Source: Pseudomonadota bacterium
GTDB taxonomy: Bacteria; Pseudomonadota; Gammaproteobacteria; Steroidobacterales; Woeseiaceae
Direction: 5' to 3'
Assembly: GCA_038531945.1 (NCBI GenBank)
Contig: JBCBBH010000001.1
Coordinates: forward strand, 147,456-211,455
Length of the DNA: 64,000 nt
Shown: piece by piece, positions 1 through 64,000 of the stretch
Layout of the letters: each line of letters starts with the position of its first letter
Numbering within the stretch: position 1 is the first letter of the stretch
Made by a program: the position numbers and the translations under genes
The notes under the pieces: model-generated
Databases searched by the model: none
What the model saw: the letters and a program-made list of their open reading frames with translations, nothing else
What the model was told of the DNA's origin: nothing

Positions 1-411
1 ACCACCAACCGCGTACATCCGCCCATCCGGTCCGCGTTGGAAGCTGTACTGAATACCTCCCTTCGCATAGGGGCCGGCGACCGCCAGATGCGCCTGCTCG
101 TGTGCTCGCACTTCACGGTCGCGCGCTTGCAACTCCTCGACTTGTTCGCGCTCCTGGTCGGTCAGGCCATCGACACTTGATGCTTCGCTGGCTTGACGGT
201 CCTCACCAGGCGCAGCATCTGCGCTCGCCGCAGTGCTGGTCTCGGAAACCGGTGCGACGGCATCGCCCACGCGCACAGAATCGCTGACAGAGCCGTTTTC
301 ACCAAACAGCACCGCGGCGTCCTGGCGCAACAGCTCGGCAGGACTTCCTGCCTGGACCCTCTGCGCGCGAGCAGCGACATACACGACCGGATTGAACGAA
401 ATGCTGGTCAT
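1..411 (-). CDS. SprA-related family protein (3' end lies outside the window; start ATG at 411)
   Basis: Minus-strand translation from ATG 411 gives [17 protein letters not shown]...[39 protein letters not shown]. The EQAH...[14 protein letters not shown] motif is typical of the SprA-related family. The ORF runs off the window edge and is not in the ORF track. Confidence 0.4.
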
Positions 412-469
412 CAAATCTCGGGAATATGTAATGTTCCGCAGAGGCTAGCGACAGGCTAGGACGTTCCCT

Positions 470-2176
470 TTAGTGTTTTTTCTCGCGCCGCAGCCCCAGT
501 TGATAGTCGTACAGCGACGGCACATCTTCGAGCTCAACATTCAACAACTCGATGTAGGGTGCCGGCCGGTAGTCAAGTTCGAATTCGCGGTTCCCGTGGA
601 GCCCCACAATACGCGCCATCGGCCCCTCATCGAGACCCTGAAGCGTTACCACCTCGTCTGGATGAGCACCACCCGTGATGCGAACGTTGAGATTCCAGGC
701 CGTATTGAACCCGCCATGACCGGGCTGCCAGTACGGCGCGCCGCTACCATCGAACACTGGTGCTACCGCCCCTGCTTCGGTTTGCATCGCTCGCATGTGC
801 AACGTGACGTCGTCATAGAGGTTCTGATGATTAGCTCCGGCGTGCTGATCGAGGGTGGGCGTCGTAAAGACCTCGGCGTGCTTGTAAACGCATTTCGTGG
901 ACTGCGTGTTAAACGTCAAGGAATGTAAGACCGGGTTTAACACTGCGAGATGCTCAGCGAGCACGTTGTGGACGTTGCCCATATGAACCGCATAGTGCGC
1001 TCTACGATTTCCATCGGACAGAATGTTGCGGAATGTCAGATTGGCACTGGCGTAACTCAGAATGCCGCTATCCGCATTCGTTATACGAACATTACGAACC
1101 CACGAATCAAATGCCGTCGTGAAGTAGATACCGTTGTAGCCGCGTTCCATATGGTGACCAAAGAACGGAGATTCGGGAAACTCTAGATGCAAACCTTCGA
1201 TTCCCACTTCTTCAAGCCCGTCCCAACCTGCAACCTGCGCCGGAATGGTTGCGTTCGCATCGTGCAACAGCGGGTCGGCCAGAGTAACGGTGCGACCGTC
1301 GACGGCCAGTACCCGTGACGTCTGCCGAACCAAGGGACGCTTGGGGAAACTCCAGTGATGCGATCCTGCGCGCTCATAGAAATCGCCATACAGGGACTTG
1401 ACGATTCCCGCATCCGGGCCGGTCGCGTTGATCCACTGCACCTGAACAATTGCTCCAACCGAAACGGCATCCGCTGTAGACAGAGTCACGGTCTGGCTAC
1501 CACGCGTACCGGTCTCGACATTCGCGAGTGCGCGGATCGGTGGGTCGTACTCCACAAGATAGGGCGCAGTTCGAACGCCGGGCTTCTGGATCCAGATGAA
1601 TCCCCCGCTCCACGAATACTCGGAAAAGAAGTCATTGAGGTTTTTGTCGGGCTCAACTTGCCGCTTGTCGAGTTTGCGAATGTAGGTCCTCAACTCATCC
1701 AGCGAATCACTTTGATCGACCTGATTGAGTGGCCGAGGGAAGTGAAGCGTGGTGCCGCCTGCCCCTGAACCGGCGCCCTGCAAGACGAGGTGTGACCTGT
1801 CGATCTTGAGGACGTCCGAGATCCGATAACGACCCGCTGAGAAGCGAACGATGACTGGTCCTGATATCTCCCTCGCTCGGTCGAGCGCTTTCAAAACGGC
1901 CTGGGTATCGTCCACCGAGTCGTCGGAGCGAGCCCCGAAGTCATCCACGTCGATAACCGTCCCGCGACTCTTCGGAAGCGACTCGAGACCATTTCGGTAA
2001 CCCGCATAGGAAAAGTCCGGCAGGAAATTGTCTTGCCTTATTGTCTTTACGGACAATAAGTCTGGAAGCGGTTGCGCCGCATCAACGGCCTGCCATGACG
2101 CCAATCCTGTAAAACCTGACACAATCGCAACAGGAACAAAAAACAGTTTGTTAATCAGGTGCTTATGTATTTTCAT
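470..2176 (-). CDS. secreted pectate-lyase-superfamily (right-handed beta-helix) protein
   Basis: N-terminal signal peptide. Motif IDVDDFGARSDDSVDDTQAVLKALDRA is typical of Pectate_lyase_3-like beta-helix proteins. Repeated NVRITN/ANLTFRN beta-helix rungs. Confidence 0.55.
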   Translation of the reverse strand: MKIHKHLINKLFFVPVAIVSGFTGLASWQAVDAAQPLPDLLSVKTIRQDNFLPDFSYAGYRNGLESLPKSRGTVIDVDDFGARSDDSVDDTQAVLKALDRAREISGPVIVRFSAGRYRISDVLKIDRSHLVLQGAGSGAGGTTLHFPRPLNQVDQSDSLDELRTYIRKLDKRQVEPDKNLNDFFSEYSWSGGFIWIQKPGVRTAPYLVEYDPPIRALANVETGTRGSQTVTLSTADAVSVGAIVQVQWINATGPDAGIVKSLYGDFYERAGSHHWSFPKRPLVRQTSRVLAVDGRTVTLADPLLHDANATIPAQVAGWDGLEEVGIEGLHLEFPESPFFGHHMERGYNGIYFTTAFDSWVRNVRITNADSGILSYASANLTFRNILSDGNRRAHYAVHMGNVHNVLAEHLAVLNPVLHSLTFNTQSTKCVYKHAEVFTTPTLDQHAGANHQNLYDDVTLHMRAMQTEAGAVAPVFDGSGAPYWQPGHGGFNTAWNLNVRITGGAHPDEVVTLQGLDEGPMARIVGLHGNREFELDYRPAPYIELLNVELEDVPSLYDYQLGLRREKKH

Positions 2177-2357
2177 TGGTGTGGGCGAGGATTCTCTTTA
2201 TGGGTATCAACGGTAACTCAGAGGTACGAGTTCGACAATGTCTGTCAGTGAAGTCGTTCCAGGGGTAACGAAATGACCTCTTTGACACCGGTGACATTTT
2301 CCGTATGCTTAATCGTGGGTGGGACAAGTCCAATCCGTTTTGGGTTAATTCAGGTAC

Positions 2358-5297
2358 TTGCCAGGGGGGCAAAAAGTGAAACATCCGCAACGCATCATTG
2401 CGTTCGCCGTATGTGCGGCGACGTTTAATCTATCGACTCCAGCTTTCGCGCAGGACAATGACGAAGGTGCTGAACCTATCGAAGAGTTCATTGTTCAGGG
2501 CATCCGCGGCTCACTCGCGGGCGCGGTAGATCAGAAACGCAACTCTGACACGCTCGTCGAGGTCATTATCGCTGAGGACATCGGCAAACTGCCTGATCAA
2601 AACCTCGCGGAAGTCCTTGAGAACATCACCGGAATTCAAATCACGCGAACCGCGGGCGTCGGTACTGGCGTGCAGATTCGCGGCACGAATGCGAACCGGG
2701 TTGAGTTCAACGGTGTGTCGACGGTCGGTTCCGGTGCTGGCCGGAGCGGCATCAACTTCGAAGACGTCAACCCCGCGATCATCTCGGCGGTAGAGGTCAC
2801 GAAGTCGCCCGACGCCAAAACGATTGAAGGTTCCGTCGGCGGAACGGTCAATTTGAGAACCGTTCGACCGTTGGCGCTGTCAGACACGTTGGGCGCCATT
2901 CGGGTCCAATACGAAGAAAGCAGCCTGACAACCGACGGCAGTCAACCCCGCGTCTCGGGCGCTTTCGGTGACAACTGGTCGACCGATGCCGGCGACTTCG
3001 GCTTCGTGATCAGTGGCAGCTACACAGAACAGGAAGCGGTGTCGTTCCGGCCACGAGCCGACCGCGACACGCGAGTACAGCCCGATGGTTTCCCGAACGA
3101 ATATCTTGGTATCCAGTTCCTGGTTCAGGAACAGGAAAATTTCGATTTCGAAACCACCAACCTCGCGACTACCTTCGAGTGGGCACCGAATGACAGCCTG
3201 AAGTTCAGCTTCGACGCCATCATCAACGAGCAGGAGCGCAGCCAGGACAGCTATCGCCTGCAAGCATCAGGCGTCAGCACGCTGCGCAACATCAGCATTC
3301 CGACCTCGTTCGAAACCGTCGACTTCGGCGTCGGACCAGGACTGTTTGATGCGGCACTGACTGGCTTCCTGGAGCCCGACCTTGCCAACGATGATGATGA
3401 CCCGAACCTGCGCTTCTCGAGCGACACAGGTTCACGAGTCACCGATAGCGCTGTGTTTGCACTGGCGGGTGAGTGGACCGGCGAACGCTGGAGCGCGCGC
3501 GCCGAAATCGCGTCGACCACGTCCGACACGGTGAACCCAAACCTCAGCACGACACTGAATTTCATCAACCCAAACTGTCCGCAAGACGGTACGAGTAATG
3601 ACAACTGTGTACCGTTTGCCTATGACTTGTCGGGTGGTTCATTGGCGTGGGGCATCAACTTCGACTCACCTTTCGCGCCGTCAGTTGCAGATCTCACCAA
3701 TCCGGCCAACGTCGTTCTCGACCAGGTCATTGTCGGACGCAACACGACGGAGAACGAAGAAAACGCTTTCCGTGTAGATTTCGGTTATGAACTCGGTAAC
3801 GACTTCATCGCATCAATCGATTTCGGTCTTCGATACAACCAGTCATCGAGCACGTTCAATGATGTGGAAGACCGAATTGGTGGCTTTAGTCAGCTGGTGG
3901 ATAGCCCGAACGGATTGTTGTTTGAAGAACTTCTGGTCAACGGCCCGAGCAACTACGGCGATGCGGATGGTCGCTCGTTGTTCATTGCGAACTTCCTGCT
4001 GGTCGATCCGAACCGAGCGTTTTCGGATCCGAATGGTGTAATCGACATTCTGCAGAATGCGGTCATCGAGCATGACGCAACACCCGACATTCTGGCACTC
4101 GCTTCAGATCAGGATCAGTTCTATAACGTGGACGAAGACACCACCGCGTTGTACGCCCAGGCAAACTTCGAATACGGCATCTTCCGCGGTAACTTCGGCT
4201 TCCGCTACGTCGATACATCGATCGACTCCACCGCGTTCGGTTTTGCGGATGCGAATGGGGACAGAAGCCTCGTCACAGTCTCTTCGAGCTATGACTTCTT
4301 TCTGCCGCGCATCAACGTCGTTGCGGACATTCGCGATGACATGATCATTCGCTTTGGTGCTGGCCGCGATATTCGCCGCCCGAACTTCAGCGACATCAAC
4401 ACTTCATTCGAATTGGATGATCAGGAAAACTCAGTCATTCGCCAGGGCAACCCGAACCTCCAGCCCGAAGAGGTCAATTCTTACGATCTCGCATTCGAGT
4501 GGTATTTCGCTGAATCGTCAATCGCGAGCGCTGGCATCTTCTACAAACAGCGCACCAATATCTTCGGTGATCTGTTTGATGGTGCCTTGTTGTTTGAGGA
4601 TCCGAGCACAACCAGCGGCCTGGCTCGCGAAACCGATCCAAGCTGCCCTGGCGGCGGTATCTTCAACCCGAACGTCATTCCTAACGTGCTGGGTGACGAT
4701 ATGACGATGGGGCTCTGCGTCGACTTTGAAACGCCAATCAACGATGCAGACACCACCGAGCAGTTTGGTCTGGAATTAGCATTCCAATACAGCCTTGCCG
4801 ACTTCGAGGATCGTCTGGGTTGGGCTTCAGGCTTTGGCGTCATCGCTAACTACACGTGGCAAGAGTTCAACGGTGGCGCTGTCATCGACGAAACCTCTGG
4901 TCGGGGCGCGCAGGTTCTGGGTGAAGGCGTACGGATCCCGCGTGGCCTGCTCGACTTCTCCGAGAACGCCTACAACTTCACGTTGTTCTACGAGAAATAC
5001 GGATTGTCAGCTCGCATGCGCTACACCTGGCGTGAAGGGTTCCGCACGCAGGACTTCGGTGGCGGTGCCAACACCAGCGGCAGTAGTACGTTCAGCTTCC
5101 CGGTCAACACGCTTGATCGAGGTCAGCTAAATGCCAGCATCAACTACGCGATTACTGACAACTTCCTGGTCGAACTTCAAGCGGTCAACATCACCGAAGA
5201 ACGCATCGATCAACGTTGTGTCAGCGAAAGCGGTCCGTTGTGCTTCGTCGGCCTGCCCGATCGCCGAGTTGCACTAGGCGCCAGTTACCGGTTCTGA
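2358..5297 (+). CDS. TonB-dependent outer-membrane receptor
   Basis: Signal peptide and plug domain (DTLVEVIIAEDIGKLPDQNLAEVLENITGIQITR). 979 aa with a C-terminal ...ASYRF aromatic terminus. Confidence 0.9.
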   Translation: MPGGQKVKHPQRIIAFAVCAATFNLSTPAFAQDNDEGAEPIEEFIVQGIRGSLAGAVDQKRNSDTLVEVIIAEDIGKLPDQNLAEVLENITGIQITRTAGVGTGVQIRGTNANRVEFNGVSTVGSGAGRSGINFEDVNPAIISAVEVTKSPDAKTIEGSVGGTVNLRTVRPLALSDTLGAIRVQYEESSLTTDGSQPRVSGAFGDNWSTDAGDFGFVISGSYTEQEAVSFRPRADRDTRVQPDGFPNEYLGIQFLVQEQENFDFETTNLATTFEWAPNDSLKFSFDAIINEQERSQDSYRLQASGVSTLRNISIPTSFETVDFGVGPGLFDAALTGFLEPDLANDDDDPNLRFSSDTGSRVTDSAVFALAGEWTGERWSARAEIASTTSDTVNPNLSTTLNFINPNCPQDGTSNDNCVPFAYDLSGGSLAWGINFDSPFAPSVADLTNPANVVLDQVIVGRNTTENEENAFRVDFGYELGNDFIASIDFGLRYNQSSSTFNDVEDRIGGFSQLVDSPNGLLFEELLVNGPSNYGDADGRSLFIANFLLVDPNRAFSDPNGVIDILQNAVIEHDATPDILALASDQDQFYNVDEDTTALYAQANFEYGIFRGNFGFRYVDTSIDSTAFGFADANGDRSLVTVSSSYDFFLPRINVVADIRDDMIIRFGAGRDIRRPNFSDINTSFELDDQENSVIRQGNPNLQPEEVNSYDLAFEWYFAESSIASAGIFYKQRTNIFGDLFDGALLFEDPSTTSGLARETDPSCPGGGIFNPNVIPNVLGDDMTMGLCVDFETPINDADTTEQFGLELAFQYSLADFEDRLGWASGFGVIANYTWQEFNGGAVIDETSGRGAQVLGEGVRIPRGLLDFSENAYNFTLFYEKYGLSARMRYTWREGFRTQDFGGGANTSGSSTFSFPVNTLDRGQLNASINYAITDNFLVELQAVNITEERIDQRCVSESGPLCFVGLPDRRVALGASYRF

Positions 5298-5338
5298 TCA
5301 ATACACCCCCATCAATGATGGGAGCCGGACAAGGGAAA

Positions 5339-5366
5339 GCCCCGGCCTACACGCCGGGGCTTTTTT
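5339..5366 (+). terminator. rho-independent terminator downstream of the TonB receptor gene
   Basis: GCCCCGGC...GCCGGGGC hairpin followed by TTTTTT. Confidence 0.6.
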
Positions 5367-5669
5367 CTCTCGGATTGAACATGGTTCGCACCGCCGAGTG
5401 CCGGAACAATCTGCGACACCAGCAGTGCTTCCAGAAAGTAGAGCGAAGAAACTTAGATACAGAGTATTCAACCGATAAACATCAAGCCGAAACGTTTGCC
5501 GACGCATGGGGTGACGCGGCTGCAAACTAGCGACGAGTTTCGGAACAGCGTACCATTGACACCGGTGGCAATAGTCAGATGCGAACAACAAGAAAAGACA
5601 ATTCGTACGCATCGATCTCGACATCCGACGCGTTCCAGTTCGGTTGATTCTTGGGGAAGGATTACCTGA

Positions 5670-6533
5670 ATGCCTAGTCTAGAAAACGCAACCAACGTTG
5701 GTCAGCCGCTACCGACTTCGATGGATGACATTTCCAAACGGCTGGTGGCAGCGCGTCGATCCGGGCGCGCGTTACCGGACTTTCCGGGCGAACTACCGAG
5801 CTCCTTGAGCGAAGCGTATGCCGTTCAATCTGCGTCGATTTCGCGTTGGTCGGACGAGGTCGCCGGTTGGAAAGTAGGCGGTGTGCCGCCAGAGTTGCGT
5901 AGTACGCTCGGCGCGCCGCGTCTGGCCGGACCGATCTACCGATCGTCCGTTTTCGACGTTGCGACCAATGAAGAAAAGACGATGCGAATTTTCGATGGAG
6001 GATTCGCAGCCGTGGAAGCGGAATTCGTCATTGAACTTGCCGAAACGATCAAACCGGTTCAGCGAGATTACGCTGACACGACACTCATCGACGTTGTGGC
6101 AGCCATGCACATTGGCGCAGAGATCGCGAGCAGCCCGATGGCTGACATCAACCGCATCGGTCCCATCTGCGTGGTCTGTGATTTCGGCAACAATAACGGC
6201 CTGCTCGTAGGACCGAGCATTCCAGACTGGCACACCCGACCCGCCTCAGAGTTGACCGCACGCGTCTTTGTCGATGATGCACAGGTTGGACAGGCGACCG
6301 CTGAAACCGTCGAAGGGGGACTTTTGCAATCGCTCCGGTTCCTGATCGAGTTGTCCGCACAACGCGGCGTAACCTTGCATGCGGGAAGCTACGTCTCCTG
6401 CGGGGCGTTGACCGGAATTCACGATGTGACCACAGCATCCAAAGCGCATGTGGATTTCGGCGCTTTCGGCGCCTTCGACGTGCGGTTTGAGGCGGTAGGA
6501 GCTGATGCGCACGTAGACTCGGTGATCGGCTAG
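5670..6533 (+). CDS. FAH-family hydratase/decarboxylase (2-keto-4-pentenoate hydratase-like)
   Basis: GWKVGG motif and overall similarity to the MhpD/HpaH hydratase family. RBS GGAAGGA upstream. Confidence 0.5.
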   Translation: MPSLENATNVGQPLPTSMDDISKRLVAARRSGRALPDFPGELPSSLSEAYAVQSASISRWSDEVAGWKVGGVPPELRSTLGAPRLAGPIYRSSVFDVATNEEKTMRIFDGGFAAVEAEFVIELAETIKPVQRDYADTTLIDVVAAMHIGAEIASSPMADINRIGPICVVCDFGNNNGLLVGPSIPDWHTRPASELTARVFVDDAQVGQATAETVEGGLLQSLRFLIELSAQRGVTLHAGSYVSCGALTGIHDVTTASKAHVDFGAFGAFDVRFEAVGADAHVDSVIG

Positions 6534-6544
6534 CGGCATCAGAA

Positions 6545-7639
6545 ATGGCACGCACCAGCCGGAAATCTCAGATCGATTTTGCTGCCGCCGCGCGACGCTG
6601 GGCGGAGACCAATAAAGACGGCCGCAAACCGACGATCAAAGACGTCGCCGAACTTGCGCAAGTGTCGAAAAAGACGGTGTCACGAGTCATCAACAACTCG
6701 CCACTGGTCAACGAAGCGACCCGCAAGGGTATTCAGGCACTGATACAGGACATCGGATACCGACCAGACCCACAAGCGAGAGGTTTGGCTTCGCGCCGCT
6801 CCTATTTGGTCGGCATGATCTCTGACAACCCAACGCCTCAGTATGTCGTCAATATCCAACTCGGGATTCTCGACGTCTTGCGGCAAACCGGCTATGAACT
6901 GGTCGTGCATCCTTGCGACCGCAAAAGCGATACGTTCATTGAAGACGCACGTCGCTTTATCGAGGTCCAGAAACTGTACGGCGTCATCCTGACGCCATCC
7001 GTGTCAGAGGATGAACGTCTCGCCGAAGTACTGCGTGAACTGGGATGCGCGTACATTCGAATTGCTTCGATAGCGATGGACATGGAAAAGCGTATGATCG
7101 TCACCAACGACCGAGTTGGCGGACGAGAAGCTGCCAGACACCTCGCGAAACTGGGCCACAAACGTATTGCAATAGTGGCTGGTCGACGCAGCTTCCGCTC
7201 GTCGCACGAGCGGCGAGCAGGATTTGAGGAAGGTCTTGCAGAGTTCGATATCGCTCTTCCGGATGAGTACGTACTGCAAGGTGACTACACATTCGAGTCG
7301 GGCTTCGCATTGGGTTCGCAGATTTTGGATCTCGACCCTGCTCCAACGGCGGTTTTCGCATCGAACGACGAAATGGCAGCCGGCGTATTGCAGGCAATGC
7401 ACGTCGCAGGCCAAACGCCACCCGACGCTTTGTCGATTGTCGGTTTTGACGATTTCGAAACCGCAACCCGTGTCTGGCCCCGACTGACAACGGCGCGCAC
7501 GCCGGCACGCAAGATCGGGCGGCTTGCAGCGGAGCGGCTGTTCGAATTCAACAATGATAGCGATGGGGTCAGCGGACCGAATCAAACCACACCGCGATTG
7601 ATTGAACGAGACTCCACTCGACGAGCACCAGGAAACTGA
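6545..7639 (+). CDS. LacI-family transcriptional regulator
   Basis: HTH TIKDVAELAQVSKKTVSRVINN followed by a periplasmic-binding-like core. It has an unusual 26-aa N-terminal extension. Confidence 0.85.
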   Translation: MARTSRKSQIDFAAAARRWAETNKDGRKPTIKDVAELAQVSKKTVSRVINNSPLVNEATRKGIQALIQDIGYRPDPQARGLASRRSYLVGMISDNPTPQYVVNIQLGILDVLRQTGYELVVHPCDRKSDTFIEDARRFIEVQKLYGVILTPSVSEDERLAEVLRELGCAYIRIASIAMDMEKRMIVTNDRVGGREAARHLAKLGHKRIAIVAGRRSFRSSHERRAGFEEGLAEFDIALPDEYVLQGDYTFESGFALGSQILDLDPAPTAVFASNDEMAAGVLQAMHVAGQTPPDALSIVGFDDFETATRVWPRLTTARTPARKIGRLAAERLFEFNNDSDGVSGPNQTTPRLIERDSTRRAPGN

Positions 7640-7682
7640 CCGGTCCGGACCACCAGCCACCAATACGGGATAGCGCAGACGG

Positions 7683-8444
7683 ATGAACAACACGATCTTC
7701 AACCTTGATGACAGAGTCGCAATCGTTACCGGTGCCAACACCGGTCTCGGACAAGCCATCGCCGTGGCGCTTGCTGGCGCAGGCGCTGCTGTTGCATTGG
7801 TCGGACGTTCCGCGCCGACCAAAACGGAGAAAATGATCAGCGAACGCGGCGGCAAATCCGCTGTGGTCATGGCCGACCTCAGTACTGCGGAGGTGACACA
7901 ACAAGTCATCCATAAATGTGAACAGGCGTTGGGACCTGTCGATATTCTGGTGAATAACGCCGGAATTATTCGTCGGAACGATGCGCTTGAATTCAGTGTG
8001 TCCGACTGGGATGACGTCATGGCGACCAACCTCAAGGTGCCGTTTTTTCTGGCGCAGGCTGCTGCACAGTCGATGATCAAGGGTCAGCGTGGCGGCAAGA
8101 TCATCAACATTGCATCGCTACTGTCGTTGCAAGGTGGGATTCGCGTCGCGTCGTACACATCGAGCAAGAGCGGGCTTGCCGGTCTGACTCGCTTACTGGC
8201 CAACGAGTGGGCCGCATCGAACATTAACGTCAACGCGATCGTTCCCGGCTATTTTGCAACCAACAACACGCAGGCATTGAGGGAGGATCAGACTCGCAAT
8301 CGACAAATTCTCGAACGGATTCCAGCGGGTCGTTGGGGAGATCCATCCGATCTCGGAGGCGCCGCAGTGTTTCTTGCATCTGCCGCATCCGACTATATTC
8401 ATGGAACGCTGTTGCCCGTCGACGGCGGGTGGCTCGGCAGATGA
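7683..8444 (+). CDS. SDR oxidoreductase, KduD-like (candidate uronate/DEH reductase)
   Basis: VAIVTGANTGLGQAIA Rossmann motif. The N-terminus resembles KduD (2-dehydro-3-deoxy-D-gluconate 5-dehydrogenase). Confidence 0.75.
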   Translation: MNNTIFNLDDRVAIVTGANTGLGQAIAVALAGAGAAVALVGRSAPTKTEKMISERGGKSAVVMADLSTAEVTQQVIHKCEQALGPVDILVNNAGIIRRNDALEFSVSDWDDVMATNLKVPFFLAQAAAQSMIKGQRGGKIINIASLLSLQGGIRVASYTSSKSGLAGLTRLLANEWAASNINVNAIVPGYFATNNTQALREDQTRNRQILERIPAGRWGDPSDLGGAAVFLASAASDYIHGTLLPVDGGWLGR

Positions 8445-9439
8445 TCAACCGACGCACCTTCCTGCTGGCGCCGTTGCTACTGTCGGCCTGTGGCCGACGC
8501 AAGGGTGCACGGCCGTTGTTCGCCGCAGATTCACAGCCTCTGGGTTATCCCACCACGGAGGGGCTACGCGCGATCGACCAGCTGTTGAATGAACGTACCA
8601 ACGGCGAAATGCGAGTTCGTGTGTATCCAGGCGGACAAATGGGGGCCGAAAAAGATACGCTCGAAATCGCCGTGTTCGGCGGACTTGATCTCACGCGCGT
8701 CAATCTGGCTCCTGTTAATTCGATCGTCCCTGAGACCATCGTCTTGGCGTTGCCGTTTCTGTTTCGATCGATCACACATTCAAGAGCCACGTTCGATGGA
8801 CCCATCGGGCGACGCATTCTCGATGCAATGTCGCCGTATGGTTTGCGCGGCATGTGCTACTACGATTCCGGCGCACGCTGCTTTTACAACACGAAACGGC
8901 CGATCGTCACTCCAGACGACATGGCGGGTATGAAAATTCGCGTACCCAAATCCGATATCTACGTGGCAATGATCCAGGCGCTTGGCGCGAATGCGACGCC
9001 CATACCTTATGGTGAGGTCTATCAATCGCTGGTACAGGGCGTGGTGGACGGCGCGGAGAATAACTACCCGTCCTACGAAAGCTCCAGACACTTTGAGACA
9101 GCGCAGAATCTCAGCCTGACACGTCATGTCATGGCTCCGGAACTCGTCGTCGCGTCAGGTCGAAGCTGGGATCGTATGAGTCAGGAAGAGCAAGAACTCT
9201 TGCAAGCCGCCGCGACAGACTCAGTGCCGATCATGCGAGCGATGTGGGACGAACGCGTTGCCGTATCGAAACAGCGAGTCAAGGAAGCTGGCGTTGCGGT
9301 AGTTGAAAATGTCGAGCATGCGGCGTTTGTCGATCGCATGCTGCCGGTCTGGGATCGCTTCGTCACGACCCCCCAAATGCAGAAAACGGTTGATGACATT
9401 ATTCGTGTCGGCGCCGGCCTCGAGGACATCGATGAGTAA
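8441..9439 (+). CDS. dctP: TRAP transporter substrate-binding protein (DctP family), lipoprotein
   Basis: Start re-set to ATG 8441, which overlaps the upstream stop (ATGA). Lipobox LLLSAC. DctP-like fold motifs. Confidence 0.8.
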   Translation: MINRRTFLLAPLLLSACGRRKGARPLFAADSQPLGYPTTEGLRAIDQLLNERTNGEMRVRVYPGGQMGAEKDTLEIAVFGGLDLTRVNLAPVNSIVPETIVLALPFLFRSITHSRATFDGPIGRRILDAMSPYGLRGMCYYDSGARCFYNTKRPIVTPDDMAGMKIRVPKSDIYVAMIQALGANATPIPYGEVYQSLVQGVVDGAENNYPSYESSRHFETAQNLSLTRHVMAPELVVASGRSWDRMSQEEQELLQAAATDSVPIMRAMWDERVAVSKQRVKEAGVAVVENVEHAAFVDRMLPVWDRFVTTPQMQKTVDDIIRVGAGLEDIDE

Positions 9440-9929
9440 TCGACTGAGCAATGCAAGCGCGAGCGTCAGTAATCTTGCGAAGTGGATATCGGGCCTCGGA
9501 CTGCTCGTAATGACCGCCATCATCGGAATGCAGGTGTTTGCACGCTACGTCCTGAACGACAGTCCCGCCTGGGCGGAACAGGCAGCACTACTTCTGATGA
9601 TCTGGTATGTGTTCATCGCTGCCGCGGCCGGCATTCGCGAAGGGTTTCATATCCGAATCGCCGTCTTCGCTGACAACCTTCCCAAGCAACTACGACGAGC
9701 TGTGCGAATCATCGCCCAGTTGGTGGTGATTGTTTTTGGTATCGCAATGGTCGTGTATGGCATCGAACTGACGCAGGAAACCTGGCGTCATGTCATACCC
9801 ACGCTCGGTATCTCGCGGGGTTTTGCGTATATACCCATCGCGGTGTCCGGCGTCATGATCACAGGCTTCGCCATTGAACAACTAGTCGCGGAGATCCGTG
9901 CGAAAGAGGTCACGCCGCAATGGAACTAG
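9432..9929 (+). CDS. dctQ: TRAP transporter small permease (DctQ family)
   Basis: Start re-set to ATG 9432 (MSNRLSN...). Four TM helices. Lies between dctP and dctM. Confidence 0.7.
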   Translation: MSNRLSNASASVSNLAKWISGLGLLVMTAIIGMQVFARYVLNDSPAWAEQAALLLMIWYVFIAAAAGIREGFHIRIAVFADNLPKQLRRAVRIIAQLVVIVFGIAMVVYGIELTQETWRHVIPTLGISRGFAYIPIAVSGVMITGFAIEQLVAEIRAKEVTPQWN

Positions 9930-11200
9930 CAATACTGATTGGCGTGTTACTCGCGCTGTTGGTAATCGGCGTCCCGGTCGCCTTCGCTCTCGGCGCCGCG
10001 TCTTTGGTGACTTTCTACGTGCTCGACATTCCGTTGATCGTCGGATTCCAGCGAATGGCCGCCAGCATGAACATCTTTGCATTAATGGCGATTCCATTCT
10101 TCGTCTTCGCCGGCGACTTGATGCACAGAGCCGGGATCGCGGAGCGCCTAATCCGCGTTGCTGATGCCGCACTCGGACGCACCCGTGGCGGACTCGGTCA
10201 AGTCGACGTCGGCGCATCAATGCTGTTCGGCGCCGTCTCGGGGTCCGCTATCGCGAGTGTCTCCGCCATTGGGTCCACCCTCGGGCCCATGATGCGCGAA
10301 AAAGGTTACGACTCGGACTACGTTGTGAACGTTTCGGCGACGTCCGCTATCACCGGATTGTTGATTCCGCCGTCGCACAACATGATCATCTACGCAGCGG
10401 CTGCTGGCGTCAGTATCTCACTGGCCGACCTGTTTCTCGCGGGGGTTATTCCAGGCGTTTTGACCGGATTGTTGCTCATGGTTGCCGCGTACTTTGTCGC
10501 GGTCAAACGTAACTATCCGCGCGGTGCATTCCCCGGATGGCGTGCGTTTGTCGCCGCATTTGCCGCTGCCATCCCCGGGTTACTTGCGGCGGCGATTATT
10601 GTTGTCGGCGTTTTATCGGGGGTCTTCACACCCACCGAATCCGCGGGTATCGCCGTGGTTTACACGATTCTCGTGGCTTTGTTCGTTTATCGCTCACTCA
10701 CTTGGGAGCGGTTTGTTGCAGCAACAACGGCCTCCGTCAGAACGACGGCGATGGTCATGATCGTGATCGGCGCAGCGGGCGCTTTTGGTTGGTTGCTCGC
10801 GCTGCTCCAGGCTCCCACTCAACTCGCGGATCTGTTGAAAGGAATTACCGAGAATCCGTTGCTGCTATTGCTCCTGATCAATCTCGTCTTGCTGCTGCTC
10901 GGCACGTTTATGGACATGGCGCCGCTGATCATCATCACCACACCAATCTTTCTACCCATGGCAACAGAGCTCGGCATGGACCCGGTTCAGTTCGGCATCA
11001 TGTTGCTCCTGAATCTGGGTATTGGACTCGTCACACCGCCAGTGGGCGCCGTGCTTTTTGTCGGTTGTGCGATCGGGAAGATTCCGATCGAGCAGACGGT
11101 GAAAACAATCTGGCCGTTCTATGGTGCACTCATCGTGGCTTTGATCGCTGTGATTTACCTGCCGGCGCTATCGCTATGGTTACCAGGTTTGCTCGGCTAG
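9920..11200 (+). CDS. dctM: TRAP transporter large permease (DctM family)
   Basis: 426-aa polytopic membrane protein of DctM-type. Its start overlaps the dctQ stop. Confidence 0.85.
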   Translation: MELAILIGVLLALLVIGVPVAFALGAASLVTFYVLDIPLIVGFQRMAASMNIFALMAIPFFVFAGDLMHRAGIAERLIRVADAALGRTRGGLGQVDVGASMLFGAVSGSAIASVSAIGSTLGPMMREKGYDSDYVVNVSATSAITGLLIPPSHNMIIYAAAAGVSISLADLFLAGVIPGVLTGLLLMVAAYFVAVKRNYPRGAFPGWRAFVAAFAAAIPGLLAAAIIVVGVLSGVFTPTESAGIAVVYTILVALFVYRSLTWERFVAATTASVRTTAMVMIVIGAAGAFGWLLALLQAPTQLADLLKGITENPLLLLLLINLVLLLLGTFMDMAPLIIITTPIFLPMATELGMDPVQFGIMLLLNLGIGLVTPPVGAVLFVGCAIGKIPIEQTVKTIWPFYGALIVALIAVIYLPALSLWLPGLLG

Positions 11201-11219
11201 GCTGACGCCCAGCCGATCA

Positions 11220-13457
11220 TCATTCGTAGGTAACGTTGCTAACCTCGTAGCCATCATGATTGGCACGAATCGGCGCTGTCCCGGTCATCGCAAGATCGCG
11301 AATTCGCGTTATCGGCTCCCCATTGGTCAAAAACAACGTCAACGGCGCACTGTCAGACCAGGTTGAATCAGACACCTGAAGGTTCTGTACACCGTGAAAT
11401 GCAAGCGATGCGCCTGACTTGTTTCGCTTCCCGAGCCCAACATTCCGGAACGTGGTTCCCGAGATGTTGACTATCGGTCCGAATGTACTTTCGTCTGTCC
11501 CGCCGCGGTACAAATTGGCAACCGCACCTTGAACATCAAGGAATGCGCTGCCCTCTATCCGAATATTCTCAGCGTTGTAGATTCCAAGATCATCGGTTTC
11601 CTTGTCCAGCGCCAGAATCGAACCCGTGATGTTCGTCATCTGCGTGTTTAAAATTTCGATTCGGTCCGCGAAAGTGCTACGAAACACCTTCAGGAAATCG
11701 AAACTGTGGTTTACATCAAGATCCGTAATTTTACTGTTGCGAATCACCAACGAATAATTCTGGTTCATGGAATACCGGTCGGTGCTGATCACGTTATTAC
11801 CTGCAAGATCTGGTGACTCCGCGCCGTCAATCCAAACGTTATCGAGTTCCAGCGATCCGCCATTGCCGATCACGAAGAACGTCGACTTTTCCGAACGGAT
11901 GACCGGCTTCGGACCGTCGGGTGCAACGATTGAAAGTGGGTGAGAGGCAGTGGCGTACTTGGTTAGGAGGTACTCCCCACCACTATCGAGTACCAACACA
12001 TCACCAGGCTGGCTCGCCTGCATCGCATCGAGCAACGTGTTTGTTCCCGGCGCGACCGATACCTCTGAACCACCACGAAACGCGACGTTAGGTTCGCGCT
12101 TCGGATAAAAATCCGCTCCGGTTGCCTCCTTGTCGACCGGCAGTTTCGCTTCGCCAAATCCTATGCGATCGAGTAACTCCTGATCCGGCACTCGGAGTCC
12201 ATCGGCGTTGACTTGTGCAGAATAAGGCACGCTCGAAAAACCTTCTGCAAACGGTGCTTGCGCCTCTTCGTTCAACAGATTGCCCTGAAAACTGATCCCG
12301 GACACGTCGTCGTAGATTGTGAATGGGTTGAGGTTGGTGCGCGACATGATGATGTTGTCGTGCATCGTGGTTCCGCTCGGAGGCGCAGAGCGCTCTTCAT
12401 CCGACCCGGCACACAACTGGATGTGATCGCTGTCGATCACAATGTTGCTATCGAGCACAGAATCGATCACCGGATCGTAGCGATTGATGGGACCATTCGG
12501 AACACCGTTCATGATGACGAGCGCACCACGAAAGCGATGACCGGTCAGCCCGTACAAATAATTTTTTCGTACGGTCTGATTCTCGTTGATGATGCGAATC
12601 CCGCCCGTGTTCGGTTTTCGATTGCCGATGAAATAATTATTTTCGACAGTAGTGTAGTGCCCGTGGCGCATCGTCAGTGTTCCCTGACTCTCGAAAAACA
12701 CATTGTCGCGAATCTCGTTGCCGCAGGATTTACTTGAGATAATTTCGAGCTCACCGCTGGTACGGTCGAAATAGTTTTCACGAACGATCGTGTTTGAAAA
12801 CTCACGCGAGTAATGACTGGTTCCGATGCGCAGCGTTTCACCGCCATTGGACCCCAGAGTCTGCCGCGGTCCGAAGTAATTGCGTTCGATTATGTGCCCG
12901 TTTTCATGACTCGCTTCGGTGTTCATTTTCACAGCGAGCGTGACCCCACGATTTCCCTTATTCACGAGCGTGTTGTGATCGAATCGATTCTCCCTGCCGT
13001 AGATGGCCACCCAGGTATCCGAGGAATGGCGCTCAGGGTTACTGAAACTGTCGATCACGGTATTTGTGACACGCGAGTGATTCGCCAGCTCGCTTTTCGA
13101 AGTACGAAACGAAATGACTTCGCTGGTCGGCGTGTAACCATCTCGAAAGACGAGATCTGAAACCACGATGTACTCACCGGAAATCGACAGATTAGACTCA
13201 CCCGAAATGACCACGCCACCCGGCGTCTGGGCGGTCAAGTGAACCGGCGACTCTGCCGTACCGCGTGCGCGCAACTCGAGCTCAACATCACGCCAGACGC
13301 CGTCTGCCAAAACAATTTTGTCGCCAGGAGCCAGCTGCCGCGTCGCCATTTCGAACTCATCTATCGAACGCACGAGCGTCCCATCGGTGCGCGCCGCACA
13401 GGCAACGAGCGTTGCGGTCAGTGCAGCAACAATAAATCTGAAAAGTCGGGTAGTCAT
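11220..13457 (-). CDS. secreted right-handed beta-helix polysaccharide lyase (PL6-like candidate alginate lyase)
   Basis: Signal peptide. Many parallel beta-helix rungs (NxxIxxN repeats). The size (745 aa) and the alginate context fit a two-domain PL6 lyase. Confidence 0.45.
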   Translation of the reverse strand: MTTRLFRFIVAALTATLVACAARTDGTLVRSIDEFEMATRQLAPGDKIVLADGVWRDVELELRARGTAESPVHLTAQTPGGVVISGESNLSISGEYIVVSDLVFRDGYTPTSEVISFRTSKSELANHSRVTNTVIDSFSNPERHSSDTWVAIYGRENRFDHNTLVNKGNRGVTLAVKMNTEASHENGHIIERNYFGPRQTLGSNGGETLRIGTSHYSREFSNTIVRENYFDRTSGELEIISSKSCGNEIRDNVFFESQGTLTMRHGHYTTVENNYFIGNRKPNTGGIRIINENQTVRKNYLYGLTGHRFRGALVIMNGVPNGPINRYDPVIDSVLDSNIVIDSDHIQLCAGSDEERSAPPSGTTMHDNIIMSRTNLNPFTIYDDVSGISFQGNLLNEEAQAPFAEGFSSVPYSAQVNADGLRVPDQELLDRIGFGEAKLPVDKEATGADFYPKREPNVAFRGGSEVSVAPGTNTLLDAMQASQPGDVLVLDSGGEYLLTKYATASHPLSIVAPDGPKPVIRSEKSTFFVIGNGGSLELDNVWIDGAESPDLAGNNVISTDRYSMNQNYSLVIRNSKITDLDVNHSFDFLKVFRSTFADRIEILNTQMTNITGSILALDKETDDLGIYNAENIRIEGSAFLDVQGAVANLYRGGTDESTFGPIVNISGTTFRNVGLGKRNKSGASLAFHGVQNLQVSDSTWSDSAPLTLFLTNGEPITRIRDLAMTGTAPIRANHDGYEVSNVTYE

Positions 13458-14215
13458 ACGGATTCGCTCTTGGGAAATACAGTCAGATAACGTTGGCGGC
13501 TCGCCGCCGCCTGGACTCTTAGCGCCTCAACGGCTTTCGCCTCGGACGAGTCGATCATCGAGGTCAGCAAACGCGTAAAGTGTTGCTGCATCGCGGTTCG
13601 GGCCGCCGACGAATCGCGGTTTTTTAACGCATCGTAGATTGCCTGATGTTCCCGACCACGCTCACGCGCCATCGCCTCGGAGCAGACGGCGTCATGCGCG
13701 TCATGCACGTTGGCCAGCTCAACACGCATACGCCAGAGCGACTCGATGGTGTATTGCACAGCCACGTTGCCCGATGCGCCAGCGATAGTCAGGTGAAACT
13801 CGCGGTCGGCCATAAGCGATGCGTCATCACCATCCGCATGGGACTGGGACATGACAGTGACCAGTGACGCGAGGCGATCCAGTGTGGTGTCGGAGATGTT
13901 TCGTGCAGCCAGTGCTGCGGCCTCGGACTCGAACAGCAGCCGCGCTTGTGTCAACTCCAACGCACTGACGGTGGGAATGTCCGCATCATGCCTCGACGCC
14001 GGTTCAGTCACATACGCGCCTGACCCGGGCTTCACAAGGATGTACCCCATCGCCTGGAGGGCGATTTCGGCCTCGCGAACGGTCACGCGACTGACGCCCA
14101 TCTCATCGGCAAGCTCACGCTCACCCGGCAGTCGATCTCCGGGCTGGTAAACCCCGTCGAGAATTTTTCGCTGCAGACGGTCAGCTACAGATTGGTAGAG
14201 TCGAAGGTCAGTCAA
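13454..14215 (-). CDS. GntR-family (FadR/FCD subfamily) transcriptional regulator
   Basis: N-terminal wHTH (GDRLPGERELADEMGVSRVTVREA) plus an FCD domain. Confidence 0.85.
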   Translation of the reverse strand: MTDLRLYQSVADRLQRKILDGVYQPGDRLPGERELADEMGVSRVTVREAEIALQAMGYILVKPGSGAYVTEPASRHDADIPTVSALELTQARLLFESEAAALAARNISDTTLDRLASLVTVMSQSHADGDDASLMADREFHLTIAGASGNVAVQYTIESLWRMRVELANVHDAHDAVCSEAMARERGREHQAIYDALKNRDSSAARTAMQQHFTRLLTSMIDSSEAKAVEALRVQAAASRQRYLTVFPKSESV

Positions 14216-14376
14216 ACGCCCGCTCCCACTAAATTGGTAGGACCAATGCTAACACAATTGATCGAGATTCTGATCTGCTCGCGAACCAGCATTTCTCTGC
14301 GGTGTGTTAGAGGAAAAAGCAGGAATTCACTAATTGGCCTGTTCAATTTTCGTCGATTGATCTGTACAGTTAGCGC

Positions 14377-16692
14377 ATGGGGATCATGGGCGAAATGGCG
14401 GCAATTGGAATGCGGATCGCTGCGATTTCACGTCGCTGTATCCTCGGCGGTAAGTCGTGCGTGATCGGCGCCCTATTGCTGATCACGCATGCCGCGCATG
14501 CTGCCTCCGCGAGCCACCCACGCCTTGTCCTGACCGAGGAAGGCGTACAGAACATTCGCGCGTCACTGGGCTCAGTCCCGCTGTTTGATACAACGCTCGC
14601 TCGTGTCCAGGCAGAGGTCGACGCTGCGATCGCCGAAGGCATCGATACGCCAATACCGAGGGACTTGTCGGGTGGCTATACGCATGAACGCCACAAACGA
14701 AACTTTTTGTTGATGCCGAAAGCAGGCGCGCTGTATCAAATCCTCGATGATGAGCGTTACGCGATCTATCTTCGGGATATGTTGATGCAGTACGAAGCGT
14801 TGTATCCGACGCTGCCACTGCATCCGCAGGAACGCTCGTACGCACGCGGCAGACTTTTTTGGCAATGCCTGAACGACGCGAACTGGTTGCTCTACGCCAG
14901 TCAGGGCTACGACGCAATCCATGACTGGCTGTCCGAGGAAGAGCGTCAGCGGTTGGAAACCAATCTGTTTCGCCCTTTCGCCGATTTTCTGTCGGTTGAA
15001 AACCCTCAGTTCTTCAATCGGGTGCACAATCACAGCACTTGGGGCGTGGCCGCTGTTGGAATGATTGGCTTGGTCATGGACGACGACGAACTTGTGGAAC
15101 GCGCACTCTACGGGCTAAGCAGTCAGAATATGGACGCTTCCGCGCGCGACAACGACGGCGGCTTTATCCGCGCGGAAGGACAAGCAGTCGGTTTCCTCGC
15201 CAACCTCAATGAACCTTTCTCGCCGGCCGGTTACTACACCGAGGGGCCGTACTACCAGCGCTACGCGATGTATCCCTTTCTGATGTTTGCGCAGAGCCTG
15301 AACAACGCGAGGCCGGAACTTGGAATACTGGAATACAAAGACGGCGTCTTGTTGAAAGCGATCGACGCAATGCTCCAGCTCACTGACGCCGACGGTGAGT
15401 TTTTCCCGCTGAATGATGCGCAAAAGGGCATGTCCTTTTTGACCGGCTCGGTGGTCACCGCAGTCGATATCGCCTATCACGTCGGTAGTCACGACGCTCG
15501 TTTGCTGGACATCGCCCAACGACAAGGTGTCGTTACGCTCGATGACGCAGGATTCGCCGTCGCGAAGGCAATTGATGACGGAAAAACCCGGCCTTTCGAC
15601 AAGCGCAGTATCAATTTGTCGGATGGTACAAACGGTGATCAAGGCGGTGTTGCTATTCTGCGCACCGATACAGAATCGCTGACGCTCGTGTTCAAGTACA
15701 CCGCGCAGGGACTCAGTCACGGACACTACGACAAGTTGTCGTTTTCGCTATTCGCAGACGGGCACGAAGTCATTCAAGACTACGGTATGGCTCGCTTCGT
15801 CAATGTCGGTCAGAAAGGCGGTGGCAACTACCTCCCGGAAAACACGAGTTGGGCGAAGCAGACCGTCGCTCACAACACGGTCACGCGAAACCAGACGTCG
15901 CACTTCGACGGCAAGTATGAAATCGGCAGTGCGCACCATTCCGAGCTCGCTTTTTTCGATATTTCCAATAGTGCCGTGCAAGTGGTCAGTGCGGTTGAAC
16001 GGAACGCGTACCCCAACACGGTGCTCCGACGCACGATGGCGCTGTTGCAAGGCTCGCGTTTCGACAATCCACTGGTTCTCGATGTGTTTCGCGTAGAGAC
16101 GGACGAGCCCGCTCAGTTCGATCTGCCGTTTTGGTATGTCGGTCAGCCGTTGGGAAGTGGCGACACGGTATCCGTGAGGCCTGTCCAGCCACCAGAAATT
16201 CTCGGATCATCTGCGGGCTATCAACACTTGTACGCGCTGGCGCAAGGAAAACCATCAAGGCCGTTCTCGAGATTTCAGTGGTTATCCGAAGGCCGTTTTT
16301 TCACACTGACAACGGATAACGCGGCAAACGATACCTGGCTGCATACCCAGCTCGGCGCGAACGACCCCGAGTTCAACCTGCGACCCGATCGTGCGGTGAT
16401 GCTTCGACGAGCGGCCGCCGGGGATCACGTGTTTGCATCCGCGATCGAAATGCATGGCGCATACAGCACCGTTTCGGAACTAACGGTTGACCCGCAAGGC
16501 CAGCTCGATTCGGTCGAGGTGATTCATGCCAGCGCGCGCACCACCGTTATCGAACTGAAAGATATTGAAGGGCGATCCAGTCTCTTTATTGTTGCTAACA
16601 CAGACACCGAAGAAGATACGCAATACGAGCTGACGATCAACGATCAAACGTTCCGCTGGAGCGGTCCTTATCACTACATTGAACTAGAATAG
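14377..16692 (+). CDS. heparinase II/III-like (PL17-type) oligoalginate lyase
   Basis: N-terminal alginate-lyase alpha-barrel region (NRVHNHSTWG) followed by a heparinase II/III-like C-terminus (LSHGHYDKLSF). Signal peptide. The true start may lie a few codons downstream. Confidence 0.65.
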   Translation: MGIMGEMAAIGMRIAAISRRCILGGKSCVIGALLLITHAAHAASASHPRLVLTEEGVQNIRASLGSVPLFDTTLARVQAEVDAAIAEGIDTPIPRDLSGGYTHERHKRNFLLMPKAGALYQILDDERYAIYLRDMLMQYEALYPTLPLHPQERSYARGRLFWQCLNDANWLLYASQGYDAIHDWLSEEERQRLETNLFRPFADFLSVENPQFFNRVHNHSTWGVAAVGMIGLVMDDDELVERALYGLSSQNMDASARDNDGGFIRAEGQAVGFLANLNEPFSPAGYYTEGPYYQRYAMYPFLMFAQSLNNARPELGILEYKDGVLLKAIDAMLQLTDADGEFFPLNDAQKGMSFLTGSVVTAVDIAYHVGSHDARLLDIAQRQGVVTLDDAGFAVAKAIDDGKTRPFDKRSINLSDGTNGDQGGVAILRTDTESLTLVFKYTAQGLSHGHYDKLSFSLFADGHEVIQDYGMARFVNVGQKGGGNYLPENTSWAKQTVAHNTVTRNQTSHFDGKYEIGSAHHSELAFFDISNSAVQVVSAVERNAYPNTVLRRTMALLQGSRFDNPLVLDVFRVETDEPAQFDLPFWYVGQPLGSGDTVSVRPVQPPEILGSSAGYQHLYALAQGKPSRPFSRFQWLSEGRFFTLTTDNAANDTWLHTQLGANDPEFNLRPDRAVMLRRAAAGDHVFASAIEMHGAYSTVSELTVDPQGQLDSVEVIHASARTTVIELKDIEGRSSLFIVANTDTEEDTQYELTINDQTFRWSGPYHYIELE

Positions 16693-16710
16693 ATCCACAG
16701 GGGAAAAACT

Positions 16711-17466
16711 ATGAAAACATTGGAAGGAAAAGTCGCGATCGTTACCGGTGGCGCACGTGATATCGGTCGCGCCGTATCAGAGCAACTTGCTGCGGGAGGC
16801 GCGAAAGTTGTTGTCAATTACTTCAGCAACCCGGCGGCGGGTAATGAGACGGTCGCCGCCATCGAGGCCGCCGGTGGGACCGCAATCGCGGTCGCAGGCG
16901 ACATGACAAAGAAGGCGGATGTCGACAATCTTGTCGCCAAGACTCGTGAGGCCTTTGGGGACACCATCGATATCCTCGTTAACGTGGTCGGGGGCCTGGT
17001 CGCACGCAAGGGCCTCGCGGAACTGGACGATGAATTTTTCGATCGACTCATGCGCTTGAATGTCACGAGCACCTTCCTGACCACGCACGCCATCGCGCCC
17101 CACATGGGTGAAGGCAGCGCCATCGTAAACTTCTCATCACAAGCCGGGCGCGACGGTGGCGGACCAGGGGCTGCCGTTTATGCTGCATCGAAGGGCGCGG
17201 TGATGACGTTTACTCGAGCAATGTCGAAAGAGCTCGGACCATCCGGAATCCGAGTCAACTGCGTATGCCCCGGTATGATTGCCACAACCTTCCATGACAC
17301 ATTCACCAAAGATGAAGTCCGGAAGAACGTCGCGAATGCAACGCCATTGCGTCGCGAAGGTCAGGCATCCGAGGTCGCAGACCTGGTCGTGTATCTGGCA
17401 TCACCGAAGTCGAGCTTCATGACCGGGACCAGCGTCGACATCAACGGCGGGTTGTTCTTCTCGTAA
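16711..17466 (+). CDS. SDR-family oxidoreductase (FabG-like; second candidate DEH/uronate reductase)
   Basis: VAIVTGGARDIG Rossmann motif. Catalytic YxxxK region (YAASKGAV). Confidence 0.8.
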   Translation: MKTLEGKVAIVTGGARDIGRAVSEQLAAGGAKVVVNYFSNPAAGNETVAAIEAAGGTAIAVAGDMTKKADVDNLVAKTREAFGDTIDILVNVVGGLVARKGLAELDDEFFDRLMRLNVTSTFLTTHAIAPHMGEGSAIVNFSSQAGRDGGGPGAAVYAASKGAVMTFTRAMSKELGPSGIRVNCVCPGMIATTFHDTFTKDEVRKNVANATPLRREGQASEVADLVVYLASPKSSFMTGTSVDINGGLFFS

Positions 17467-17482
17467 ACGGCAGTCAATCGAT

Positions 17483-18391
17483 ATGGCGCGAATCAGTTTA
17501 TTCGGTGAACCACTTTTGGAGCTGGCGGGTACGCGCGCAGGTGTTGTGCTTGGACCCGCCACACTCGGCGTCGCCGGAGACACGCTCAACACTGCGGTGT
17601 ACCTCGCGCGACTCGGTCACGAAGTAAACTACATCACCGCGTTGGGCACCGACACTTACTCGGATGCCCTGATCGAGCAACTCGAAGCGGAAGGCGTGTC
17701 AACCGGGAACATCGCACAGCATCCCTCTCGCGTTCCCGGACTTTACGCGATCCGAACGGATGAGAACGGCGAGCGCTATTTTACGTACTGGCGCGACCAG
17801 TCCGCCGCACGCGACTTCTTCTCGCTGCCGGATGCAGGCGAGAAATTTGCATCCGCTATGGACGGAGACCTTTTCTATTTCAGCGGTATCTCGCTTGCGA
17901 TTCTTTCGACAGATCATCGTAGTCTGCTGCTCAACATCGCGCGCCAATGCACCTCTCGGGGTGTGCGCGTCGCTTTTGATGGCAACTACCGACCGTACGG
18001 CTGGCAGTCCAGGGAAGCGGCGAGAGACTGCCTGAACGCTGTCGGCGGAATCGCGGACGTAGTGCTGCCCACCAGCGAGGATGACGACAAACTCTTCGGT
18101 GATGCGCCGCCTATTGAGCATGCGCGACGCTGGAAAGCACTCGGTGTCGATACGGTCATCGTCAAGAACGGCCCGGACGGCGCGTGGGTGCTCAGCGGAT
18201 CGAACGACCCGACTCATGTCCCGGTGGACGAGGTCATCCAACCCATCGACACAACTGGCGCGGGCGATAGCTTCAATGCGGCCTGCCTTTCCGGCCTGCT
18301 CGAGGGACAATCGCCAGCCGATGCGGCGGCCCATGGCAACCGGTTAGCCGGACAAGTGATCCAGCATCGAGGTGCCTTGATTCCCAGGTAA
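17483..18391 (+). CDS. kdgK: 2-dehydro-3-deoxygluconokinase (PfkB family)
   Basis: PfkB ribokinase-like motifs (DTTGAGDSFNAA near the C-terminus). Its position in a uronate locus. Confidence 0.8.
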   Translation: MARISLFGEPLLELAGTRAGVVLGPATLGVAGDTLNTAVYLARLGHEVNYITALGTDTYSDALIEQLEAEGVSTGNIAQHPSRVPGLYAIRTDENGERYFTYWRDQSAARDFFSLPDAGEKFASAMDGDLFYFSGISLAILSTDHRSLLLNIARQCTSRGVRVAFDGNYRPYGWQSREAARDCLNAVGGIADVVLPTSEDDDKLFGDAPPIEHARRWKALGVDTVIVKNGPDGAWVLSGSNDPTHVPVDEVIQPIDTTGAGDSFNAACLSGLLEGQSPADAAAHGNRLAGQVIQHRGALIPR

Positions 18392-18495
18392 GACGTCGAC
18401 GCTGAACGACCTAACCAATCTCACGCTCTGGTCTTACCAATTTGCAAACCGTGCTACTATCAATTCGTTATCTGTGAGTTACGAGAACGCACGGC

Positions 18496-19254
18496 ATGCC
18501 GAATGACAAGCGCCTATACAGAAACGTCAAGGCGCGGATAGAAGAACAAATCGCTAACGGCGAGTATTCAGCGGGTTCCAGACTGCCGCCGGAGCGCGAG
18601 TTAGCAGAGCGTTTCGGAGTCAGCAGACCCACCATTCGTGAAGCCATGATTGCGCTGGAAGCACTGGGTCGCGTTGACATCAAGACCGGCTCAGGCGTCT
18701 ACGTGCGCGACATCGCTCAGCCAACCGACAATCTGGATGCTCGAATCAGCGCATTCGAGCTTACCGAAGCGCGCGCACTCATCGAAGGTGAGGCTGCTGC
18801 ACTGGCAGCGACTATGATCACGGACGAGCAACTCAAGCAGCTCGAGGCTGTCATGTTCGATATGGTCGATGAAACCGAAGACGGAGAGTTGCTCTCCGAG
18901 TTCGCGGACCAGAAATTCCACCGACTGATTTCGGAAGCGACCCGCAACACGATGATGATCAGCGTGTTCGATAAGCTCTGGTATATCCGTGATCACTCGC
19001 CCGAGGTGCACGCGGCTTACCAAGCGATCTGCGAGGACGACCCGCAATCTCGAGTGGACGAACATGTTGAGATTCTTGATGCCCTCAAGTGTCGCGACCC
19101 GAAAGCCGCCCGAGAAGCGATGCACAATCATTTCGGGCGAATTCTGAACAAGCTCATCGCCGCCGATGAGCAAGCCCAGTTCGATAGAATTCGGCGCAAG
19201 ACCCAAGAGAGCCGCGAACGCTTTTCACTTGGCCATCTTTCGACAGCACCTTAA
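18496..19254 (+). CDS. GntR-family (FadR/FCD) transcriptional regulator
   Basis: wHTH (SRLPPERELAERFGVSRPTIREA) plus an FCD domain. Confidence 0.85.
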   Translation: MPNDKRLYRNVKARIEEQIANGEYSAGSRLPPERELAERFGVSRPTIREAMIALEALGRVDIKTGSGVYVRDIAQPTDNLDARISAFELTEARALIEGEAAALAATMITDEQLKQLEAVMFDMVDETEDGELLSEFADQKFHRLISEATRNTMMISVFDKLWYIRDHSPEVHAAYQAICEDDPQSRVDEHVEILDALKCRDPKAAREAMHNHFGRILNKLIAADEQAQFDRIRRKTQESRERFSLGHLSTAP

Positions 19255-19277
19255 AGCTGTACTTGTCACCACAGCGC

Positions 19278-20222
19278 CTACTGATTCGACTTCACTTTGC
19301 TGATCGAAAAGTTCGCGAAACGCACGACCTCTTCGTCCGGTCGCAGATTGTCTCTATCGAGTATTGATCGATAAATCCCCCACTTTGGACGAACAAAATG
19401 GCCGGCGGTTGTACCACGCCACAGATCAAGATCCCCCGCATCGATATCGAAAATCACCGCGTCATCGCGTAAGCGTTTGACGATCACTCTCAGGGATCCC
19501 GTATCGGAAAAGGTCGCTCGGCAATAAGCTGTCAGCCATTCACCCTCAATCTCTGACCAATCTGATCGCTGCAGGACTTGACGCTCCGGCGGCGAGCTGT
19601 GACGGACTTCGATGCCATCTTCGCCGCGTCGTTTAGAACCCGAAATTGTCAGGATTGGTTGGCTATCATCACCACCCACCGCTTTCAATTGGAACAAGTG
19701 CGTGAAGCGGCGCGACACCGTCATGCCGTGATCAATCTTGAACTTCCAACGAAAAACTAATGTCTCCCCTTCGAAGCCTTTGACGGCATCTTCAGAACTA
19801 CTGTAAGTCTTGATCTCATTTCGCTGCCGATCCGATTTGTCGCGACGATCGCGATCTATATCGTCGTCACGATGAATAACAAAAACAAAATGCGGGCCAA
19901 CCTCGGGGTCAGAGTCTTCGTAAATATGCGCGGCGCCTGGGTGGTTGATCGAGTACAAGTCGGGCGCCTCGATGGATCGCTTGCCACCGAAGGCTCGAAT
20001 CAAATCGTAGGCATCCTTGCCCTGCCCTGCGCCGTCCGCATCCAAACGCCGTTCGCTCACCACAACGAACGCGGGCGTTTTTGTCGCGGATTCGGATTCT
20101 TCGTGCGTCTCCAAGAAATCGCCGGGAGCGGTCGAACGATTCACAGGGTCAGCGCTGCATGCAACAACAATCAATACTGCTGCAACCCATCCGATCTGCT
20201 TCTGCATAACGCTCACTGACAA
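19278..20222 (-). CDS. secreted protein, possibly a concanavalin-like (PL7-like) lyase
   Basis: Signal peptide. Loose matches to the PL7 R-x-E-L / Q-x-H / K-x-G-x-Y pattern (QRNEIK, THLFQLK, PKWGIY). Weak. Confidence 0.3.
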   Translation of the reverse strand: MSVSVMQKQIGWVAAVLIVVACSADPVNRSTAPGDFLETHEESESATKTPAFVVVSERRLDADGAGQGKDAYDLIRAFGGKRSIEAPDLYSINHPGAAHIYEDSDPEVGPHFVFVIHRDDDIDRDRRDKSDRQRNEIKTYSSSEDAVKGFEGETLVFRWKFKIDHGMTVSRRFTHLFQLKAVGGDDSQPILTISGSKRRGEDGIEVRHSSPPERQVLQRSDWSEIEGEWLTAYCRATFSDTGSLRVIVKRLRDDAVIFDIDAGDLDLWRGTTAGHFVRPKWGIYRSILDRDNLRPDEEVVRFANFSISKVKSNQ

Positions 20223-20302
20223 CTGTCCGCTTCACCAAGAATCATCTCAGCCGACGATACGCAACCAAAAGCCCCCAGCGCCACGGGGTATTGCTTGTGG
20301 TG

Positions 20303-21673
20303 CTAGCCTGTCGCCGCAGAAGGTCGCCGCCGACGTCGACGTCGTTTCTTGGCAGCGGTCGGCTTAGCGTGGGTCGCCTGCGAACGCGACCCTGACTTCG
20401 AAGCTGCGGCGGGTTTGCCGTTGGACTTTCGTCGCCTGCGCGGATTCTTCTTCGCCGAATTCTCGTTATTTGAACTCGGCGCGTTTCGTGACTGTCGGCT
20501 CGGACGACCGCCGCGCTTCGCAGGTGCCGCCTTCACGTTTGGATCGGGCTCGAAACCCTCGACAATCTGCTGCTCGATGTATGAGCCCAGGAGCTTCTCA
20601 ATGTCGCGAAACAGCTTGGTGTCGTCGACACAGACCAACGACGCCGCGTAGCCGTCCTCTCCCGCTCTTGCGGTCCGTCCGATCCGATGCACGTAGTCTT
20701 CGGGAACAGACGGAAGATCGTAATTCACGACGTACGGCAATTTATCGATATCCAGCCCGCGCGCCGCAATATCAGTCGCGACCAATACTCTGATTTCGCC
20801 CGACTTGAATCCTTGCAGTGCTCGCGTACGAGCGCCCTGCGACTTGTTGCCGTGAATCGCGGAGGCGTCGATACCCTCTTCAGTGAGTTGACGTGCGAGT
20901 CGATTCGCACCGTGTTTGGTGCGCGTAAAGACCAGCACCTGCCGCCAGTTACCGGAGCCGATCAGGTATGCCAACATTTCGCGCTTGCGCGCTTTATCAA
21001 CCGGATGCGCCACTTGGGTGACGCGTTCAGCGGTTGTATTGCGCGGTGCGATTTCGATCTCGACCGGCTGATTGAGAATCGTCGATGAGAGATTCAGGAT
21101 GTCCTTCGAAAAGGTTGCTGAGAACAAGAGATTCTGTCGCTGGTTCGGCAGGATCTTCAAGATCTTCCGGATATCGCGAATGAACCCCATGTCCAGCATG
21201 CGGTCCGCTTCGTCAAGAACGAGCATCTCTACATGCGAAAGGTCAATAGTATTCTGACCGACGTGATCCAGTAGTCGCCCTGGCGTCGCGACAACAATAT
21301 CAACACCGCTGCGAAGCTTTGCGATTTGCGGACGAATGCTGACACCGCCAAAAATCTGCATCGACTTTAGTGGCAGGTTCGCGCCGTAGGCTTTGACGCT
21401 CTCACTGACCTGAATTGCCAGCTCTCGCGTAGGCACCAGAATCAAGGCGCGAATCTGTCGCTTTCCTCGACCTGGCTTGCTGTTGAGTTGCTGCAGTAAC
21501 GGCAGAGTAAAACCGGCGGTCTTGCCGGTGCCGGTTTGTGCGCTGGCCAAAATATCTCGACCGTCAAGTACCGCTGGAATCGCAGCTGCCTGGATCGGTG
21601 TCGCCTCGCGGTAGCCTTGTGATTCGACCGCGCGCAACAATTCAGCCGACAGGCTGAGTTCTTCAAATAACAC
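20303..21673 (-). CDS. DEAD-box ATP-dependent RNA helicase (RhlE-like) with a basic C-terminal tail
   Basis: Q-motif, [12 protein letters not shown] (VLDEADRM), SAT and HRIGRTAR motifs. Start re-set to GTG 21673, which is preceded by a GGAGA RBS. The track's 56-aa N-terminal extension is not helicase-like. Confidence 0.85.
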
Positions 21674-21885
21674 TGGGAGTTTCTCCGAGTCGTCTGAACG
21701 TCGCTGCAAACCATGGGGTCGCTCAGCGCGTTTCGGTCCAGACTTTGGATTGATTATGCGATCTGGCGGACTGCCAGAATCGTCGTGTGTCGACCGAAGG
21801 ACACAAAAGATAAAGAGAGGATACCAGATAAGGCGATGTGGCAAGGGATTGATTGCGTCAACTGTGATCGGCTGCCGCCGGGCTA

Positions 21886-23379
21886 ATGCTCGGATGCCTG
21901 AGTCTCAACGGTGTAAATCAAAAGCGCTTCGAGCGTTTGTGCGCTGAGTGGCGCGGTGCCGGTATACTTACGCGCGTGAAAAGTTTGTTACACCCTCAAC
22001 GCACCTTGCTTTCGTGTTGTGCAGCACTACTGCTCCTTCTGATTGGCCTGCCTACCGTCGCGCATTCACAGTGGCCGCAACAAAGCTGCAGCTTACGTCA
22101 CCGTATTCCGGTCACCATCACAGCGACTGCAGGCACACATTCAAGTGAAACTCGTATCGATTTAACCAGCACTGACTTCCCGATCGAATATGCGTTCTCG
22201 AGTGATGGCGAAGATGTACGAGTATTCCGATCCGATGACTCGACCCCTGTCGACTTCGTTGTCGCAGGGTGGGACGCCATAGCGCGAACCGCGACGATCT
22301 ACACCCGTCTACCACCCATCGCCAGTGGCGGTTCAGAGTTGATCTATATCTATTTTGGCGATGAGTCGTTGGCAGCAGCCGACAGTCCGTTCGCGGTTTT
22401 TCCGGATGCGGGTGTGCGACTTCGCAGTCGCGTTTCGACGGCAGATCCAACGAGTGCGGCTAGCGGGTTAGCCGCGTTTGAAGCGGCGACCACCGACGTC
22501 GATGATTCGGTGCGACCCACGGTGACTGGGTTGCGCAACCGAGATCTGGGTGGATCCAATGGCAATTTCGGTTGGTGCATCAGCGCGGTGTTGAATGTCA
22601 CACCCGCCACCACGGGCACATGGGACTTCCGTTACGGCGCGGACTTCGGCCGGGGTGGACATCTGTACGTCAGTGGACAGGCGCTCGAAGAAGACTGGAA
22701 CGACGATCTTTGGTGGTCGGGTAACTATGCGAACACTGGCGAAACCCTTGAGGGCAGCATCACGTTGGCGCCCGGCTGGCATCGCTACGAAGCACTTGGC
22801 TTCGAAGGGTGCTGCGACGGACGTGTCGGATTTCAGGCGCGCCCGCCAGGTGGTACATGGCAAGACCTGGGCTCCAGTAACTTTGCGCTCCGAGGGGCCC
22901 AGTGCATCAACGTCGATGTGAACACAAGCATCGCGCCAAGTGAGAGCTGCACTACCAACCTATCGCTGACGAAAACCGTGAGCGTCGATGCGACAAGTGA
23001 GTCCGAGTACAACATTCCCGGCAGTATCGTGCGCTACGACATTCTCGTCGAGAACCTCGGGCAGCGCATTGATCCGACGACGCTCGTCTTAACCGATGCA
23101 TTCCCTGACGAAGTTGCATTGCTGGTTGCCGGCAGCGGTGTGTTTGAGTTCGCCGATGGCGCTGAACCATCCGGTATTGGTTTCTCTTACGGCGGCCCGA
23201 ATAGCACGACCGACAGCGTCGAATTCTCCACGGATGGCATTAACTTCGGCTACATTCCAAGCGCCCCGTCTGATCCAGCGGTCACTCATATTCGCTTCCG
23301 CCCGACTGGCGCATTCAATCCGCGCAGCGGCTCGGCAACACCGAGCTTCACCATCAGCGTCCTCGGGGTCGTGCAGTAG
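21886..23379 (+). CDS. secreted protein with a PA14-like domain
   Basis: Signal peptide ([14 protein letters not shown]). PA14-like stretch [22 protein letters not shown]...[15 protein letters not shown]. The start is uncertain. Confidence 0.4.
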
Positions 23380-23388
23380 CGAATTCTC

Positions 23389-23805
23389 ATGGCGCGTTCG
23401 AAAAGACAAGAGACGCAGGGAAACGGCATCGCCGCACGTATTCGAACAGCTCGCGAACGTGCGCAACTCGAGCCCACTGAACTTCGAGAAGCGCTAGCGG
23501 CACTCGGGCTCGATGTTTCGAAAACGGGATTGCACCGTCTGGAAACCCAAGACCCCAAGAACCCGAATTTGTCGTTGATCGAAGCGATTGCGAGCATCAC
23601 GAACGTCTCCCCAAGCTGGATTCTGTTTGGCGAAGGCGCAACCACTAAGCCAGACGAATTCGGACAAGCCATCCGAAGTCGCGTTGTCGATACGATCGAG
23701 TTACTCGTCGGTGCACTCGATCTCACCACGCGTCAAGAATCGACAATTAACAACTGGATGAAATCCGTTCGCGAGTCTAAACCCACCAAGCTCAGAAAAC
23801 CCTGA
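23389..23805 (+). CDS. XRE/Cro-type HTH transcriptional regulator
   Basis: HTH region IAARIRTARERAQLEPTELREALAALGLDVSKTGLHRLE. Confidence 0.6.
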   Translation: MARSKRQETQGNGIAARIRTARERAQLEPTELREALAALGLDVSKTGLHRLETQDPKNPNLSLIEAIASITNVSPSWILFGEGATTKPDEFGQAIRSRVVDTIELLVGALDLTTRQESTINNWMKSVRESKPTKLRKP

Positions 23806-23849
23806 ATGTGAACGCGTTCCGTTTTTCGGAACAAATGTTCATTTTTCTG

Positions 23850-23877
23850 TTGACAGCGTTTTAAAGCTGCGTATACT
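23850..23877 (+). promoter_or_regulatory. near-consensus sigma70 promoter (TTGACA, 16-nt spacer, TATACT)
   Basis: TTGACA at 23850-23855 and TATACT at 23872-23877. The predicted TSS at about 23884 sits 2-3 nt before an ATG. Confidence 0.6.
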
Positions 23878-23886
23878 CCCCGCCCC

Positions 23887-24057
23887 ATGATGATAGTCAA
23901 ACAACAACTCGGTCTCGGCACCACCGCTGGCAGTCATTGGCATACACCCGCCAATACCGCCGGGGTCGGCGACGTACGCCTGCTCTCGATGCAAGCGTAT
24001 CCAGCCGTCAACCGTTTTGATTTGCGCTCCACGATTTGTGGGGAACGTATGACCTAG
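23887..24057 (+). CDS. candidate leaderless small ORF (56 aa) or small-RNA body
   Basis: The ATG lies immediately after the promoter, with no SD. It translates as MMIVKQQLGLGTTAGSHWHTPANTAGVGDVRLLSMQAYPAVNRFDLRSTICGERMT. It is below the track threshold. A terminator follows at 24123. Confidence 0.3.
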   Translation: MMIVKQQLGLGTTAGSHWHTPANTAGVGDVRLLSMQAYPAVNRFDLRSTICGERMT

Positions 24058-24122
24058 CCTCCCAGAAATTTTTCCTGGAAGGCTCGACACACGGACCTTC
24101 CAGGGAAAACTCCAAGTAGAGA

Positions 24123-24157
24123 CCCCGGTCGGTTCGTTAGAACCACCGGGGTTTTTT
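24123..24157 (+). terminator. strong rho-independent terminator
   Basis: CCCCGGTCGGTTC-GTTA-GAACCACCGGGG hairpin followed by TTTTTT. A second 9-bp hairpin lies at 24072-24104. Confidence 0.7.
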
Positions 24158-24281
24158 ATTGCCTCCGGTTTTTGCTCTTTAACAATGTGGATTGTTCAGA
24201 CGTTGGGGGCGGAGTCTTTATGGGAAAGACTGCGATCTACAGACCCGTCGTGCGCTTATGCGCCCGCCCCAAGCGTTTTTG

Positions 24282-24358
24282 GCTAACGTAGCTCAATGTG
24301 GCAGAGCAGCTGTCTTGTAAACAGCCGGTTGTGAGTTCAACCCTCACCGTTAGCTCCA
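24282..24358 (+). tRNA. tRNA-Thr(TGT)
   Basis: Full cloverleaf folded by hand. Acceptor GCTAACG/CGTTAGC, D arm TAGCTC..GAGC, anticodon loop CTTGTAA, T loop TTCAACC, CCA encoded. Confidence 0.8.
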
Positions 24359-24363
24359 TTTAT

Positions 24364-24448
24364 GGAGAGGCAATCATTGGCGAGAATAGCCGGCTGTAAC
24401 CCGGTGGTCCTTATGGCCTTGTAGGTTCAATTCCTACCCTCTCCACCA
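24364..24448 (+). tRNA. tRNA-Tyr(GTA), long variable arm
   Basis: Acceptor GGAGAGG/CCTCTCC, anticodon loop CTGTAAC, long variable arm, T arm GTAGG-TTCAATT-CCTAC, CCA. The D arm is atypical. Confidence 0.65.
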
Positions 24449-24450
24449 AC

Positions 24451-24522
24451 GGATCGGTAGCTGAGACAGAATAGCGGCTGGCTGAAGACCAGCAGACGAT
24501 GGTGCGACTCCATCCCGATCCA
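24451..24522 (+). tRNA. non-canonical tRNA-like gene, anticodon GAA (Phe-like)
   Basis: Perfect 7-bp acceptor GGATCGG/CCGATCC. Anticodon stem-loop GCTGG-CTGAAGA-CCAGC. The D loop lacks G18G19 (AGACAGAA) and the T loop is TGCGACT, so T54-Psi55-C56 is absent. No encoded CCA. Confidence 0.45.
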
Positions 24523-24526
24523 CCGT

Positions 24527-24602
24527 TGCCGTGTAGCTCAACAGGTAGAGCAGCCGACTGTTACTCAGTTTGTTGATGGTTCAAATCCATCCATGGCAGC
24601 CA
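24527..24602 (+). tRNA. tRNA-Asn(GTT)-like
   Basis: Acceptor TGCCGTG/CATGGCA with disc G and CCA. Canonical D and T arms. Anticodon loop CTGTTAC with C37 and one C-A mismatch in the anticodon stem. Confidence 0.55.
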
Positions 24603-24606
24603 CCCC

Positions 24607-24682
24607 GGGGGATTAGCTCAACGGGTAGAGCACCTCGTTTGCAACGAAAAGGCTCTCGGTTCAAATCCGAGATCCTCCACCA
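24607..24682 (+). tRNA. tRNA-Ala(TGC)-like (G3:U70 present)
   Basis: Acceptor GGGGGAT/ATCCTCC with a G3-U70 wobble. Canonical D and T arms. Anticodon loop TTTGCAA, but the anticodon stem has two C-A mismatches at its base. Confidence 0.5.
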
Positions 24683-25152
24683 AATTTCGAGTCATCGGTA
24701 TTACCGAGGCTCTTGATAGCGGCCTGGCGCTGCTAACCGTCGGTAACGGCGGGAAAGGAACGCACCCATGGCGTTTCGCCGAGACTTGAGTTTCGGTCAC
24801 TCCAGGCAAGTTCGGCCTCCGGTTGTTCTCGGCACTGTCGGGAATAGCGGCCAAGCGATACGCGGAAGTAGCGTGACTGACGCACCGGCAATGTCGGGAA
24901 TGCGGGTCCGTGAAAGAACACGTGGTGGTGCAACCCGCGACACCAATATCGTCAACCGTGAGAGGTAACGAATAGTGCAGTTCAGTGCGAGCCTTGCAGG
25001 CAAGTGCGACTGTGCAGAAGGCGAGGGTTCTGGTGGTCAGCCAGCGTCCTTTTCATCGGTCAAGTAGCCGGCAGGTGAACGACATTCGGCGTGTTGTATT
25101 TCGTCGCCCAAAAGGTGGCGAAGCGACTGAGGCGCGCACGTCGCAGTGGGAT

Positions 25153-25223
25153 TGTGATTTAGCTCAATGGCAGAGCGATTGCCCAGCAAGCAATAGGTGC
25201 AGGTTCGACTCCTGTGTTCACGA
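25153..25223 (+). tRNA. non-canonical tRNA-like gene (anticodon loop CCAGCAA, C33, A34-G35-C36)
   Basis: Canonical D arm (TAGCTCAATGGCAGAGC) and T arm (GCAGG-TTCGACT-CCTGT). Perfect anticodon stem ATTGC/GCAAT. The loop carries C33 and A34. The acceptor has one mismatch. No CCA. Confidence 0.35.
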
Positions 25224-25579
25224 CTAACGTCAAACGCAAAGACGCGCCTCGGTACGCCGTCGAAAATGGCTTAAGGCCGGAGTCTACGGACAATCCGGCG
25301 GTTGGATCAGCCGCAAGTTGATCGGACCTTGGCAGCAAGCCGCACGGTCGGGAAGCCCCCGTTTGGAGCCCGCAAGGCTCACGGTACGCAAGCTGCTGAC
25401 TAGACGTGTACTACAAGTGCATCGCCGCACTTCAAAAAAGGCAGTCATGGTCTTCGACTGTCGAGTTGGCTTCGGCCAATCGGCAGTGGACAAGCACGCA
25501 ACGAGTGTCACGCACGGCATTCGGTACTCGTGCGAACGGAGGACTACAAAGCGCCTAGTCTCAGCGCTTTTCCTTTTCC

Positions 25580-25655
25580 GCCACGATAGCTCAATCGGAA
25601 GAGCATCGGATTGTCGATCCGAAAGATGTCGGTTCGAGTCCGATCCGTGGCGCCA
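25580..25655 (+). tRNA. tRNA-Asp(GTC)
   Basis: Cloverleaf folds cleanly. Anticodon loop TTGTCGA, T loop TTCGAGT, CCA. One A-C mismatch at 7-66. Confidence 0.8.
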
Positions 25656-25661
25656 TTCTTC

Positions 25662-25737
25662 GATCCTGTGGGCTAACGGTTAGGCCACCAGACTTTCAAT
25701 CTGGGGATTGCGAGTTCGAGTCTCGCCAGGATCACCA
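25662..25737 (+). tRNA. tRNA-Glu(TTC)
   Basis: Acceptor GATCCTG/CAGGATC, anticodon loop CTTTCAA, T arm GCGAG-TTCGAGT-CTCGC, CCA. Confidence 0.8.
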
Positions 25738-25739
25738 AA

Positions 25740-25866
25740 TGACCAGTAGCTCAGCGGGTAGAGCACACGCCTGATATGCGTGAGGTCGCACGTTCAACGC
25801 CAGGCAGGATGCCTCAGTGCCGCGTAGCACAGGACGTGCGAGAGCGGCCCGTCGCCTGGTCAACCA
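25740..25866 (+). tRNA. split/interrupted tRNA-Ile(GAT)-like gene (about 68-nt insertion replacing the T arm)
   Basis: The 5' half is canonical: acceptor TGACCAG, D arm, and anticodon arm CACGC-CTGATAT-GCGTG plus variable AGGTC. The matching 3' acceptor CTGGTCA-A-CCA is found only at 25856-25866. The intervening 25788-25855 forms three hairpins rather than a T arm. Confidence 0.35.
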
Positions 25867-25872
25867 AACACT

Positions 25873-25949
25873 CTGCGTGTAGCCAAACTGGATAAGGCCC
25901 CTGACTTCGAATCAGGAGATTGAGAGTTCGAGTCCCTCCGCGCAGGCCA
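25873..25949 (+). tRNA. tRNA-Arg(TCG)
   Basis: Acceptor CTGCGTG/CGCGCAG, anticodon loop CTTCGAA, T loop TTCGAGT, CCA. One mismatch in the T stem. Confidence 0.7.
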
Positions 25950-25955
25950 AACACT

Positions 25956-26033
25956 CTGGGAGTAGCTCAGCCTGGTCAGAGCACTTGCCTTGGAAGCAAG
26001 GGGTCGCTGGTTCAAGTCCAGCCTTCCAGACCA
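25956..26033 (+). tRNA. tRNA-Pro(TGG)
   Basis: Acceptor CTGGGAG/CTTCCAG, anticodon stem-loop CTTGC-CTTGGAA-GCAAG, T arm GCTGG-TTCAAGT-CCAGC, CCA. Confidence 0.8.
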
Positions 26034-26058
26034 ACGTTTCGAAACCGGAGCGCTACAA

Positions 26059-26146
26059 GGAGACTCGCATGGCTGGCGTGCTTATCGGTCTTGAAAACCG
26101 TGATGTCCTGACGGGCGTGGGGGTTCGATCCCCACAGTCTCCGCCA
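26059..26146 (+). tRNA. tRNA-Ser(TGA), long variable arm
   Basis: Acceptor GGAGACT/AGTCTCC, anticodon CGGT-CTTGAAA-ACCG, long variable arm, T loop TTCGATC, CCA. Position 8 is C and the D arm is atypical. Confidence 0.65.
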
Positions 26147-26152
26147 ATCGAT

Positions 26153-26230
26153 GGTGTATCTAGCTTAATCGGCAAAAGCTCCGGGCCGTGACCCCGGGAG
26201 ATATCGGTTCGAGTCCGATGATTCACCCCA
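26153..26230 (+). tRNA. tRNA-His(GTG) with G-1 and C73, anticodon loop CCGTGAC (C33)
   Basis: G-1 is present and the discriminator is C, the His identity set. Anticodon stem CCGGG/CCCGG. The loop has C at position 33 instead of the near-universal U. One T-T mismatch in the acceptor. Confidence 0.6.
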
Positions 26231-26236
26231 ATTCAT

Positions 26237-26328
26237 GGAGATGTGGCCGAGTGGCTTAAGGCACTCGTTTGCTAAACGAGAGAGGGCTCGAAAGTCCTTC
26301 CCAGGTTCGAATCCTGGCATCTCCGCCA
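26237..26328 (+). tRNA. tRNA-Ser(GCT), long variable arm
   Basis: Acceptor GGAGATG/CATCTCC, D arm TGGCCGAGTGGCTTAAGGCA, anticodon CTCGT-TTGCTAA-ACGAG, long variable arm, T loop TTCGAAT, CCA. Confidence 0.8.
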
Positions 26329-26337
26329 TTTGTCTAT

Positions 26338-26408
26338 TGAGAGGGAGGCGGTCTCAGACGAGAGTCATAACCTCGTTGTCGTCGGTTCGAATCCGACCCT
26401 CTCGACCA
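26338..26408 (+). tRNA. tRNA-like gene with CAT anticodon and truncated D arm (71 nt)
   Basis: Acceptor TGAGAGG/CCTCTCG with A and CCA. T arm GTCGG-TTCGAAT-CCGAC. Anticodon loop GTCATAA. Only about 14 nt are available for the D region. Confidence 0.4.
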
Positions 26409-26477
26409 TTACTTTCTAGCTCAGCCGGCATAACGTCGCTCTCGCAGAGAGGCAGTCGGCGAGAAAATCGAACAACT

Positions 26478-26555
26478 ACGGCTATAGCTCAGCGGAAAAA
26501 GAGCGCGACCGTGCGAAGGTCGAGGACGGAGGTTCAAATCCTTCTAGCCGTGCCA
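26478..26555 (+). tRNA. tRNA-Arg(GCG)
   Basis: Perfect acceptor ACGGCTA/TAGCCGT, D arm TAGCTC..GAGC, anticodon CGACC-GTGCGAA-GGTCG, T loop TTCAAAT, CCA. Confidence 0.65.
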
Positions 26556-26561
26556 AACCAT

Positions 26562-26636
26562 TCAGCGATCGTCTAACCGGTAGGACACCAGACTTTGACT
26601 CTGGAAGTAGAGGTTCGATTCCTCTTCGCTGAGCCA
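26562..26636 (+). tRNA. tRNA-Gln(TTG)
   Basis: Perfect acceptor TCAGCGA/TCGCTGA, anticodon CCAGA-CTTTGAC-TCTGG, T arm AGAGG-TTCGATT-CCTCT, CCA. Confidence 0.8.
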
Positions 26637-26641
26637 ACAAC

Positions 26642-26715
26642 AGGTCGCTCTTCTAACGGCAAGATAACGGATTCCAAACCCGTGAATCGGTGTTCGACTC
26701 ACCGGCGGCCTGCCA
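26642..26715 (+). tRNA. tRNA-Trp(CCA)
   Basis: Acceptor AGGTCGC/GCGGCCT, anticodon loop TTCCAAA, T arm CGGTG-TTCGACT-CACCG, CCA. Confidence 0.75.
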
Positions 26716-26721
26716 ACAACT

Positions 26722-26796
26722 GATGCTGTGGTCAAATGGCAAAGGCGCGAGGTTGCAACCCTCGAGATGACAGTTCAACTCTGTCCAGCATCTCCA
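26722..26796 (+). tRNA. tRNA-Cys(GCA)
   Basis: Perfect acceptor GATGCTG/CAGCATC, anticodon CGAGG-TTGCAAC-CCTCG, T arm GACAG-TTCAACT-CTGTC, CCA. Confidence 0.8.
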
Positions 26797-26885
26797 CGGC
26801 CAGACACAGCGAGTAGTTCAAACATCGGACGCTCCGTCGACGAATCGATTTATGAGATAGCGGCCAGAAAAGGCTTTCTTGAAGC

Positions 26886-29228
26886 TTACCGCACACCCAA
26901 TGGCGTGAACTCGTATCGCTCAGAAACTGCGCATCGCTGCAATGATCGCGTGACGACGACGCCGGACGATATGAAATTCACCGTGATGTCGCGATGGTCG
27001 ATTGCACCCTGAAACGATCCTTGTGCGGACTCAATGATCAGTACCTGCTTGGAATCATCGTAGTGCAATTGGGTGACTCGACGTTCACCGCGGCGCCACG
27101 CCTCAGTACGGTCATCGTCTTCGATCAGACGAAAGTGACCATTGGCTCCGGTGTACACGTCTATCACTAACTTCGACTTGTCGATAAAGGCAGTGGTGAG
27201 TGCGTACTCTCGTTTCGGAATGATGGCACCAGCACGGACGTAAAGCGGCATGGCGTTGTTCTCTTGGGTAAGTACTTGCTCGCCATCGAGAAGGTCGCCA
27301 CCACCGAGTGGATACCAGCCACCGTTTGGAAGCCAGACGCTGGTGTGGCTTTGATCGACAACCGGTGCAACAAGAATGCTGGGGCCGAACATAAACTGAA
27401 GATCGCGCTTCCAAGCAGATTCACTGTCAGGAAACTCGAGTAACATCGGCCTTGCGATAGGCAGGCCGGTGTCGGCAGCCTCATGCGCCACCGAATACAG
27501 ATAGGGCATCAACTCATAACGCAGTCGCCCATAGCGGTGTGCTGCAGCAACGCTCGATTCACTGCGATCAAGAGGCCAGCGCGACTGACCCATACCGTGC
27601 GGTTTCCAAATGGGTGCGAACGCACCAAGCGCCATCGCCCACCGTTGATATAGCGATTCGTCGGGACCGCTGCCTTGGTCCCAATCGAAAAAGCCGCCGG
27701 CATCATGCCCCCAAAACGGGAAGCCAGCGAGACCGGCCAATTGCATCGCACGGATCTGCGACGCCATATCGTCGTCGTTGGGTTTAATATCACCGCTCCA
27801 TAGCGTCGCATAGCGTTGGGCGCCCGCGGTCATGCCGCGCACCCATACGAAAGGTCGATTGATGATCGGTGACCGATCCCAACCCTCTGCCACGAGCGCT
27901 TTGGCGATCAAAAAAAACCAGTAGTTCCGCATCTCGGCTGAACTGCGCCCATTGGCAAGCACGATGTCTTTCGGTGCCGCGCCCTGCTCGTCGAACTCGT
28001 CGATCCAAAGCGCATCACCCGGGAAGTTGAGAGCGGGATTTAGTGATTTCTCGTAAAACACCTGCCAGAACCAGCGACGAAAGTCCGGGTTCGTCAAATC
28101 CGGCGCACTTTCCGGAAACTCGATATTGTCGATCGTCGGAAGATTAAACGACGAAGTCCAGCCGTCCGAGAAACGTGCGATGCAGCGGTTGAAGTCGATC
28201 GTTGAGACCAACCCATTGCCTTCCAGCCATGTTGCCCAGGCGACAGGATCTGGGTAGCGAGTTCGGTCCCATTCGATTTTCGACTCACAACGCTTGCCGC
28301 CCGCCGCGCGCCACCGGTTATCGTTGACCACGTGATCCAACGGCAGTCCCGCAATACGGTGCGATTGGATCTTGTCTTTCCACCACGCTTCATCGGAAGG
28401 CGTATCAGAGTTGTGATCGTGACCCTTGTCCGACAGCTGCAGGCCGAACATCGACTTCATTGGCAGGCGTGGACGGCCCGTCAATTGTGTATAGCGATCG
28501 ACTACTGCCTTCAACGAAGGTCCCGCGATGAACACATAGTCCATCTGTCCGGTAAACCCGTGGGTGTCAATCGCGATGCTGTAGTCCCCATCCGCATTCA
28601 ATGCAAATCGGTTAGGGAACGTACTGTTGAGAAAGACGCCGTAGCCGCGACTCGATAGATAAAAGGGAACGATTAGCGGTGCCTGCTCGACGGGTTCGCT
28701 GCCATAGTTGCGCTCTACGATGGAACCCGAAAGATCTAGCCGATCCGCGCGCGCGAAATAGCCGTGGCCCAGACCGGTGAAGCGCTCGCCGTCCACGGGC
28801 ACGAATCGAACACCGCGTTCGTCGCCTGCTCGGTACGAGCCCATTTTTTCTTGCAGAATCGGTGTGGTGCTTTGTGCGGTCTCGAATGAGACTGCTAGCG
28901 TTTCGCGATCGATCACCACTTTGAGTTCACTCGATTGCAGTACCACTGTATCGCTGTTAGTTGCGACATCAACACTGCTCGTCCAATCGTGTGACTCGAT
29001 CATCTCGTAATAGCTATCCGGCAGAAACGCCTCGCCGTCGTGGGCGGTTTGCAGACGTACCATTGCGTCGCCGAACCACAATATTCTGAGGGTGCGCGAA
29101 CCATCTGGCGACTCGACATAGAACGCACGAGAGTCGGTATGGAACTGGGACGCTGCACAGCCGCACAGGACTAAGACGGCAGTGGCGAGCAGGCTGAGTT
29201 TCACTTGTGTTTTTGTCGGCACGTTCAT
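26886..29228 (-). CDS. glycoside hydrolase family 31 (alpha-glucosidase/alpha-xylosidase-like) lipoprotein
   Basis: GH31-like core with a candidate nucleophile region (ALWIDEFDE). Start re-set to ATG 29228 (MNVPTKTQ...LVLCGCAAS lipobox). The track's 39-aa extension overlaps the neighbouring gene. Confidence 0.7.
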   Translation of the reverse strand: MNVPTKTQVKLSLLATAVLVLCGCAASQFHTDSRAFYVESPDGSRTLRILWFGDAMVRLQTAHDGEAFLPDSYYEMIESHDWTSSVDVATNSDTVVLQSSELKVVIDRETLAVSFETAQSTTPILQEKMGSYRAGDERGVRFVPVDGERFTGLGHGYFARADRLDLSGSIVERNYGSEPVEQAPLIVPFYLSSRGYGVFLNSTFPNRFALNADGDYSIAIDTHGFTGQMDYVFIAGPSLKAVVDRYTQLTGRPRLPMKSMFGLQLSDKGHDHNSDTPSDEAWWKDKIQSHRIAGLPLDHVVNDNRWRAAGGKRCESKIEWDRTRYPDPVAWATWLEGNGLVSTIDFNRCIARFSDGWTSSFNLPTIDNIEFPESAPDLTNPDFRRWFWQVFYEKSLNPALNFPGDALWIDEFDEQGAAPKDIVLANGRSSAEMRNYWFFLIAKALVAEGWDRSPIINRPFVWVRGMTAGAQRYATLWSGDIKPNDDDMASQIRAMQLAGLAGFPFWGHDAGGFFDWDQGSGPDESLYQRWAMALGAFAPIWKPHGMGQSRWPLDRSESSVAAAHRYGRLRYELMPYLYSVAHEAADTGLPIARPMLLEFPDSESAWKRDLQFMFGPSILVAPVVDQSHTSVWLPNGGWYPLGGGDLLDGEQVLTQENNAMPLYVRAGAIIPKREYALTTAFIDKSKLVIDVYTGANGHFRLIEDDDRTEAWRRGERRVTQLHYDDSKQVLIIESAQGSFQGAIDHRDITVNFISSGVVVTRSLQRCAVSERYEFTPLGVR

Positions 29229-29242
29229 ACTCAGGTGTTCGG

Positions 29243-29974
29243 CTAGTTCGAGAAACCCCAAAGACCAATGTTGTCGAATTGAACACGCTTCGGCAGTTGC
29301 AGCAGGAAAAGCACCGCAGCGGCAAGGTCTTCGGTTTGCAACCAACCCGGTGTCATCTCATCCGCAACTTTGGGCTTTGGCACTTGCACAAGACCTGGGC
29401 ACAAGCTGTGAACCTTGATGCCGAATTCGCGGACTTCTTCCTGCAAGGCGAGTCCGAAACCAAGAACGCCGAACTTCGCGGCGCAGTAAGGCGCTGCCTC
29501 GGCGTAACCATTCTTGGCCGCTTGCGACGCGATATTGATGATGAAGCCGCTCCGGTTCGCCTGCATGGTCGGCAGCACCGCCTGACTCATAAGGAACGTA
29601 CCTTTGGTACAGGTCTCAAGTACGAGATCCCAGTTGGCCTCGGGACAATCGATGACCTTATCGGTCACACCGAGTCCCGAATTGTTGATCAAGAAATCAA
29701 CGCCGCGGTATTGAGCGAGTGTCTCTTCGACGATCGCTTGAACCTGCGCTTTGACACGCACGTCGGCAGCGACTCCGATGCAGTTCGACTCAAACTCATC
29801 GTTGAGTTCCGCCGCAGTTTCGGTGAGCAGGTCTGCACGTCGCGATGTGATCACCACGTCGACACCGCTCGCCATCAGGCCCCGAGTAATCGCCAGGCCG
29901 ATACCCGAGGCACCACCCGTGACAATGGCCGTTTTCCCTCGCAAATCGCTTGAGGAAGCAGTCAGTTCATTCAT
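29243..29974 (-). CDS. SDR-family oxidoreductase
   Basis: KTAIVTGGASGIGLAI Rossmann motif. Start re-set to the internal ATG 29974. The track start 30094 would run into the tRNA-Lys gene. Confidence 0.75.
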   Translation of the reverse strand: MNELTASSSDLRGKTAIVTGGASGIGLAITRGLMASGVDVVITSRRADLLTETAAELNDEFESNCIGVAADVRVKAQVQAIVEETLAQYRGVDFLINNSGLGVTDKVIDCPEANWDLVLETCTKGTFLMSQAVLPTMQANRSGFIINIASQAAKNGYAEAAPYCAAKFGVLGFGLALQEEVREFGIKVHSLCPGLVQVPKPKVADEMTPGWLQTEDLAAAVLFLLQLPKRVQFDNIGLWGFSN

Positions 29975-30013
29975 GGCTCGGCAGTATAGATCAGGTCTGC
30001 TTGATGCATCATC

Positions 30014-30089
30014 GAATCGATAGCTCAATCGGCAGAGCACCCGGCTCTTACCCGGGAGGTTGTGAGGTCGGAACTCACTCGATTCACCA
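30014..30089 (+). tRNA. tRNA-Lys(CTT), T loop GTCGGAA (non-canonical T54)
   Basis: Perfect acceptor GAATCGA/TCGATTC with A and CCA. Anticodon CCCGG-CTCTTAC-CCGGG. T stem GTGAG/CTCAC, but the loop starts with G rather than T. Confidence 0.6.
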
Positions 30090-30095
30090 AACAAT

Positions 30096-30170
30096 AGCCC
30101 GATAGCTCAGCAGTAGAGCACCGCTCTCACAAAGCGGAGGTCGGTGGTGCAACCCCACCTCGGGCGACCA
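30096..30170 (+). tRNA. non-canonical tRNA-like gene, anticodon CAC (Val-like)
   Basis: Anticodon CCGCT-CTCACAA-AGCGG. The D loop AGCAGTA lacks GG and the T loop is TGCAACC, the same co-variation as in the Phe-like gene at 24451. A1-G72 mismatch. CCA encoded. Confidence 0.45.
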
Positions 30171-30307
30171 CTTTTGACGCAATTCCGTCATACCGAGGTC
30201 TGAATTGTCGCCAAGTTCTGCGGACCGGGTTCTTTGAATTCCCGACTGGCGCGCAACGCTAACCATCGCCGCGCGTGTACCGAACGAAACGGCATTCTCA
30301 CCGCCAC

Positions 30308-30384
30308 TGGAAATTAGCTCAGATGGGTAGAGCATACGACTCATAATCGTACGGTCGCAGGTTCAACTCCTGCATTTCCCACCA
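30308..30384 (+). tRNA. tRNA-Met or tRNA-Ile2 (CAT)
   Basis: Anticodon TACGA-CTCATAA-TCGTA. Canonical D and T arms. The 1-72 pair is a T-C mismatch. CCA. Confidence 0.7.
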
Positions 30385-30681
30385 CTGGCTTCCACAGCCA
30401 TCCTGGCGAAAAGAACGAGAGTTCTGCGGTTCGAATCCGCCCTTGCAGAGAGATTCTGCACCACCGCGACTGTGTCCAGCGAACGGCAATGCGAGCTTGC
30501 TCGCGTTGTCTGACGCAGCAACCGGTTCGCCGGTCGCCGTGCTGGTCCGTACGCCGAACCGATTCCCGAAACGACGCCGGACTGTGTGCGCTCGCACTCG
30601 CGTCGTGTGTCGAATCGCGTCTCGGTTCCGCCTACGCACCACCGGCTGCCCGCGCACGGGTTGTGGACACAGCCGCACCCA

Positions 30682-31269
30682 TCAAAAATCCGCGCCTGAC
30701 TTCAGCGTAAACACCACAGAAATCTCAAGTTGGTTGTTGCGCTTCTCGGGCGTTGCGAGAAGCGCGAATTGACCAAGTGCTTGAGAGCGAGCGATGTCCC
30801 GTTCAGAAAGCAGAGAGTCGTCGGCAAGAAAGACCTTCGGCGCCCATTGGTTTCCGTACTCTTCGGATACCAATGTGAAGTGAATATGGGCGGCCTCGCG
30901 GCCGAGATGGTCCGCAGCCGGACGGATGGTTTGGAACACAAACTCACCGCATTCGTCTGTGATCGCCCAACCTTGCAATCGCCACATCGTGAGCTCGCGA
31001 TCGTTTCGGCCCAGTTCGAAACCTTCAGCGTCGCGATGATAGGAATGCACGACGACGTTGGGTGCGACTTCGCCAACAGGCGTAAAGACTGTCCCGCGCA
31101 CTACAAGCGGCTCACCCGGCTCATCGGGCGAACCAATCCGCGACACCGATGACAATGGAACACTCTTTGCCGCAATCGCTTCGTGCCAAGCGCGAAGCCA
31201 GGCTGGATCAACGTCGCCGGCAACAGAAGCGCCGCTCCATAGCGCTGCGCAAAGAACCCAATATTTCAT
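30682..31269 (-). CDS. secreted intradiol ring-cleavage dioxygenase-like protein
   Basis: Signal peptide. AAHIHF iron-ligand-like motif. Size and pattern resemble small protocatechuate-dioxygenase-like lipoproteins. Confidence 0.4.
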   Translation of the reverse strand: MKYWVLCAALWSGASVAGDVDPAWLRAWHEAIAAKSVPLSSVSRIGSPDEPGEPLVVRGTVFTPVGEVAPNVVVHSYHRDAEGFELGRNDRELTMWRLQGWAITDECGEFVFQTIRPAADHLGREAAHIHFTLVSEEYGNQWAPKVFLADDSLLSERDIARSQALGQFALLATPEKRNNQLEISVVFTLKSGADF

Positions 31270-31357
31270 CCACGACCCTCAGTTGGACTTCACTTCCTGT
31301 TAGATAGTAGATCGGACTGAGAGGTTTAACTCACTGACCAACAAAGGAGGTGCTTTG

Positions 31358-32644
31358 ATGGCTCACTCATCGAGCCAGGCCAGTCGCGTAGCCGACTGGG
31401 TACGAAATCGCAACGAGCAAGCACTGGCTTTGGCGCGTCGCGAGAACAAACGCATGTTTCCGACTACAGAAACATACAACGATAACAACCAAGGAGAACG
31501 CAACATGTTTTACATGAAGTTCAACGTGCGCAAGCACGAGCGTGCACTCCTGTTCCGCGACGGCGATTTCGTCAAGTTCCTTGAGCCTGGCGTGCACCGT
31601 TTCGTGACGGTTTTGCACAAGTACACGGTCGAATCGTTCGACATCACGGTACCGCTATTCGCACACCGGCTGCAGGACTTCCTGGTGGAGTCCTACGCAG
31701 AGGATGTCGCTCGCTACTTCGACGTAGTGACGACCGATGCCAATGAGATCGCCATCGTCTACCACGACGAGCGTGTCACGCTGATCATGGCTCCAGCCAC
31801 GCGCCATCTCTTCACGAAGGGTGTGCGCAAGATTCGCGTCGAGCGCTTTGCGATCACCGGTGATGTCGACGTCGACGCCCGTTTGGCCAAGCGCCTGTTG
31901 ACGGGCGACGACCGAACGTTGCAGGCGATCGCTGAGAAGGCGATCTACGCGCGCATCGTGTCGGACGGCCACGTGGGCTTGCTCTACGTGGATGGTGAAT
32001 TGAAGCGCTCACTGGCACCGGGTTACCACGCGTTTTTCGCGGTGGAGCGCGATGTCGAGGTGAAGTGCTTCGATACGCGTGTGCAGACGCTGGAAGTCTC
32101 CGGCCAGGAAATCCTGACCAAGGACAAGGTGGCTGTGCGCATCAACCTGACTGCAACCTACCAGTACGCCGATGTGGAAGCGGCTGTGCGTGCTGCGAAG
32201 GACCCGCTGGATCACCTGTACAAGGAAGTGCAGTTCGGTTTGCGCGGTGCGGTCGGTACCCGAACGCTGGATGCTTTGCTTGAAGACAAGACGGTCATCG
32301 ACACGTCGGTGGCACGTCATCTCGATGAGCACTTCGAAGCAATGGGTATCACGGTGAAGTCCGTTGGCGTGAAGGACATCATCCTGCCGGGTGACATGAA
32401 GATGTTGCTGGGTCAGGTGGTGGAGGCCGAAAAGGCCGCGCAGGCCAACGTGATTCGCCGTCGCGAAGAGACCAACGCGACCCGTTCACTTCTGAACACC
32501 GCGAAGGTCATGGAGACGAACGCTGTGGCGTTGCGTCTCAAGGAGCTCGAGACGCTCGAGAAGATCACCGACAAGATCGGCAACATCTCGGTTTACGGCG
32601 GCCTCGATGCCGTGTTGAACGACCTGGTTCGCATGAAGCAGTGA
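31358..32644 (+). CDS. SPFH/Band-7 (stomatin/flotillin-like) domain protein
   Basis: Band-7 core (ILTKDKVAVRINLTATYQ...KDIILPGDMK...EAEKAAQANVIRRREETNA). ATG 31358 has an AGGAGG RBS. A second possible start, ATG 31505, also has an AGGAG RBS. Confidence 0.8.
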   Translation: MAHSSSQASRVADWVRNRNEQALALARRENKRMFPTTETYNDNNQGERNMFYMKFNVRKHERALLFRDGDFVKFLEPGVHRFVTVLHKYTVESFDITVPLFAHRLQDFLVESYAEDVARYFDVVTTDANEIAIVYHDERVTLIMAPATRHLFTKGVRKIRVERFAITGDVDVDARLAKRLLTGDDRTLQAIAEKAIYARIVSDGHVGLLYVDGELKRSLAPGYHAFFAVERDVEVKCFDTRVQTLEVSGQEILTKDKVAVRINLTATYQYADVEAAVRAAKDPLDHLYKEVQFGLRGAVGTRTLDALLEDKTVIDTSVARHLDEHFEAMGITVKSVGVKDIILPGDMKMLLGQVVEAEKAAQANVIRRREETNATRSLLNTAKVMETNAVALRLKELETLEKITDKIGNISVYGGLDAVLNDLVRMKQ

Positions 32645-32728
32645 GTTCGACCAACCGGCGAGAGGTCAGGTGCAAGGCCTGGCCTCTCGCCATCTATTCG
32701 CCTTCGGTGTACCGAAGGCAATCCCAAC

Positions 32729-32804
32729 GGTGAATGTAGCTTAATGGCAAAGCCCCAGGCCGTGACCCTGGAAGATGCCGGTTCGACCCCGGTGGTTCAC
32801 CCCA
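32729..32804 (+). tRNA. tRNA-His(GTG) with G-1/C73, anticodon loop CCGTGAC (C33), second copy
   Basis: G-1 plus discriminator C. Anticodon stem CCAGG/CCTGG with the same C33-containing loop as the His gene at 26153. One G-G mismatch at 7-66. Confidence 0.55.
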
Positions 32805-32810
32805 AACACT

Positions 32811-32888
32811 AGCCGTCTGAAGGGAATTGGCATACCTACCTGTCTTAGAAACAGGTGCTTCTCGGTTCGACTCCGAGGGCGGCTACCA
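32811..32888 (+). tRNA. Leu-anticodon (TAG) tRNA with short variable arm (class-I-like)
   Basis: Leu-type D loop (GGAATTGGCA) and A73. Perfect anticodon stem CCTGT/ACAGG with loop CTTAGAA. It has a 5-nt variable loop in place of the long arm that all bacterial tRNA-Leu normally carry. Confidence 0.55.
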
Positions 32889-32943
32889 ATTTTTCTGGGC
32901 AGAGCTGACTGGGCGTCTTCAGGGCGTGGTACCAATGGCGTGA

Positions 32944-34032
32944 ATGCCTACTCCTTGGGTTCACTCTCGTCTTTATTCGTGGCCGATACGCACGCACAAT
33001 CAGGTAGGGTGCATTGAGTCGAGCATCGGAATTAGCAGACGGCGAATAGTTGTGACCACACGAACTCGAAACGTTCTCCTGTTCGGCCTACTCGTTGTGG
33101 TCGGAATCGCAATGGTCAAGATACGAAATCCGAGCGTCGACCTCGCTGTTGATCGACAAGATATCGGCAGCACTGTATCCGCGGAGGAAATCCCAAAACC
33201 AGGGGCGATAACAACTCTGGCCGACGCGCCCGGCGATGCGTTCGCTGATGCCGCAGCTTCAGCGGTCGCTACCGTCCCTGACGAGACCTGCGTCCGAGCC
33301 AAGGACGTGGAGATGCTGCTCTTGAGTTCCAGTGAGCCGCAGCGAATTCAAAACCTGATGTCCTACGGAGAGTGGTTCAACGACTACGCCGGCGTCGATG
33401 AAGCAACACTCGAATCACTTGCTGATCAACTCGACACCAAGGCGATGATCGTCCTTGGGACTCAAGCCGAGTTTCGTGCCATCGGTAGGGACCCTGCACT
33501 GGCGGTCGAGAAACTCAACGGAAGTGCCGTGAGAGAGAATGTCCAAAACAATGCCTTTGACGCTTGGTTGCGAGACCGAGAACGTATCGATGCCCATCGA
33601 AAAGATGTCGAAGCAGCTCGCGACTGGTATTACCAAGCTGCACTCCTTGGCGATCTCGGCGCTCTCCCTTTTCTTGGTGACGTACAGCTGGCGTTAGAAG
33701 AAACACCCGTAAGTCTCGGTTGGATTAGCCAAGAGGACTTCGATCAACTCCCTCGGCAGGCGCAAAACCCTAATGAGGTGCGTGGCGCTTATGGTGTGGC
33801 GGCTACTCGAATCGCTCCGAACGCCGGTACTGGATACGCTGGTTTACTACAGGGAATCTACGAGATATCGCTTACGCATAAGCCGTTCGCGGACGCGTTA
33901 GCGGAACAGTACAAACGCGACCGCGCCGATCTCGGCCTGCCACCGCTTGAGGTTCCACCGGCTGAGATTTCTCTGGATGAGTTAAGAGACCTTGCGGCAC
34001 GGCTCTGTCCTGGCGAAGAAGATTTCCTCTGA
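32944..34032 (+). CDS. hypothetical membrane-anchored protein
   Basis: N-terminal TM segment (VLLFGLLVVVGIAMV) and an acidic/helical C-terminal domain. No recognisable family. The start is uncertain. Confidence 0.4.
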   Translation: MPTPWVHSRLYSWPIRTHNQVGCIESSIGISRRRIVVTTRTRNVLLFGLLVVVGIAMVKIRNPSVDLAVDRQDIGSTVSAEEIPKPGAITTLADAPGDAFADAAASAVATVPDETCVRAKDVEMLLLSSSEPQRIQNLMSYGEWFNDYAGVDEATLESLADQLDTKAMIVLGTQAEFRAIGRDPALAVEKLNGSAVRENVQNNAFDAWLRDRERIDAHRKDVEAARDWYYQAALLGDLGALPFLGDVQLALEETPVSLGWISQEDFDQLPRQAQNPNEVRGAYGVAATRIAPNAGTGYAGLLQGIYEISLTHKPFADALAEQYKRDRADLGLPPLEVPPAEISLDELRDLAARLCPGEEDFL

Positions 34033-34090
34033 CCAACAGTCTTGGTCAACACCATGATCGAGCTTGGCTCGACAAATGGCCTCAACCAAA

Positions 34091-34167
34091 GCGCAGCTGA
34101 CGGGAAAGGCATACCTGGATAGCTCAAACCTATTCGTTTCCCCGTTCGAATCGGGGGCTGCGCACCA
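34091..34167 (+). tRNA. Leu-anticodon (CAA) tRNA-like gene with short variable arm, 45 nt upstream of the HNH-RtcB operon
   Basis: Perfect acceptor GCGCAGC/GCTGCGC with A73 and CCA. T arm CCCCG-TTCGAAT-CGGGG. Anticodon GATAG-CTCAAAC-CTATT. The D region TGACGGGAAAGGCATACCT is paralogous to that of the TAG Leu-like gene. 5-nt variable loop. Confidence 0.5.
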
Positions 34168-34211
34168 ACTCCCTCTGAACAATCCACATTGTTGAAGTCG
34201 TGAGAAGAACG

Positions 34212-34799
34212 ATGATGGAACAAATTTTGAAACTCGATGTGGGCGGAAGACCGATTGGTTGGATCACCCAGGAACAAGGCGCGCTGCTGTATTGCAGAGA
34301 TCAAGTCGCGTGGGAAGCCGGCGACCAGACGATCGTGTTACGCGGTGGATTCTCGCGTGTGACGGGACACCGTTCGATGTTGACGATCAACAGTATCGTC
34401 GCGACCACGAGCATCGACCAGTCGGCAGACAACTGGGCCGGCGGAACGGCGCTGACGAACGCGGCACTGTTCCGACGGGATCAGTACCTGTGCTTGTACT
34501 GCGGTGGATCGTTCAGCCGATCCGCGTTGACGCGAGATCACATCGTTCCGGTTTCGCGCGGCGGTGAGGACTGCTGGGAAAACGTTGTGACCGCGTGTCG
34601 CGCCTGCAATCAGCGGAAGGCGGATTTTCTGCTAGCCGAGTGCGGCATGTCGTTGCTGGCAACACCGTACGTCCCTAACCGAGCCGAAGGATTGATTTTG
34701 AATAATCGGCGAATTCTTTGCGACCAGATGGCGTTTCTGCAAACGCGCGTCGGTCCGCAAAGTCGAGTCGCTAGGACGAACAAGAGAGAAGAACAATGA
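34212..34799 (+). CDS. HNH endonuclease
   Basis: CLYCGG...TRDHIVPVSRGGEDCWENVVTACRACNQRK is a classic HNH/HNN zinc-finger nuclease motif. Its stop overlaps the rtcB start (ATGA). The track start is GTG 34200 and the ATG is at 34212. Confidence 0.8.
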   Translation: MMEQILKLDVGGRPIGWITQEQGALLYCRDQVAWEAGDQTIVLRGGFSRVTGHRSMLTINSIVATTSIDQSADNWAGGTALTNAALFRRDQYLCLYCGGSFSRSALTRDHIVPVSRGGEDCWENVVTACRACNQRKADFLLAECGMSLLATPYVPNRAEGLILNNRRILCDQMAFLQTRVGPQSRVARTNKREEQ

Positions 34800-36028
34800 A
34801 CAACGTAACGGAAAACTACGACGTCCTGTTTGATGGGGGCGTACCTGTAAAGCTGTGGACGCGTGGCGTCCCAACAGACGAACGCGCACTGGATCAACTG
34901 CGTAAGGCAGCCTCGATGCCGTTTATCTACAAGCACATCGCAGTCATGCCGGATATGCACGTCGGTAAGGGCTCGACCATTGGTTCGGTGATCCCAACCA
35001 AGGGCGCAATCATTCCTGCCGCGGTCGGTGTGGATATCGGTTGCGGCATGATGGCCGTGCGCACGAGTCTTAACGCGTCTGACCTGCCCGACAACCTGTT
35101 CGCGATTCGTTCGGCAATTGAAGCGGCGGTGCCGCACGGTCGGTCGAGCGGTCGCGGGAAGCGGGATAAGGGCTCGTGGGGCGAAGCGCCCGAGGCATCG
35201 TTGGATGCCTGGGGTAGCGGTCTCGCCGCGCGGTTCTCGCAACTGGTAGAGAAGCACCCTCGCCTTGCGAAGACGAACAACTTGAACCACCTGGGAACGC
35301 TCGGAACAGGCAACCACTTCGTTGAAGTGTGCCTGGACGAAGCGCAATCGGTTTGGTTCATGTTGCACTCGGGTTCGCGCGGTGTCGGTAACGCGATCGG
35401 GATGCACTTCATTGCGCTGGCTCAGCGTGAGATGGAGCGCTTCTTCATCCACCTGCCGGATCGGGATCTCGCCTACCTTGCCGAAGGCACCGAACACTTC
35501 GACGACTACGTCGAAGCGGTCGGTTGGGCGCAGGACTTCGCGCTGGCAAATCGTCGCGTGATGATGCTGCACACGATCCGTGCGGTGCGCGATGCGCTTG
35601 CTCGCCACTTCGATGCGGAACTTGAGGCCGTGAACTGTCACCACAACTACGTGGAGCGGGAGCATCACTTCGGTGAGAACGTACTCGTGACGCGCAAGGG
35701 TGCGGTCAAGGCAACGAAGGGTACGATGGGCATTATCCCAGGCTCGATGGGCGCCAAGTCGTTCATTGTGCGCGGACTCGGAAACGAGGAGAGCTTCTGC
35801 TCTTGTTCGCACGGTGCCGGTCGCATCATGTCGCGGACGCAAGCGAAGAAGGCGGTGTCGTTGGCCGAGCACAAGGCGGCGGTGGCGCACGTCGAATGCC
35901 GGGTCGATGCCGATGTTGTGGATGAAACGCCATCCGCGTACAAGGACATCGATGCGGTGATGGCGGCCCAGGATGATCTCGTTGAGATCGTCCACACGCT
36001 ACGCCAGGTCGTTTGCGTGAAGGGCTAA
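34796..36028 (+). CDS. rtcB: RNA-splicing ligase RtcB (3'-phosphate/5'-OH RNA ligase)
   Basis: RtcB family motifs include ...HNYVEREHHFG... and ...CSCSHGAGRIMSR. About 410 aa. Confidence 0.9.
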   Translation: MNNVTENYDVLFDGGVPVKLWTRGVPTDERALDQLRKAASMPFIYKHIAVMPDMHVGKGSTIGSVIPTKGAIIPAAVGVDIGCGMMAVRTSLNASDLPDNLFAIRSAIEAAVPHGRSSGRGKRDKGSWGEAPEASLDAWGSGLAARFSQLVEKHPRLAKTNNLNHLGTLGTGNHFVEVCLDEAQSVWFMLHSGSRGVGNAIGMHFIALAQREMERFFIHLPDRDLAYLAEGTEHFDDYVEAVGWAQDFALANRRVMMLHTIRAVRDALARHFDAELEAVNCHHNYVEREHHFGENVLVTRKGAVKATKGTMGIIPGSMGAKSFIVRGLGNEESFCSCSHGAGRIMSRTQAKKAVSLAEHKAAVAHVECRVDADVVDETPSAYKDIDAVMAAQDDLVEIVHTLRQVVCVKG

Positions 36029-36033
36029 ACCGG

Positions 36034-36078
36034 GTGGCCATTTTCAATTCATTGGAGTTGAGGATGGCCACTTTTTTT
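36034..36078 (+). terminator. rho-independent terminator after rtcB
   Basis: GTGGCCAT...ATGGCCAC hairpin followed by TTTTTTT. Confidence 0.65.
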
Positions 36079-36089
36079 GAGCAAGCACC

Positions 36090-37007
36090 ATGGACACTAA
36101 AGAAGCAAAGGAGATCATTGACTGTCTTGGGCAAGACGCATTGCCGTTCTGGTATTTCCGAGATCGCTATGCGCTCCTGTTGATCAGTATGCTCGGCGAC
36201 TCAGTCTCCAAACAGGAGATTAAAGCGTCCCCGTATGCGCAACTCTTGGACAAAGCGGCCGTGCGTTCCGTTCTTGCACAGTTCCGTGGGCGCGCGGCTC
36301 CCAGTCATGCCTTCGAACTGGAGACGCGCGATGAGCCCGTTTCGTATCCGCTGACGCTGGCACTCTGGGGTGGACACAGCCACTGGTGGGTGCAAACCAC
36401 GCGGCGAGGTTACAGCTTAGTCCTGCAACTCAATTTTCCGATTGAACACAACCGGACCTACCGCAGGCTCATCGATCCCGAAGGTCGAATGCCATTTGTG
36501 TATACGGATCACCCCGTTCGAATCAAACGGTTCGTGACGATGGCTTGGTCTCGGATGGATGTGGACCTCAACACCGGCGAAGTCTTGATTGAAGAGATTC
36601 AATCCGACTGGATGCGCCATTGGCGACACTACCGAGAAGTTGCACGACAGCGTCGACACTGTGTGCCCGTGCGTGGCCTATGCGTTGCTGTCGACAACAT
36701 CATCCAGTATTGCGACACAGAACTCTCTAAACACCAGCACTGGCCGGAAACCATGCTAGCGGCAAGCATCTGGTTCATCCGTTGTCAGCTCGGCATTCGC
36801 CGGATTTTCTATCACACCCACGAATCGGGCGCGGCACTGAAGCGAACGGGTGATCGCAAGCCACCGCGCTCGCTTTACACGAAATTACCTGCGCGGTTTT
36901 GCTTCCGCGAAACGGAGACACGACCTGCCTTCATGCAGCGTGGTGTGCGGACGAACTGCTCGAAGAAGGCGGTGGCCGCTGCTCGGTTCCAGCTGCTCGA
37001 ACTGTAA
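36090..37007 (+). CDS. hypothetical protein (305 aa), downstream of rtcB
   Basis: Long ORF with coding-like composition and no recognisable motifs. The RBS is not obvious. Confidence 0.4.
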   Translation: MDTKEAKEIIDCLGQDALPFWYFRDRYALLLISMLGDSVSKQEIKASPYAQLLDKAAVRSVLAQFRGRAAPSHAFELETRDEPVSYPLTLALWGGHSHWWVQTTRRGYSLVLQLNFPIEHNRTYRRLIDPEGRMPFVYTDHPVRIKRFVTMAWSRMDVDLNTGEVLIEEIQSDWMRHWRHYREVARQRRHCVPVRGLCVAVDNIIQYCDTELSKHQHWPETMLAASIWFIRCQLGIRRIFYHTHESGAALKRTGDRKPPRSLYTKLPARFCFRETETRPAFMQRGVRTNCSKKAVAAARFQLLEL

Positions 37008-37029
37008 TGGTGTCCGCGGAGACCAATCG

Positions 37030-37278
37030 CTAGGGATCGCAGTCTTCGTCTGATTTCGATAGCGGCTTTATGCCGTCTAGGACTTCAGCGATCATCAGTC
37101 GAAACGACCGATCGGATTGCTCTGCTGCCTGCAGAAGTTCCAGTGCTTCTTGTTGTGTCTCGGTATCGACGTCGGCCTGGGAAATGAACCGGATCTGACA
37201 GGTTGGAGGTTGTTGACGCGCTTCACGAAACAACTCTCGGATGCGGCGCCATTGCGCTGTCGTGTTGTCGTCCTGCAT
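37030..37278 (-). CDS. hypothetical small acidic protein
   Basis: 82-aa ORF that is convergent with the upstream gene. No known motif. Confidence 0.25.
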   Translation of the reverse strand: MQDDNTTAQWRRIRELFREARQQPPTCQIRFISQADVDTETQQEALELLQAAEQSDRSFRLMIAEVLDGIKPLSKSDEDCDP

Positions 37279-37358
37279 GAGCGCGTCCCAGTGACTATCC
37301 TTAGCAGTTGAAAAAGACCCGGCCCGACGTCACACGCCGGACCGGGTTCACGCGTGCG

Positions 37359-40300
37359 CTACTGCGATGTCAGCGCGAATACCACCTCGACCGTGGAGTC
37401 ATCAAAAACAATGATGTCGCTGCGTCCATCGCCATCGACGTCTCCCATGAAACGAGGGTTCGCATCGAAGGTAAACCCGCGATTGGAAGAGAACTCCGGC
37501 ACCCACTCGCGAATGGTGCCGAACACGCCTCCCTGTCCAGGGTTCAACGAGTAGTAGACGGCACCCGGTTCGGTCGGTGACAGAGACCCAAACCCGACGA
37601 GGTCTACGTAACCGTCGCCATCAACATCCGCGAAGTAGCGCGGATCTTCGAGCGGCTGCCACCCATCATTGATAGAGAACTGACCTGAGATCGTGCGGAC
37701 CGAACCGATTGGCGTCAGTGCGCCGTTTGGTGCTTCCTCTCTATCGATAGCCGGTGACAAGAGCACATCGTTGTCCGAGAACGCGACAACATCGTCTTGT
37801 CCATCGTTGTTGATATCCACGATGACGCGCGGGTTTTCGTCAACATCCCAAGATGGGCCGACAAACAGTGTGTCGTACGTTGCAGTGTTCGAAAACAATG
37901 GCGGCGTGCGATCTGGTCGTGCCCTCGCCAAGGCGGTTTGGGTAAATCCGAAACCGATAATGTCTTCGAAGCCGTCGCCATTCACATCAGCCAGGAGTCG
38001 CGGTGCACCCTCAGTCCAGCCGCCCGAGTTGGGGCCGAATCGACGGATCGCAAAATTGCCTGGGTCTGGGTCGACGAAACCGGTGCCCGATGCCTGCGCG
38101 ATAATGACGCCGTTATCGCTGAACGCGACGATGTCATCGAGCCCGTCACCGGTCATGTCCGATAGATAGCGCGGGTTATTGCCGAAGTCCGAGTAACCTT
38201 GAGCAGGACTGTAATCCTCGACGCATGGATCGCCGTCACACAACACCGTGAATTGACCGCTACCATCGTTGACCGCGATGTAAACACCATCCGCTCCGAA
38301 CACGACGATATCCAAAGCAGCACTGCCGGATACGTTGGCCAGCACGCGGCGTTGAGCGTCCTTGTCGAAACTCGCTCCGCTGGCGAAGTCTTCGAATTGT
38401 CTTACCGCCGTATCAAAGCCTGCACCATTGGACAAAGCGATGTAGGTGCCATCCGGACCGAACCCAACAATGTCATCGCGCTGGTCACCGTTGACGTCTC
38501 CGATCAAGCGAGTGTCATCGTTCTCGTTCCAGCCGCTGTTAAACGAAATTCCGATATCCGCGGAGAATCGATTTCGAACGCCGACGGTAAAGTTCCGGAA
38601 CTCGGAGGGTGCATCCTCAAGATCTGCGGTCACGGTCACCGTGTACAAACCGTCGTCGGCGTACGTATGCACGACCGGAACCACGATGCTCGGAGTACAT
38701 GGCGAGCACGGCTGCGACTCGAAGTTTGGCGTGCCGTCACCCCAGTCAATGACCAAACGGGTAACCGCACGATCACTGCCCCCGGATGCAACGGCGGAAA
38801 CCGTGCCACCGAAGGTACTCTCCGGACCGAAGAAGGTAGCGGTGATGTCGACACGATCCGGGCCGGTCGGATTTTGATCGGTGTTGTCAGGTTCGCCGTC
38901 TCCATCGGTATCAGCGCGACTCGGGTCGGTACCGCGATTAAACTCCTCAAGGTCGGTCAGCGTGTCGCCGTCGGAATCGCTGTTCAGCGGATCGGAGAAC
39001 ACCTGCCGCACCGCGCCTTCCACTGAGATCGCCCATCCGTCCCGGGTTTCTTCGAAGTCGTTCAGACCGTCACCATCGGTGTCGACGTCTGTCGCCGATG
39101 TGCCCAAAAGAAACTCTTCGCGATCGAACAACTCATCACCATCCTGATCTCGCAAGTAGACCAGCGAAATTCGGTCGCGCGGCATCATGTTCAGATCGTC
39201 GAAATCTGTCGTTGGATCGTCAGCACTCTCGCTACTGGTGAATACATACCAGAACCCGTCGGTGATGCTCATCGTCTCGACACCACGAACACTGTTCACG
39301 GTCTCGCGCGACTGACCGGTCGGAACACCGTTCTCATCCACAATGTCTGTCACCGTCGTCGTGTACGGAATACCGAGGATCGACATCAAGTCTCCCATCG
39401 GCGTACCGATCACCTGATTGTTCACGTCTCGCGGCACGTTGGTCGCCACTTGGTAGCTTTCAGTTGTCCGATCGCCACCCAAGACGTTGGTGTTGGCACC
39501 GTAGTCGATGGTGACCTGCGCGGTTTGTGCAGCGACGTTCATGGAGACCATGCCCCACGTAAGGCCATCCGCCGTCCCGATGTTGGTCATCGAGTAATTC
39601 GTGGCCGTGAACAGCAGTCCGCTTGGGTCTCGCATCAACGCCTCCAGGTTGTCAGCGTTCTCGAAACTTCTTCGAAAGTCCTGTTCGAACGATTGGCCGT
39701 TGGGCAACTCGGTTGCCATGTTCTCCGGGTTTTCAACAACGAGACTGCCGAGCGTCTGCACTGTACCGCGTGCTGTGCGGCGACTCGCACCGATCGTCAG
39801 ATCTTCAAGATTGAAGGTCAGATTCGACGTGTTGGTGACACGAATCCGCGTGGTCAGCGTGCCACCATCGGTGACGCGATTCTGAGAGGACGTGTCATTG
39901 GTCAGTCGGCCGTACTCCTGCCGAGAGTTCGACGCCGACGCGCGTGTCACGGACGTCGATTGCTCTTGCGTCACAGAAGCGGAGACACTGGACTCCGTTC
40001 CTGACTTCGCGGTCCCGCCGATCCCGGTGGGACTGGCCGAAGCACTGGCTTCTGCGTAGACGCGTGTGCTGGCCGACAGCGTTGCGGAGGTTGCCGTGGT
40101 ATCGGATCGCGAGAACGAAGTCTCCTGACCTCTTTCATAACTCGAGGAATACGTTTCGCCAGCAGTACTGCCGGTCGTGTCAATCACGTTGATATCTATT
40201 GACGGATCAGCGATCACCTCGATAGAGACGGATGGCAGATCCGCGATCAACGGGTCGAACCCGCCCTGGTTGGTTTCGCGAAAATCATCAAGCCCATCGC

Positions 40301-40823
40301 CATCGGTGTCCGCAAGTCTCGGAGACGTTCCGATCGCCATTTCCTCGGCATCGGTGAGGCCGTCACCGTCGAAGTCGGTGCTGGAACTGGCAGTGACACA
40401 ATCGATAGTGACGTTCGTGACATCGGCGTTCGCCGTGCCAATTCCGTTGGCAACCGTACACGTCTGGGTGGGATTCGATGGTTGCGTGAGCACCGTCACG
40501 TCGTAGGTCGAACCACTATCGATTTCCGTCGCGAACGTGAATGTACCGTTGGCAGTTACGGGCAGGTTATCGGTCGCATTGTTCTGCAACACGAGTCCAT
40601 CGCCTTCCAAACCACCCACCGTGCCGCCGACCGACACTTGGGTTGTGGGCGTTGGTGTTGGCGTCGGAGTGGGTGTCGGTTGCGATCCACCACCGTCACC
40701 GCCACCACCGCCGCCGCAGGCAGCAATGGCAAGGCTCATTAAGGTCAGCCCTGCGCTTTTTATGATCTTGTATTTCATGGTCTTCTCCGAGCCCGCACCA
40801 GCAGGCGAAAAAAGTGGGTTCAC
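37359..40823 (-). CDS. giant surface lipoprotein with FG-GAP (integrin-alpha-like) and thrombospondin-type-3-like Ca-binding repeats
   Basis: Lipobox LAIAACGG followed by a Gly/Pro-Thr linker. Multiple D-x-D/N-G-D-G-xxD-IV FG-GAP motifs (ADVNGDGFEDIIGFG, GDVDGDGRSDIIVFD, VDINNDGQDDVVAF). Several DTDGDGLxDxEE TSP3-like motifs. Confidence 0.7.
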   Translation of the reverse strand: MNPLFSPAGAGSEKTMKYKIIKSAGLTLMSLAIAACGGGGGGDGGGSQPTPTPTPTPTPTTQVSVGGTVGGLEGDGLVLQNNATDNLPVTANGTFTFATEIDSGSTYDVTVLTQPSNPTQTCTVANGIGTANADVTNVTIDCVTASSSTDFDGDGLTDAEEMAIGTSPRLADTDGDGLDDFRETNQGGFDPLIADLPSVSIEVIADPSIDINVIDTTGSTAGETYSSSYERGQETSFSRSDTTATSATLSASTRVYAEASASASPTGIGGTAKSGTESSVSASVTQEQSTSVTRASASNSRQEYGRLTNDTSSQNRVTDGGTLTTRIRVTNTSNLTFNLEDLTIGASRRTARGTVQTLGSLVVENPENMATELPNGQSFEQDFRRSFENADNLEALMRDPSGLLFTATNYSMTNIGTADGLTWGMVSMNVAAQTAQVTIDYGANTNVLGGDRTTESYQVATNVPRDVNNQVIGTPMGDLMSILGIPYTTTVTDIVDENGVPTGQSRETVNSVRGVETMSITDGFWYVFTSSESADDPTTDFDDLNMMPRDRISLVYLRDQDGDELFDREEFLLGTSATDVDTDGDGLNDFEETRDGWAISVEGAVRQVFSDPLNSDSDGDTLTDLEEFNRGTDPSRADTDGDGEPDNTDQNPTGPDRVDITATFFGPESTFGGTVSAVASGGSDRAVTRLVIDWGDGTPNFESQPCSPCTPSIVVPVVHTYADDGLYTVTVTADLEDAPSEFRNFTVGVRNRFSADIGISFNSGWNENDDTRLIGDVNGDQRDDIVGFGPDGTYIALSNGAGFDTAVRQFEDFASGASFDKDAQRRVLANVSGSAALDIVVFGADGVYIAVNDGSGQFTVLCDGDPCVEDYSPAQGYSDFGNNPRYLSDMTGDGLDDIVAFSDNGVIIAQASGTGFVDPDPGNFAIRRFGPNSGGWTEGAPRLLADVNGDGFEDIIGFGFTQTALARARPDRTPPLFSNTATYDTLFVGPSWDVDENPRVIVDINNDGQDDVVAFSDNDVLLSPAIDREEAPNGALTPIGSVRTISGQFSINDGWQPLEDPRYFADVDGDGYVDLVGFGSLSPTEPGAVYYSLNPGQGGVFGTIREWVPEFSSNRGFTFDANPRFMGDVDGDGRSDIIVFDDSTVEVVFALTSQ

Positions 40824-40923
40824 TCTCTAATGCGAAAAGCGCTCAGAAATCGTTTAAAAAAACCGCAACTCCGGTCGATTGCCATTGGAAACAATGTGTT
40901 ATGTTTGCCTTGGAGGGGAGGCG

Positions 40924-41478
40924 ATGACTGAAAACAGCGACATCACGCAGCTGATTTCTCAATGGCAGGCTGGGGACGAGGCTGCGTTGGAGCAGCTCGC
41001 ACCATTTGTGTATAGCGAACTGAAACGCCTAGCTCGCAGCTATATGAATCGCGAACGGGTCAATCACACGCTGCAAGCCACGGCGTTGGTCAACGAGGCA
41101 TTTCTGCAGTTGGCCGGCACCGATGCGGACTTCGAGAGTCGTTCACACTTTATGGTAGTTGCCGCACGAATGATGCGCCGCACACTGGTGGACCATGCGC
41201 GTGCGCTCCACAGTCAAAAGCGCGGGGGCGGCGAACGCCCCGCCACGCTGCATGAGGATGCTGTTGGCGGCGCCGAACGATCGGATGAGTTGCTCGAGCT
41301 CGACCTCGCACTCGACCGGCTGGCTGGTCATGATCAACAGCTCGCTTCTACAGTGGAGCTAGTCTACTTCGGTGGACTCACGTACGAAGAAGCTGCGGAG
41401 CACCTCGGGCGCTCTCGCTCGTCTGTGTACAACGATCTACAGTTCGCGAAGGCGTGGCTAAGAAGAGAGATCGGGTAA
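40924..41478 (+). CDS. ECF-type RNA polymerase sigma factor
   Basis: N-terminal ITQLISQWQAGDEAALEQLAPFVYSELKRLA is characteristic of an ECF sigma subgroup. A region-4 HTH lies at the C-terminus. Start re-set to ATG 40924 with a GGAGG RBS. Confidence 0.7.
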   Translation: MTENSDITQLISQWQAGDEAALEQLAPFVYSELKRLARSYMNRERVNHTLQATALVNEAFLQLAGTDADFESRSHFMVVAARMMRRTLVDHARALHSQKRGGGERPATLHEDAVGGAERSDELLELDLALDRLAGHDQQLASTVELVYFGGLTYEEAAEHLGRSRSSVYNDLQFAKAWLRREIG

Positions 41479-41568
41479 CGCTAGACATAAAGTCGATATG
41501 AAGTGGTGCGCTGCAAATGCCACTACAATCATTAGGGTTGTTCCACGAATTCATTTCCACTATTTATT

Positions 41569-42684
41569 ATGGCGAATACACAGTCCGCTAACCGCCCACT
41601 TGCGCCCTTCCTGCGCCGATGCGCGCTCATATTGCTCATTACCTGCTTTGCTGCAGGTTGCGCCGGCTACAAACCCACATTGGGAGGTCCGGAAGAGCGC
41701 CCCGAGACTGTTTTGTTGGTTCCTATGCCAACCGGAAGTGCCCTTCCGCTGACAGGCGATGAATCGACACCCTGGCTTTACGTAGGCCCGGCGTTAACCC
41801 CCGCCGACCTGGCGGTGATGGCCGGTCTCAATGCCATTGGTTATGTCTGGGATAAATTCCGGATGAACAAAGCGCAGTCTCGCCTGGCACTGGCAGGGTT
41901 AACGTTGCCGATGCCGGACCCCGAAATGGCACTGGCTAACAATTACCAAACCTACTCGCCTGTAGACATTAAGCTCTACGTGCCGCAAGCCGACGAACTA
42001 GAGCCTATCGAAACCACTGCTGCGACTTTGGCCGCGCGCCACAACACCGACTCGGTGGTTTATCTCTATGTGCAGCCCAGTATCGCCGGAGACCTCGACC
42101 GACATCGCCTGGACGTACGCCAACTCAGTTTCAATCATTGTGATGTGATCACAGAGACTTGCGACAAAGCTATCGAGCGTTGGTTTCATTTTCTCAGCGA
42201 ACGTACTGAGCTCGATGACGTGGAAGTCGAACCGCTCGATGTGGAAAGCGAACGCTCCAGGCTTGAGGCGGCAGAAGCGCAGGCGCTAACCCAGTTTCCA
42301 GAGCAATCGGAGGAAATCACAGCGCGTTATGATCGGTTTCGCAAACGACTCGACAACGAATCGTTTATGCGAGATGTGCAAGCGCTTCGAACTTTGTGGT
42401 CGACATCACGGCTCGATGCTGACTACCAGATTGCGTTCGACGAGTTGTCCGCCGCGATCGCCATGGATTGGGCGCGAACAGAAATCAATCGGTCGCAATC
42501 GGTCTTCGACCGAATGCTGCGATTCACCGTCGCAGAAGGTTACACGGTGGAGAAGCGAGTCCACAGAATTCGTTACAAGGACGGGCGCAGCATGTATCTG
42601 ACGCGGGATGGCGACGTTGTCGTGGCCCCGGGCCTCGCGGCATGGATCCCACGCGAAGGACGTGAAACAGAAGCGGACGACTAG
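41569..42684 (+). CDS. hypothetical lipoprotein
   Basis: Lipobox LITCFAAGC. No recognisable domain. Lies downstream of the ECF sigma factor. Confidence 0.45.
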   Translation: MANTQSANRPLAPFLRRCALILLITCFAAGCAGYKPTLGGPEERPETVLLVPMPTGSALPLTGDESTPWLYVGPALTPADLAVMAGLNAIGYVWDKFRMNKAQSRLALAGLTLPMPDPEMALANNYQTYSPVDIKLYVPQADELEPIETTAATLAARHNTDSVVYLYVQPSIAGDLDRHRLDVRQLSFNHCDVITETCDKAIERWFHFLSERTELDDVEVEPLDVESERSRLEAAEAQALTQFPEQSEEITARYDRFRKRLDNESFMRDVQALRTLWSTSRLDADYQIAFDELSAAIAMDWARTEINRSQSVFDRMLRFTVAEGYTVEKRVHRIRYKDGRSMYLTRDGDVVVAPGLAAWIPREGRETEADD

Positions 42685-43369
42685 ACGTCAGTCGAGTACG
42701 TAGGAACACTACCCTCTAGTGAGAGTGAGTCAAAGCTGTGCATGCCAGGGCGTCCCTGCGGAGTGCTGCGTCGATCGACAACGACGCCGCGCTAAGTGAA
42801 AGCGTCTGCTGTCAGCCGAACGCCGCCACGATGTGCTTTTGTTCAAGCGCTTCGAGGAAGTCAGAGTACGGTTGTTCGCCGAGCATGCGAATCGCCGTGT
42901 CCTGCCAGTTCGCATCCAACCAAACGGCGAGTTCGGTGGCCTCGCTAGCTCGACCTCGGTGAATCAACCCAAGCCGCTCTGAGATCTGGTTTGGTGCCAG
43001 CCAGCGGAACTGTCGATGGCGATGCGTGCGCGCTTCCTCTCGGAAAAAGTTAGGCATTGCGTGCATAGGTGGCTCTCCCTTTTGCAGCCGTATTTACGTT
43101 AGAAAGCCATGCGCCATTCGGCAAGTGACATTTTTATTGCAGTTATTGCATGAATCTGAAACAACAACTTGGCGGAAACACATAACAATCCACTTGAGGA
43201 GAGTTCTATTTTCTCGCCGAAATCCGCGCGTGTTTCTCGGCAACTCTCGCAACCCGTGGGAAGTGGCGGCTTGGCCAGAGATCTTCGTTTGGCCGTCAAT
43301 CTCAAACGGTCGCGCGTTGTCGATAGTGGCTGGTATAGACTGTTGCGATCACTCCAAAAGGAATCTCGC

Positions 43370-43924
43370 ATGAAACTTCATTTTGTTTTGTTCACCACTG
43401 CGTTTTTATGCGCGTCCGTCGCGACTGCGGATGACCACGCGATGACGCTTACGAGCACGGACATCGAGCACGGTAGCTTCATGGATAAGGCGCAGGAGTT
43501 TGCGGGGTTCGGATGCACGGGTGACGACCAGTCACCACAACTTTCCTGGTCAGGTGCACCGGAAGGCACCAAAGCGTTTGCCGTGTTTGCGTATGATCCC
43601 GACGCCCCAACAGGCAGCGGTTGGTGGCACTGGCAGCTCATCAATATCCCAGCAGACGTAACCGGACTTGCGGCTGGAGTCGGCAGCGCAGATTCGGAGG
43701 ATTTGCCAGAAGGCAGTCAGCAGATGAGAAACGATTACGGCAACGCGGCGTTCGGCGGCGCATGCCCACCGCCAGGTGATGGCGCGCATCGTTATCAATT
43801 TACGGTATTCGCTTTGTCGCAGGTGCTCGAGATTCCGGCCGATGCGTCCGCGGCTTTGACCGGTTACATGGTGAACGCGAACAGCCTCGCGTCGGCGACG
43901 ATCGAAGCGCTGTACAAGCGCTAG
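43370..43924 (+). CDS. YbhB/YbcL-family (PEBP / Raf-kinase-inhibitor-like) periplasmic protein
   Basis: Signal peptide. PEBP motifs (FAYDPDAP, GAHRYQFTVFAL). Start re-set to ATG 43370 with an AAGGA RBS. Confidence 0.8.
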   Translation: MKLHFVLFTTAFLCASVATADDHAMTLTSTDIEHGSFMDKAQEFAGFGCTGDDQSPQLSWSGAPEGTKAFAVFAYDPDAPTGSGWWHWQLINIPADVTGLAAGVGSADSEDLPEGSQQMRNDYGNAAFGGACPPPGDGAHRYQFTVFALSQVLEIPADASAALTGYMVNANSLASATIEALYKR

Positions 43925-43945
43925 CCTGAACACAGGACACGCGCA

Positions 43946-44659
43946 ATGAGCATTGTCAGCGAGCGCATCCGATATTCGCACAACGATATTGAGTTCGAGG
44001 GCCATTTCGCCTATGACGATGCAATCGACGGACCGCGTCCGTTGGTCACAGTCAGTCACGCATGGAGCGGCCGCAGTCCATTCGAGAATGAAAAAGCCGA
44101 GAAGCTCGCAGTGATGGGGTACGCGGGCTTCGCGATCGACGCTTATGGTGCAGGCGTACGTGGCACCACACGCGAGGAAAACACAGCATTGATGACGCCG
44201 ATGCTCGACGACCGATCGGAGTTGCTCGAGAGGCTGCGTGCGGGTGTGGCAGCCGGTGCAGCGCATGCGTTTGTCGACGACAGTCGAATTGCAGCCATTG
44301 GGTACTGCTTCGGCGGCCTCTGCGCGCTGGATCTTGCACGCTCAGGCGATCCACTGAGTGGCGTGGCGAGCTTTCATGGATTATTCCAGGCGCCGAATTG
44401 GCCAGTCGCGAATATCAAAGCAAAAGTTCTGGCATTGCACGGCTACGACGATCCGATGGCGACCCCCGACTCGGTGTTGGCGTTGGCGAAAGAGCTCAGT
44501 GACGCCGGCGCCGATTGGCAGCTCGTTGCCTACGGCAACACGAAGCACTCATTCACCAACCCACAGGCCAACGACCCAGCGAACGGGATCGTCTATGACG
44601 CAATCGCTAACGCTCGCAGCTGGCAGGCTTTACAGAATTTTCTGACTGAAATCTTCTGA
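43946..44659 (+). CDS. dienelactone hydrolase family protein
   Basis: DLH-fold motifs (IGYCFGG nucleophile elbow, LHGYDDPM). Confidence 0.8.
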   Translation: MSIVSERIRYSHNDIEFEGHFAYDDAIDGPRPLVTVSHAWSGRSPFENEKAEKLAVMGYAGFAIDAYGAGVRGTTREENTALMTPMLDDRSELLERLRAGVAAGAAHAFVDDSRIAAIGYCFGGLCALDLARSGDPLSGVASFHGLFQAPNWPVANIKAKVLALHGYDDPMATPDSVLALAKELSDAGADWQLVAYGNTKHSFTNPQANDPANGIVYDAIANARSWQALQNFLTEIF

Positions 44660-44873
44660 AGACCGACATAGCCACGGTTGAGGTGTGAACACCGCGGCAG
44701 GGTAGTAAGCGACTGTCGATGGTCTGCGGGCTGTACGTTTGTCAGGCCGCGCGGAATCTGATGTGAGCGAACGAACGCTGCAACGTCGATACCTGCAGCC
44801 TTACTCGCTGACCTCAGGAATATCAACGCGATTGCGTTGGCGACCATCGAAGCGGTGTGCGAGCGCTAGCGGT

Positions 44874-45413
44874 CTAGCCGGATTCACCTTCCAGTGGAAC
44901 ACGCACTGACACCGCCACGATTTCGTACAGCGGACCCGCTTTGAAAGCCCCGGGTTTGCCAGCGTCCTTGCTGAAGTGCTCGGCCTGGGCTTGCGTCAAC
45001 TCGTGGCTCTTGAGCACGCCATGTAACGTCACGGTGCGGCCCGCTATGTTGGTCGGCACAAAAAACTCATAGTCCTTGAACGAAACTCGAACGACATGTT
45101 GACCGTCCTGCGCGACCAGGAAACAACCTTTCTTCTGGCAAACCTGTTTGACCGTGGTCTCTATCTGAACTTCTTGATCGACGAATTCGGGGGCTTTTAC
45201 CATGACATCAGCAAGACTCTGAAGGGAATCTACGGCAGGCATTGGAACCCCAAAAGTCTCATGAGTCGTGGTGACTTCGACCGGATCGGACAAACGTATG
45301 ATGCGCTTCTCGTCCGCGACAAGCGCGCTGCTGCAAAAACCGAATAGCAGGGAAATGCCTGCAAACCGCACGACCTGCGACCATGACTTTCCTCTGTCTC
45401 GTGTTCTGCTCAT
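44874..45413 (-). CDS. hypothetical secreted protein
   Basis: Signal-like N-terminus. No confident family assignment. Confidence 0.35.
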   Translation of the reverse strand: MSRTRDRGKSWSQVVRFAGISLLFGFCSSALVADEKRIIRLSDPVEVTTTHETFGVPMPAVDSLQSLADVMVKAPEFVDQEVQIETTVKQVCQKKGCFLVAQDGQHVVRVSFKDYEFFVPTNIAGRTVTLHGVLKSHELTQAQAEHFSKDAGKPGAFKAGPLYEIVAVSVRVPLEGESG

Positions 45414-45508
45414 CCGTTTTCTCGCTGTGGTGACGGTGTCTTATTGGAGAATACCAGCAACCAAATGGCCAAAGAACACACTGTCCGTCAATGACAGCAA
45501 ACAAAATA

Positions 45509-45537
45509 TTGACATATTTGCACAAACACGCAAATAT
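45509..45537 (+). promoter_or_regulatory. promoter with overlapping ArsR/SmtB-type operator (8-bp inverted repeat ATATTTGC-N8-GCAAATAT)
   Basis: TTGACA at 45509-45514 and AAATAT near 45532-45537. A perfect inverted repeat lies at 45514-45521 / 45530-45537, directly upstream of the arsR-like start at 45544. Confidence 0.5.
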
Positions 45538-45543
45538 AAATAA

Positions 45544-45867
45544 ATGACTACAGACCAGACAGAGTCCCTCGCCAACCTTCTCAAGGCACTGGGAGAGTAC
45601 AACCGACTTTCTATGGTCTATGAGCTGTGCAATTGCCAGGCCCCGCGAAATGCGATGTGTTTGTGCGAATGCTGCAGCGTCGATGCCTCAGTCGCATCGC
45701 GGCACCTCAAAGTGCTCGCGCAGGAAGGCATTGTGAAAATCGAAAAAAAAGGTCGGGAGCGAATTTACTCGCTCAACCGAACCGATATCGCAACAAGATT
45801 GCGGGCCCTCGCGAATCAGATTGAAGCGGAGCCCAGTGTAGAACCCCTTCAGGGAGTGTCGTTATGA
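45544..45867 (+). CDS. ArsR/SmtB-family metal-sensing transcriptional repressor
   Basis: wHTH core with metal-site cysteines (ELCNCQ..., LCECCSVDA). Confidence 0.8.
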   Translation: MTTDQTESLANLLKALGEYNRLSMVYELCNCQAPRNAMCLCECCSVDASVASRHLKVLAQEGIVKIEKKGRERIYSLNRTDIATRLRALANQIEAEPSVEPLQGVSL

Positions 45868-45959
45868 CCGAAGAGAAGAAATGTCCGTGTGAGTGTGGCG
45901 GTGGCCCGTGCTGCAAAGAAGGCACCTGTAAGTGCTGCGCTAAGGACTGCTGCTGCTAG
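45864..45959 (+). CDS. cysteine-rich mini-metallothionein-like peptide (31 aa, 11 Cys), not in the ORF track
   Basis: The ATG overlaps the arsR stop (ATGA). It translates as MTEEKKCPCECGGGPCCKEGTCKCCAKDCCC and is followed by a terminator. Confidence 0.45.
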   Translation: MTEEKKCPCECGGGPCCKEGTCKCCAKDCCC

Positions 45960-46011
45960 CGCCGCGTGAGGTGCTCTCAGTGCGCGCCCTGCGGCACTGA
46001 AAATACACTTC

Positions 46012-46048
46012 GAACGAAATCCCGAAATGCCGCGCATCTCGGGATTTT
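46012..46048. terminator. bidirectional rho-independent terminator
   Basis: TCCCGA...TCGGGA hairpin followed by a T-run. It lies between the convergent metallothionein and EEP genes. Confidence 0.5.
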
Positions 46049-46055
46049 TTATGCG

Positions 46056-47186
46056 TTAGTCGTCGGCAGCCCTTTCAAGCGTCATCACCAACGGCAGGTG
46101 ATCCGACACGCCGCGGCGGCGTTCCAGGTCGAACCGTCGCACCGTGCCGTCCCGTTTGAGTTGCTCGCCGTACTCGTCAGCGATGAACACCCCGCCCTTC
46201 TTCAGTTGCCATGCGACACCCGCCTGTTTCGCGGGTGAGTACAACACCATATCGAGGAACGACCAACTCTTGCCCGTCGACCAGTAATTTGTGCCGATGC
46301 AACCCTCGCAATCGACCTCATGTGCGACCGTCCAGAACGGACGTACGCGATCGTCCATGATGGTCGTATCTTTCATTTCGCGTGCAGGTGTATTGAAGTC
46401 GCCTGCCGCAAACACCGAATGATCCGGCGGCACGTCGGCGCGAAGGGCATTCAGGTGATCATAGGCAATTTCACGAAGCTCAATCGGGTGATACGGCGCT
46501 GGGAAGTGCGCCGAGAATCCGGTCAGACGCTGACCATCGGGCAGTTCAAACGTCGCTTCTAGAATACCGCGCGTGTCATCCGCTCGATCCGGAAAATCCG
46601 ACGCATCGAAATCATGCAACACGGGTTTCCCGACCAATGGCAATCGCGACAAAAATCCGACATCAATACCGCGTATGTCACGCCCTTCAAGTAGCACGAC
46701 CGTCTCGTAGCCCGCTGGTTGAAGATAGTCGTCCGCGAGACGTTTGAGGATGCCGATGTTTTCGACCTCCTGCAAAGCGACAACATCCGGACCACGACCA
46801 TCGTTCACCTGGAGAATCGTCGCTGCGAGTTGGCGCAACTTGAAGTCGACCGCATCCTCGGTCCAATCGAGCTCAAGACACTCCTCTCGCCATTTCGGCA
46901 CTTCTACGGGTTCGCACAACGCAATATGTGCAGTATTCCGCTTCGCGCTGACCGGTAGATATGCGTGATCGCTCTTGCCTGGGTCATCTTTGGCGTCGAA
47001 CAGATTCTCAACGTTGAACGTCATGATGGTCACAACGGGATTGGTCCGCGCATCGTTCGGTTGCGCTCGATCCATCGTGCATGCGCCCAACACAATCGCA
47101 GCGCATCCCAATAGTGTCCGGCTCAATACTTTCCCGACGAGGTTGTCGAAGTTATTATATCGACAAATTTTAGACGTCTTATCCAT
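46056..47186 (-). CDS. endonuclease/exonuclease/phosphatase (EEP) family protein, secreted
   Basis: EEP motifs (TFNVENLFD, DVVALQEVE, SDHLPLV). The signal/lipobox is LLGCAAIVLGAC. The start is probably the internal ATG near 47186. Confidence 0.7.
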   Translation of the reverse strand: MDKTSKICRYNNFDNLVGKVLSRTLLGCAAIVLGACTMDRAQPNDARTNPVVTIMTFNVENLFDAKDDPGKSDHAYLPVSAKRNTAHIALCEPVEVPKWREECLELDWTEDAVDFKLRQLAATILQVNDGRGPDVVALQEVENIGILKRLADDYLQPAGYETVVLLEGRDIRGIDVGFLSRLPLVGKPVLHDFDASDFPDRADDTRGILEATFELPDGQRLTGFSAHFPAPYHPIELREIAYDHLNALRADVPPDHSVFAAGDFNTPAREMKDTTIMDDRVRPFWTVAHEVDCEGCIGTNYWSTGKSWSFLDMVLYSPAKQAGVAWQLKKGGVFIADEYGEQLKRDGTVRRFDLERRRGVSDHLPLVMTLERAADD

Positions 47187-47521
47187 AAGCCACAAAAATA
47201 AATCGCTTGTGTGACTGAGAGATAACTCTCTATATTTATTGATTTTATTCAGCACTCTCGCCCTTTCTTCGACTATGCTGCGCTTGAAATTCAGAATTTA
47301 GGCGTCATTATGGAGTCTGCAGGTAGCCAGTGTTGCATCTGGTTGTCTAAGACAGTCGAATTCTCAATCGATCTTTTCCGCGAAAGACTCGATCGGTAAC
47401 ACCGGTTGCCGATTGTCTGCCCTCACAACTTTGTACTCGCTTCGCCTTTGGCTGGGAACCCGTAGTGCGGGACCGAGTTAATCGGGCGACCACGACATTA
47501 ACTGGATCGAAGGAACGTGAA

Positions 47522-48469
47522 ATGATGAACTCCTCCGCGTTGTTGGCAGAAATGCCGGATATTGCAGCCAGACAACATTTGCATCCACAAGGAACACTGG
47601 ACTGGGTCGGCATGAGCAATGTGCACGTGCCGCTGCACATCTCAGATGGCGGCGACGCGCACCGGGTTGCCGCGAAAGCGCAGATCTACGTGAACCTCGA
47701 AGACCCGCAAGCCAAAGGCATTCACATGTCGAGGCTGTATTTGATGTTGGATGAAAGCGCGGCAACACACGCATTGACCCCTGCAGTTATGAGCGAACTG
47801 CTAGGCGGCATTTTGGATTCACACAACGATTTGAGTTCGCGTGCGTTCATTCAGTTTGATTTTGAACACCTGCTTCGCCGCCCGGCGCTGTTGTCCGACA
47901 ACTCAGGCTGGAACAACTATCCCGTCAAGTTGAAAGGCACGTTCATCGATGGCGAGCTTCGTCTCGAATTGGGCGTGACGGTGCAGTACTCATCGACCTG
48001 CCCTTGCTCTGCCGCGCTGTCACGGCAGATCATCCAGTCGCAATTCGATAAGGACTTCGCCGGCAAGGCAACAGTCTCGGCGGCGGATGTACGCGCTTGG
48101 CTCGGCACCGAAGAAGGCATCGCGGCCACGCCGCATTCGCAACGCAGCGAAGTGCACATTCTGACGCGGCTTGAAGCCGGTGCCGATGAGTTTCCGATCA
48201 CGGATTTGATCAACCAGATCGAAGACACTTTGCAAACGGCGGTACAAACTGCCGTGAAGCGGGAAGACGAGCAGGAATTCGCACGTCGTAATGCCGCGAA
48301 TTTGATGTTCTGCGAGGACGCCGGCCGCCGCGTGCAGAAGGCACTGAACAACGATGGGCGTTTCGCAGACTTCTGGGTACGCGTCGAGCATATGGAAAGC
48401 TTGCACCCGCATGACGCGGTCAGCATCGTGACCAAGGGTGTTGAGAACGGCTACTTGCCTATTCCGTAA
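47522..48469 (+). CDS. folE2: GTP cyclohydrolase FolE2 (type IB / MptA family)
   Basis: FolE2 family signature region (HLHPQGTLDWVGMSNVHVPL...GIHMSRLY). Start re-set to ATG 47522 with an AAGGA RBS. Confidence 0.85.
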   Translation: MMNSSALLAEMPDIAARQHLHPQGTLDWVGMSNVHVPLHISDGGDAHRVAAKAQIYVNLEDPQAKGIHMSRLYLMLDESAATHALTPAVMSELLGGILDSHNDLSSRAFIQFDFEHLLRRPALLSDNSGWNNYPVKLKGTFIDGELRLELGVTVQYSSTCPCSAALSRQIIQSQFDKDFAGKATVSAADVRAWLGTEEGIAATPHSQRSEVHILTRLEAGADEFPITDLINQIEDTLQTAVQTAVKREDEQEFARRNAANLMFCEDAGRRVQKALNNDGRFADFWVRVEHMESLHPHDAVSIVTKGVENGYLPIP

Positions 48470-48492
48470 GCTCTCAGCATCGATCAGATCGA

Positions 48493-48529
48493 GCGGCACA
48501 CGACGTGATTCGTGTGCCGCTTTTTTTTT
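48493..48529 (+). terminator. rho-independent terminator after folE2
   Basis: GCGGCACACG...CGTGTGCCGC hairpin followed by T9. Confidence 0.7.
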
Positions 48530-48767
48530 GCGTCAGGTTTGACTGAATCCCAGAGCTCGAAACTTGTCGCGATCTCATGAAGCGCATCACGCACATTGCG
48601 ACCAGGTATCTAACTCGAAGTTAGATGTCGAATACATCGACTAAAGCGCGATCGCGTTAGGCATCGGTTGTCAGTCCTCTGCCATAAAAACGCTTTCGAA
48701 ATCGCTGCGAATGGACAGCCCAATAATCTGAAAGATATGTTATAACATTGCGCCTTTTCTGGCGTTA

Positions 48768-49919
48768 TTGCTTGCCATGACCACAAGTTTGCAAAACCAA
48801 CTGGATCCCGATTTTGTATTCGATGTGGTGGTCGTCGGAGCTGGTGCCGCGGGGATCGGGGTAGCGGTCGCGTTGAGACATGCGGGTATCGAGAAATTTA
48901 TTGTGTTGGAGCGTGATCGAGTGGGTTCCTCGTTTGCGAATTGGCCAGCGGAAACGCGCTTTATAACGCCATCCTTTCCAACCAACTCAGTGGGGATGCT
49001 CGACCTGAACTCTGTTGCGATTGGGGTATCGCCCGCCTTCAGTATGGAGGTCGAACACCCAACTGGACCGCACTACGCAGAGCACCTCGGGGCAGTAGCT
49101 GACCATTTTGATTTACCGATCTATGAGCAGACGGAGGTCAACAGCGTTACACGTCAGAATGCCACTTTTGACCTCGATACGAGTGAGGGCACCTTACGAT
49201 CAAAGCATCTGATCTGGGCCGCTGGCGAGTTTCAATTTCCTCGTAAAAATGGCTTTGCTGGCGCTGAGCATTGTCGACACACAGCGACTGTCGCGAGCTA
49301 TGACGACATCGAGGGCGACGATGTCATCGTGATCGGAGGATTTGAAAGCGGGATCGATGCAGCGTATCACCTCGCCTATCGCGGCAAGCGCGTTCGCGTC
49401 TTCGATAGTCGTTGCCCGTGGGAAAGCACGAGCTCAGATCCGAGCATCACACTATCGCCATTTACTTTGGAGCGCTTCCGTGAGCCCGTATTCTCCGAGC
49501 AAGTCTCGCTATTCCCAAACACACCGGTGACTTCAGTTGAGCAAGTCAGTGATGGTTATCACGTCATCGACGGCAATGGCGCTACTCACCGCACGAGCGC
49601 GTCTCCGTTATGGGCTGGTGGCTTCGACGGCGGTCATAGTCAGATTGGAAATTTGTTCGTATCCCGCCCAGATGGCCTGCCCGAATTGAGCGAAAACGAT
49701 GAATCGACACGAACGCCAGGGCTATTTCTTTGCGGGCCTTCGGTGCGACACGATAACCATGTGTTCTGTTTTATTTACAAGTACCGACAACGTTTCGCGG
49801 TCGTTGCCAAAGCCATCGCAAACTCGCTGGACGTACCTGCAGAGGGACTGAAGGAATACCGCGTATGGGGAATGTATCTCGACGATCTCTCTTGTTGTGG
49901 AGGTGAATGTGTATGTTAA
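48768..49919 (+). CDS. FAD/NAD(P)-binding oxidoreductase (flavin monooxygenase-like)
   Basis: N-terminal dinucleotide-binding motif FDVVVVGAGAAGIGVA and a second GG motif (VIVIGGFESG). Cys-rich C-terminus. Confidence 0.7.
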   Translation: MLAMTTSLQNQLDPDFVFDVVVVGAGAAGIGVAVALRHAGIEKFIVLERDRVGSSFANWPAETRFITPSFPTNSVGMLDLNSVAIGVSPAFSMEVEHPTGPHYAEHLGAVADHFDLPIYEQTEVNSVTRQNATFDLDTSEGTLRSKHLIWAAGEFQFPRKNGFAGAEHCRHTATVASYDDIEGDDVIVIGGFESGIDAAYHLAYRGKRVRVFDSRCPWESTSSDPSITLSPFTLERFREPVFSEQVSLFPNTPVTSVEQVSDGYHVIDGNGATHRTSASPLWAGGFDGGHSQIGNLFVSRPDGLPELSENDESTRTPGLFLCGPSVRHDNHVFCFIYKYRQRFAVVAKAIANSLDVPAEGLKEYRVWGMYLDDLSCCGGECVC

Positions 49920-50248
49920 GTGTGAGACACGAAAATGAATGGACCGCGGCCGTACGACGCAAAAGACGAGCGCACATGCTGCGACCCGCTTGGCTAGGCC
50001 AAACGACCGCGAGCGCCTGCTGGATTGCCAGCATGATGCTTTACGGACTTAGCTCCGCGGGAGACTGGTTGCAGCTCACCGCTGCTTCGGCCTGGTTGTT
50101 CGCCAATCTTGCGGAGCTACTCACCGACGCTTCTACAGTTTCAGCACAACAGAGCACAGCGGTAAACCCCGACACAACCTGTATCGGTGATGAGGCGTGA
50201 GCAGTCTGGTACAGTCAGAGAAGCTTTGGTTTCAGGAGTTTTGAAGCG

Positions 50249-50464
50249 ATGATGAAGGGACCGATTCCCACGACTTACGAAGAATGGCGCCACTGCATCA
50301 CAGTGGAATGTGGCATTCCTTTGACGTCGGACTACATCGCCACGCGCCTCGGTGTATGGCGTGAAGAGAAAACCCAGGAAACTCGGCGTTTCCGCGAACT
50401 CTACGGCGATGCGTACTGGCGCACGATCATCAGCTGGTTTGAGCGGGCTGAGAAAGAGGCCTGA
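50249..50464 (+). CDS. hypothetical small protein (71 aa)
   Basis: AGGAG RBS 9 nt upstream. No known motif. Confidence 0.3.
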   Translation: MMKGPIPTTYEEWRHCITVECGIPLTSDYIATRLGVWREEKTQETRRFRELYGDAYWRTIISWFERAEKEA

Positions 50465-50652
50465 AGGCTGCCTTTACTCGAATCGGGCAAATCGCGTCGA
50501 ATCCACCCTAGCAACCTCATCGCTCAGTACCGCTTTTGTTCAGAGTAGCATCACGTATCCTTTTGCGTAGCGAGTGAGATAAAGCCTCGACTGGCGTCAC
50601 TTGTGTAGAACGCCGCACCGGCAAAGTCTCAATTACGCAAAGGGAGATTGCT

Positions 50653-52503
50653 ATGCAGAATAATGAGTCCAGGCGCCAGTCAGCTTACGATGTTCGTGTT
50701 GCTGCTGCACAAGTCGCCAGAGATCGCGTTCATCCGGAACATGTTGCGAACGGAGACGAGCAGAAGTTTCGACGAGACGATAGCGGATCGAACATACCGA
50801 GCTATCTCATCAGTTACACCAAGGGTTTGCCGCACGACCACAAAACCGGCCTCGTGCAAGACCCTGCGCACTTCAATCAATTCGTTCGCGCAATCGACAG
50901 CGGCGACCCCCGTGATTTTGTCGATACGCCACTTGGTTTTGCAGCCAACACAGGGTCTCACCACCTTAACTGCGATGGGCTACAGAAGTATTGGAAATCG
51001 CACAAAGCGAAAAAAAATAACGTCAGTATTCGCGCATGGGAGAGCCAAGGCGCGGGCAATACATTCGATCTGGAGGGGCCGGATGCACAGGCGACGTTTA
51101 TGCCACCAGCACCAGCGCTGGGCAGCGCGGAGCTGACCGCTGAAATGGGCGAGGTCTACGCCCAAGCCCTACTGCGCGATGTGCCGTTTACTGCAATGAG
51201 CCTCGGAACCAACGCGTCCGCTACTGACAAGAACCGCGTCAAGACAATGGTCGACAAACTCAACCAGTTGGACTGGTTCGCCGGCAACGTGGAACCAAAT
51301 GAATTCGAAGCCAGTCGTTTACGCGAGTCGCTGCTACCGCACACCGCGTTTCGTGGTATCACGCCTGGCGATGATGTGGGTCCGTATATTTCGCAATTCC
51401 TCTTAGCCGGCAATCGCGGTATCAACGGCAGAGATGAAGAGCGAAATCGCGCCGATGGCTTGGTGACCTACGGCGCCATCAATATAGACCAACGCGTTCG
51501 TTTCGCGTGCCCCGGTGTCGATTACATGACGACGTGGCCTGAATGGCTGGATGTACAAAACGGCGCGGATTTTCGAGGGTTGGAATCTTACGAGGACAAA
51601 CCCGCGCGTCGATTTATCACTACACCGCGCGACCTGGCTACATATGTGCACTACGACGCTTTGTACGAGGCCTACTTGAATGCGTGCTTGTTCTTGCTGG
51701 CCGAGGGTGTCCCGTTTGATCCAGGCATACCGTTCCAGGCACCGGATGCAAAAGACCACCAACAAGGATTTGCCCATTTTGGAGGGCCGCATATTTTATC
51801 CTTGGTCACCGAGGTGGCGACGCGAGCGCTGAAAGCGGTTCGTTATCAGAAGTTCAATGTGCACCGTCGCGGCCGGCCGGAATTGCTCGGTGGACGCCTG
51901 GAGAAAGCGAGCCACCTCGTTAGTGATGCACCTGAGCTAGGGGAGATGTTCGACGCGTTGCATAGCGTTGGAATTCTGGATCATGTCCGCAAGCACAATA
52001 AAAAACAAAACAAAGGAGAGAAGACCGCCGCGCTCAGAAAAGGCACGTTGCTCTTGCCAATGGCGTTCTGTGAAGGTTCGCCGATGCATCCGGCCTATGG
52101 TGCAGGTCACGCGACGGTGGCCGGCGCCTGCGTGACGATCCTAAAAGCATTTTTCGATCACAAGCGAGTATTGGAGGTCGCTAGCCCGGGTAAGGCGTTT
52201 GTGCCCAACGCGAGTGGTACAAAACTCGTAGAGGTTCCAGTGCTCAAGCCAGCGCCCACACCGACTAACCCCAATGCATCCGCACCTGGAGTTCTGACTG
52301 TCGAGGGTGAACTCAACAAACTCTGCTCAAACATTTCAATCGGCCGAGATTGGGCGGGCGTTCACTATTTCACTGACTATATCGAGTCGGTACGCATGGG
52401 TGAAGAAATCGCAATCGGCATCTTGGAGGAACAAAAGCTGACTTACGGCGAGAACTTCTCTATGACTGTCCCGCTTTTTGACGGCGGTAGCGTTCGCATC
52501 TAA
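50653..52503 (+). CDS. vanadium-dependent haloperoxidase-like / PAP2-superfamily protein
   Basis: Three acid-phosphatase/V-haloperoxidase motifs in order: K-x7-RP (KFNVHRRGRP), P-x-Y-G-A-G-H-A (SPMHPAYGAGHATVAGA), and R-x3-G-x-H-x3-D (GRDWAGVHYFTD). The 616-aa size is typical of bromoperoxidases. Confidence 0.55.
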   Translation: MQNNESRRQSAYDVRVAAAQVARDRVHPEHVANGDEQKFRRDDSGSNIPSYLISYTKGLPHDHKTGLVQDPAHFNQFVRAIDSGDPRDFVDTPLGFAANTGSHHLNCDGLQKYWKSHKAKKNNVSIRAWESQGAGNTFDLEGPDAQATFMPPAPALGSAELTAEMGEVYAQALLRDVPFTAMSLGTNASATDKNRVKTMVDKLNQLDWFAGNVEPNEFEASRLRESLLPHTAFRGITPGDDVGPYISQFLLAGNRGINGRDEERNRADGLVTYGAINIDQRVRFACPGVDYMTTWPEWLDVQNGADFRGLESYEDKPARRFITTPRDLATYVHYDALYEAYLNACLFLLAEGVPFDPGIPFQAPDAKDHQQGFAHFGGPHILSLVTEVATRALKAVRYQKFNVHRRGRPELLGGRLEKASHLVSDAPELGEMFDALHSVGILDHVRKHNKKQNKGEKTAALRKGTLLLPMAFCEGSPMHPAYGAGHATVAGACVTILKAFFDHKRVLEVASPGKAFVPNASGTKLVEVPVLKPAPTPTNPNASAPGVLTVEGELNKLCSNISIGRDWAGVHYFTDYIESVRMGEEIAIGILEEQKLTYGENFSMTVPLFDGGSVRI

Positions 52504-52712
52504 TTTGCAAAAAACTGTAGAGCTCGTTCTCGCGGAAGTGAGAGCGGGCTTTTTTGCGTAGGCGTTTGTCAACAGAGGCGCGCTGAATCGTTCGACTGCC
52601 TACCCGTCTAGTCGGTTTGGTGCTAGGTTGGGGTCTTTGAGCCGAACCAGATGGCGCCACGCCATTACACGCTGGTCTAGATGATCTATTTTGGTGAGCG
52701 ACTAGCCCGACT

Positions 52713-53882
52713 ATGCAGTCCTTTTCATTCAACACCGTACGGACAATTATCAGCGAAACGGGCGCAATTACGCAGATTGCTCGACATTGCAAAAATCTCG
52801 GTATTCGCCGCCCGATAATCGTGACCGACACTGGGATCGTGCAGCTCGGACTATTGTCGGATCTTCAAGGTCACATAAGTGCTTCAGATCTCGAGCCGAT
52901 CGTGTACAGCGACGTCGTTGCGGATCCACCGGAATCGGTCGTGCTTGAGGCCGTGGCAATCGCGCGACGGGAACACGCAGATGGCGTCATCGGTTTCGGC
53001 GGCGGTAGTTCAATGGACACGGCGAAACTCGTCGCGCTAATGGCCAATTCCGATGAAGCACTCGCAGACATCTACGGCGTTGATCAAGTTCGTGGAAAGC
53101 GTCTACCTCTCATCATGATTCCGACGACGGCCGGAACGGGCTCGGAAGTCACAGCGGTCGCTATTGTGACTACCGGTGAGACAACCAAAATGGGTGTGGT
53201 GTCTGCCGAGCTGTTTGCGGACGTCGCGCTGCTCGATGCGTCTCTGACGGTCGGTCTTCCTCCGCACATCACAGCGATGACGGGCGTGGACGCGATGGTG
53301 CATGCGGTCGAGGCATACACCAGCATTCATAAAAAAAATGCGTACACAGATATGCTGGCGACTCAGGCGCTTCGTTTGTTGGCCGCGAATATCGTGACCG
53401 CAACCCACAATGGCAACGATCTCTCTGCCCGTCAGAATATGTTGCTCGGTGCGTGCCTCGCTGGACAAGCGTTTGCGAATGCGCCAGTCGCAGCGGTGCA
53501 CGCCTTGGCTTATCCGCTCGGCGGGCACTACCACTTGCCGCATGGCTTAACGAATTCGCTGGTGTTGCCGAGTGTGCTTGCCTTTAACAGTGAGTGCTGT
53601 GCCAATTGGTATGCCGAACTTGCACCGATCTTTGTTGCAGAAAGCGAGTTAGCTTCAACCGACGACGAACGCGCCCGGCAACTCATTGACTACTTCGTGA
53701 GCCTGATTGCAGAAGTTGGTTTACCCGCTACGCTTGCCGACGCAGACGTGCCGGAGAACGATCTGGATATGCTGGCAAGAGATGCGATGGCGCAACAACG
53801 GTTGCTGATCAATAATCCCCGCCCGGTCACTGAAACTGACGCGCGAGCCATCTACCACAACGCTTACCTCGGAACCGTATGA
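52713..53882 (+). CDS. iron-containing (group III) alcohol dehydrogenase
   Basis: Fe-ADH motifs (GGGSSMDTAK and His-rich metal-site region). Confidence 0.85.
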   Translation: MQSFSFNTVRTIISETGAITQIARHCKNLGIRRPIIVTDTGIVQLGLLSDLQGHISASDLEPIVYSDVVADPPESVVLEAVAIARREHADGVIGFGGGSSMDTAKLVALMANSDEALADIYGVDQVRGKRLPLIMIPTTAGTGSEVTAVAIVTTGETTKMGVVSAELFADVALLDASLTVGLPPHITAMTGVDAMVHAVEAYTSIHKKNAYTDMLATQALRLLAANIVTATHNGNDLSARQNMLLGACLAGQAFANAPVAAVHALAYPLGGHYHLPHGLTNSLVLPSVLAFNSECCANWYAELAPIFVAESELASTDDERARQLIDYFVSLIAEVGLPATLADADVPENDLDMLARDAMAQQRLLINNPRPVTETDARAIYHNAYLGTV

Positions 53883-54331
53883 GCAACGACGAACTTGAAA
53901 GGCAGCGCGCACGCTACGGTTGGTTTGCGCCGATCACTACACGCTGGATGGACAATGACGTGTACGGCCATTTGAACAACGCTCACTACTACTCGTATTT
54001 CGATACGATCGCCAACACGTTTCTGATTCAGAAGTGCGGTCTCGATATTCACGCGGGTGAACATATGGCGTTCGCGGTGCATTCCGAATGCAACTACAAG
54101 GCGAGCCTTGCCTTTCCGGACCAGCTAGAAGGTGGCTTTCGAATCAACCATCTCGGCAACAGTTCGGTGCAGTACGGGATCGGTATCTTCAAAAAGGACG
54201 AACCGCTTGCGGCTGCATACGGCACTTTTACTCATGTGCTGGTCGAACGTAGCAACCAAAGACCGACGCGAATTCCCGACTCGATGCGTGAGCCATTGCA
54301 AACGTTGATGAAAGAGCGGTTCGACACGTAA
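53879..54331 (+). CDS. hotdog-fold acyl-CoA thioesterase (4HBT/YbgC-like)
   Basis: N-terminal WMDNDVYGHLNNAHYYSYFD is typical of 4HBT thioesterases. Overlaps the upstream stop. Confidence 0.75.
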   Translation: MSNDELERQRARYGWFAPITTRWMDNDVYGHLNNAHYYSYFDTIANTFLIQKCGLDIHAGEHMAFAVHSECNYKASLAFPDQLEGGFRINHLGNSSVQYGIGIFKKDEPLAAAYGTFTHVLVERSNQRPTRIPDSMREPLQTLMKERFDT

Positions 54332-54568
54332 GATCAAGCCGCGCGCGTCAGACTGACGTCGACTCAATTAGAAAATCGACCAGCAAGAAAGGACGCCAAT
54401 GACCTTAACCTCCTGCCCGAAAACTGGACCTACCTAAATTAGAAGCTCTGATTGATTCACGTACCCTGACGGTAGGGAAAAGTGGCAGACTCAAGAGGTC
54501 GAAATACACTGGAGAGCAGATTGCGTTTGCGAAGCGTCCTACACGAAATCCCCGATATTTAGCACGCC

Positions 54569-55252
54569 ATGGTCCTTGTTCTCATCCTCGCAATTTTCCT
54601 CGCGGCTTTGTTTCTGCCCGGTTTCTGGGTGCGTCGCGTAATGGCGCGGTATAGCAAACCTGCCGACCGCTATAGCGTTACCGGAGGGGATGCCGCTCGA
54701 CGCCTGCTCGACTTGAATGGTCTGCAAAGCGTCGGCGTCGAAGCAACAGAGTCGGGCGATCATTACTCGCCGCTTGAGAAGATGGTGCGCCTTAGCGCAG
54801 ACAATTTCTCAAGCAAATCACTGACTGCCGTCACCATCGCCGCTCACGAGGTGGGGCATGCCGTGCAAGATGCGATTGGGTATCCCGCCTTGCGTTTGCG
54901 AACACAGCTTGTGCGTTGGGTAGGTCCGATACAGAAGGTTGGCGCTGTCCTGCTGATGGGCGCACCGGTGATTATCGCGGTGACGCGGATTCCATCCGCG
55001 GGCGTGCTGATGGTACTGGGAGGGTTCCTCACGCTAGGTACCGGCGTCCTCGTGCACATGGTGACGTTGCCCACCGAGTTTGATGCGAGCTTTGGCAAGG
55101 CGCTTCCGATGCTCAGAGAGCATGACGTGTTGATTGCGGGCGACGAACGCCACGCCCGTCGCCTCCTGCGTGCCGCGGCGATGACTTACGTTTCGGCGTC
55201 GTTGATGAGCCTACTAAACATCGCGCGTTGGTGGGCCATCCTTCGCCGTTAG
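54569..55252 (+). CDS. YugP-family zinc metallopeptidase (membrane)
   Basis: N-terminal TM helix, HEVGH zinc motif, and C-terminal TM helices. Confidence 0.75.
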   Translation: MVLVLILAIFLAALFLPGFWVRRVMARYSKPADRYSVTGGDAARRLLDLNGLQSVGVEATESGDHYSPLEKMVRLSADNFSSKSLTAVTIAAHEVGHAVQDAIGYPALRLRTQLVRWVGPIQKVGAVLLMGAPVIIAVTRIPSAGVLMVLGGFLTLGTGVLVHMVTLPTEFDASFGKALPMLREHDVLIAGDERHARRLLRAAAMTYVSASLMSLLNIARWWAILRR

Positions 55253-55559
55253 CACTCGCCCTAAACCAAACCGAACAAGCGGATCTCCCAGAAGCTGTAT
55301 CTGCTGCTCAGAGCCAAGACTACCAACTGTCGTCGAGGGTGGATCCATTGACAAGACGGCAAGTGAAACACGCCGCTAGTACAACAGATATGCCCATGGA
55401 CGCGCAGCGCGCTACTTGTACAATTTATCTGATCGGCGAGGCTGTTCGCCCTCGACTCTTGTTCCAGACAAAAAACAACGCGGGGCCTTATCGCTCAGCA
55501 ATAAAAGCCCCGCGCGTAACATCGCAGTCCTACTGCCACGGCACCAATCACAAGAAACG

Positions 55560-56069
55560 CTAGGTGGTTTTGGCTTGAATGAGATGTCGAATCACGTCAA
55601 TGACTTCATTGCCAGCCTGTTCATCGATGTTTTGCCCTTCGATGATAGATCGTTTAAACGAGAAATCGCCCACCCATCCGGAGGCCTCCACCACAGCGAC
55701 AGAGAGGCTCTTGTTCAGGACGTAATAGACAATGCCTGCAAGCACGAGTACCAACGTCAGGATTTTGCTTACTGTGATGGATCCGAGCCCGGCAACGATA
55801 AGGCCTGCTGCAACCTTCCATGGTTTCCCGTAAGCAAAGTAGGCGGATGTCACCGACTTGATTGGGATGACCCTCATCTCTTTGCCTGCCAGTGATGAGT
55901 CGGTGAATTTAATCAGATCTTCTTTGATCTCAACTTCACTGACTGGGTCGATGCCGACCAGTGAGAGAAGCCACGCGATCAGACCTCCCTCTCGTCCAAC
56001 AATTTTGACAAAGTTACCTTGTTCATCAGCTTCACGCTGACAACTCCATTCTTTTATAACGAGTGCCAT
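55560..56069 (-). CDS. hypothetical membrane protein
   Basis: Two or three predicted TM helices. No known motif. Confidence 0.35.
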   Translation of the reverse strand: MALVIKEWSCQREADEQGNFVKIVGREGGLIAWLLSLVGIDPVSEVEIKEDLIKFTDSSLAGKEMRVIPIKSVTSAYFAYGKPWKVAAGLIVAGLGSITVSKILTLVLVLAGIVYYVLNKSLSVAVVEASGWVGDFSFKRSIIEGQNIDEQAGNEVIDVIRHLIQAKTT

Positions 56070-56310
56070 ACTTCACCTCCGCTTGTTGTAGTTTTTTTGT
56101 TCATCTCAACCTTTTCACCGTCGGTCTGCTAATGACCGATCTGCAGACGTATTCTTCACCTTTCTTTGTATGCTCCAATGAAGCAGAGTCTTCGCCGCGT
56201 TATCGGAAGATCAGATATCCGCGCTTCTTAACAAGTTTCATAATCAGTTGGTCGAGGTATCAATATCCGGCCACGCATCACCGCGCGGCCGGATGATCAG
56301 TACTTCACCA

Positions 56311-59300
56311 CTATTGCAGCAGCCTGACTTCGTAGTCGCCGGCGCTACTGTCGCCCAAGGCACCAACTACAATTCTGTACGTGCCGGATTGGCTGACATC
56401 ACATCCGAACACATCAGGACCACAGTCAAATGCCACGGTAGTTCCATCCGTTCTTCGGTTGATCAAACGTCCATTCGGCGCGTACAACCACACTTCTGGC
56501 GTGAATCGATCTCTCGTGTCAGTGATACGAAGCTGGAAAGTGGGATTGGCGGTCTGGTCGAAAATGAAGCTATCGAGGTCACCGATAGTTAAATCACCAG
56601 TTACCGCGCCATTGCTTACCAACGCACCATTCTCGTTGCTATTCGGGACATCCACGAATCGAATCTCGTAGTCACCGACGCTTTGATCACCTAACGCACC
56701 CACAACCAGTCGGTAGGTTCCCGTCTGTGCAATATCACAGCCGAAAACCTGTGGACCGCAATCGAATGCGACCGTAGTCCCATCCGTTCTTCGGTTGATC
56801 AAACTTCCATCCGGCGCATACAACCAAACCTCAGGCGTGAATCGATCCAGCGTATCGATTACGCGAAGATGCAATGCAGTTTCTGCTGTCCCGTTGAATA
56901 CGAACGTATCCAGATCACCGACCGTCAGGTCTCCCGTCACACTACCATCGTTGACCAACGCACCATTCTCGTTGCTGTTCGAGACATCCACGAATCGAAT
57001 CTCGTAGTCACCGACGCTTTGATCACCTAACGCACCCACAACCAGTCGGTAGGTTCCCGTCTGTGCAATATCACAGCCGAAAACCTGTGGACCGCAATCG
57101 AATGCGACCGTAGTCCCATCCGTTCTTCGGTTGATCAAACTTCCATCCGGCGCATACAGCCAGACCTCCGGCGTGAACGTGTCGCTCGTATCCGTTATCC
57201 GGAAATGAACCGCCGACTCTTCGCGAATTGTAAACTCGTATTCATCCAAATCACCCGCCACGTCAACCGAGCCAACAATCAGTACCTCATCAGTCATTGG
57301 TAGTATGGGCGTGACTGTTGTTCCCCCGGTCATCCCACACTGGATATTGGACAAAGGCGAAGTCCCCGCGATCTCGCTGACGCCGGCGACTGCAAAGCAG
57401 TACGTCTGGTTTGGCAACAAACCTTCGACAGCGGCGGATGTTTCGCCTGATGAAGCAACAGCAAATGGCGAACTGCCCGACTCCGTGTCAAAAACCACAT
57501 ATTCAGCATCCACTGGGTAGTTCATCGGAACTGTCCAGTTCAACTGCAACGACGTATCTTCGCTCGAAGGAATGGCGAGCAAAACCGGACTTTCAATGCT
57601 CTGCTCGCTATTCGGTGGTGTTGTGGGTACTGAGCATATGAACCCAGAGTTCTCCGGCACCGGTGACACGCCTCCGTAGATATCCTCGGCCGTCACTGCG
57701 TAGCAGTACTCGCTTCCAACAGTGAGATTCGAGTCAAAAAACTGCGAGTTGGCACTGGTAGCAACTCTTACTGGCAACTCTTCCGATCCAGATTCGAATC
57801 GCCAGACTCCGTACTGAATAACTGAGGTTTCCGGAGGCGCTTGATCCCATGCCACAACGAGTTCGGCTGAGCGGGTCGACGGCGCGACCGAAACGCCTTG
57901 CACTGCGGCTAGTTCCTGGACAGGATCATCCTCCTCACAACCGATTCCGTTTTGCGAAAAAAGCTCGTATTCATTCTCCGCAATGACAAGCTCTTCTCTA
58001 TAGAAAATCAAATCCAAGGAGCCACCAGCAGACCAACGAAACCCACCGTACGTTGAGCGCGAAAATGGGCAGGCCGCATCTGCGTCAAAGATCATCGAGG
58101 CTTCAGCAACAGCCTGCGATTGCAGGAAAGGTCCTGCCAGACCCAGGATGCGCATATTTGCCTGCAGTCCTGGCGCGATAGTCAACGTAAGCGCGCCCTC
58201 GATTTGATCAACATTCTGCACGTCGAATCCCGGCTGCCCTCGATCAAACTCAATGCTGTAGCCAGAACTTCGCCGCCAATGCACGCCAGTCGATATGTTA
58301 CTGAGCGTGGAAACGAGCCGGGGCTCGGCCTGGACATCGAGCGCGAGCTCTGCAGTCACAACCGGCTCAATTTCAAATGTCACAGGTATTGGTCCAGGAA
58401 TCGGAATCGTCCCTGCAATCGGCAGGCGGACTTCCGACATGAACTGTTCACTATCTAGCAGGTTGCCCTCAACGATTAGCTCAATTGTTGACGTGAGATC
58501 CGTCTCTGCGTAAAGACGCCACTCCTCAACTCGCGGTAACAGACCAGCATCGCCAAAAGTAATTGCGAATTCGAATTCGGGATCGATACTGAAACTTCCC
58601 GTCAGTGCAACTAGACTGGATTCAGTTTCCCGAAGAATAAACCTTTCGGAGTCCCCCAAGTCTATTCGGAATACGCCGCCGACGAGTGCCTCGCTACGAC
58701 CGGGTTCTTGTGACGCCGCTGGAGCCGTCAGACTGCGTACAGCAAGTCGCTGCTCGCCGATACTCGAGGCGACTACCGTTCCAGAACGGACAATCTCCGG
58801 AAGCGCAACGTCTTCAGTTTCGAAACGCGTATTACCGCTTGGCAACACCTGACTCGAAATAATTCGGCGCCCAAAAAACACAGGACTTGTCCCTGCGCCG
58901 TTCGCGAGCAAGATAGTGCCGACACCAAAGCCCGAAATGTCAGCTGTCGATTCAAACTCGAGTAGCTGAACGGAGGGTTGAAACCCCAGAATGCTATTGA
59001 CCTGATCAGCCGACAGTGTAACGACGTCGGGCTGATAAACTAGTGGTGCTTCTGAAACTACCGTTGAAAAAATCGCTCGATTGTCATCGAGGAGAATCGT
59101 ACACCTCGTCCCATCTACCGAATCGCAATTCTGCCAGCGAACAAACCGGTTACCGACTTCCGGCGCAACATCAACCGTTACTGTGGTACCGACCGGAAGC
59201 GTCGCGAGGCATTGGCCACTCTGGGATAAGCAGTCCAAAGTTTCGCCTGACTCTAGGCTGTACTGTGCATCACCGAATGTACTGACCAACAACTGAACTT

Positions 59301-59673
59301 GCTGCTGAAGCACCTCAACCGTTCGTTGCACACTTCCTTCGTTGCCAGCGCTATCTTCGGCCCGGTAAGTGAGTGAGTAGACACCAGCAACTGAAGTATC
59401 AACCTCTCCAGTAATAGTGACGCCAACATTTCCGTCTACGTTGTCTTGGGCGGTTGCGCCGTCCTCTCTGTAGATGCCTTCGAACGGCAAAGTAACTGCC
59501 GATTCACCCACCAAGGTAACGACGGGTGGCGTTGTATCAGTATTGCCTGGGGGCGGTGGCGTCGGGCTGTCGCCATCCCCGCCGCCACCTCCGCCGCCAC
59601 ATCCCGCCAAGACAATCGCCGGCAAAGCGAACAAGAGGACTCTTAGCCATTTGCTGTTGGATTTATTTTTCAT
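56311..59673 (-). CDS. giant surface lipoprotein with DUF5011/HYR-like Ig domain and three C-terminal PPC-like repeat domains
   Basis: Lipobox LAGCGG followed by a G-rich and Pro-rich linker. N-terminal DNVDGNVGVTITGEVDTSVAGVYSLTYRAEDSAGN (DUF5011-like). Three near-identical repeats of about 112 aa (GDLTVGDLDTFVFNG...RLVVGALGDQSVGDYEIRFVDV). Confidence 0.65.
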   Translation of the reverse strand: MKNKSNSKWLRVLLFALPAIVLAGCGGGGGGGDGDSPTPPPPGNTDTTPPVVTLVGESAVTLPFEGIYREDGATAQDNVDGNVGVTITGEVDTSVAGVYSLTYRAEDSAGNEGSVQRTVEVLQQQVQLLVSTFGDAQYSLESGETLDCLSQSGQCLATLPVGTTVTVDVAPEVGNRFVRWQNCDSVDGTRCTILLDDNRAIFSTVVSEAPLVYQPDVVTLSADQVNSILGFQPSVQLLEFESTADISGFGVGTILLANGAGTSPVFFGRRIISSQVLPSGNTRFETEDVALPEIVRSGTVVASSIGEQRLAVRSLTAPAASQEPGRSEALVGGVFRIDLGDSERFILRETESSLVALTGSFSIDPEFEFAITFGDAGLLPRVEEWRLYAETDLTSTIELIVEGNLLDSEQFMSEVRLPIAGTIPIPGPIPVTFEIEPVVTAELALDVQAEPRLVSTLSNISTGVHWRRSSGYSIEFDRGQPGFDVQNVDQIEGALTLTIAPGLQANMRILGLAGPFLQSQAVAEASMIFDADAACPFSRSTYGGFRWSAGGSLDLIFYREELVIAENEYELFSQNGIGCEEDDPVQELAAVQGVSVAPSTRSAELVVAWDQAPPETSVIQYGVWRFESGSEELPVRVATSANSQFFDSNLTVGSEYCYAVTAEDIYGGVSPVPENSGFICSVPTTPPNSEQSIESPVLLAIPSSEDTSLQLNWTVPMNYPVDAEYVVFDTESGSSPFAVASSGETSAAVEGLLPNQTYCFAVAGVSEIAGTSPLSNIQCGMTGGTTVTPILPMTDEVLIVGSVDVAGDLDEYEFTIREESAVHFRITDTSDTFTPEVWLYAPDGSLINRRTDGTTVAFDCGPQVFGCDIAQTGTYRLVVGALGDQSVGDYEIRFVDVSNSNENGALVNDGSVTGDLTVGDLDTFVFNGTAETALHLRVIDTLDRFTPEVWLYAPDGSLINRRTDGTTVAFDCGPQVFGCDIAQTGTYRLVVGALGDQSVGDYEIRFVDVPNSNENGALVSNGAVTGDLTIGDLDSFIFDQTANPTFQLRITDTRDRFTPEVWLYAPNGRLINRRTDGTTVAFDCGPDVFGCDVSQSGTYRIVVGALGDSSAGDYEVRLLQ
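56330..57330. repeat. three tandem copies of a 336-bp coding repeat, two nearly identical
   Basis: Long identical DNA stretches begin near 56655 and 56990 (period about 335-336 bp). A third, more diverged copy lies at 56320-56650. Confidence 0.7.
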
Positions 59674-59855
59674 CTTATTCTTCCTTGGTCGTTAGACCAC
59701 TTTTGCCAGACAAGAGGTGCCCGTGCGCTTGGCTGTGGGGCCAGGCGATAGCTGTTTTTGGTTTGGTTTTCGGCAGGCCCTATTGCGAAACAGGGCACCC
59801 ATTTGCCGGTGCGAACACCGCTAGGGTGAACGCACCGACAACCGATGGGTTTGCG

Positions 59856-60629
59856 TCAGTACCGAATTCTCTTCTTTATCCGATCGATCTGTGGGCGTAG
59901 TTGCTGCAGCTCACGTGGATCGAGATAGGTGTACGCTTTGGCGAGCGAGTCGTTGTATACCCCTTGCAGCGTGTCCACCGTGGGATTGAAGATCCCAGCA
60001 TCATTGTAGTGTTGGTTCGATGCGATTGCCGTCGCAGACCATGCGTCTTGTGAAGTTACATTGTATTGCTTTGGGGGGATCTCAACGCTTTTGACCCACA
60101 TCTGTTCGCCAGACTGTGGTTCACGTGCTTTCATCGTCAACTTCCCGGTAATGCGCATGCTGCCGTCAAGCTTGTAGACTGTGGAATTTGGATTGTTGGC
60201 ACCACCAAGAAGACCCGCCAGCGTGGCTTGTTGCCGCCTTTCCATTGAATGCGACTGATCCATGTCGATGTCGATCAGCAACACCAGATCGGCAATCTCT
60301 TTCTCGGAGTAGACGATTTCGTCGTAGGTTTCGTACGGGCCATATACTGTATAGCCCCGAGCCGACAAAACCTCCTCGAAGTCATTTGCCATGCTGCTGC
60401 CGAAGCTAACGTATGGCTCGACTCCAGAACCCTCGAAGTCAGAAGCATATGACGGGTTCACGAGAATAATCTTCATTCCAGCATTTCCGGCGCTGGCTGT
60501 TGCCGGAGGAACGTAATCAAAAGACGCAGGCTTCAGTGGTTCCTTTGGTGCTTGCTCTGGTAAGGCGCAACCAACAATGTTGAGTGTTGCGAACAAAACC
60601 AGTCCGATCGTTGTTTTTCTAAGGCTCAT
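59856..60629 (-). CDS. hypothetical lipoprotein
   Basis: Lipobox LNIVGCA. No known domain. Confidence 0.4.
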   Translation of the reverse strand: MSLRKTTIGLVLFATLNIVGCALPEQAPKEPLKPASFDYVPPATASAGNAGMKIILVNPSYASDFEGSGVEPYVSFGSSMANDFEEVLSARGYTVYGPYETYDEIVYSEKEIADLVLLIDIDMDQSHSMERRQQATLAGLLGGANNPNSTVYKLDGSMRITGKLTMKAREPQSGEQMWVKSVEIPPKQYNVTSQDAWSATAIASNQHYNDAGIFNPTVDTLQGVYNDSLAKAYTYLDPRELQQLRPQIDRIKKRIRY

Positions 60630-61025
60630 TTCTTCTTCATCTCCCTGATGAGTAATCGCCGTTAAATTTTTTTCGTTGCAAATTCAGCTGCAGCGTTTCG
60701 GCGAGGATCGAGTCTCCTCCCCTAACTCTGAACTGAACCTGAATCGTTGGTTGGCAATGTCTGAGAAACCCTGGCGTCATCGCGAAGCGCTTTTTCTTCT
60801 TTGATTAGGCGTACGAATCCCCACTACCCCCGATGCCAAGGTACAAAGATCAAAGATGGCACTCCAGTGGAGAATTGGTGCCGAACAAATGCCAAAACGG
60901 CACAATTTGCACTGCCATTGCACATCAATTGCACATGACTGGCGAAACAGGAAGCGGCTGCGTATTCTGGACTCGCGGTAAGGGGAACACACTCACGTGC
61001 TAAGGACTGGATCGGAGGGGTTCAC

Positions 61026-61886
61026 TTGCAGAACAGTGATTTGTGGTCGCGACGAAAAGACGACGTAAAGCTGTACACATCGAAAGAGAAACGCGCATTA
61101 ATCGAGCGACTTTTGGAATTGAGAGACGGTGTCAGCTGGACTGCCGTTTACAGTAATAGGGAGGTCGCCGCCCAAATACCCAGTCGTCGAACTCTGTACC
61201 GAATCTTCGAGGATCCGGTGAATTGTCACATTCGAGACTCCACGGCTCGCCAGATCGAACGGCTGCTGACTATTGCGGAGCACGGCGAGAGCAACGCAGA
61301 AACCCACCATGAACTCGTGCCACGCTCGTACTCCATCTTGAGGCGCTTGATGGGCTTGTCGGAGCGTTCCGGCGCACGGTTTCTCGAAAAATTCCAAGGG
61401 TGTTACAAGTGCGTCCGGATGACGACTGCGACAAGTCAGATCCTGGTGACGCATTTGAGGATCGAAGAGATCGTCCCTGGAATCCCAGCGTTCAGTCATA
61501 TTGAGACTATTCCCGATGAAGCCTCACAGATCCCCGGACGAGGTCGTCGGGTGCTAACGCACGAAGGCGTGATTCTGGCGCGTGGCAGACGAGCCACTTT
61601 TTTGTCGCCCAGCGGGAGCCTACGCCAGATGACCTGCATTATCTCAGCGAATCTGACGCGCCCAGCCTTCAGCGGCCTGTTGATGTCAGTCGATGCAAAG
61701 CATGAACTTCCGTTTGCTGCTCGCGTTTTCCTGACTTGGGTACCCGACATCGAGGAAAGCGAGGTTATTCACCATCCCGACTACGGCCTCTTCTCCCCCG
61801 ATGACTCGCACTACTCGGCATACGTTCCTTATATCAGCAACGCTATTAGTCCCGACTCTGTTCTCGTACCGGAAACTGACGTCTAG
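61026..61886 (+). CDS. hypothetical protein
   Basis: 286-aa ORF with no recognisable motif. Confidence 0.3.
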   Translation: MQNSDLWSRRKDDVKLYTSKEKRALIERLLELRDGVSWTAVYSNREVAAQIPSRRTLYRIFEDPVNCHIRDSTARQIERLLTIAEHGESNAETHHELVPRSYSILRRLMGLSERSGARFLEKFQGCYKCVRMTTATSQILVTHLRIEEIVPGIPAFSHIETIPDEASQIPGRGRRVLTHEGVILARGRRATFLSPSGSLRQMTCIISANLTRPAFSGLLMSVDAKHELPFAARVFLTWVPDIEESEVIHHPDYGLFSPDDSHYSAYVPYISNAISPDSVLVPETDV

Positions 61887-62056
61887 GATCAACCGCGGCT
61901 CTGTTGTATCGGGAGTGGTCTTTGGTGCTGCTATCAGGACCGTCCGTTTGCAACGCTGACTTAGGTCGGTGTCTAACTTTGATTGCACTTTCCCGTTTGC
62001 CGTTTGCGATCTTTGTCTTGGACTTTGCAATGCCATCACGACATCATGGGTAATCG

Positions 62057-63229
62057 GTGAATCGGGAAGCGATCTGCGGGCACATGGATAACGAATACGA
62101 GTACACACCGCGGGAAGTAGCACCCGACCCGAAACGCGAACTTCGTTTTGGAGACGGCAAGATCGGTGCGCTGCTTTCTCTGAGTCTCGGGATACTCAGT
62201 GTATTGGCTGTGCTGGCCTACCGCTACCCGTCGTATCTGACCACGACTGAGCTACGGCAGGTCTACGATGCGGAGTCGTTGCAGGTGCTTTTGAAGTACG
62301 GCATGTACACGTCGTTATTGTTCGGCTTCTTGACGTTCGTTTTGAACCGCGGGCGCTACCGAAAGATGGGTGGTGCAGGCATCGCGTTCACACTGATCGG
62401 TTTCTTACTCGGTGGTTACAACATTCCCGTCGGATCGGTCGAACCTCGTGCGCTATCGCTGGGTATCGACTGGTTGATCCTGGCGCTGCTCGGATCCATC
62501 GTTGTATTCATGACCTTAGAGAAATTGTTTCCTAAGTACCGCAACCAGGTCATCCTCCGCCCCGAGTGGGATATCGATCTGTTCTATTTCTGTTTTAACC
62601 ACCTTGCGATCTCGGCCATTATTCTTTTCGGCAACTATCACGCGAGTCACTTCGATTGGGCTGTGAGCGCGGACGTACAAGCGTTCATTCAATCAACGTC
62701 GCTCTGGCTGCAGTTCGCCGTGATCGTCATCTGCGCCGATTTCGTTTTGTACTGGGAGCATCGGCTGTACCACGAGGTCAAGGCGCTGTGGCCGATCCAT
62801 GCGGTGCACCATTCTGTTGAGACTTTGGATTGGCTGGCCGGTTCTCGCGGTCACTTTATCCAAGTGTTCTCGGAACGTGCGATGGTCATGATCCCGTTGT
62901 ACTTGCTTGGCGCTGACCCGGCCGCGCTGAACGCCTACGTCGTGTTTGCCGCACTTCAGGCCATTCTCATTCACTGCAACTTGTCTTTCTCCTTCGGACC
63001 GCTGCGCTACATCTTCGTCACGCCGCAATTCCACCATTGGCACCACAGCTCCGAAGCACCAGCGATCGACACAAACTACTCCGCACACCTGGTGCTCTTC
63101 GATTGGTTATTCGGCACTTATCACATGCCCGATAAACACTGGCCAGCGGAATACGGTACGACAAAAAAACTACCCCGATCGGTGTGGGGGCAGTTGATGT
63201 ATCCGTTGAGGGGTTTGAGAGAGGAGTAG
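62057..63229 (+). CDS. fatty-acid hydroxylase / sterol desaturase family membrane protein
   Basis: Histidine boxes HEVKALWPIHAVHHS and FHHWHHS, with several TM helices. GTG start. Confidence 0.7.
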   Translation: MNREAICGHMDNEYEYTPREVAPDPKRELRFGDGKIGALLSLSLGILSVLAVLAYRYPSYLTTTELRQVYDAESLQVLLKYGMYTSLLFGFLTFVLNRGRYRKMGGAGIAFTLIGFLLGGYNIPVGSVEPRALSLGIDWLILALLGSIVVFMTLEKLFPKYRNQVILRPEWDIDLFYFCFNHLAISAIILFGNYHASHFDWAVSADVQAFIQSTSLWLQFAVIVICADFVLYWEHRLYHEVKALWPIHAVHHSVETLDWLAGSRGHFIQVFSERAMVMIPLYLLGADPAALNAYVVFAALQAILIHCNLSFSFGPLRYIFVTPQFHHWHHSSEAPAIDTNYSAHLVLFDWLFGTYHMPDKHWPAEYGTTKKLPRSVWGQLMYPLRGLREE

Positions 63230-63266
63230 GCTTTTACGGGCCGAGCAGCGACTGGACGGAATCACG

Positions 63267-63998
63267 TTAAGCTCTGCCCAGCAAGTCTTGCTCAATCTCG
63301 TCCGCCCACACCATTGTTTCGCCACGACGCAGTCTCGCCTCACGAATAAGCCCAAGATTCTTAGCCGTAGTCTCGGGCATCCATCCCTCACTCCCGATTT
63401 CTGGCACCATTTTGGTTAAGTATTGTCGCGCGCGTCCTTCATCCTTCGCGAGCACGGCCAGCTCGAGCTGGGTAGCGTAGTCCCAATAGTCGGCATTCTC
63501 ACCATCGGTTCTGCGATCAACCGAGTATTGAACGACGGGAAGAAGTCGATCTTTCTCAGGATCAGGAGGATCGGAAAGCTCCATCAGCGTAACGGCGTTT
63601 ATGCCGGGGTACGCATCCCGCCAATCCGTCTCAAATCCTCGCTTATAGGCATCGATTGCCTTGTTGAGAAACGCAGATGCCATCGTCTGATCACCCTGAG
63701 CTTGGGCAGTCTGCCATTGATCCTTGTAGACCCGGCCCAAAATCCCATACGTTTCACTACTAGGCCCATGACGTTCTAATACGCATTTGAGAGTTTGCTC
63801 CGCGTCAGCATGACGTCCATCTCGATTCAGTGCAAAGCCATACTGCTCCTGAATCATCACCTGACGTCGAAACGGCTCCGACATGGCTTCCACCAACGCA
63901 ATCATTTCTTTCCAGCCACTCTTTGCTCGATAAGAAAGCAGTAGGTCGACCAGCACTCCGAGCTCGACATCTACCAGCGGTCCGAGCTCCTGCTCCAC
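63267..63998 (-). CDS. tetratricopeptide-repeat protein (5' end probably beyond the window edge)
   Basis: TPR-like helical repeats. The ORF begins 2 nt from the window end, so the true N-terminus probably lies outside the window. Confidence 0.5.
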   Translation of the reverse strand: MEQELGPLVDVELGVLVDLLLSYRAKSGWKEMIALVEAMSEPFRRQVMIQEQYGFALNRDGRHADAEQTLKCVLERHGPSSETYGILGRVYKDQWQTAQAQGDQTMASAFLNKAIDAYKRGFETDWRDAYPGINAVTLMELSDPPDPEKDRLLPVVQYSVDRRTDGENADYWDYATQLELAVLAKDEGRARQYLTKMVPEIGSEGWMPETTAKNLGLIREARLRRGETMVWADEIEQDLLGRA

Positions 63999-64000
63999 TG

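Follow-up and report, generated by a model that had tools for sequence, protein, structure and literature searches.

Results

The two genes that end the tRNA array

The window analyzed here, a 64,000-nucleotide stretch of DNA from a Pseudomonadota bacterium, carries an array of 23 tRNA genes called by ARAGORN at 24282..34167, all on the + strand and all with an encoded CCA, with a few protein genes interposed. The final two members of this array have leucine anticodons: tRNA-Leu(UAG) at 32811..32888 (+), referred to below as tRNA1, and tRNA-Leu(CAA) at 34091..34167 (+), referred to as tRNA2. A sequence-only reading of this DNA had singled them out as leucine-anticodon tRNAs that lack the long variable arm, and ARAGORN confirmed this description, giving the same coordinates and a variable region of 5 nt. 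tRNA1 reads AGCCGUC-UGA-AGGG-AAUUGGCAU-ACCU-A-CCUGU-CUUAGAA-ACAGG-UGCUU-CUCGG-UUCGACU-CCGAG-GGCGGCU-A-CCA, and tRNA2 reads GCGCAGC-UGA-CGGG-AAAGGCAU-ACCU-G-GAUAG-CUCAAAC-CUAUU-CGUUU-CCCCG-UUCGAAU-CGGGG-GCUGCGC-A-CCA.

Both genes specify an elongator cloverleaf, with a 7-bp acceptor stem that is perfect or includes G:U, a canonical T arm (5-bp stem, loop GTTCRAnn), an anticodon loop of 7 nt in which U33 is present and the purine at position 37 is A, and A73 followed by the encoded CCA. [quoted passage not shown] Neither gene has the variable arm of more than 10 nt forming a stem-loop that characterizes class II tRNAs; with a 5-nt variable loop and a Leu anticodon, both are short-arm (type I) tRNALeu genes. 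Moreover, position 26 pairs with the first nucleotide of the variable region, as A:U in tRNA1 (variable region U-GCUU) and as G:C in tRNA2 (variable region C-GUUU), so that the unpaired variable loop comprises 4 nt. The D-arm UGA-NGGGAA..GG.AUACCU is common to both genes, and this shared motif bears out the earlier proposal that they are paralogues with a Leu-type D loop and A73. The D loop of tRNA2 is 1 nt shorter than that of tRNA1, a form present in 16 of the 233 members of the family described below.

Folding predicted a cloverleaf with a 6-bp anticodon stem as the minimum-energy structure of tRNA2. For tRNA1, the lowest-energy structure is not a cloverleaf and is an artefact, but the centroid retains the acceptor and extended anticodon stems. 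The outcome that the sequence-only reading had set against its own description, an alternative fold with a long variable arm, was looked for by folding as well; none was predicted, and there is no room for such an arm in 77–78 nt.

The general tRNA model of Rfam (RF00005) gave tRNA1 a score of 37.3 bits, above the gathering score of 29 bits, and returned no match to tRNA2 even at E ≤ 10 on a 101-nt stretch. The core geometry of the two genes is atypical, and a general tRNA model responds weakly to one and is blank for the other. A covariance model built from the family (R1) scored them at 91.3 (tRNA1) and 81.4 bits (tRNA2), with the next best tRNA of the window at 42.7 bits, a signal well beyond chance, although the two scores are partly by construction because both genes were in the training set. 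An identical copy of tRNA1 is found in one contig (L190) and a copy of tRNA2 differing by 1 nt in another (L134), both from the metagenome-assembled genome (MAG) "Pseudomonadota bacterium J06563_6", whose Band 7 protein is 98.9% identical to that of the window; the window is thus closely related to this MAG. As each of the two genes has its own near-identical orthologue in other genomes, they are old paralogues and not the product of a recent duplication.

Gene content and neighborhood of the array

With 23 genes in 9,886 bp, all on the + strand, the array has a density of 2.3 per kb. An L-array is defined as at least 20 co-oriented tRNA genes at a density of at least 2 per kb (PMC4758250), and the window array has this size and density as well as the HNH and rtcB neighbors of such arrays. 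Its gene order recurs in compact arrays of relatives, for example in loci L123, L158, L168, and L197. tRNA-His(GUG) at 32730..32804 (+) ends 6 nt upstream of tRNA1, and the same His-Leu pair is present in L190. Further upstream, an SPFH/Band 7 protein gene lies inside the array at 31355..32644 (+) (Pfam PF01145, E = 9e-29); tblastn with its product yielded matches in 20 loci at 40–99% identity, in many MAGs, inside or beside tRNA arrays and upstream of Leu tRNAs, and the gene thus forms a conserved module with tRNA-Leu, HNH, and RtcB. While the Leu genes are contiguous in most related arrays, in the window they are separated by an inserted ORF of 362 aa at 32944..34032 (+), which has no Pfam match and a homologue only in L134.

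Downstream of tRNA2, an HNH endonuclease gene occupies 34200..34799 (+) (Pfam HNH_5/HNH), with a likely ATG at 34213, about 45 nt past the tRNA. The HNH homologue starts 25–47 nt past the last short tRNA-Leu in 22 other loci, and the placement of the CAA copy directly upstream of the HNH-RtcB genes, already recognized in the sequence-only reading, is therefore a conserved junction. The RtcB RNA ligase gene follows at 34796..36028 (+) (Pfam PF01139, E = 6e-127), overlapping the HNH stop codon, and RtcB homologues are present in 23 loci. Directly after rtcB is a terminator-like hairpin of 19 pairs and a T run (36032..36073, +), the only strong one in the window; no terminator-like site was found between tRNA2 and the HNH gene. 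This hairpin is probably the end of a tRNA-HNH-RtcB transcription unit, in which the L-array is probably co-transcribed with the HNH endonuclease and RtcB genes.

None of the array tRNAs reads UUA, a codon that accounts for 4.5% of the Leu codons in the ORFs of the window, and the genome must therefore have further Leu tRNA genes outside the array. It does contain two tRNA-His genes and several anticodons that are unusual for bacterial chromosomes, namely Ala(AGC), Arg(UCG), and Arg(GCG) instead of Arg(ACG) (25153–25224, 25873–25949, 26478–26555); this composition is consistent with a foreign, phage-like tRNA set. In addition, an unannotated tRNA-like gene is present at 26338–26409 (+); its anticodon is CAU, its D arm is reduced while its T arm is canonical, and it has A73 and CCA. 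It was missed by ARAGORN and Rfam and scored 24.7 bits with the family model, and related arrays have a "tRNA-Met with the anticodon at position 30-32" at the corresponding site.

The array is flanked by an alginate/polysaccharide utilization cluster, genes for a TonB-dependent receptor, a DEAD-box helicase, and a TRAP transporter, and metabolic genes, and the window further encodes GH31 and large FG-GAP surface proteins. That the window derives from a phage was considered and rejected, given these flanks and the lack of phage or integrase genes among the ORFs scanned; the window is bacterial chromosome. Within positions 1–20000, the alginate/polysaccharide cluster includes the TonB-dependent receptor, chondroitinase-B-like and heparinase II/III/alginate lyases, a TRAP transporter (DctP/DctM), an SDR protein, and a PfkB kinase. 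The polysaccharide cluster points to a marine polysaccharide-degrading gammaproteobacterium.

A short-arm tRNALeu family in phages and bacterial arrays

The sequence-only reading had proposed a search of other genomes for the D-arm signature, which we carried out with the pattern TGA-N-GGGAA-N(1-2)-GG-NN-TACCT, 27 free bases, GTTCGA. The pattern fixes the D-arm, the class I spacing, and GTTCGA, and leaves the anticodon, the discriminator, the variable loop, and the stems free. At least 120 loci were recovered from IMG/VR and 96 from a collection of genomes of 185,579 species. Nearly all of the 96 genomic matches lie in tRNA arrays of 10–37 genes per 8 kb. They often belong to gammaproteobacterial MAGs (Woeseiaceae, Rariloculaceae, Foliamicus) with a window-like gene order and two to four tandem short-arm Leu genes at the end. 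Parsing the viral and genomic matches listed gave 233 distinct sequences from phages and bacteria, and the window pair is thus far from unique, contrary to what the first description implied.

Searching deposited phage genomes with tRNA1 by blastn matched 112 records, among them T4-like Acinetobacter phages, large Streptomyces phages, and Aeromonas, Vibrio, and Pseudomonas phages, as well as Salicola phage SCTP-2 and one mycobacteriophage. The matching site is often annotated as tRNA-Leu and often carries no annotation. The copies in Pseudomonas phage 16Q, Acinetobacter phages AB1I1M-1 and vB_AbaSI_3, and Streptomyces phage Lululemon have the same UGA-NGGG-AA..GG.AU-ACCU D-arm, a short variable region, A73, and a UAG anticodon, and their acceptor stems are wholly different in sequence yet complementary. 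The copy in mycobacteriophage EniyanLRS is of another subtype, with the canonical 2-nt connector and a UGC/GCA D stem. No match was obtained with tRNA2 against phages by blastn or with tRNA1 against plasmids. The CAA lineage escapes detection by sequence similarity alone but is recovered by the pattern.

The fetched loci also contain other short-Leu subtypes with the D-arms UGAUGCAA..GGCAGACAU and UAGCCCAA.GGCAGAGGC, so the arm has been lost more than once, or its loss has repeatedly diversified. Most family members, like the two window genes, encode CCA. The short-arm family is underannotated: generic tRNA models score it weakly or miss it, and the site is left without a feature in several phage records. 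A literature search for a short-arm tRNALeu family in phages or arrays, or for its architecture, found no description, and the architecture of the family seems to be undescribed so far.

Several further tRNAs of the related loci are unusual. An Ile-anticodon UAU tRNA of 89–96 nt with a long variable arm occurs in related arrays and phage contigs (L123 7191–7283; L158 3785–3877 (−); L132 4025–4119 (−); and L018, L031, L043, L045, and L102 of IMG/VR) and is absent from the window. The loop of its arm is conserved as CCAGAUAAG or CAGAUUAG. It has a class II shape with an anticodon that is not Leu, Ser, or Tyr, a mirror image of the short-arm Leu tRNAs. Most family members with a GAG anticodon have C33 in the loop UC-GAG-AG, as opposed to the near-universal U33 (e.g., L005, L029, L043, L109, L150). 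Finally, a CUA-anticodon, amber-suppressor-like tRNA, called "Pyl" by ARAGORN, lies directly upstream of the short-arm tRNA-Leu of Acinetobacter phage AB1I1M-1 (L002 1417–1488) and is unannotated in the record.

Conserved elements and covariation

Among the 233 distinct sequences from the matches listed, the anticodons are CAA in 74, UAG in 68, UAA in 45, GAG in 23, CAG in 21, and AAG in 1, so all six Leu anticodons occur and 232 of the sequences carry one of them; the single exception has ACA. The same set has U48, the last nucleotide of the variable region, and G45 without exception (233 of 233 each), A73 in 231, and A at the position aligned with A20a of E. coli in 218. By exact parsing, A15:U48 is present in 100% of the family. 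A cruder table of A15:U48 and A73 per isotype, compiled from 2,858 ARAGORN calls, was set aside as its position finding was unreliable (67% for the family versus 100% by exact parsing).

A standard pair at 26:44 is likewise present in all 233 sequences from the matches listed (C:G in 80, A:U in 54, G:C in 51, U:A in 25, and G:U in 23). It extends the anticodon stem to 6 bp across the family, and its mutual information of 1.60 bits was the highest among the column pairs tested. The 26:44 pair, U48, G45, A73, and the anticodon were all unfiltered in the family set, whereas conservation of the D-arm is fixed by the search pattern and is not independent evidence.

In an alignment of 119 sequences, 99.2% of the cells of the cloverleaf with the sixth anticodon-stem pair were paired versus 60.7% in shuffles, and at most 50% were paired in slid controls, percentages that are slightly inflated because the sequences kept were those with mostly paired stems. 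The covariation score for the same 119 sequences was 0.96 versus 0.20 in shuffles. Double changes were observed at all pairs of the acceptor and anticodon stems and at four of the five pairs of the T stem. Position 10 is A, C, or U opposite an invariant U, so the D stem of the family is either GGG/CCU or, like that of E. coli tRNALeu, GG/CC plus G.A; these columns are invariant, and covariation cannot decide between the two. The window genes match every element of the family: the D-arm UGA-N-GGG-AA-N(1-2)-GG-N-A-U-ACCU, a standard pair between positions 26 and 44, an anticodon for Leu, and G45, U48, and A73.

Discussion

The two genes at the end of the window array are new members of a widespread type I tRNALeu family in phages and horizontally spread L-arrays. 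The family resembles an E. coli-type class II tRNALeu whose arm is reduced to N44-G45-Y46-N47-U48, with N44 paired with position 26 in a 6-bp anticodon stem and one extra nucleotide in the acceptor-to-D connector (UGA-N). Alignment with E. coli class II tRNALeu shows D loops of equal length and almost identical sequence (GAAUUGG.AUA compared with GAAUUGGUAGA), and the E. coli tRNA shares A73, A14, A15:U48, G18G19, and A20a with the window genes. However, it has an arm of at least 13 nt and a 2-nt connector, whereas the window genes are armless and have one extra connector nucleotide. The family also differs from class II tRNALeu in its obligatory Watson-Crick or G:U pair at 26:44 and its invariant G45.

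The identity set of E. coli LeuRS consists of A73, A14, the A15-U48 Levitt pair, G18G19, and A20a (PMC9976931). E. coli LeuRS needs neither the anticodon nor the long arm, and a truncated armless tRNALeu remains active (PMC9976931). With numbering inferred from the alignment to the E. coli D loop, the set is complete in both window genes (A73, A14 with U8, A15:U48, G18G19, and A20a). Moreover, the six anticodons from two codon boxes all occur on a single scaffold, almost to the exclusion of others, a pattern explicable only if leucine identity resides in the scaffold. We consider it probable that the window pair are leucine-accepting decoder tRNAs of an accessory L-array, charged by the host LeuRS via the retained identity set. 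The host LeuRS would leucylate the short-arm tRNAs through the kept A73, U8:A14, A15:U48, G18G19, and A20a, and the leucylated tRNAs would then work on the ribosome, the UAG copy reading CUA/CUG and the CAA copy reading UUG. The suggestion that the two tRNAs might be charged differently or serve a non-ribosomal role found no positive evidence; the Leu anticodon is kept throughout the family but for one sequence, the identity elements of E. coli LeuRS are retained, and no gene for an aminoacyl-transferase lies nearby among the ORFs scanned.

The long arm is required by SerRS and partly by bacterial TyrRS but not by LeuRS, which leaves tRNALeu as the one class II tRNA that could do without it. 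Consistent with this, long arms are retained in the window array by tRNA-Ser (88 and 92 nt) and tRNA-Tyr (85 nt). Across the fetched loci, 196 of 199 Ser tRNAs are at least 82 nt long and 73 of 74 Tyr tRNAs at least 80 nt, and 414 of 516 Leu tRNAs measure 81 nt or less, a ratio biased by the choice of loci for holding short Leu genes. Short and long Leu tRNAs occur together in some arrays, where a single LeuRS must therefore act on both kinds.

The premise of the sequence-only reading that bacterial tRNA-Leu is always class II does not hold. The tRNALeu(CAA) of Streptomyces coelicolor is of type I, its variable loop measuring 5 nt as in the family, and is leucylated by the LeuRS of that species (Fan et al. 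2019, PMC6614811). This tRNA coexists with class II tRNALeu, the LeuRS that leucylates it is the single one, and the U8:A14 pair is important (PMC6614811). E. coli LeuRS fails to leucylate it (PMC6614811), and it follows that not every bacterial LeuRS accepts a short-arm tRNALeu. The S. coelicolor tRNA is nevertheless not of the same family: its variable loop is A44-C45-A46-G47-C48, in contrast to N44-G45-Y46-N47-U48 with an obligatory 26:44 pair, and the ACAGC loop with C48 rules it out against UGCUU and CGUUU with U48 in the window. It resembles instead the "UAGCCCAA..GGCAGAGGC" short-Leu type of other loci. It is also a single chromosomal gene, while the window genes are members of an array.

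A short-loop tRNA-Leu(TAG) in a tRNA cluster of Mycobacterium mucogenicum/phocaicum, noted in one sentence (Behra et al. 2019, PMC6582537), is a second exception to the always-class II rule, as are the members of the present family annotated as tRNA-Leu in cultured phages. Like the window genes, the mycobacterial tRNA belongs to an accessory cluster, and a normal long-arm isoacceptor is found elsewhere in that genome. Its type differs, however, the related EniyanLRS copy having the canonical 2-nt connector and the UGC/GCA D stem. The tRNALeu of animal mitochondria has the class I shape and the A73 and A14 identity elements of the family but an unrelated sequence, a degenerate elbow, and a dedicated mitochondrial LeuRS.

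Published L-arrays are spread by horizontal gene transfer, supernumerary, and enriched nearby in HNH homing endonuclease and rtcB genes (PMC8421152). Like the window array, they have at least 20 co-oriented tRNA genes with HNH and rtcB nearby (PMC8421152; Tran et al. 2016, PMC4758250). These papers contain no description of a short-arm tRNALeu, and "Leu" is absent from the main text of PMC8421152. The window array differs from the published ones in being dispersed by inserted genes and in lying in a gammaproteobacterial chromosome with conserved flanks. The Anabaena L-array is induced by translational stress, and the L-arrays of Acidithiobacillus and Anabaena are poorly transcribed in normal conditions (PMC8421152). 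By analogy with Anabaena, the window array may serve as a pool of supernumerary tRNAs that is drawn on during translational stress or when tRNAs are damaged.

The presence of RtcB, a repair ligase for cleaved tRNA, in the same unit as the Leu tRNAs could also indicate that the array tRNAs, including the short Leu genes, act mainly as sponges for tRNA-targeting toxins or nucleases, or as aminoacyl donors off the ribosome, and less as decoders. The L-array authors raise the sponge idea and non-canonical roles (PMC8421152), and an atypical core might alter recognition by other proteins. However, a decoy needs neither the canonical anticodon loops with U33 and A37 nor anticodons limited to the six Leu triplets, and the T loops are canonical, with CCA encoded in the window genes and most of the family. 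In addition, no Fem-type, L/F-transferase, cyclodipeptide-synthase, or MprF-like gene is present among the ORFs scanned, and the same family occurs among ordinary decoders in the tRNA clusters of lytic phages. We regard such a function as improbable.

It is equally improbable, in our assessment, that the array is a silent relic of horizontal acquisition and that both Leu genes are disused in this genome. Insertions of protein genes break up the window array, whereas the arrays of relatives are compact; a Leu(UAA) gene, which stands between the UAG and CAA copies in many related arrays (L123, L158, L197), is absent; the D loop of tRNA2 is shortened; and L-arrays are reported to be mostly silent (PMC8421152). 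Yet all stems are intact in both Leu genes, and the two are identical (tRNA1) or differ by 1 nt (tRNA2) in a separate MAG, with compensatory changes relative to distant genomes. The shorter D loop is shared with other family members, 16 of 233 in all, and the downstream HNH-RtcB genes are intact and conserved.

Recognition of the scaffold by another synthetase, with deliberate mistranslation of Leu codons as by mistranslating Streptomyces tRNAs, is very improbable: although a class I shape means that one of the features setting Leu apart from class I tRNAs is gone, and although one type I tRNALeu was not leucylated by E. coli LeuRS (PMC6614811), leucine is the sole common factor of the six anticodons borne by 232 of 233 scaffolds, the (near-)invariant A73 and A15:U48 are Leu determinants (PMC9976931), and no anticodon-reading synthetase could handle all six anticodons.

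The short-arm scaffold, with its extra connector nucleotide, obligatory 26:44 pair, and invariant G45/U48, might represent a selected design and not a neutral deletion. Such a design would keep LeuRS identity while dropping the arm by which host tRNA-targeting toxins, nucleases, or modification enzymes recognize tRNALeu, and it could allow phages and L-arrays, together with RtcB, to keep Leu codons readable when the class II pool of the host is attacked. We offer this idea as a speculation, doubtful as it stands. In a stronger and equally speculative form, some gammaproteobacterial lineages (Woeseiaceae, Rariloculaceae, Foliamicus), with three or four tandem short-arm isoacceptors, may rely mainly on type I tRNALeu.

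Taken alone, the window is a modest result, namely two ordinary family members in an L-array. The family-level picture of six anticodons, the 26:44 pair, G45/U48, and an extra connector nucleotide has apparently not been written up and is of interest for tRNA and phage biology. A 2023 review of tRNA identity describes tRNALeu as long-armed everywhere except in animal mitochondria (PMC9976931); against this rule stands a coherent short-arm family with all six Leu anticodons, common in phage clusters and in arrays spread by horizontal gene transfer. It raises the question of whether arm loss protects accessory tRNAs from tRNA-targeting defense systems. The family is, moreover, a possible source of compact Leu tRNAs for engineering and a natural experiment in which parts of a class II tRNA LeuRS needs.

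Follow-up and report, generated by a model that had tools for sequence, protein, structure and literature searches.

Positions 34091-36028 make up the terminal, 3' part of an operon of the long tRNA array type (L-array, or tRNA array unit), located within a window, i.e. the whole 64-kb stretch of DNA analysed, from an uncultured Pseudomonadota bacterium related to Woeseiaceae and Chromatiales. Arrays with HNH and RtcB partners are already known, and the locus is not a new tRNA cut-and-reseal machine. In the explanation that we consider probable, HNH and rtcB belong to the array as accessory genes, situated immediately 3' of its trailer sequence, and the unit combines a spare tRNA pool with RtcB-mediated repair. 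Transcription would read from the array into HNH-rtcB and end at the terminator at 36032-36073. The array would supply the spare tRNAs and RtcB would reseal tRNAs (or rRNA) that anticodon nucleases and toxins have cleaved, so that array and RtcB may constitute a translation-rescue or anti-defence kit of the kind that is stress-induced in Anabaena, while the role of HNH possibly lies in maintenance or spread of the array. Anatomy, synteny, homology and RNA covariation of the locus were observed directly; its co-transcription, its stress role and any enzymatic activity are inferred. Beyond the original prediction, which was made for the 3' end of this unit, we found a boxA, a leader ORF with a terminator, an XRE-like gene, a covarying complementarity bracketing the array, and short-arm Leu tRNAs shared across phyla (Table 1).

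Table 1. Coordinates of the features of the array unit and its accessory genes.
Feature	Position in the window	Strand	Basis or remark
ORF138, putative XRE-type helix-turn-helix regulator	23389..23805	+	directly upstream of the array promoter
Near-consensus sigma70 promoter, TTGACA-16-TATACT, then GC-rich discriminator	23850..23877	+	11/12 matches
Leader ORF, 56 codons	23887..24057	+	starts 9 nt past the -10 element
GC-rich hairpin and U-run, intrinsic-terminator-like	24118..24160	+	between leader ORF and boxA
boxA GCTCTTTAACAA, predicted rrn-type Nus antitermination signal	24174..24185	+	exact match
5' (leader) strand of the complementarity bracketing the array	24177..24200	+	pairs with 34174-34197
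tRNA array	24282..34167	+	23 tRNA genes in four blocks (ARAGORN 23; Rfam 20)
SPFH/Band_7 (slipin-like), embedded in the array	31355..32644	+	Pfam Band_7, 101 bits
tRNA-Leu(CAA), last array tRNA	34091..34167	+	ARAGORN, 77 nt, CCA encoded
3' (trailer) strand of the complementarity	34174..34197	+	holds the conserved 13-mer ACAATCCACATTG (34179-34191)
HNH (beta-beta-alpha-Me) endonuclease, 195 aa	34212..34799	+	Pfam
RtcB 3'-phosphate/5'-OH RNA ligase, 410 aa	34796..36028	+	Pfam RtcB PF01139, 424.7 bits
Intrinsic terminator closing the unit	36032..36080	+	19-pair stem and T-run, 36032-36073
ORF305, conserved accessory protein, GNAT-like fold	36090..37007	+	

ARAGORN identified 23 tRNA genes in the 64-kb window, all of them on the + strand and confined to 9886 bp, which bears out the tRNA-array neighbourhood originally claimed. 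With 2.3 tRNA genes per kb on the same strand throughout, the array falls within the L-array definition of at least 20 tRNA genes and at least 2 per kb (PMC4758250). Rfam counted 20 array tRNAs at its gathering threshold, the three other ARAGORN calls falling under it. According to Pfam annotation, the array is interrupted by opposite-strand metabolic genes at 26886-31269 (4.4 kb) and also by same-strand genes, namely Band_7 and ORF362. Since 4.4 kb of opposite-strand genes lie inside the array, it is doubtful that one transcript spans the entire unit in this window. The SPFH/Band_7 gene was found upstream of HNH in 19 of the 25 closely related loci, and also in loci L001, L004 and L007. Strict linkage of ORF305 to arrays was considered and rejected, as a Desulfopila homologue has no array nearby; exact-sequence lookup of an Acaryochloris ORF305 homologue returned no record.

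The arrangement had not been recognised as a described system in the original prediction, although both the linkage of HNH genes to arrays and the rtcB neighbourhood have been published (PMC5966550, PMC12803027, PMC8421152, PMC10272220). HNH genes are the most widespread CDS in mycobacterial tRNA array units (PMC5966550, PMC12803027), and cyanobacterial L-arrays have a conserved adjoining HNH gene; rtcB lies nearby in the genome and is co-induced (PMC8421152). The Anabaena regulator TrcR is a repressor of the trn array, the HNH gene all8564, rtcB and a slipin operon (PMC10272220). A stress or anti-defence role has been proposed for HNH-linked arrays in all four studies (PMC8421152, PMC10272220, PMC5966550, PMC12803027).

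The last array tRNA has all properties originally ascribed to it, i.e. a length of 77 nt, the anticodon CAA, a short variable arm and an encoded CCA. It is composed of a 7-bp acceptor stem, a 6-bp anticodon stem and a 5-bp T arm with a TTCGAAT loop, carries the discriminator A, and has a weak D stem and a variable region of 5 nt in place of the canonical class II long variable arm. No match to Rfam RF00005 was obtained at the gathering threshold, nor at E<=10 on the local region, while the sister tRNA Leu(TAG) reached 37.3 bits; because Rfam gave no match, ARAGORN and covariation were used for tRNA-Leu(CAA). When 32 members of the short Leu-tRNA family from related loci were aligned, 99.3% of cells were paired, compared to 37-51% in slid controls. 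Compensatory changes were found in 16 of 21 pairs, with 159 double changes vs 52.9+-6.7 in shuffles (0/500). tRNA-Leu(CAA) is a real, conserved RNA, and the alignment indicates that the short Leu tRNAs are under purifying and compensatory selection, as expected of working tRNAs.

Bacterial LeuRS needs A73, G18G19 and the tertiary contacts between D and T loop, the long arm being dispensable in E. coli (PMC9976931). The discriminator A, the D-loop GG and the TTCGAAT T loop, which would correspond to these requirements, are invariant in the short Leu family. Among array-bearing loci, 68 of 75 array Leu tRNAs measure at most 81 nt, whereas Ser and Tyr tRNAs retain their long arms. Short-arm Leu tRNAs also occur in cyanobacterial and mycobacterial arrays and are thus common to arrays of three phyla. 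The terminal position itself is occupied by up to four Leu isoacceptors in other loci. This speaks against the original view of the tRNA as a dedicated substrate and identifies it as the last member of the array.

The ORF of the HNH gene extends from 34200 or 34212 to 34799, and homologue alignments favoured the ATG at 34212. With this start codon, the tight adjacency of tRNA and HNH noted before was retained, the gap amounting to 44 nt and not to 45 nt. Pfam scores of 58 bits for HNH_5 and 53.8 bits for HNH were above the cutoffs, and 2451 homologues were found. Residues C94, C97, D109, H110, N124, C129, C132 and N133 were invariant in 55 sequences, and both the zinc-binding CxxC...CxxC and the catalytic D-H...N...N motifs are kept. 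The N-terminal domain of approximately 85 aa is conserved as well. An AlphaFold2 model built with 55 close homologues was confident for the core alone, with pLDDT values of 36-59 for the N-terminal domain, and a PDB profile search matched the core only. Searches of PADLOC, PHROGs and NCBIfam yielded generic core matches (PtuB, Cas9d, IscB), except for phrog_16726, which covers residues 3-163. The same three collections gave no defence-system matches for RtcB, ORF305, ORF362 or Band_7.

HNH was located downstream of same-strand tRNAs in 22 of 25 loci with an HNH identity of at least 58%, the remaining three having less than 1.3 kb of upstream sequence. In these close loci the last tRNA before HNH is usually a Leu tRNA of 76-80 nt, most often separated from HNH by 40-53 nt. 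The HNH of the Methylibium megaplasmid array is 39% identical over its full length and that of a Mycobacterium plasmid array approximately 32% identical over 70% of the query, while the HNH of Anabaena pCC7120delta aligned in its core only (49% over 70 aa). The window protein is the array-linked nuclease that is also known from other phyla. More distant orthologues (47-57% identity) stand alone amid housekeeping genes, and since orthologues exist away from arrays, the function of HNH need not be tied to the array.

In the original prediction, HNH would cleave RNA as an anticodon nuclease, RtcB would be the repair ligase dedicated to it, and the neighbouring tRNA-like RNA would serve as substrate, all three forming a self-contained cleavage, repair or editing module. 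The tight packing of tRNA, HNH and rtcB with an ATGA overlap is in line with such a module, as is the repeated recruitment of RtcB beside HNH. Furthermore, PtuAB of Retron-Eco7 provides a precedent for a tRNA-degrading effector that contains HNH (PMC11555353), and the HNH core weakly matched PtuB in PADLOC (E=3e-6). However, a profile search against the PDB retrieved 4H9D, the HNH domains of IscB and Cas9, and McrA as nearest solved structures. 4H9D is deposited only as 'HNH endonuclease' and we take it to be a DNA nickase; the IscB and Cas9 HNH domains and McrA act on DNA. By homology, HNH would therefore act on DNA. Moreover, cleavage by HNH (beta-beta-alpha-Me) nucleases yields 3'-OH and 5'-phosphate ends, but the ends joined by RtcB are a 3'-phosphate or 2',3'-cyclic phosphate and a 5'-OH. 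Because of this chemistry, HNH is unlikely to be the enzyme that produces RtcB substrates, and the proposed feeding of RtcB by HNH is not supported. The module is also at variance with the absence of RtcB from about half of the array loci, with HNH genes alone in housekeeping contexts, with the different Leu isoacceptors in the tRNA slot, and with the selection of the short Leu tRNAs like working tRNAs. Altogether, we consider it highly improbable.

In the window, the HNH stop codon overlaps the rtcB start codon in an ATGA at 34796-34799, exactly as predicted, and both genes are most likely translationally coupled. The clean terminator anticipated after rtcB was likewise recovered. No promoter or terminator was predicted between ORF362, the tRNA, HNH and rtcB, and a sigma70 promoter scan of the tRNA-HNH interval found nothing. 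Sharing the same strand, tRNA, HNH and rtcB would thus belong to one unit, as previously assumed, and we infer that HNH-rtcB is most likely expressed by read-through from the array.

The window RtcB aligned with RtcB of P. horikoshii (E=1e-34), with the motifs GVDIGCG, GTGNHF, HSGSRG and HGAGR kept, and the predicted metal-binding and guanylylated-histidine motifs are present. It scored below the NCBIfam equivalog cutoffs (PRK09588, 162.8 vs 407; release_rtcB, 135.6 vs 271.8), and exact-sequence lookup returned no record. Neither RtcA, RtcR nor PrfH is adjacent, its neighbours being HNH and ORF305. An rtcB gene was located within 250 nt of HNH in 12 of the 25 close loci, about half lacking it. 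The HNH-adjacent RtcBs belong to two clades that are mutually only 26% identical. This repeated recruitment to the same spot argues for selection rather than chance adjacency, and for array and RNA repair being genuinely linked in function.

Upstream of the array, the putative regulator ORF138 matched HTH_31 (E=1.3e-5) and HTH_3 (23.3 bits vs a cutoff of 23) in Pfam. Homologues sharing 57-78% identity were found in 13 related loci, where they terminate 348-416 nt before boxA. The promoter motif TTGACA...TATACT/TATAGT is kept in 16 of 17 loci examined. The frame of the leader ORF is retained in 16 loci in eight different lengths (40-63 aa), with a conserved C-terminus ...GEPMT*. The terminator-like hairpin is conserved in a 13-locus alignment and preceded by a second hairpin at 24074-24104; folding of the region 24030-24200 gave -65.7 kcal/mol (z=-3.99). 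A classical three-segment attenuator was not supported: alternative pairings exist near the leader stop, but none of them is an evident anti-terminator for the terminator stem. The presence of a leader ORF, a terminator and an XRE-like gene suggests that the array is regulated.

The boxA is the sole exact match in the window, is identical to the E. coli rrn boxA-spacer ugcucuuuaacaa (PMC2724277, Table 1) and is conserved in 19 loci. As in an rrn-type leader, the predicted boxA RNA (GCUCUUUAACAA) lies downstream of the promoter. The Methylibium plasmid array has an exact boxA 62 nt before its first tRNA; no leader/trailer complementarity was seen by eye in that array. Among the papers searched, none on bacterial tRNA arrays mentioned boxA; both terms co-occurred in one phage-genome description.

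Overlapping boxA, the leader strand forms 23 Watson-Crick pairs and one G.U pair with the trailer strand, which ends 15 nt short of the HNH start. Exact copies of the 13-mer ACAATCCACATTG are present only at 24183-24195 (-) and 34179-34191 (+), and this two-copy pattern recurs in at least 13 loci. Across 16 loci, the complementarity of 20-24 nt covaries. One-sided changes were G.U-compatible in 10 cases and A.C in one, which favours pairing at the RNA level over repeats in DNA. The idea that the 13-mer is nothing more than a palindromic operator was rejected, because its non-palindromic flanks covary in inverted form and the one-sided changes are G.U-biased. Taken together, boxA and the pairing of leader with trailer indicate that one long primary transcript, protected by antitermination, would extend into the HNH 5' UTR.

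The same inverted sequences could be terminal repeats or HNH targets in DNA if HNH were a selfish homing endonuclease, comparable to T4 SegB, that rides on or mobilises the array, RtcB being unrelated to it. Array-linked HNH genes have been interpreted in this way before (PMC8421152; PMC5966550). It agrees with the resemblance of the core to DNA-cleaving HNH domains, with the position of the repeats, which enclose precisely the tRNA-containing unit and leave HNH immediately outside, and with the signs of horizontal spread of L-arrays, as seen in plasmid-borne relatives. Yet full-length HNH identities of 60-80% among many taxa, together with a fixed position, are atypical of a homing endonuclease, and so are stand-alone orthologues in stable housekeeping neighbourhoods. 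Moreover, the one-sided changes in leader and trailer favour RNA pairing, the 5' repeat copy overlaps an RNA signal, and the two RtcB clades at one spot argue for selection. We therefore regard a homing origin of these features as unlikely.

The rrn-like leader also raises the question of whether the array is the lineage's ordinary housekeeping tRNA operon, organised like an rRNA operon, with HNH, RtcB and ORF305 as incidental downstream genes. A consensus promoter, a GC-rich discriminator and boxA typify stable-RNA operons. GC content is uniform across the window, no integrase or phage genes were found near the array, and the locus is kept across Woeseiaceae-like genomes. An ordinary operon is difficult to reconcile with the leader ORF and terminator gating it, or with its atypical tRNAs, comprising the short-arm Leu tRNAs, the three calls under the Rfam threshold, and the anticodons Arg-GCG and Ala-AGC. 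Furthermore, plasmid arrays with the same tRNA types and HNH were reported as supernumerary (PMC8421152, PMC12803027), and the accessory genes have parallels in the Anabaena stress regulon (PMC10272220). An ordinary housekeeping operon with incidental downstream genes is thus very unlikely, and a long array with accessory genes remains the probable explanation.

In a more far-reaching version, which we put forward only tentatively and rate as doubtful, the whole 12-kb unit, including leader sensing, boxA, stalk and Leu decoys, would act as an emergency kit for translation that regulates itself and has the layout of an rRNA operon. The near-leaderless ORF of 40-63 codons and the intrinsic terminator would sense ribosome or tRNA failure; read-through would load Nus factors at boxA, and the antiterminated polymerase would transcribe the array. 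Leader and trailer might pair as an RNase III-type stalk, whose cleavage would free the tRNA precursor and make the 5' end of the HNH-rtcB mRNA. The short-arm Leu tRNAs may accept leucine and act as decoys or replacements that evade nucleases directed at class II tRNA-Leu. If true, induction of the array would directly entail expression of both the repair ligase and the nuclease.

Long tRNA arrays occur widely and move horizontally, and their use in stress responses or anti-defence is under current discussion. Here, regulator, leader ORF with terminator, boxA, tRNAs, SPFH, HNH, RtcB and a GNAT-like protein are assembled in one compact, conserved gammaproteobacterial locus. It is therefore directly testable how spare tRNAs are switched on, how a long untranslated tRNA transcript is protected from termination, whether short-arm Leu tRNAs are charged and used, and whether HNH acts on DNA or RNA. 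The analysis also corrects the attractive nuclease-plus-ligase reading, which is probably wrong.

Among known systems, RtcB repair operons comprise rtcBA with RtcR in E. coli and rsr-yrlBA-rtcBA with tRNA-like Y RNAs in Salmonella. As in the window, RtcB is encoded there beside genes for tRNA-like RNAs, and its role would lie in stress or in the repair of cleaved tRNA and rRNA. In contrast to these operons, the window lacks RtcA, RtcR, Rsr and Y RNA, and rtcB is flanked by HNH and ORF305.

The trn operon of Anabaena sp. PCC 7120 (PMC8421152, PMC10272220) shares with the window a long same-strand array with a same-strand HNH gene alongside, functionally linked rtcB and SPFH/slipin genes, and short Leu tRNAs (75-78 nt); GNAT genes in the TrcR regulon have a counterpart in the GNAT-like ORF305. 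However, the Anabaena HNH is situated upstream of the array and resembles the window protein, encoded 3' of the array, in the 70-aa core alone. Its rtcB and slipin are unlinked chromosomal genes under an RHH repressor, whereas in the window SPFH lies inside the array, HNH-rtcB is joined to the array 3' end, an XRE-like gene is the candidate regulator, and boxA is found in the leader along with an ORF and a terminator.

Mycobacterium tRNA array units (PMC5966550, PMC12803027) likewise contain HNH in or beside the array, frequently an XRE regulator, and short Leu tRNAs of 77-78 nt, and an anti-defence role has been proposed for them. They differ in being actinobacterial and plasmid- or phage-borne, with an HNH of approximately 32% identity, and no RtcB has been reported for them, some groups having RF-1/PrfH-like genes instead. 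Homing endonucleases of phage tRNA clusters, such as T4 SegB and the T5 HNH enzymes (cited in PMC8421152), resemble the window HNH in being encoded within or beside a tRNA cluster, but the latter is highly conserved, fixed in position and has stand-alone cellular orthologues.

Finally, rrn leaders and boxA-protected CRISPR arrays (PMC2724277; PMC7665894) also place an exact rrn boxA before a long untranslated RNA array, and the complementary flanks of the window array have their equivalent in the 16S and 23S RNase III stalks of rRNA operons. Compared to both, the cargo here consists of tRNAs and protein genes, and the leader adds a translated ORF and a terminator.

According to ARAGORN, the window holds 23 tRNA genes, which occupy 24282-34167 and share the + strand; at this number and a density of 2.3 per kb they fall within the definition of a tRNA array given in PMC4758250, bearing out the array neighbourhood of the original prediction. 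In its drawn structure, the final gene, tRNA-Leu(CAA), has a perfect acceptor stem of 7 bp, a 6 bp anticodon stem with the loop CUCAAAC, a 5 bp T arm with the loop TTCGAAT, discriminator A and an encoded CCA, together with a variable region of 5 nt and a poor D stem. Since the Rfam tRNA model did not report this gene, either at the gathering threshold or at E≤10, independent support was sought by covariation in 32 distinct copies of the short Leu tRNA drawn from related loci. In this alignment 99.3% of the cells were paired, 16 of the 21 pairs showed compensatory changes, and double changes numbered 159 compared to 52.9±6.7 in shuffled alignments (0/500), while sliding the strands reduced pairing to 37-51%. 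Given this covariation relative to both controls, the RNA is a genuine cloverleaf under selection, and the predicted tRNA shape with its short variable arm stands.

Other members of the window array include Ala-AGC and Arg-GCG, whose anticodons are atypical for bacteria, and tRNA-Ser(TGA) and tRNA-Trp(CCA), which ARAGORN called but Rfam did not report at the gathering threshold. The array is split at 26886-31269 by 4.4 kb of opposite-strand metabolic genes encoding a GH31 glycosidase, an SDR short-chain dehydrogenase and a dioxygenase-like protein, all missing from compact relatives such as locus L004. Because of this interruption, internal promoters may be needed in the window array.

Positions of the tRNA array unit and its flanking features (window coordinates unless a related locus is named)
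Feature	Position	Strand	Remarks
XRE-like HTH gene	23389-23805		138 aa; weak HTH match; directly upstream of leader
Whole conserved leader	23850-24160		promoter, near-leaderless ORF, two hairpins
Promoter	23850-23877		near-consensus, GC-rich discriminator; common to related loci
Leader ORF	23887-24057		56 codons; ATG 8-11 nt past the -10 element across loci
boxA, GCTCTTTAACAA	24174-24185; L008 4156-4167		sole exact occurrence in the window; overlaps the 5' repeat copy
Leader/trailer complementarity	24177-24200 and 34174-34197		24 nt in the window
Unusual array tRNAs (Ala-AGC, Arg-GCG, Ser-TGA, Trp-CCA set)	25153-25224, 26059-26146, 26478-26555, 26642-26715		
SPFH/Band_7 gene	31355-32644		inside array; kept in most related arrays
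Short Leu tRNA examples	32811-32888, 34091-34167; L090 4326-4862; L009 7194-7271, 9750-9826		
tRNA-Leu(CAA)	34091-34167	+	final tRNA of the array (ARAGORN)
HNH ORF	34212-34799		Pfam HNH_5 and HNH exceed cutoffs
ATGA overlap, HNH/rtcB	34796-34799		
rtcB	34796-36028		Pfam RtcB, 424.7 bits
Terminator	36032-36073		19-pair

Downstream of the array, the HNH assignment was upheld by Pfam, and alignments of homologues favoured the ATG at 34212 as translational start, leaving a gap of 44 nt to the tRNA instead of the 45 nt first given. The overlap of HNH stop and rtcB start and the terminator following rtcB were both present as predicted. Among 2451 HNH homologues, the best 120 shared 62-99% identity across almost the entire protein (~189 aa) and derived mainly from Pseudomonadota MAGs. 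Profile searches had been proposed for the HNH protein and for ORF305, the 305-aa ORF located 3' of rtcB. A profile of 55 HNH family members matched HNH cores only among solved structures, namely those of 4H9D (E=1.5e-14; deposited as 'HNH endonuclease', which we take to be a DNA nickase), IscB, Cas9, McrA and a group II intron maturase. NCBIfam and PADLOC searches of the protein likewise returned core-only matches. Its N-terminal domain of ~85 residues is conserved and gave no confident model (pLDDT 36-59). ORF305 had no profile match in any library searched; its AlphaFold2 model was confident (pLDDT 91.5) and Foldseek returned weak matches (E≥0.055), nearly all to GNAT acyltransferases, and the predicted structure is that of a distant GNAT-fold protein. 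The metal-binding and guanylyl-histidine motifs of the window RtcB align with those of P. horikoshii RtcB, and from these motifs the enzyme looks active. Neighbouring genes and profile scores ruled out an RtcB of the RtcA/RtcR-linked or PrfH-linked type.

Genomic contexts of HNH homologues were scanned with ARAGORN and tblastn in a close set of 25 loci (HNH identity ≥58%) and a distant set of 55 loci (47-57%). Same-strand tRNAs, up to 26, preceded the HNH gene in 22 of the 25 close loci, and in the other three the contig ended within 1.3 kb. The final tRNA of the close loci was usually a Leu tRNA of 76-80 nt, most often 40-53 nt 5' of the HNH start, with an anticodon that differed among loci (CAA, TAA, CAG, TAG, or four tandem). 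An ORF305 homologue was situated 3' of HNH or RtcB in 11/25 close loci, an association with the array that is frequent, not strict. Only 12 of the 25 encoded an RtcB ≤250 nt 3' of HNH, and most of these enzymes were unlike that of the window: the 469-aa protein of the related locus L007 (6591-8000), assigned to RtcB by Pfam, shares 26% identity with the 410-aa window protein, so that two RtcB clades occupy the same position 3' of array-linked HNH genes in differing lineages. The window type occurred elsewhere within two more arrays (L027, L080). As RtcB is present in only about half of the close loci and mostly belongs to another type, array and HNH constitute the conserved core, and RtcB is an accessory, frequently present and gained repeatedly. 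The distant set (Nevskiales, Burkholderiales) contained arrays in two loci only; in Solimonas the HNH gene is flanked by clpB and a DUF1631 gene, and in Limnohabitans by ribF/ileS and purN. Neither a tRNA array nor RtcB was found within 10 kb of the stand-alone HNH orthologues of L048 (10001-10525) and L086 (10001-10561).

Beta-beta-alpha-Me nucleases leave 3'-OH and 5'-phosphate ends, whereas RtcB joins a 3'-phosphate or 2',3'-cyclic phosphate to a 5'-OH; due to this mismatch a conventional HNH cut would provide no RtcB substrate. The original prediction had paired the two proteins as RNA nuclease and repair ligase, HNH cutting a tRNA that RtcB reseals. This is improbable, since the structural matches are confined to HNH cores, the end chemistries do not fit, half of the arrays carry HNH without RtcB and other lineages carry HNH without an array, and the tRNA preceding HNH is not constant. 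HNH is therefore unlikely to make the substrates repaired by RtcB, although we retain a low, non-zero probability for cleavage and resealing because the HNH-containing effector PtuAB degrades tRNA (PMC11555353).

The related loci share a leader upstream of the array. Its ORF comprises 40-63 codons, keeps its frame through eight differing lengths and ends in GEPMT across loci (GERMT in the window) before the stop codon. Two hairpins follow 5' of boxA, the second of which is terminator-like with a GC-rich stem and a U-run (fold z=-3.99), and ORF and hairpins together may form a ribosome-sensing attenuator. The XRE-like ORF, which 13 loci keep at a distance of 348-416 nt 5' of boxA, is a candidate array regulator. 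The boxA, GCTCTTTAACAA, has exactly the sequence of the boxA-spacer of E. coli rrn operons (PMC2724277). It is kept in 19 related loci, and an exact copy also precedes the first tRNA on the array-bearing Methylibium plasmid by 62 nt; this sequence identity implies probable Nus-factor antitermination of the tRNA array transcript. Among the papers searched, none on bacterial tRNA arrays mentioned boxA; both terms co-occurred only in one phage-genome description.

The 13-mer ACAATCCACATTG is conserved in the spacer between last tRNA and HNH and has two exact copies in the window: one occupies 34179-34191 (+), and the other, in inverted orientation, occupies 24183-24195 and precedes the first tRNA by 90 nt. 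Such paired copies bracket arrays in at least 13 related loci. Complementarity between leader and trailer reaches 20-24 nt, beyond the palindrome into non-palindromic flanks, which read GTGTAGA/TCTACAC in most loci and GTTCAGA/TCTGAAC in the window and L011. Across 16 related loci, whose trailer copies were found through complementarity to the leader, 92% of the cells were paired and 8/20 pairs showed compensatory changes, with 26 double changes compared to 6.0±2.1 after shuffling (0/500) and 25-44% pairing in slid controls. One-sided differences were mostly G.U (10, against one A.C), which favours pairing within one RNA over repeats acting at the DNA level.

From leader, antitermination signal and stalk we infer a unit organised like an rRNA operon, in which a gated leader would be followed by Nus-type antitermination, which a long untranslated transcript requires, as shown for CRISPR arrays (PMC7665894). 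The leader/trailer stalk would enclose the array, resembling the RNase III processing stalks of 16S and 23S rRNA. As its 3' strand ends 15 nt 5' of the HNH start codon, expression of HNH-rtcB would depend on read-through, and processing of the stalk would set this part of the transcript free. The single transcription unit originally proposed for tRNA, HNH and rtcB is backed by this boxA/stalk architecture, but at a scale of 12 kb.

Arrays related to that of the window generally carry Leu tRNAs of 75-80 nt, which lack the long variable arm. In array-bearing loci, 68 of the 75 Leu-anticodon tRNAs measured ≤81 nt, and Ser and Tyr tRNAs retained long arms. The Anabaena and Mycobacterium arrays contain short Leu tRNAs as well, of 75-78 nt and 77-78 nt, respectively, and a second short type, with GUAGCCCAAUUGG... 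close to its 5' end, was common to all three phyla. The long arm of E. coli tRNA-Leu is dispensable for leucylation, which requires A73 and D/T-loop contacts (PMC9976931); since the alignment of the short family retains these elements, charging with leucine is plausible. The tRNA-array literature examined contained no discussion of short-arm Leu tRNAs as an array feature. Together with the leader/boxA/stalk architecture, these cross-phylum tRNAs are most worth following up.

Altogether, the observation underlying the original prediction is confirmed and its interpretation partly supported. Its impression that the arrangement is not a described system does not hold, because the literature describes loci of this kind. 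Santamaria-Gomez et al. defined L-arrays as long and horizontally spread, with a conserved adjoining HNH gene and with rtcB and dpsA in the neighbourhood, and the Anabaena trn operon, all8564 (HNH) and rtcB are co-induced by translational stress (PMC8421152). The TrcR regulon comprises the trn operon, all8564, rtcB, the slipin (SPFH) operon and GNAT genes (PMC10272220). HNH is the most widespread CDS of mycobacterial arrays, often accompanied by an XRE regulator (Morgado and Vicente, PMC5966550), and in a 2026 paper tRNA arrays, with the conserved HNH gene embedded in them, figure as a putative anti-defence system (PMC12803027).

Concordantly, tblastn of plasmids located HNH homologues on megaplasmids whose tRNA arrays are known. 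Methylibium petroleiphilum RPME01 carries 27 tRNAs with HNH 70 nt past the final one, a tRNA-Leu, while HNH is embedded among the 28 tRNAs of a Mycobacterium intracellulare plasmid. On Anabaena pCC7120delta, HNH precedes the trn operon (24 tRNAs by ARAGORN) by 200 nt, whereas the window HNH lies downstream of its array, and alignment of the two proteins is confined to the 70-aa HNH core (49% identity). The SPFH/Band_7 gene inside the window array has its counterpart in the slipin operon of the Anabaena TrcR regulon, and the XRE-like gene upstream of the array in the XRE genes of mycobacterial arrays. The window locus is an L-array, or tRNA array unit, with HNH and RtcB partners, of a kind already described.

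Follow-up and report, generated by a model that had tools for sequence, protein, structure and literature searches.

A conserved two-gene cassette joins an ArsR/SmtB-family repressor to a 31-residue, metallothionein-like peptide

Is a 31-codon reading frame with eleven cysteines, lying directly behind a gene for an ArsR/SmtB-family repressor, a gene at all, and, if so, what might its product do? The question was raised by a 64,000-nucleotide stretch of DNA from a bacterium of the Woeseiaceae, referred to here as the window, for which a first-pass annotation described such a micro-ORF, considered it a metallothionein-like peptide translationally coupled to the repressor, and warned that it would be easily missed. 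The frame is present on the + strand at 45864-45959 and encodes MTEEKKCPCECGGGPCCKEGTCKCCAKDCCC, 31 residues of which 11 are Cys. Its ATG overlaps the stop codon of the upstream gene as ATGA (45864-45867), that gene being a 107-residue entry of the ORF list at 45544-45867 (+ strand), and a Shine-Dalgarno motif, AGGGAG, lies within the 3' end of arsR at 45851-45856, 7 nt before the ATG.

The reading of the micro-ORF as a chance frame was rejected, since the frame, its Cys columns, the operator described below and the ArsR are conserved together. The same ORF, operator and ArsR were found jointly in 80 fetched genome loci, which makes the micro-ORF more than a chance occurrence, and wherever the sequence beyond arsR could be read (79 loci), the micro-ORF follows a member of this one ArsR subfamily (in one locus, L041, truncated); the 80th contig, L001, stops 22 nt past arsR, just after the matching ATG-ACC-GAA start. 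Loss of the frame in related genomes, which the first-pass annotation had named as grounds for giving up the gene, was not seen: the frame is kept. A search from the peptide side with a degenerate DNA pattern yielded 37 more metagenome contigs carrying the peptide behind arsR. The same two-gene cassette occurs in well over a hundred bacterial species, most of them marine; the species-level genomes that carry it number at least 127 and come from Gammaproteobacteria, Planctomycetota, Cyanobacteria and other phyla. The family, with peptides of 29-37 aa, follows the pattern C-x-C-x-C-x4-CC-x4-C-x-CC-x3-CCC, in which nine of the Cys columns never vary and the other two are conserved at 90% or more. 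Both TGT and TGC are in use at each conserved Cys column, and the pN/pS ratio, 0.30 over the whole frame, is as low as 0.01 for Cys codons. Several non-Cys residues (E-K-T, K) are kept as well, as is the Cys spacing. The micro-ORF is therefore a real gene that encodes a protein and is held by purifying selection, and its pairing with arsR is obligate in the bacterial cassette.

The proposed translational coupling found no support as a general trait of the family. Only 6 of 72 loci have the ATGA overlap, a spacer of 1-86 nt separates arsR from the micro-ORF in 60 of the 72, and in nearly all of them an AGGAG/GGAG-type motif lies within about 12 nt (typically 5-10 nt) upstream of the ATG, a frequency estimated by eye from a listing rather than by scoring. 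The peptide thus has its own Shine-Dalgarno sequence almost everywhere.

The surroundings of the two genes are not shared. All-vs-all clustering of the neighbours left arsR as the only conserved one, no family was present in more than 4 of the 64-67 immediate neighbours of the cassette, and base composition around it gave no foreign-island signal. Because no other neighbour is conserved, the cassette, of about 540 bp, is self-contained, and the peptide gene is the last gene of its operon; in 45 of 64 loci, the gene that follows it is convergent, as is that of the window (46056-47255, - strand). The micro-ORF had been said to end at a terminator. A hairpin followed by a T-run does exist, consisting of a 14-bp stem (AAATCCCGAAATGC/GCATCTCGGGATTT), a 3-nt loop and T6 (46017-46050, + strand; hairpin 46017-46047, -18.2 kcal/mol, z = -3.3), but it begins 57 nt past the stop codon. 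Terminator-like hairpins followed the micro-ORF in 35 of 72 loci and appeared in 101 of 317 control windows, and, since this loose detector discriminates weakly, no conservation of the predicted intrinsic terminator is claimed.

This gene order also bears on the idea that the micro-ORF might be a leader or attenuator sensing the supply of cysteine or Cys-tRNA, in the manner of mycobacterial polycysteine ORFs. Cys-rich regulatory ORFs are indeed known (bioRxiv 10.1101/834739), and the three consecutive Cys codons at the end of the frame would suit such a role. A leader would be expected at the 5' end, but the micro-ORF is last in its operon, a predicted terminator follows it in the window, nothing downstream of it is conserved, and both its Cys spacing and its non-Cys residues are kept. 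We thus regard an attenuator, largely refuted by gene order, as barely conceivable. An Rfam search over 45400-46100 at E <= 1 returned no RNA family, so that no riboswitch or sRNA of a known kind is to be seen there.

Upstream of arsR, the first-pass annotation had noticed a perfect inverted repeat, ATATTTGC-N8-GCAAATAT, overlapping the promoter. This repeat was confirmed at 45514-45537, where it overlaps the TTGACA -35 box (45509-45514, + strand), and it is the sole match in the 64 kb even when 3 mismatches are allowed, with 0.11 expected by chance. The palindrome is a conserved, putative operator overlapping the promoter in 81 of 81 loci: it occurs there, across phyla, with 3 mismatches or fewer, the 8-nt spacing being kept in 80, and it is adjoined by TTGAC or a one-base variant in nearly all of them. 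The family consensus is ATATTTGC-RCAAATAW-GCAAATAT, and in the window a degenerate middle repeat, ACAAACAC (45522-45529), lies between the left (45514-45521) and right (45530-45537) arms. The putative operator is therefore made of three 8-bp repeats, a point missed in the first reading. The right arm holds the inferred -10-like hexamer AAATAT (45532-45537, + strand), 17 nt past the -35 box; since this hexamer belongs to GCAAATAT, which is itself conserved, its place is the same across the loci. A generic promoter scan of the window preferred another site (ATGACA-16-CATATT, 45491-45518). At the level of sequence, the inverted repeat overlaps the -35 and -10 elements of arsR's own promoter, as in autoregulated ArsR/SmtB genes, and we infer that the repressor binds there. 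The arsR start follows the operator by 5-7 nt in 75 of 81 loci, and in the window an in-frame TAA directly precedes its ATG; so short a distance from the promoter and operator implies that the arsR mRNA is probably leaderless, a feature likewise overlooked in the first reading.

The assignment of the upstream gene to the ArsR/SmtB family was well founded. The NCBIfam model NF033788 reached 57.8 bits, above its cutoff of 55, the closest matches in sequence and fold are CadC, CzrA and SmtB, and Pfam HTH_5 scored 20.7 bits, slightly below its cutoff of 22. The best PDB sequence matches were CadC and CzrA, CadC 1u2w being first (E = 2.5e-8). An AlphaFold2 model of moderate quality (pLDDT 68.8) predicts helices at 3-28, 48-60 and 79-94 and a beta hairpin at 64-77, that is, the alpha helices and beta wing of the ArsR/SmtB fold, and leaves the Cys segment unstructured; its top Foldseek matches in the PDB were all CzrA, CadC, NmtR or SmtB (probability 1.0, TM about 0.5). 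Six Cys residues (C29, C31, C39, C41, C43 and C44) are invariant among 18 diverse homologues, which have no His ligands in alpha5. This six-Cys arrangement, with the alpha5 ligands absent, matches no described site type. Its nearest counterpart is CadC of Staphylococcus aureus pI258, an alpha3N sensor of Cd/Pb/Zn: C39-x-C41 of the family aligns with the CVC of CadC (C58/C60), and in the window protein LC29 and C39-L-C41 align with C52 and C58-V-C60. The two proteins share about 30% identity; the cassette ArsR lacks the Cys residues of the N-terminal arm (C7/C11 of CadC) and an alpha5 site, and it has C31, C43 and C44 as additional invariant residues. The As(III) sensor R773 ArsR offers a second parallel: the first, third and sixth residues of its alpha3 motif CVCxxC (CVCDLC) are Cys, and the same holds for CLCECC in the cassette ArsR.

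With respect to the peptide itself, the claim that it escapes annotation proved correct. Gene callers skip it because its length is at or under their cutoff, and annotations of the cassette are extremely rare. When 10 family peptides were looked up by exact sequence in a collection of 15 billion proteins, none was present. A family profile recovered 7 unnamed relatives, and no more, among 5.8 billion predicted proteins, and phmmer with a single peptide gave 0 matches in 1.84 billion representative proteins, a null result that is uninformative, given how seldom such short ORFs are called and how brief and skewed in composition the query is. The window peptide matched nothing in Pfam or NCBIfam at E <= 1, 55 family members searched against both at E <= 10 gave nothing but noise to LSR, and the family profile had no match in the PDB at E <= 10. 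A tblastn search with the ArsR found no match in plasmids, and IMG/VR contained no instance of the operator pattern. Finally, a literature search by topic and peptide words among openly accessible papers found no description of the family.

Cys makes up 35% of the window peptide (11/31), arranged in CxC, CC and CCC with hydrophilic spacers of K/E/D/T/S, and F, W, Y and H are all absent, a composition of the kind seen in metallothioneins in the broad (Kagi) sense. Most relatives share it, and a few deviate by a single His (e.g., L019, L024, L027, L055) or Tyr (L067, L077). Homology to known metallothioneins was not detected with Pfam, NCBIfam or the PDB profile. The metallothionein label is given here on the basis of composition and context; the peptide most likely binds metal. 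A small Cys-rich ORF of this size could also encode a precursor from which a RiPP, a bacteriocin, a signal peptide or some other modified or exported molecule is made. Precursors of this kind would be accompanied by an enzyme or exporter, but no conserved modifying enzyme, protease or transporter was found within 3 kb in 80 loci, where clustering left only arsR; the peptide shows no leader/core architecture or signal sequence, its entire length being the conserved Cys core; and control appears to rest with a metalloregulator-type repressor. This reading was consequently rejected, and we consider it very improbable.

Taken together, the data are best explained by an autoregulated cassette, inducible by thiophilic metals, that encodes a small metallothionein-like, metal-binding peptide, a model we regard as reasonably probable. 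In this model, when little free thiophilic metal is available, ArsR dimers would sit on the three-repeat operator and block transcription, because the operator covers the spacer and the -10 region of the TTGACA-N17-AAATAT promoter. Metal bound at the all-Cys alpha3 site would weaken the affinity of ArsR for DNA and allow the operon to be transcribed. The mRNA would begin at or next to the arsR AUG, keeping synthesis of the repressor low, while the peptide, with its own strong Shine-Dalgarno sequence, would be produced in excess. Once made, it would fold round a metal-thiolate cluster and buffer or sequester the metal that induces it; its 11 thiolates might hold some four divalent ions, as in the 11-Cys alpha domain of mammalian metallothionein, and the resulting fall in free metal would close a negative-feedback loop on ArsR.

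As to the metal, ZigA/COG0523, ZnuA or FolE2 is encoded within 3 kb of the cassette in 15 of 81 loci (19%), from several phyla, and the window has folE2 at 47465-48469; the equivalog models for ZigA and FolE2 both score above cutoff. Zinc is favoured because of these neighbours, and Zn(II) is most likely the physiological metal, Cd, Cu(I), Pb and As(III) being also possible. Two observations count against this reading. Neighbours of the Zur regulon are a sign of zinc scarcity, not excess, and accompany only that 19% of the loci; and the all-thiolate site of the ArsR is nearer to the Cd/Pb site of CadC and to R773 ArsR than to classical Zn alpha5 sites.

The obligate pairing admits a different function for the peptide, namely regulation of ArsR itself: as a metallochaperone or anti-repressor it would pass metal to the repressor or take it away, as CopZ does for CopY, and so tune the threshold of the response instead of storing metal in bulk. 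Such a role would fit the strict one-to-one association with one ArsR subfamily with no other conserved target gene, the single copy of the operator in the 64-kb window, and the Cys clusters at the core of both proteins. The strong Shine-Dalgarno sequence of the peptide, set against a leaderless arsR, suggests instead a large excess of peptide, and variants without ArsR, in phages and elsewhere, imply a function independent of it. We therefore judge a dedicated partner of ArsR improbable.

These ArsR-less variants form a part of the peptide family that the first reading missed. Of 18 low-GC marine contigs that were checked, 17 encode a sister peptide, MTEVKCKCKPPYTCCVEKTCECCKDKCCCK, about 60% identical, at a distance of 10-70 nt behind a gene for an IscU/NifU-like protein. 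The contigs carrying it are T4-like phages, 21 of them syntenic, with no ArsR beside the phage peptide; the phage-type peptide had no match in INPHARED, where a low-complexity filter may have hidden any. Its position in marine T4-like phages hints at a role in Fe-S assembly and not in plain detoxification, and hence at the alternative that the peptide is not chiefly a metal sponge but a thiol-rich helper of Fe-S cluster, sulfur or redox metabolism, which might free IscU of Zn/Cu, transport Fe/S or persulfide, or serve as a thiol that is sacrificed. The Cys-rich ArsR would then sense thiol-reactive stress (persulfide, an oxidant or an electrophile), like BigR and SqrR, and not metal; it does show weak similarity to the BigR and TsoR models, with SqrR and RexT among its fold neighbours; in 7 loci, furthermore, the cassette has nearby a gene for a Pyr_redox_3 flavoprotein that is YpdA-like and Cys-rich at its C-terminus. 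In BigR and SqrR, however, the Cys pair lies at alpha2/alpha5, whereas the Cys residues of the cassette ArsR are at the alpha3 CxC position of metal sensors. Likewise, eleven clustered Cys in CxC, CC and CCC are the hallmark of metal-thiolate clusters, the neighbours of the bacterial cassette belong to zinc homeostasis and not to isc, suf or sulfide genes, and shielding IscU from Zn/Cu would itself be a metallothionein function. A principal role in Fe-S or redox metabolism is thus possible but unlikely. The broader proposal that derives from it, of a large, essentially unannotated superfamily of ~30-aa all-Cys peptides ending in CECCKxxCCC and mainly safeguarding or serving Fe-S assembly, and not bulk detoxification of metal, in bacteria of several phyla and in T4-like phages alike, for instance by shielding the IscU scaffold from Zn or Cu or by carrying Fe/S, is doubtful to the same degree. 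If it were true, the superfamily would be under a dedicated six-Cys ArsR in bacteria and would be co-transcribed with the auxiliary gene iscU in phages, which would then bear a metallothionein-like auxiliary gene.

The model of a metal-inducible, metallothionein-like peptide has clear precedents. In SmtB-SmtA of Synechococcus PCC 7942, BxmR-BmtA and AzuR-NmtA, an ArsR/SmtB repressor likewise stands beside the gene for a small Cys-rich metal-binding protein, and SmtB-SmtA-type systems also have a palindromic operator over the promoter and combine derepression by metal with its subsequent sequestration, a sequence of events that the cassette would share. SmtA has about 56 residues, so that the cassette peptide, with 31, is about half its size. 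The window peptide differs from SmtA/BmtA in having no His or aromatic residues and no match to Pfam Metallothio_Pro, a family with a zinc-finger-like fold and Cys and His ligands, and membership of that family was rejected on these grounds. The cassette genes are co-transcribed, with an apparently leaderless arsR first, whereas those of SmtB-SmtA are divergent; the cassette ArsR has the six-Cys alpha3 segment in place of the alpha5 Zn site of SmtB; and the gene under its control encodes a peptide, unlike the efflux-pump genes of the CadC and R773 ArsR systems. Outside bacteria, the mammalian metallothionein alpha domain is of similar size, some 31 residues, and its 11 Cys form an M4S11 cluster. 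The cassette peptide resembles this domain and the fungal Cu-metallothioneins (Neurospora, 25 aa; yeast Cup1) in its CxC/CC motifs, hydrophilic spacers and lack of aromatic residues, but there is no sequence homology (PDB, E = 10; Pfam metallothioneins), the order of Cys motifs differs, and the terminal CCC is unusual. MymT, which binds Cu(I) in Mycobacterium, and the Pseudomonas metallothioneins are likewise small, Cys-rich, metal-binding proteins of bacteria, but they belong to other families, of about 50-80 aa, with His or aromatic residues and other regulators. According to a 2026 paper, bacterial metallothioneins are deemed rare and of few families (BmtA/SmtA, MymT and the Pseudomonas proteins), and MymT and the Pseudomonas proteins are the sole non-cyanobacterial ones named in its introduction (PMC13578184). 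The ArsR-metallothionein theme is itself known, as work on AzuR/NmtA shows (PMC8790569), and to the SmtB-SmtA theme the cassette peptide most likely adds a new, very small metallothionein-like family.

Because cultured carriers exist, among them Parahalioglobus pacificus KCTC 23430 and Phormidesmis sp. LEGE 11477, the predictions made here are directly testable. The cassette, comprising a putative sensor, a compact and highly conserved promoter/operator and an apparently leaderless repressor gene, would be a ready-made part of 540 bp for use in metal biosensing or sequestration, and a clean model for ArsR sensors with all-Cys sites. Its iscU-linked relatives in phages bear on viral handling of host metal and Fe-S metabolism, and the cassette itself may be relevant to the buffering of trace metals, zinc in particular, in marine bacteria.

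The two reading frames described in the first-pass annotation were recovered, in the sequence and in the ORF list, exactly as reported: an arsR/smtB-family ORF of 107 aa (45544-45867, + strand) is followed by a micro-ORF (45864-45959, + strand) that encodes the 31-residue peptide MTEEKKCPCECGGGPCCKEGTCKCCAKDCCC, with 11 Cys (35%), and the TGA of the former and the ATG of the latter overlap as ATGA. An AGGGAG sequence (45851-45856) lies 7 nt upstream of this ATG. That annotation overlooks the micro-ORF was borne out by a contig identical to the window, in which arsR and the next gene are called and the micro-ORF is left uncalled.

With one genome scanned per species, 127 loci encoding the ArsR subfamily of the cassette were identified, 80 of which were fetched. 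These belong to Gammaproteobacteria (Halieaceae, Woeseiaceae, Pseudomonadales, Thiotrichales and others), Planctomycetota and Cyanobacteria (Leptolyngbyaceae, Phormidesmis), with singleton carriers binned as Chloroflexota, Bdellovibrionota and Calditrichia. Conservation of the reading frame in relatives had been set beforehand as a refuting test, and a Cys-rich micro-ORF, with its frame kept, was found 3' of arsR in every locus with downstream sequence available. One locus (L041) carries a truncated, 9-Cys version, and in another (L001) the contig stops 22 nt past arsR, right after ATG-ACC-GAA (MTE), the first three codons of the window peptide. The family follows the pattern M-x3-5-C-x-C-x-C-x4-CC-x4-C-x-CC-x3-CCC-stop. 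In an alignment of 72 peptides, nine of the Cys columns are fully conserved and another two almost fully, both TGT and TGC occur at each conserved Cys column, and the spacers are a varying mix of K, E, D, N, T and S in which E-K-T/S and K are conserved. Nei-Gojobori analysis of the micro-ORFs gave a pN/pS of 0.01 at Cys codons and of 0.30 overall, with synonymous sites saturated, and an AGGAG or GGAG sequence is found within about 12 nt (typically 5-10 nt) 5' of the ATG in nearly every copy. A chance ORF is ruled out by the conservation across loci, the pN/pS at Cys codons and the presence of an own ribosome-binding site. Judging from these sequence comparisons, the micro-ORF encodes a translated product under purifying selection, and we regard it as virtually certain that it is a real, selected gene.

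The proposal that the peptide is translationally coupled to the repressor did not hold for the family. The ATGA overlap occurs in only 6 of the 72 loci, the window included; the genes overlap in other ways in 6 further loci, and a spacer of 1-86 nt separates them in the remaining 60. The constant feature of the cassette thus appears to be the peptide's own ribosome-binding site, and coupling seems incidental rather than a family trait.

The operator that had been claimed was also found by a repeat finder: a perfect inverted repeat with 8-nt arms separated by 8 nt (ATATTTGC at 45514-45521 and GCAAATAT at 45530-45537), whose pattern has no other match in the 64-kb window even at 3 mismatches (0.11 expected by chance). 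Its left arm is adjoined by a TTGACA -35 box (45509-45514), and AAATAT (45532-45537), at a 17-nt spacer, would occupy the -10 position. The element TTGAC(A)-ATATTTGC-N8-GCAAATAT was present at no more than 3 mismatches in 81/81 loci (the 80 fetched and the window), with the 8-nt spacing in 80. The N8 is usually RCAAATAW, so the element is a 16-bp palindrome (ATATTTGC joined to GCAAATAT) plus a third, direct GCAAATAT; the middle repeat of the window is degenerate (ACAAACAC). A generic sigma-70 scan picks ATGACA-16-CATATT (45491-45518, +) instead, a site that could be an additional promoter specific to the window or simply noise; TTGACA-N17-AAATAT is preferred as the putative cassette promoter because it is conserved across the 81 loci. 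In 75/81 loci the box is followed after 5-7 nt by the arsR start codon, which in the window comes immediately after an in-frame TAA. There being no room for a Shine-Dalgarno sequence 5' of arsR, we infer that arsR would be translated from a leaderless mRNA; the peptide, by contrast, has a strong Shine-Dalgarno.

The 107-aa regulator scores above the cutoff of the NCBIfam metalloregulator ArsR/SmtB model NF033788 (57.8 against 55 bits) and narrowly below that of Pfam HTH_5. Sequence search returned CadC (1u2w, E = 2.5e-8) and CzrA as the closest solved structures, and about 400 homologues with 65-80% identity are present in a large protein collection. An AlphaFold prediction made with 18 homologues reached moderate confidence (pLDDT 68.8) and comprises a recognition helix (48-60), a wing (64-77) and alpha5 (79-94); every top Foldseek match is an ArsR/SmtB protein. 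Residues 29-47, which bear all six Cys, are modelled as a low-confidence coil, as would be expected for a metal-dependent segment. In the alignment, C29 falls on C52 of CadC, and C39-L-C41 on C58-V-C60, the CadC alpha3 metal ligands. Across 18 diverse homologues, C29, C31, C39, C41, C43 and C44 are invariant and no His is found in alpha5. This combination points to a putative all-thiolate alpha3-type sensor site, of a kind not described as such, in contrast to the alpha5 zinc site of SmtB and CzrA.

With regard to the metal, ZigA/COG0523, ZnuA and FolE2 (a zinc-independent GTP cyclohydrolase paralogue) are typical zinc-homeostasis, Zur-regulon-type genes. At least one of them lies within 3 kb of the cassette in 15/81 loci from several phyla, including a ZigA equivalog (630 bits) in L075 and, in the window, a FolE2 equivalog (47465-48469, +; 321 bits). 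The latter adjoins a Pyr_redox_3 flavoprotein gene (48768-49919, +) whose product ends in CCGGECVC; such flavoproteins, distantly YpdA-like and with a Cys-rich C-terminus, occur near the cassette in 7 loci. These surroundings look like a zinc-economy neighbourhood, and the ZigA, ZnuA and FolE2 neighbours lead us to favour Zn(II) as the inducing metal. This assignment is held loosely, since an all-thiolate sensor would suit Cd, Pb, Cu(I) or As(III) equally.

The terminator foreseen 3' of the micro-ORF was located as a 14-bp hairpin followed by T6 (46017-46047; -18.2 kcal/mol, z = -3.3); across loci, the detector was too loose to support its conservation. It separates the cassette from an endonuclease/exonuclease/phosphatase-family gene (46056-47255, -). 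All-vs-all clustering of the ORFs within 3 kb showed arsR as the only conserved one, no Pfam family exceeded four loci among 67 upstream and 64 downstream neighbours, and in 45/64 loci the next gene downstream runs convergently. The cassette is thus a stand-alone two-gene unit in which the peptide gene comes last, an arrangement that rules out a function as leader peptide or attenuator and speaks against a RiPP precursor. Divergent from it in the window is a gene (44874-45413, -) for a DUF4920 protein whose N-terminus looks like a signal or anchor; this gene was found near the cassette in none of the other 80 loci. Elsewhere in the window, an Rfam scan detected an unusually dense + strand array of twenty tRNA genes (24282-32884), in groups of 15 (24282-26793), 3 (30014-30381) and 2 (32730-32884).

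Neither the peptide nor 54 relatives matched any Pfam or NCBIfam family, and the peptide family had no sequence match in the PDB at E <= 10. Ten family peptides, some from RefSeq genomes, were absent on exact look-up from a collection of 15 billion proteins, and the family profile gave just 7 matches, all unnamed, among 5.8 billion. Full-text literature searches returned no description of the family, which is, within the literature searched, undescribed; the bacterial metallothioneins named in the introduction of a 2026 paper are BmtA/SmtA, mycobacterial and Pseudomonas only (PMC13578184). The logic is already known, the pairing of an ArsR/SmtB repressor with a metallothionein being the classical smtB-smtA theme. 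The best-supported mechanism, which we consider moderately probable, is that of a metal-derepressed cassette: metal would relieve repression by ArsR, the cassette would regulate itself negatively, and its product would be an ultra-short metallothionein-like peptide. The first-pass interpretation was right in substance, translational coupling excepted.

The peptide family reaches beyond the arsR cassette. A DNA pattern for CECCKxxCCC retrieved 108 metagenome stretches, 80 of which were made into loci; arsR and the operator lie upstream in 37 of them. About 20 low-GC marine contigs carry, without ArsR, a 30-aa, 10-Cys sister peptide (MTEVKCKCKPPYTCCVEKTCECCKDKCCCK or variants), clearly related in sequence to the window peptide. 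It is encoded 10-70 nt 3' of an IscU/NifU-like gene in 17 of the 18 contigs checked. Loci of this type are L113:7950-8431 (-), L095:3655-4140 (+) and about 20 more within L082-L155. The contigs are of T4-like myovirus type, with genes for the baseplate hub, wedge, tube cap and head closure, and their IscU matches phrog_8429, a phage auxiliary-gene family. Twenty-one contigs are syntenic, and five IMG/VR viral contigs (UViGs) carry the DNA pattern. This proximity to iscU raised the alternative that the peptide's role touches Fe-S assembly, for instance by shielding IscU from Zn or Cu; such shielding would still be a metallothionein-type activity. The position 3' of iscU without ArsR shows that the peptide functions without the repressor.

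Other Cys-rich products were noted among these loci. Proteins of 47 aa and 19 Cys (MSKHNNCCDNGCQCCGGNCDCEGCEKGKPCSCGCDCECCKKECCCIV) with the same C-terminal CDCECCKxxCCC occur in L115, L131, L143 and L154, with a variant in L088, L137 and L152; in most such low-GC marine contigs examined (all but L152) they are preceded by a conserved ORF of about 50 aa (..VIDVHLNEDDI.YHYF.NRELRRV..), not found in L154. In L091 (metagenome contig JGI12316J15310_10000002), a 56-aa internally duplicated peptide (MTTSTCDCTCQSKSCC...CECCKESCCC) encoded downstream of a same-family arsR suggests growth by tandem duplication. Four high-GC (57-62%) contigs without arsR (L096, L106, L121 and L150) matched the pattern through different Cys-rich ORFs (e.g., MGKPA...CCECCKEGCCCP..CCCK..), which may represent another unannotated Cys-rich peptide family.
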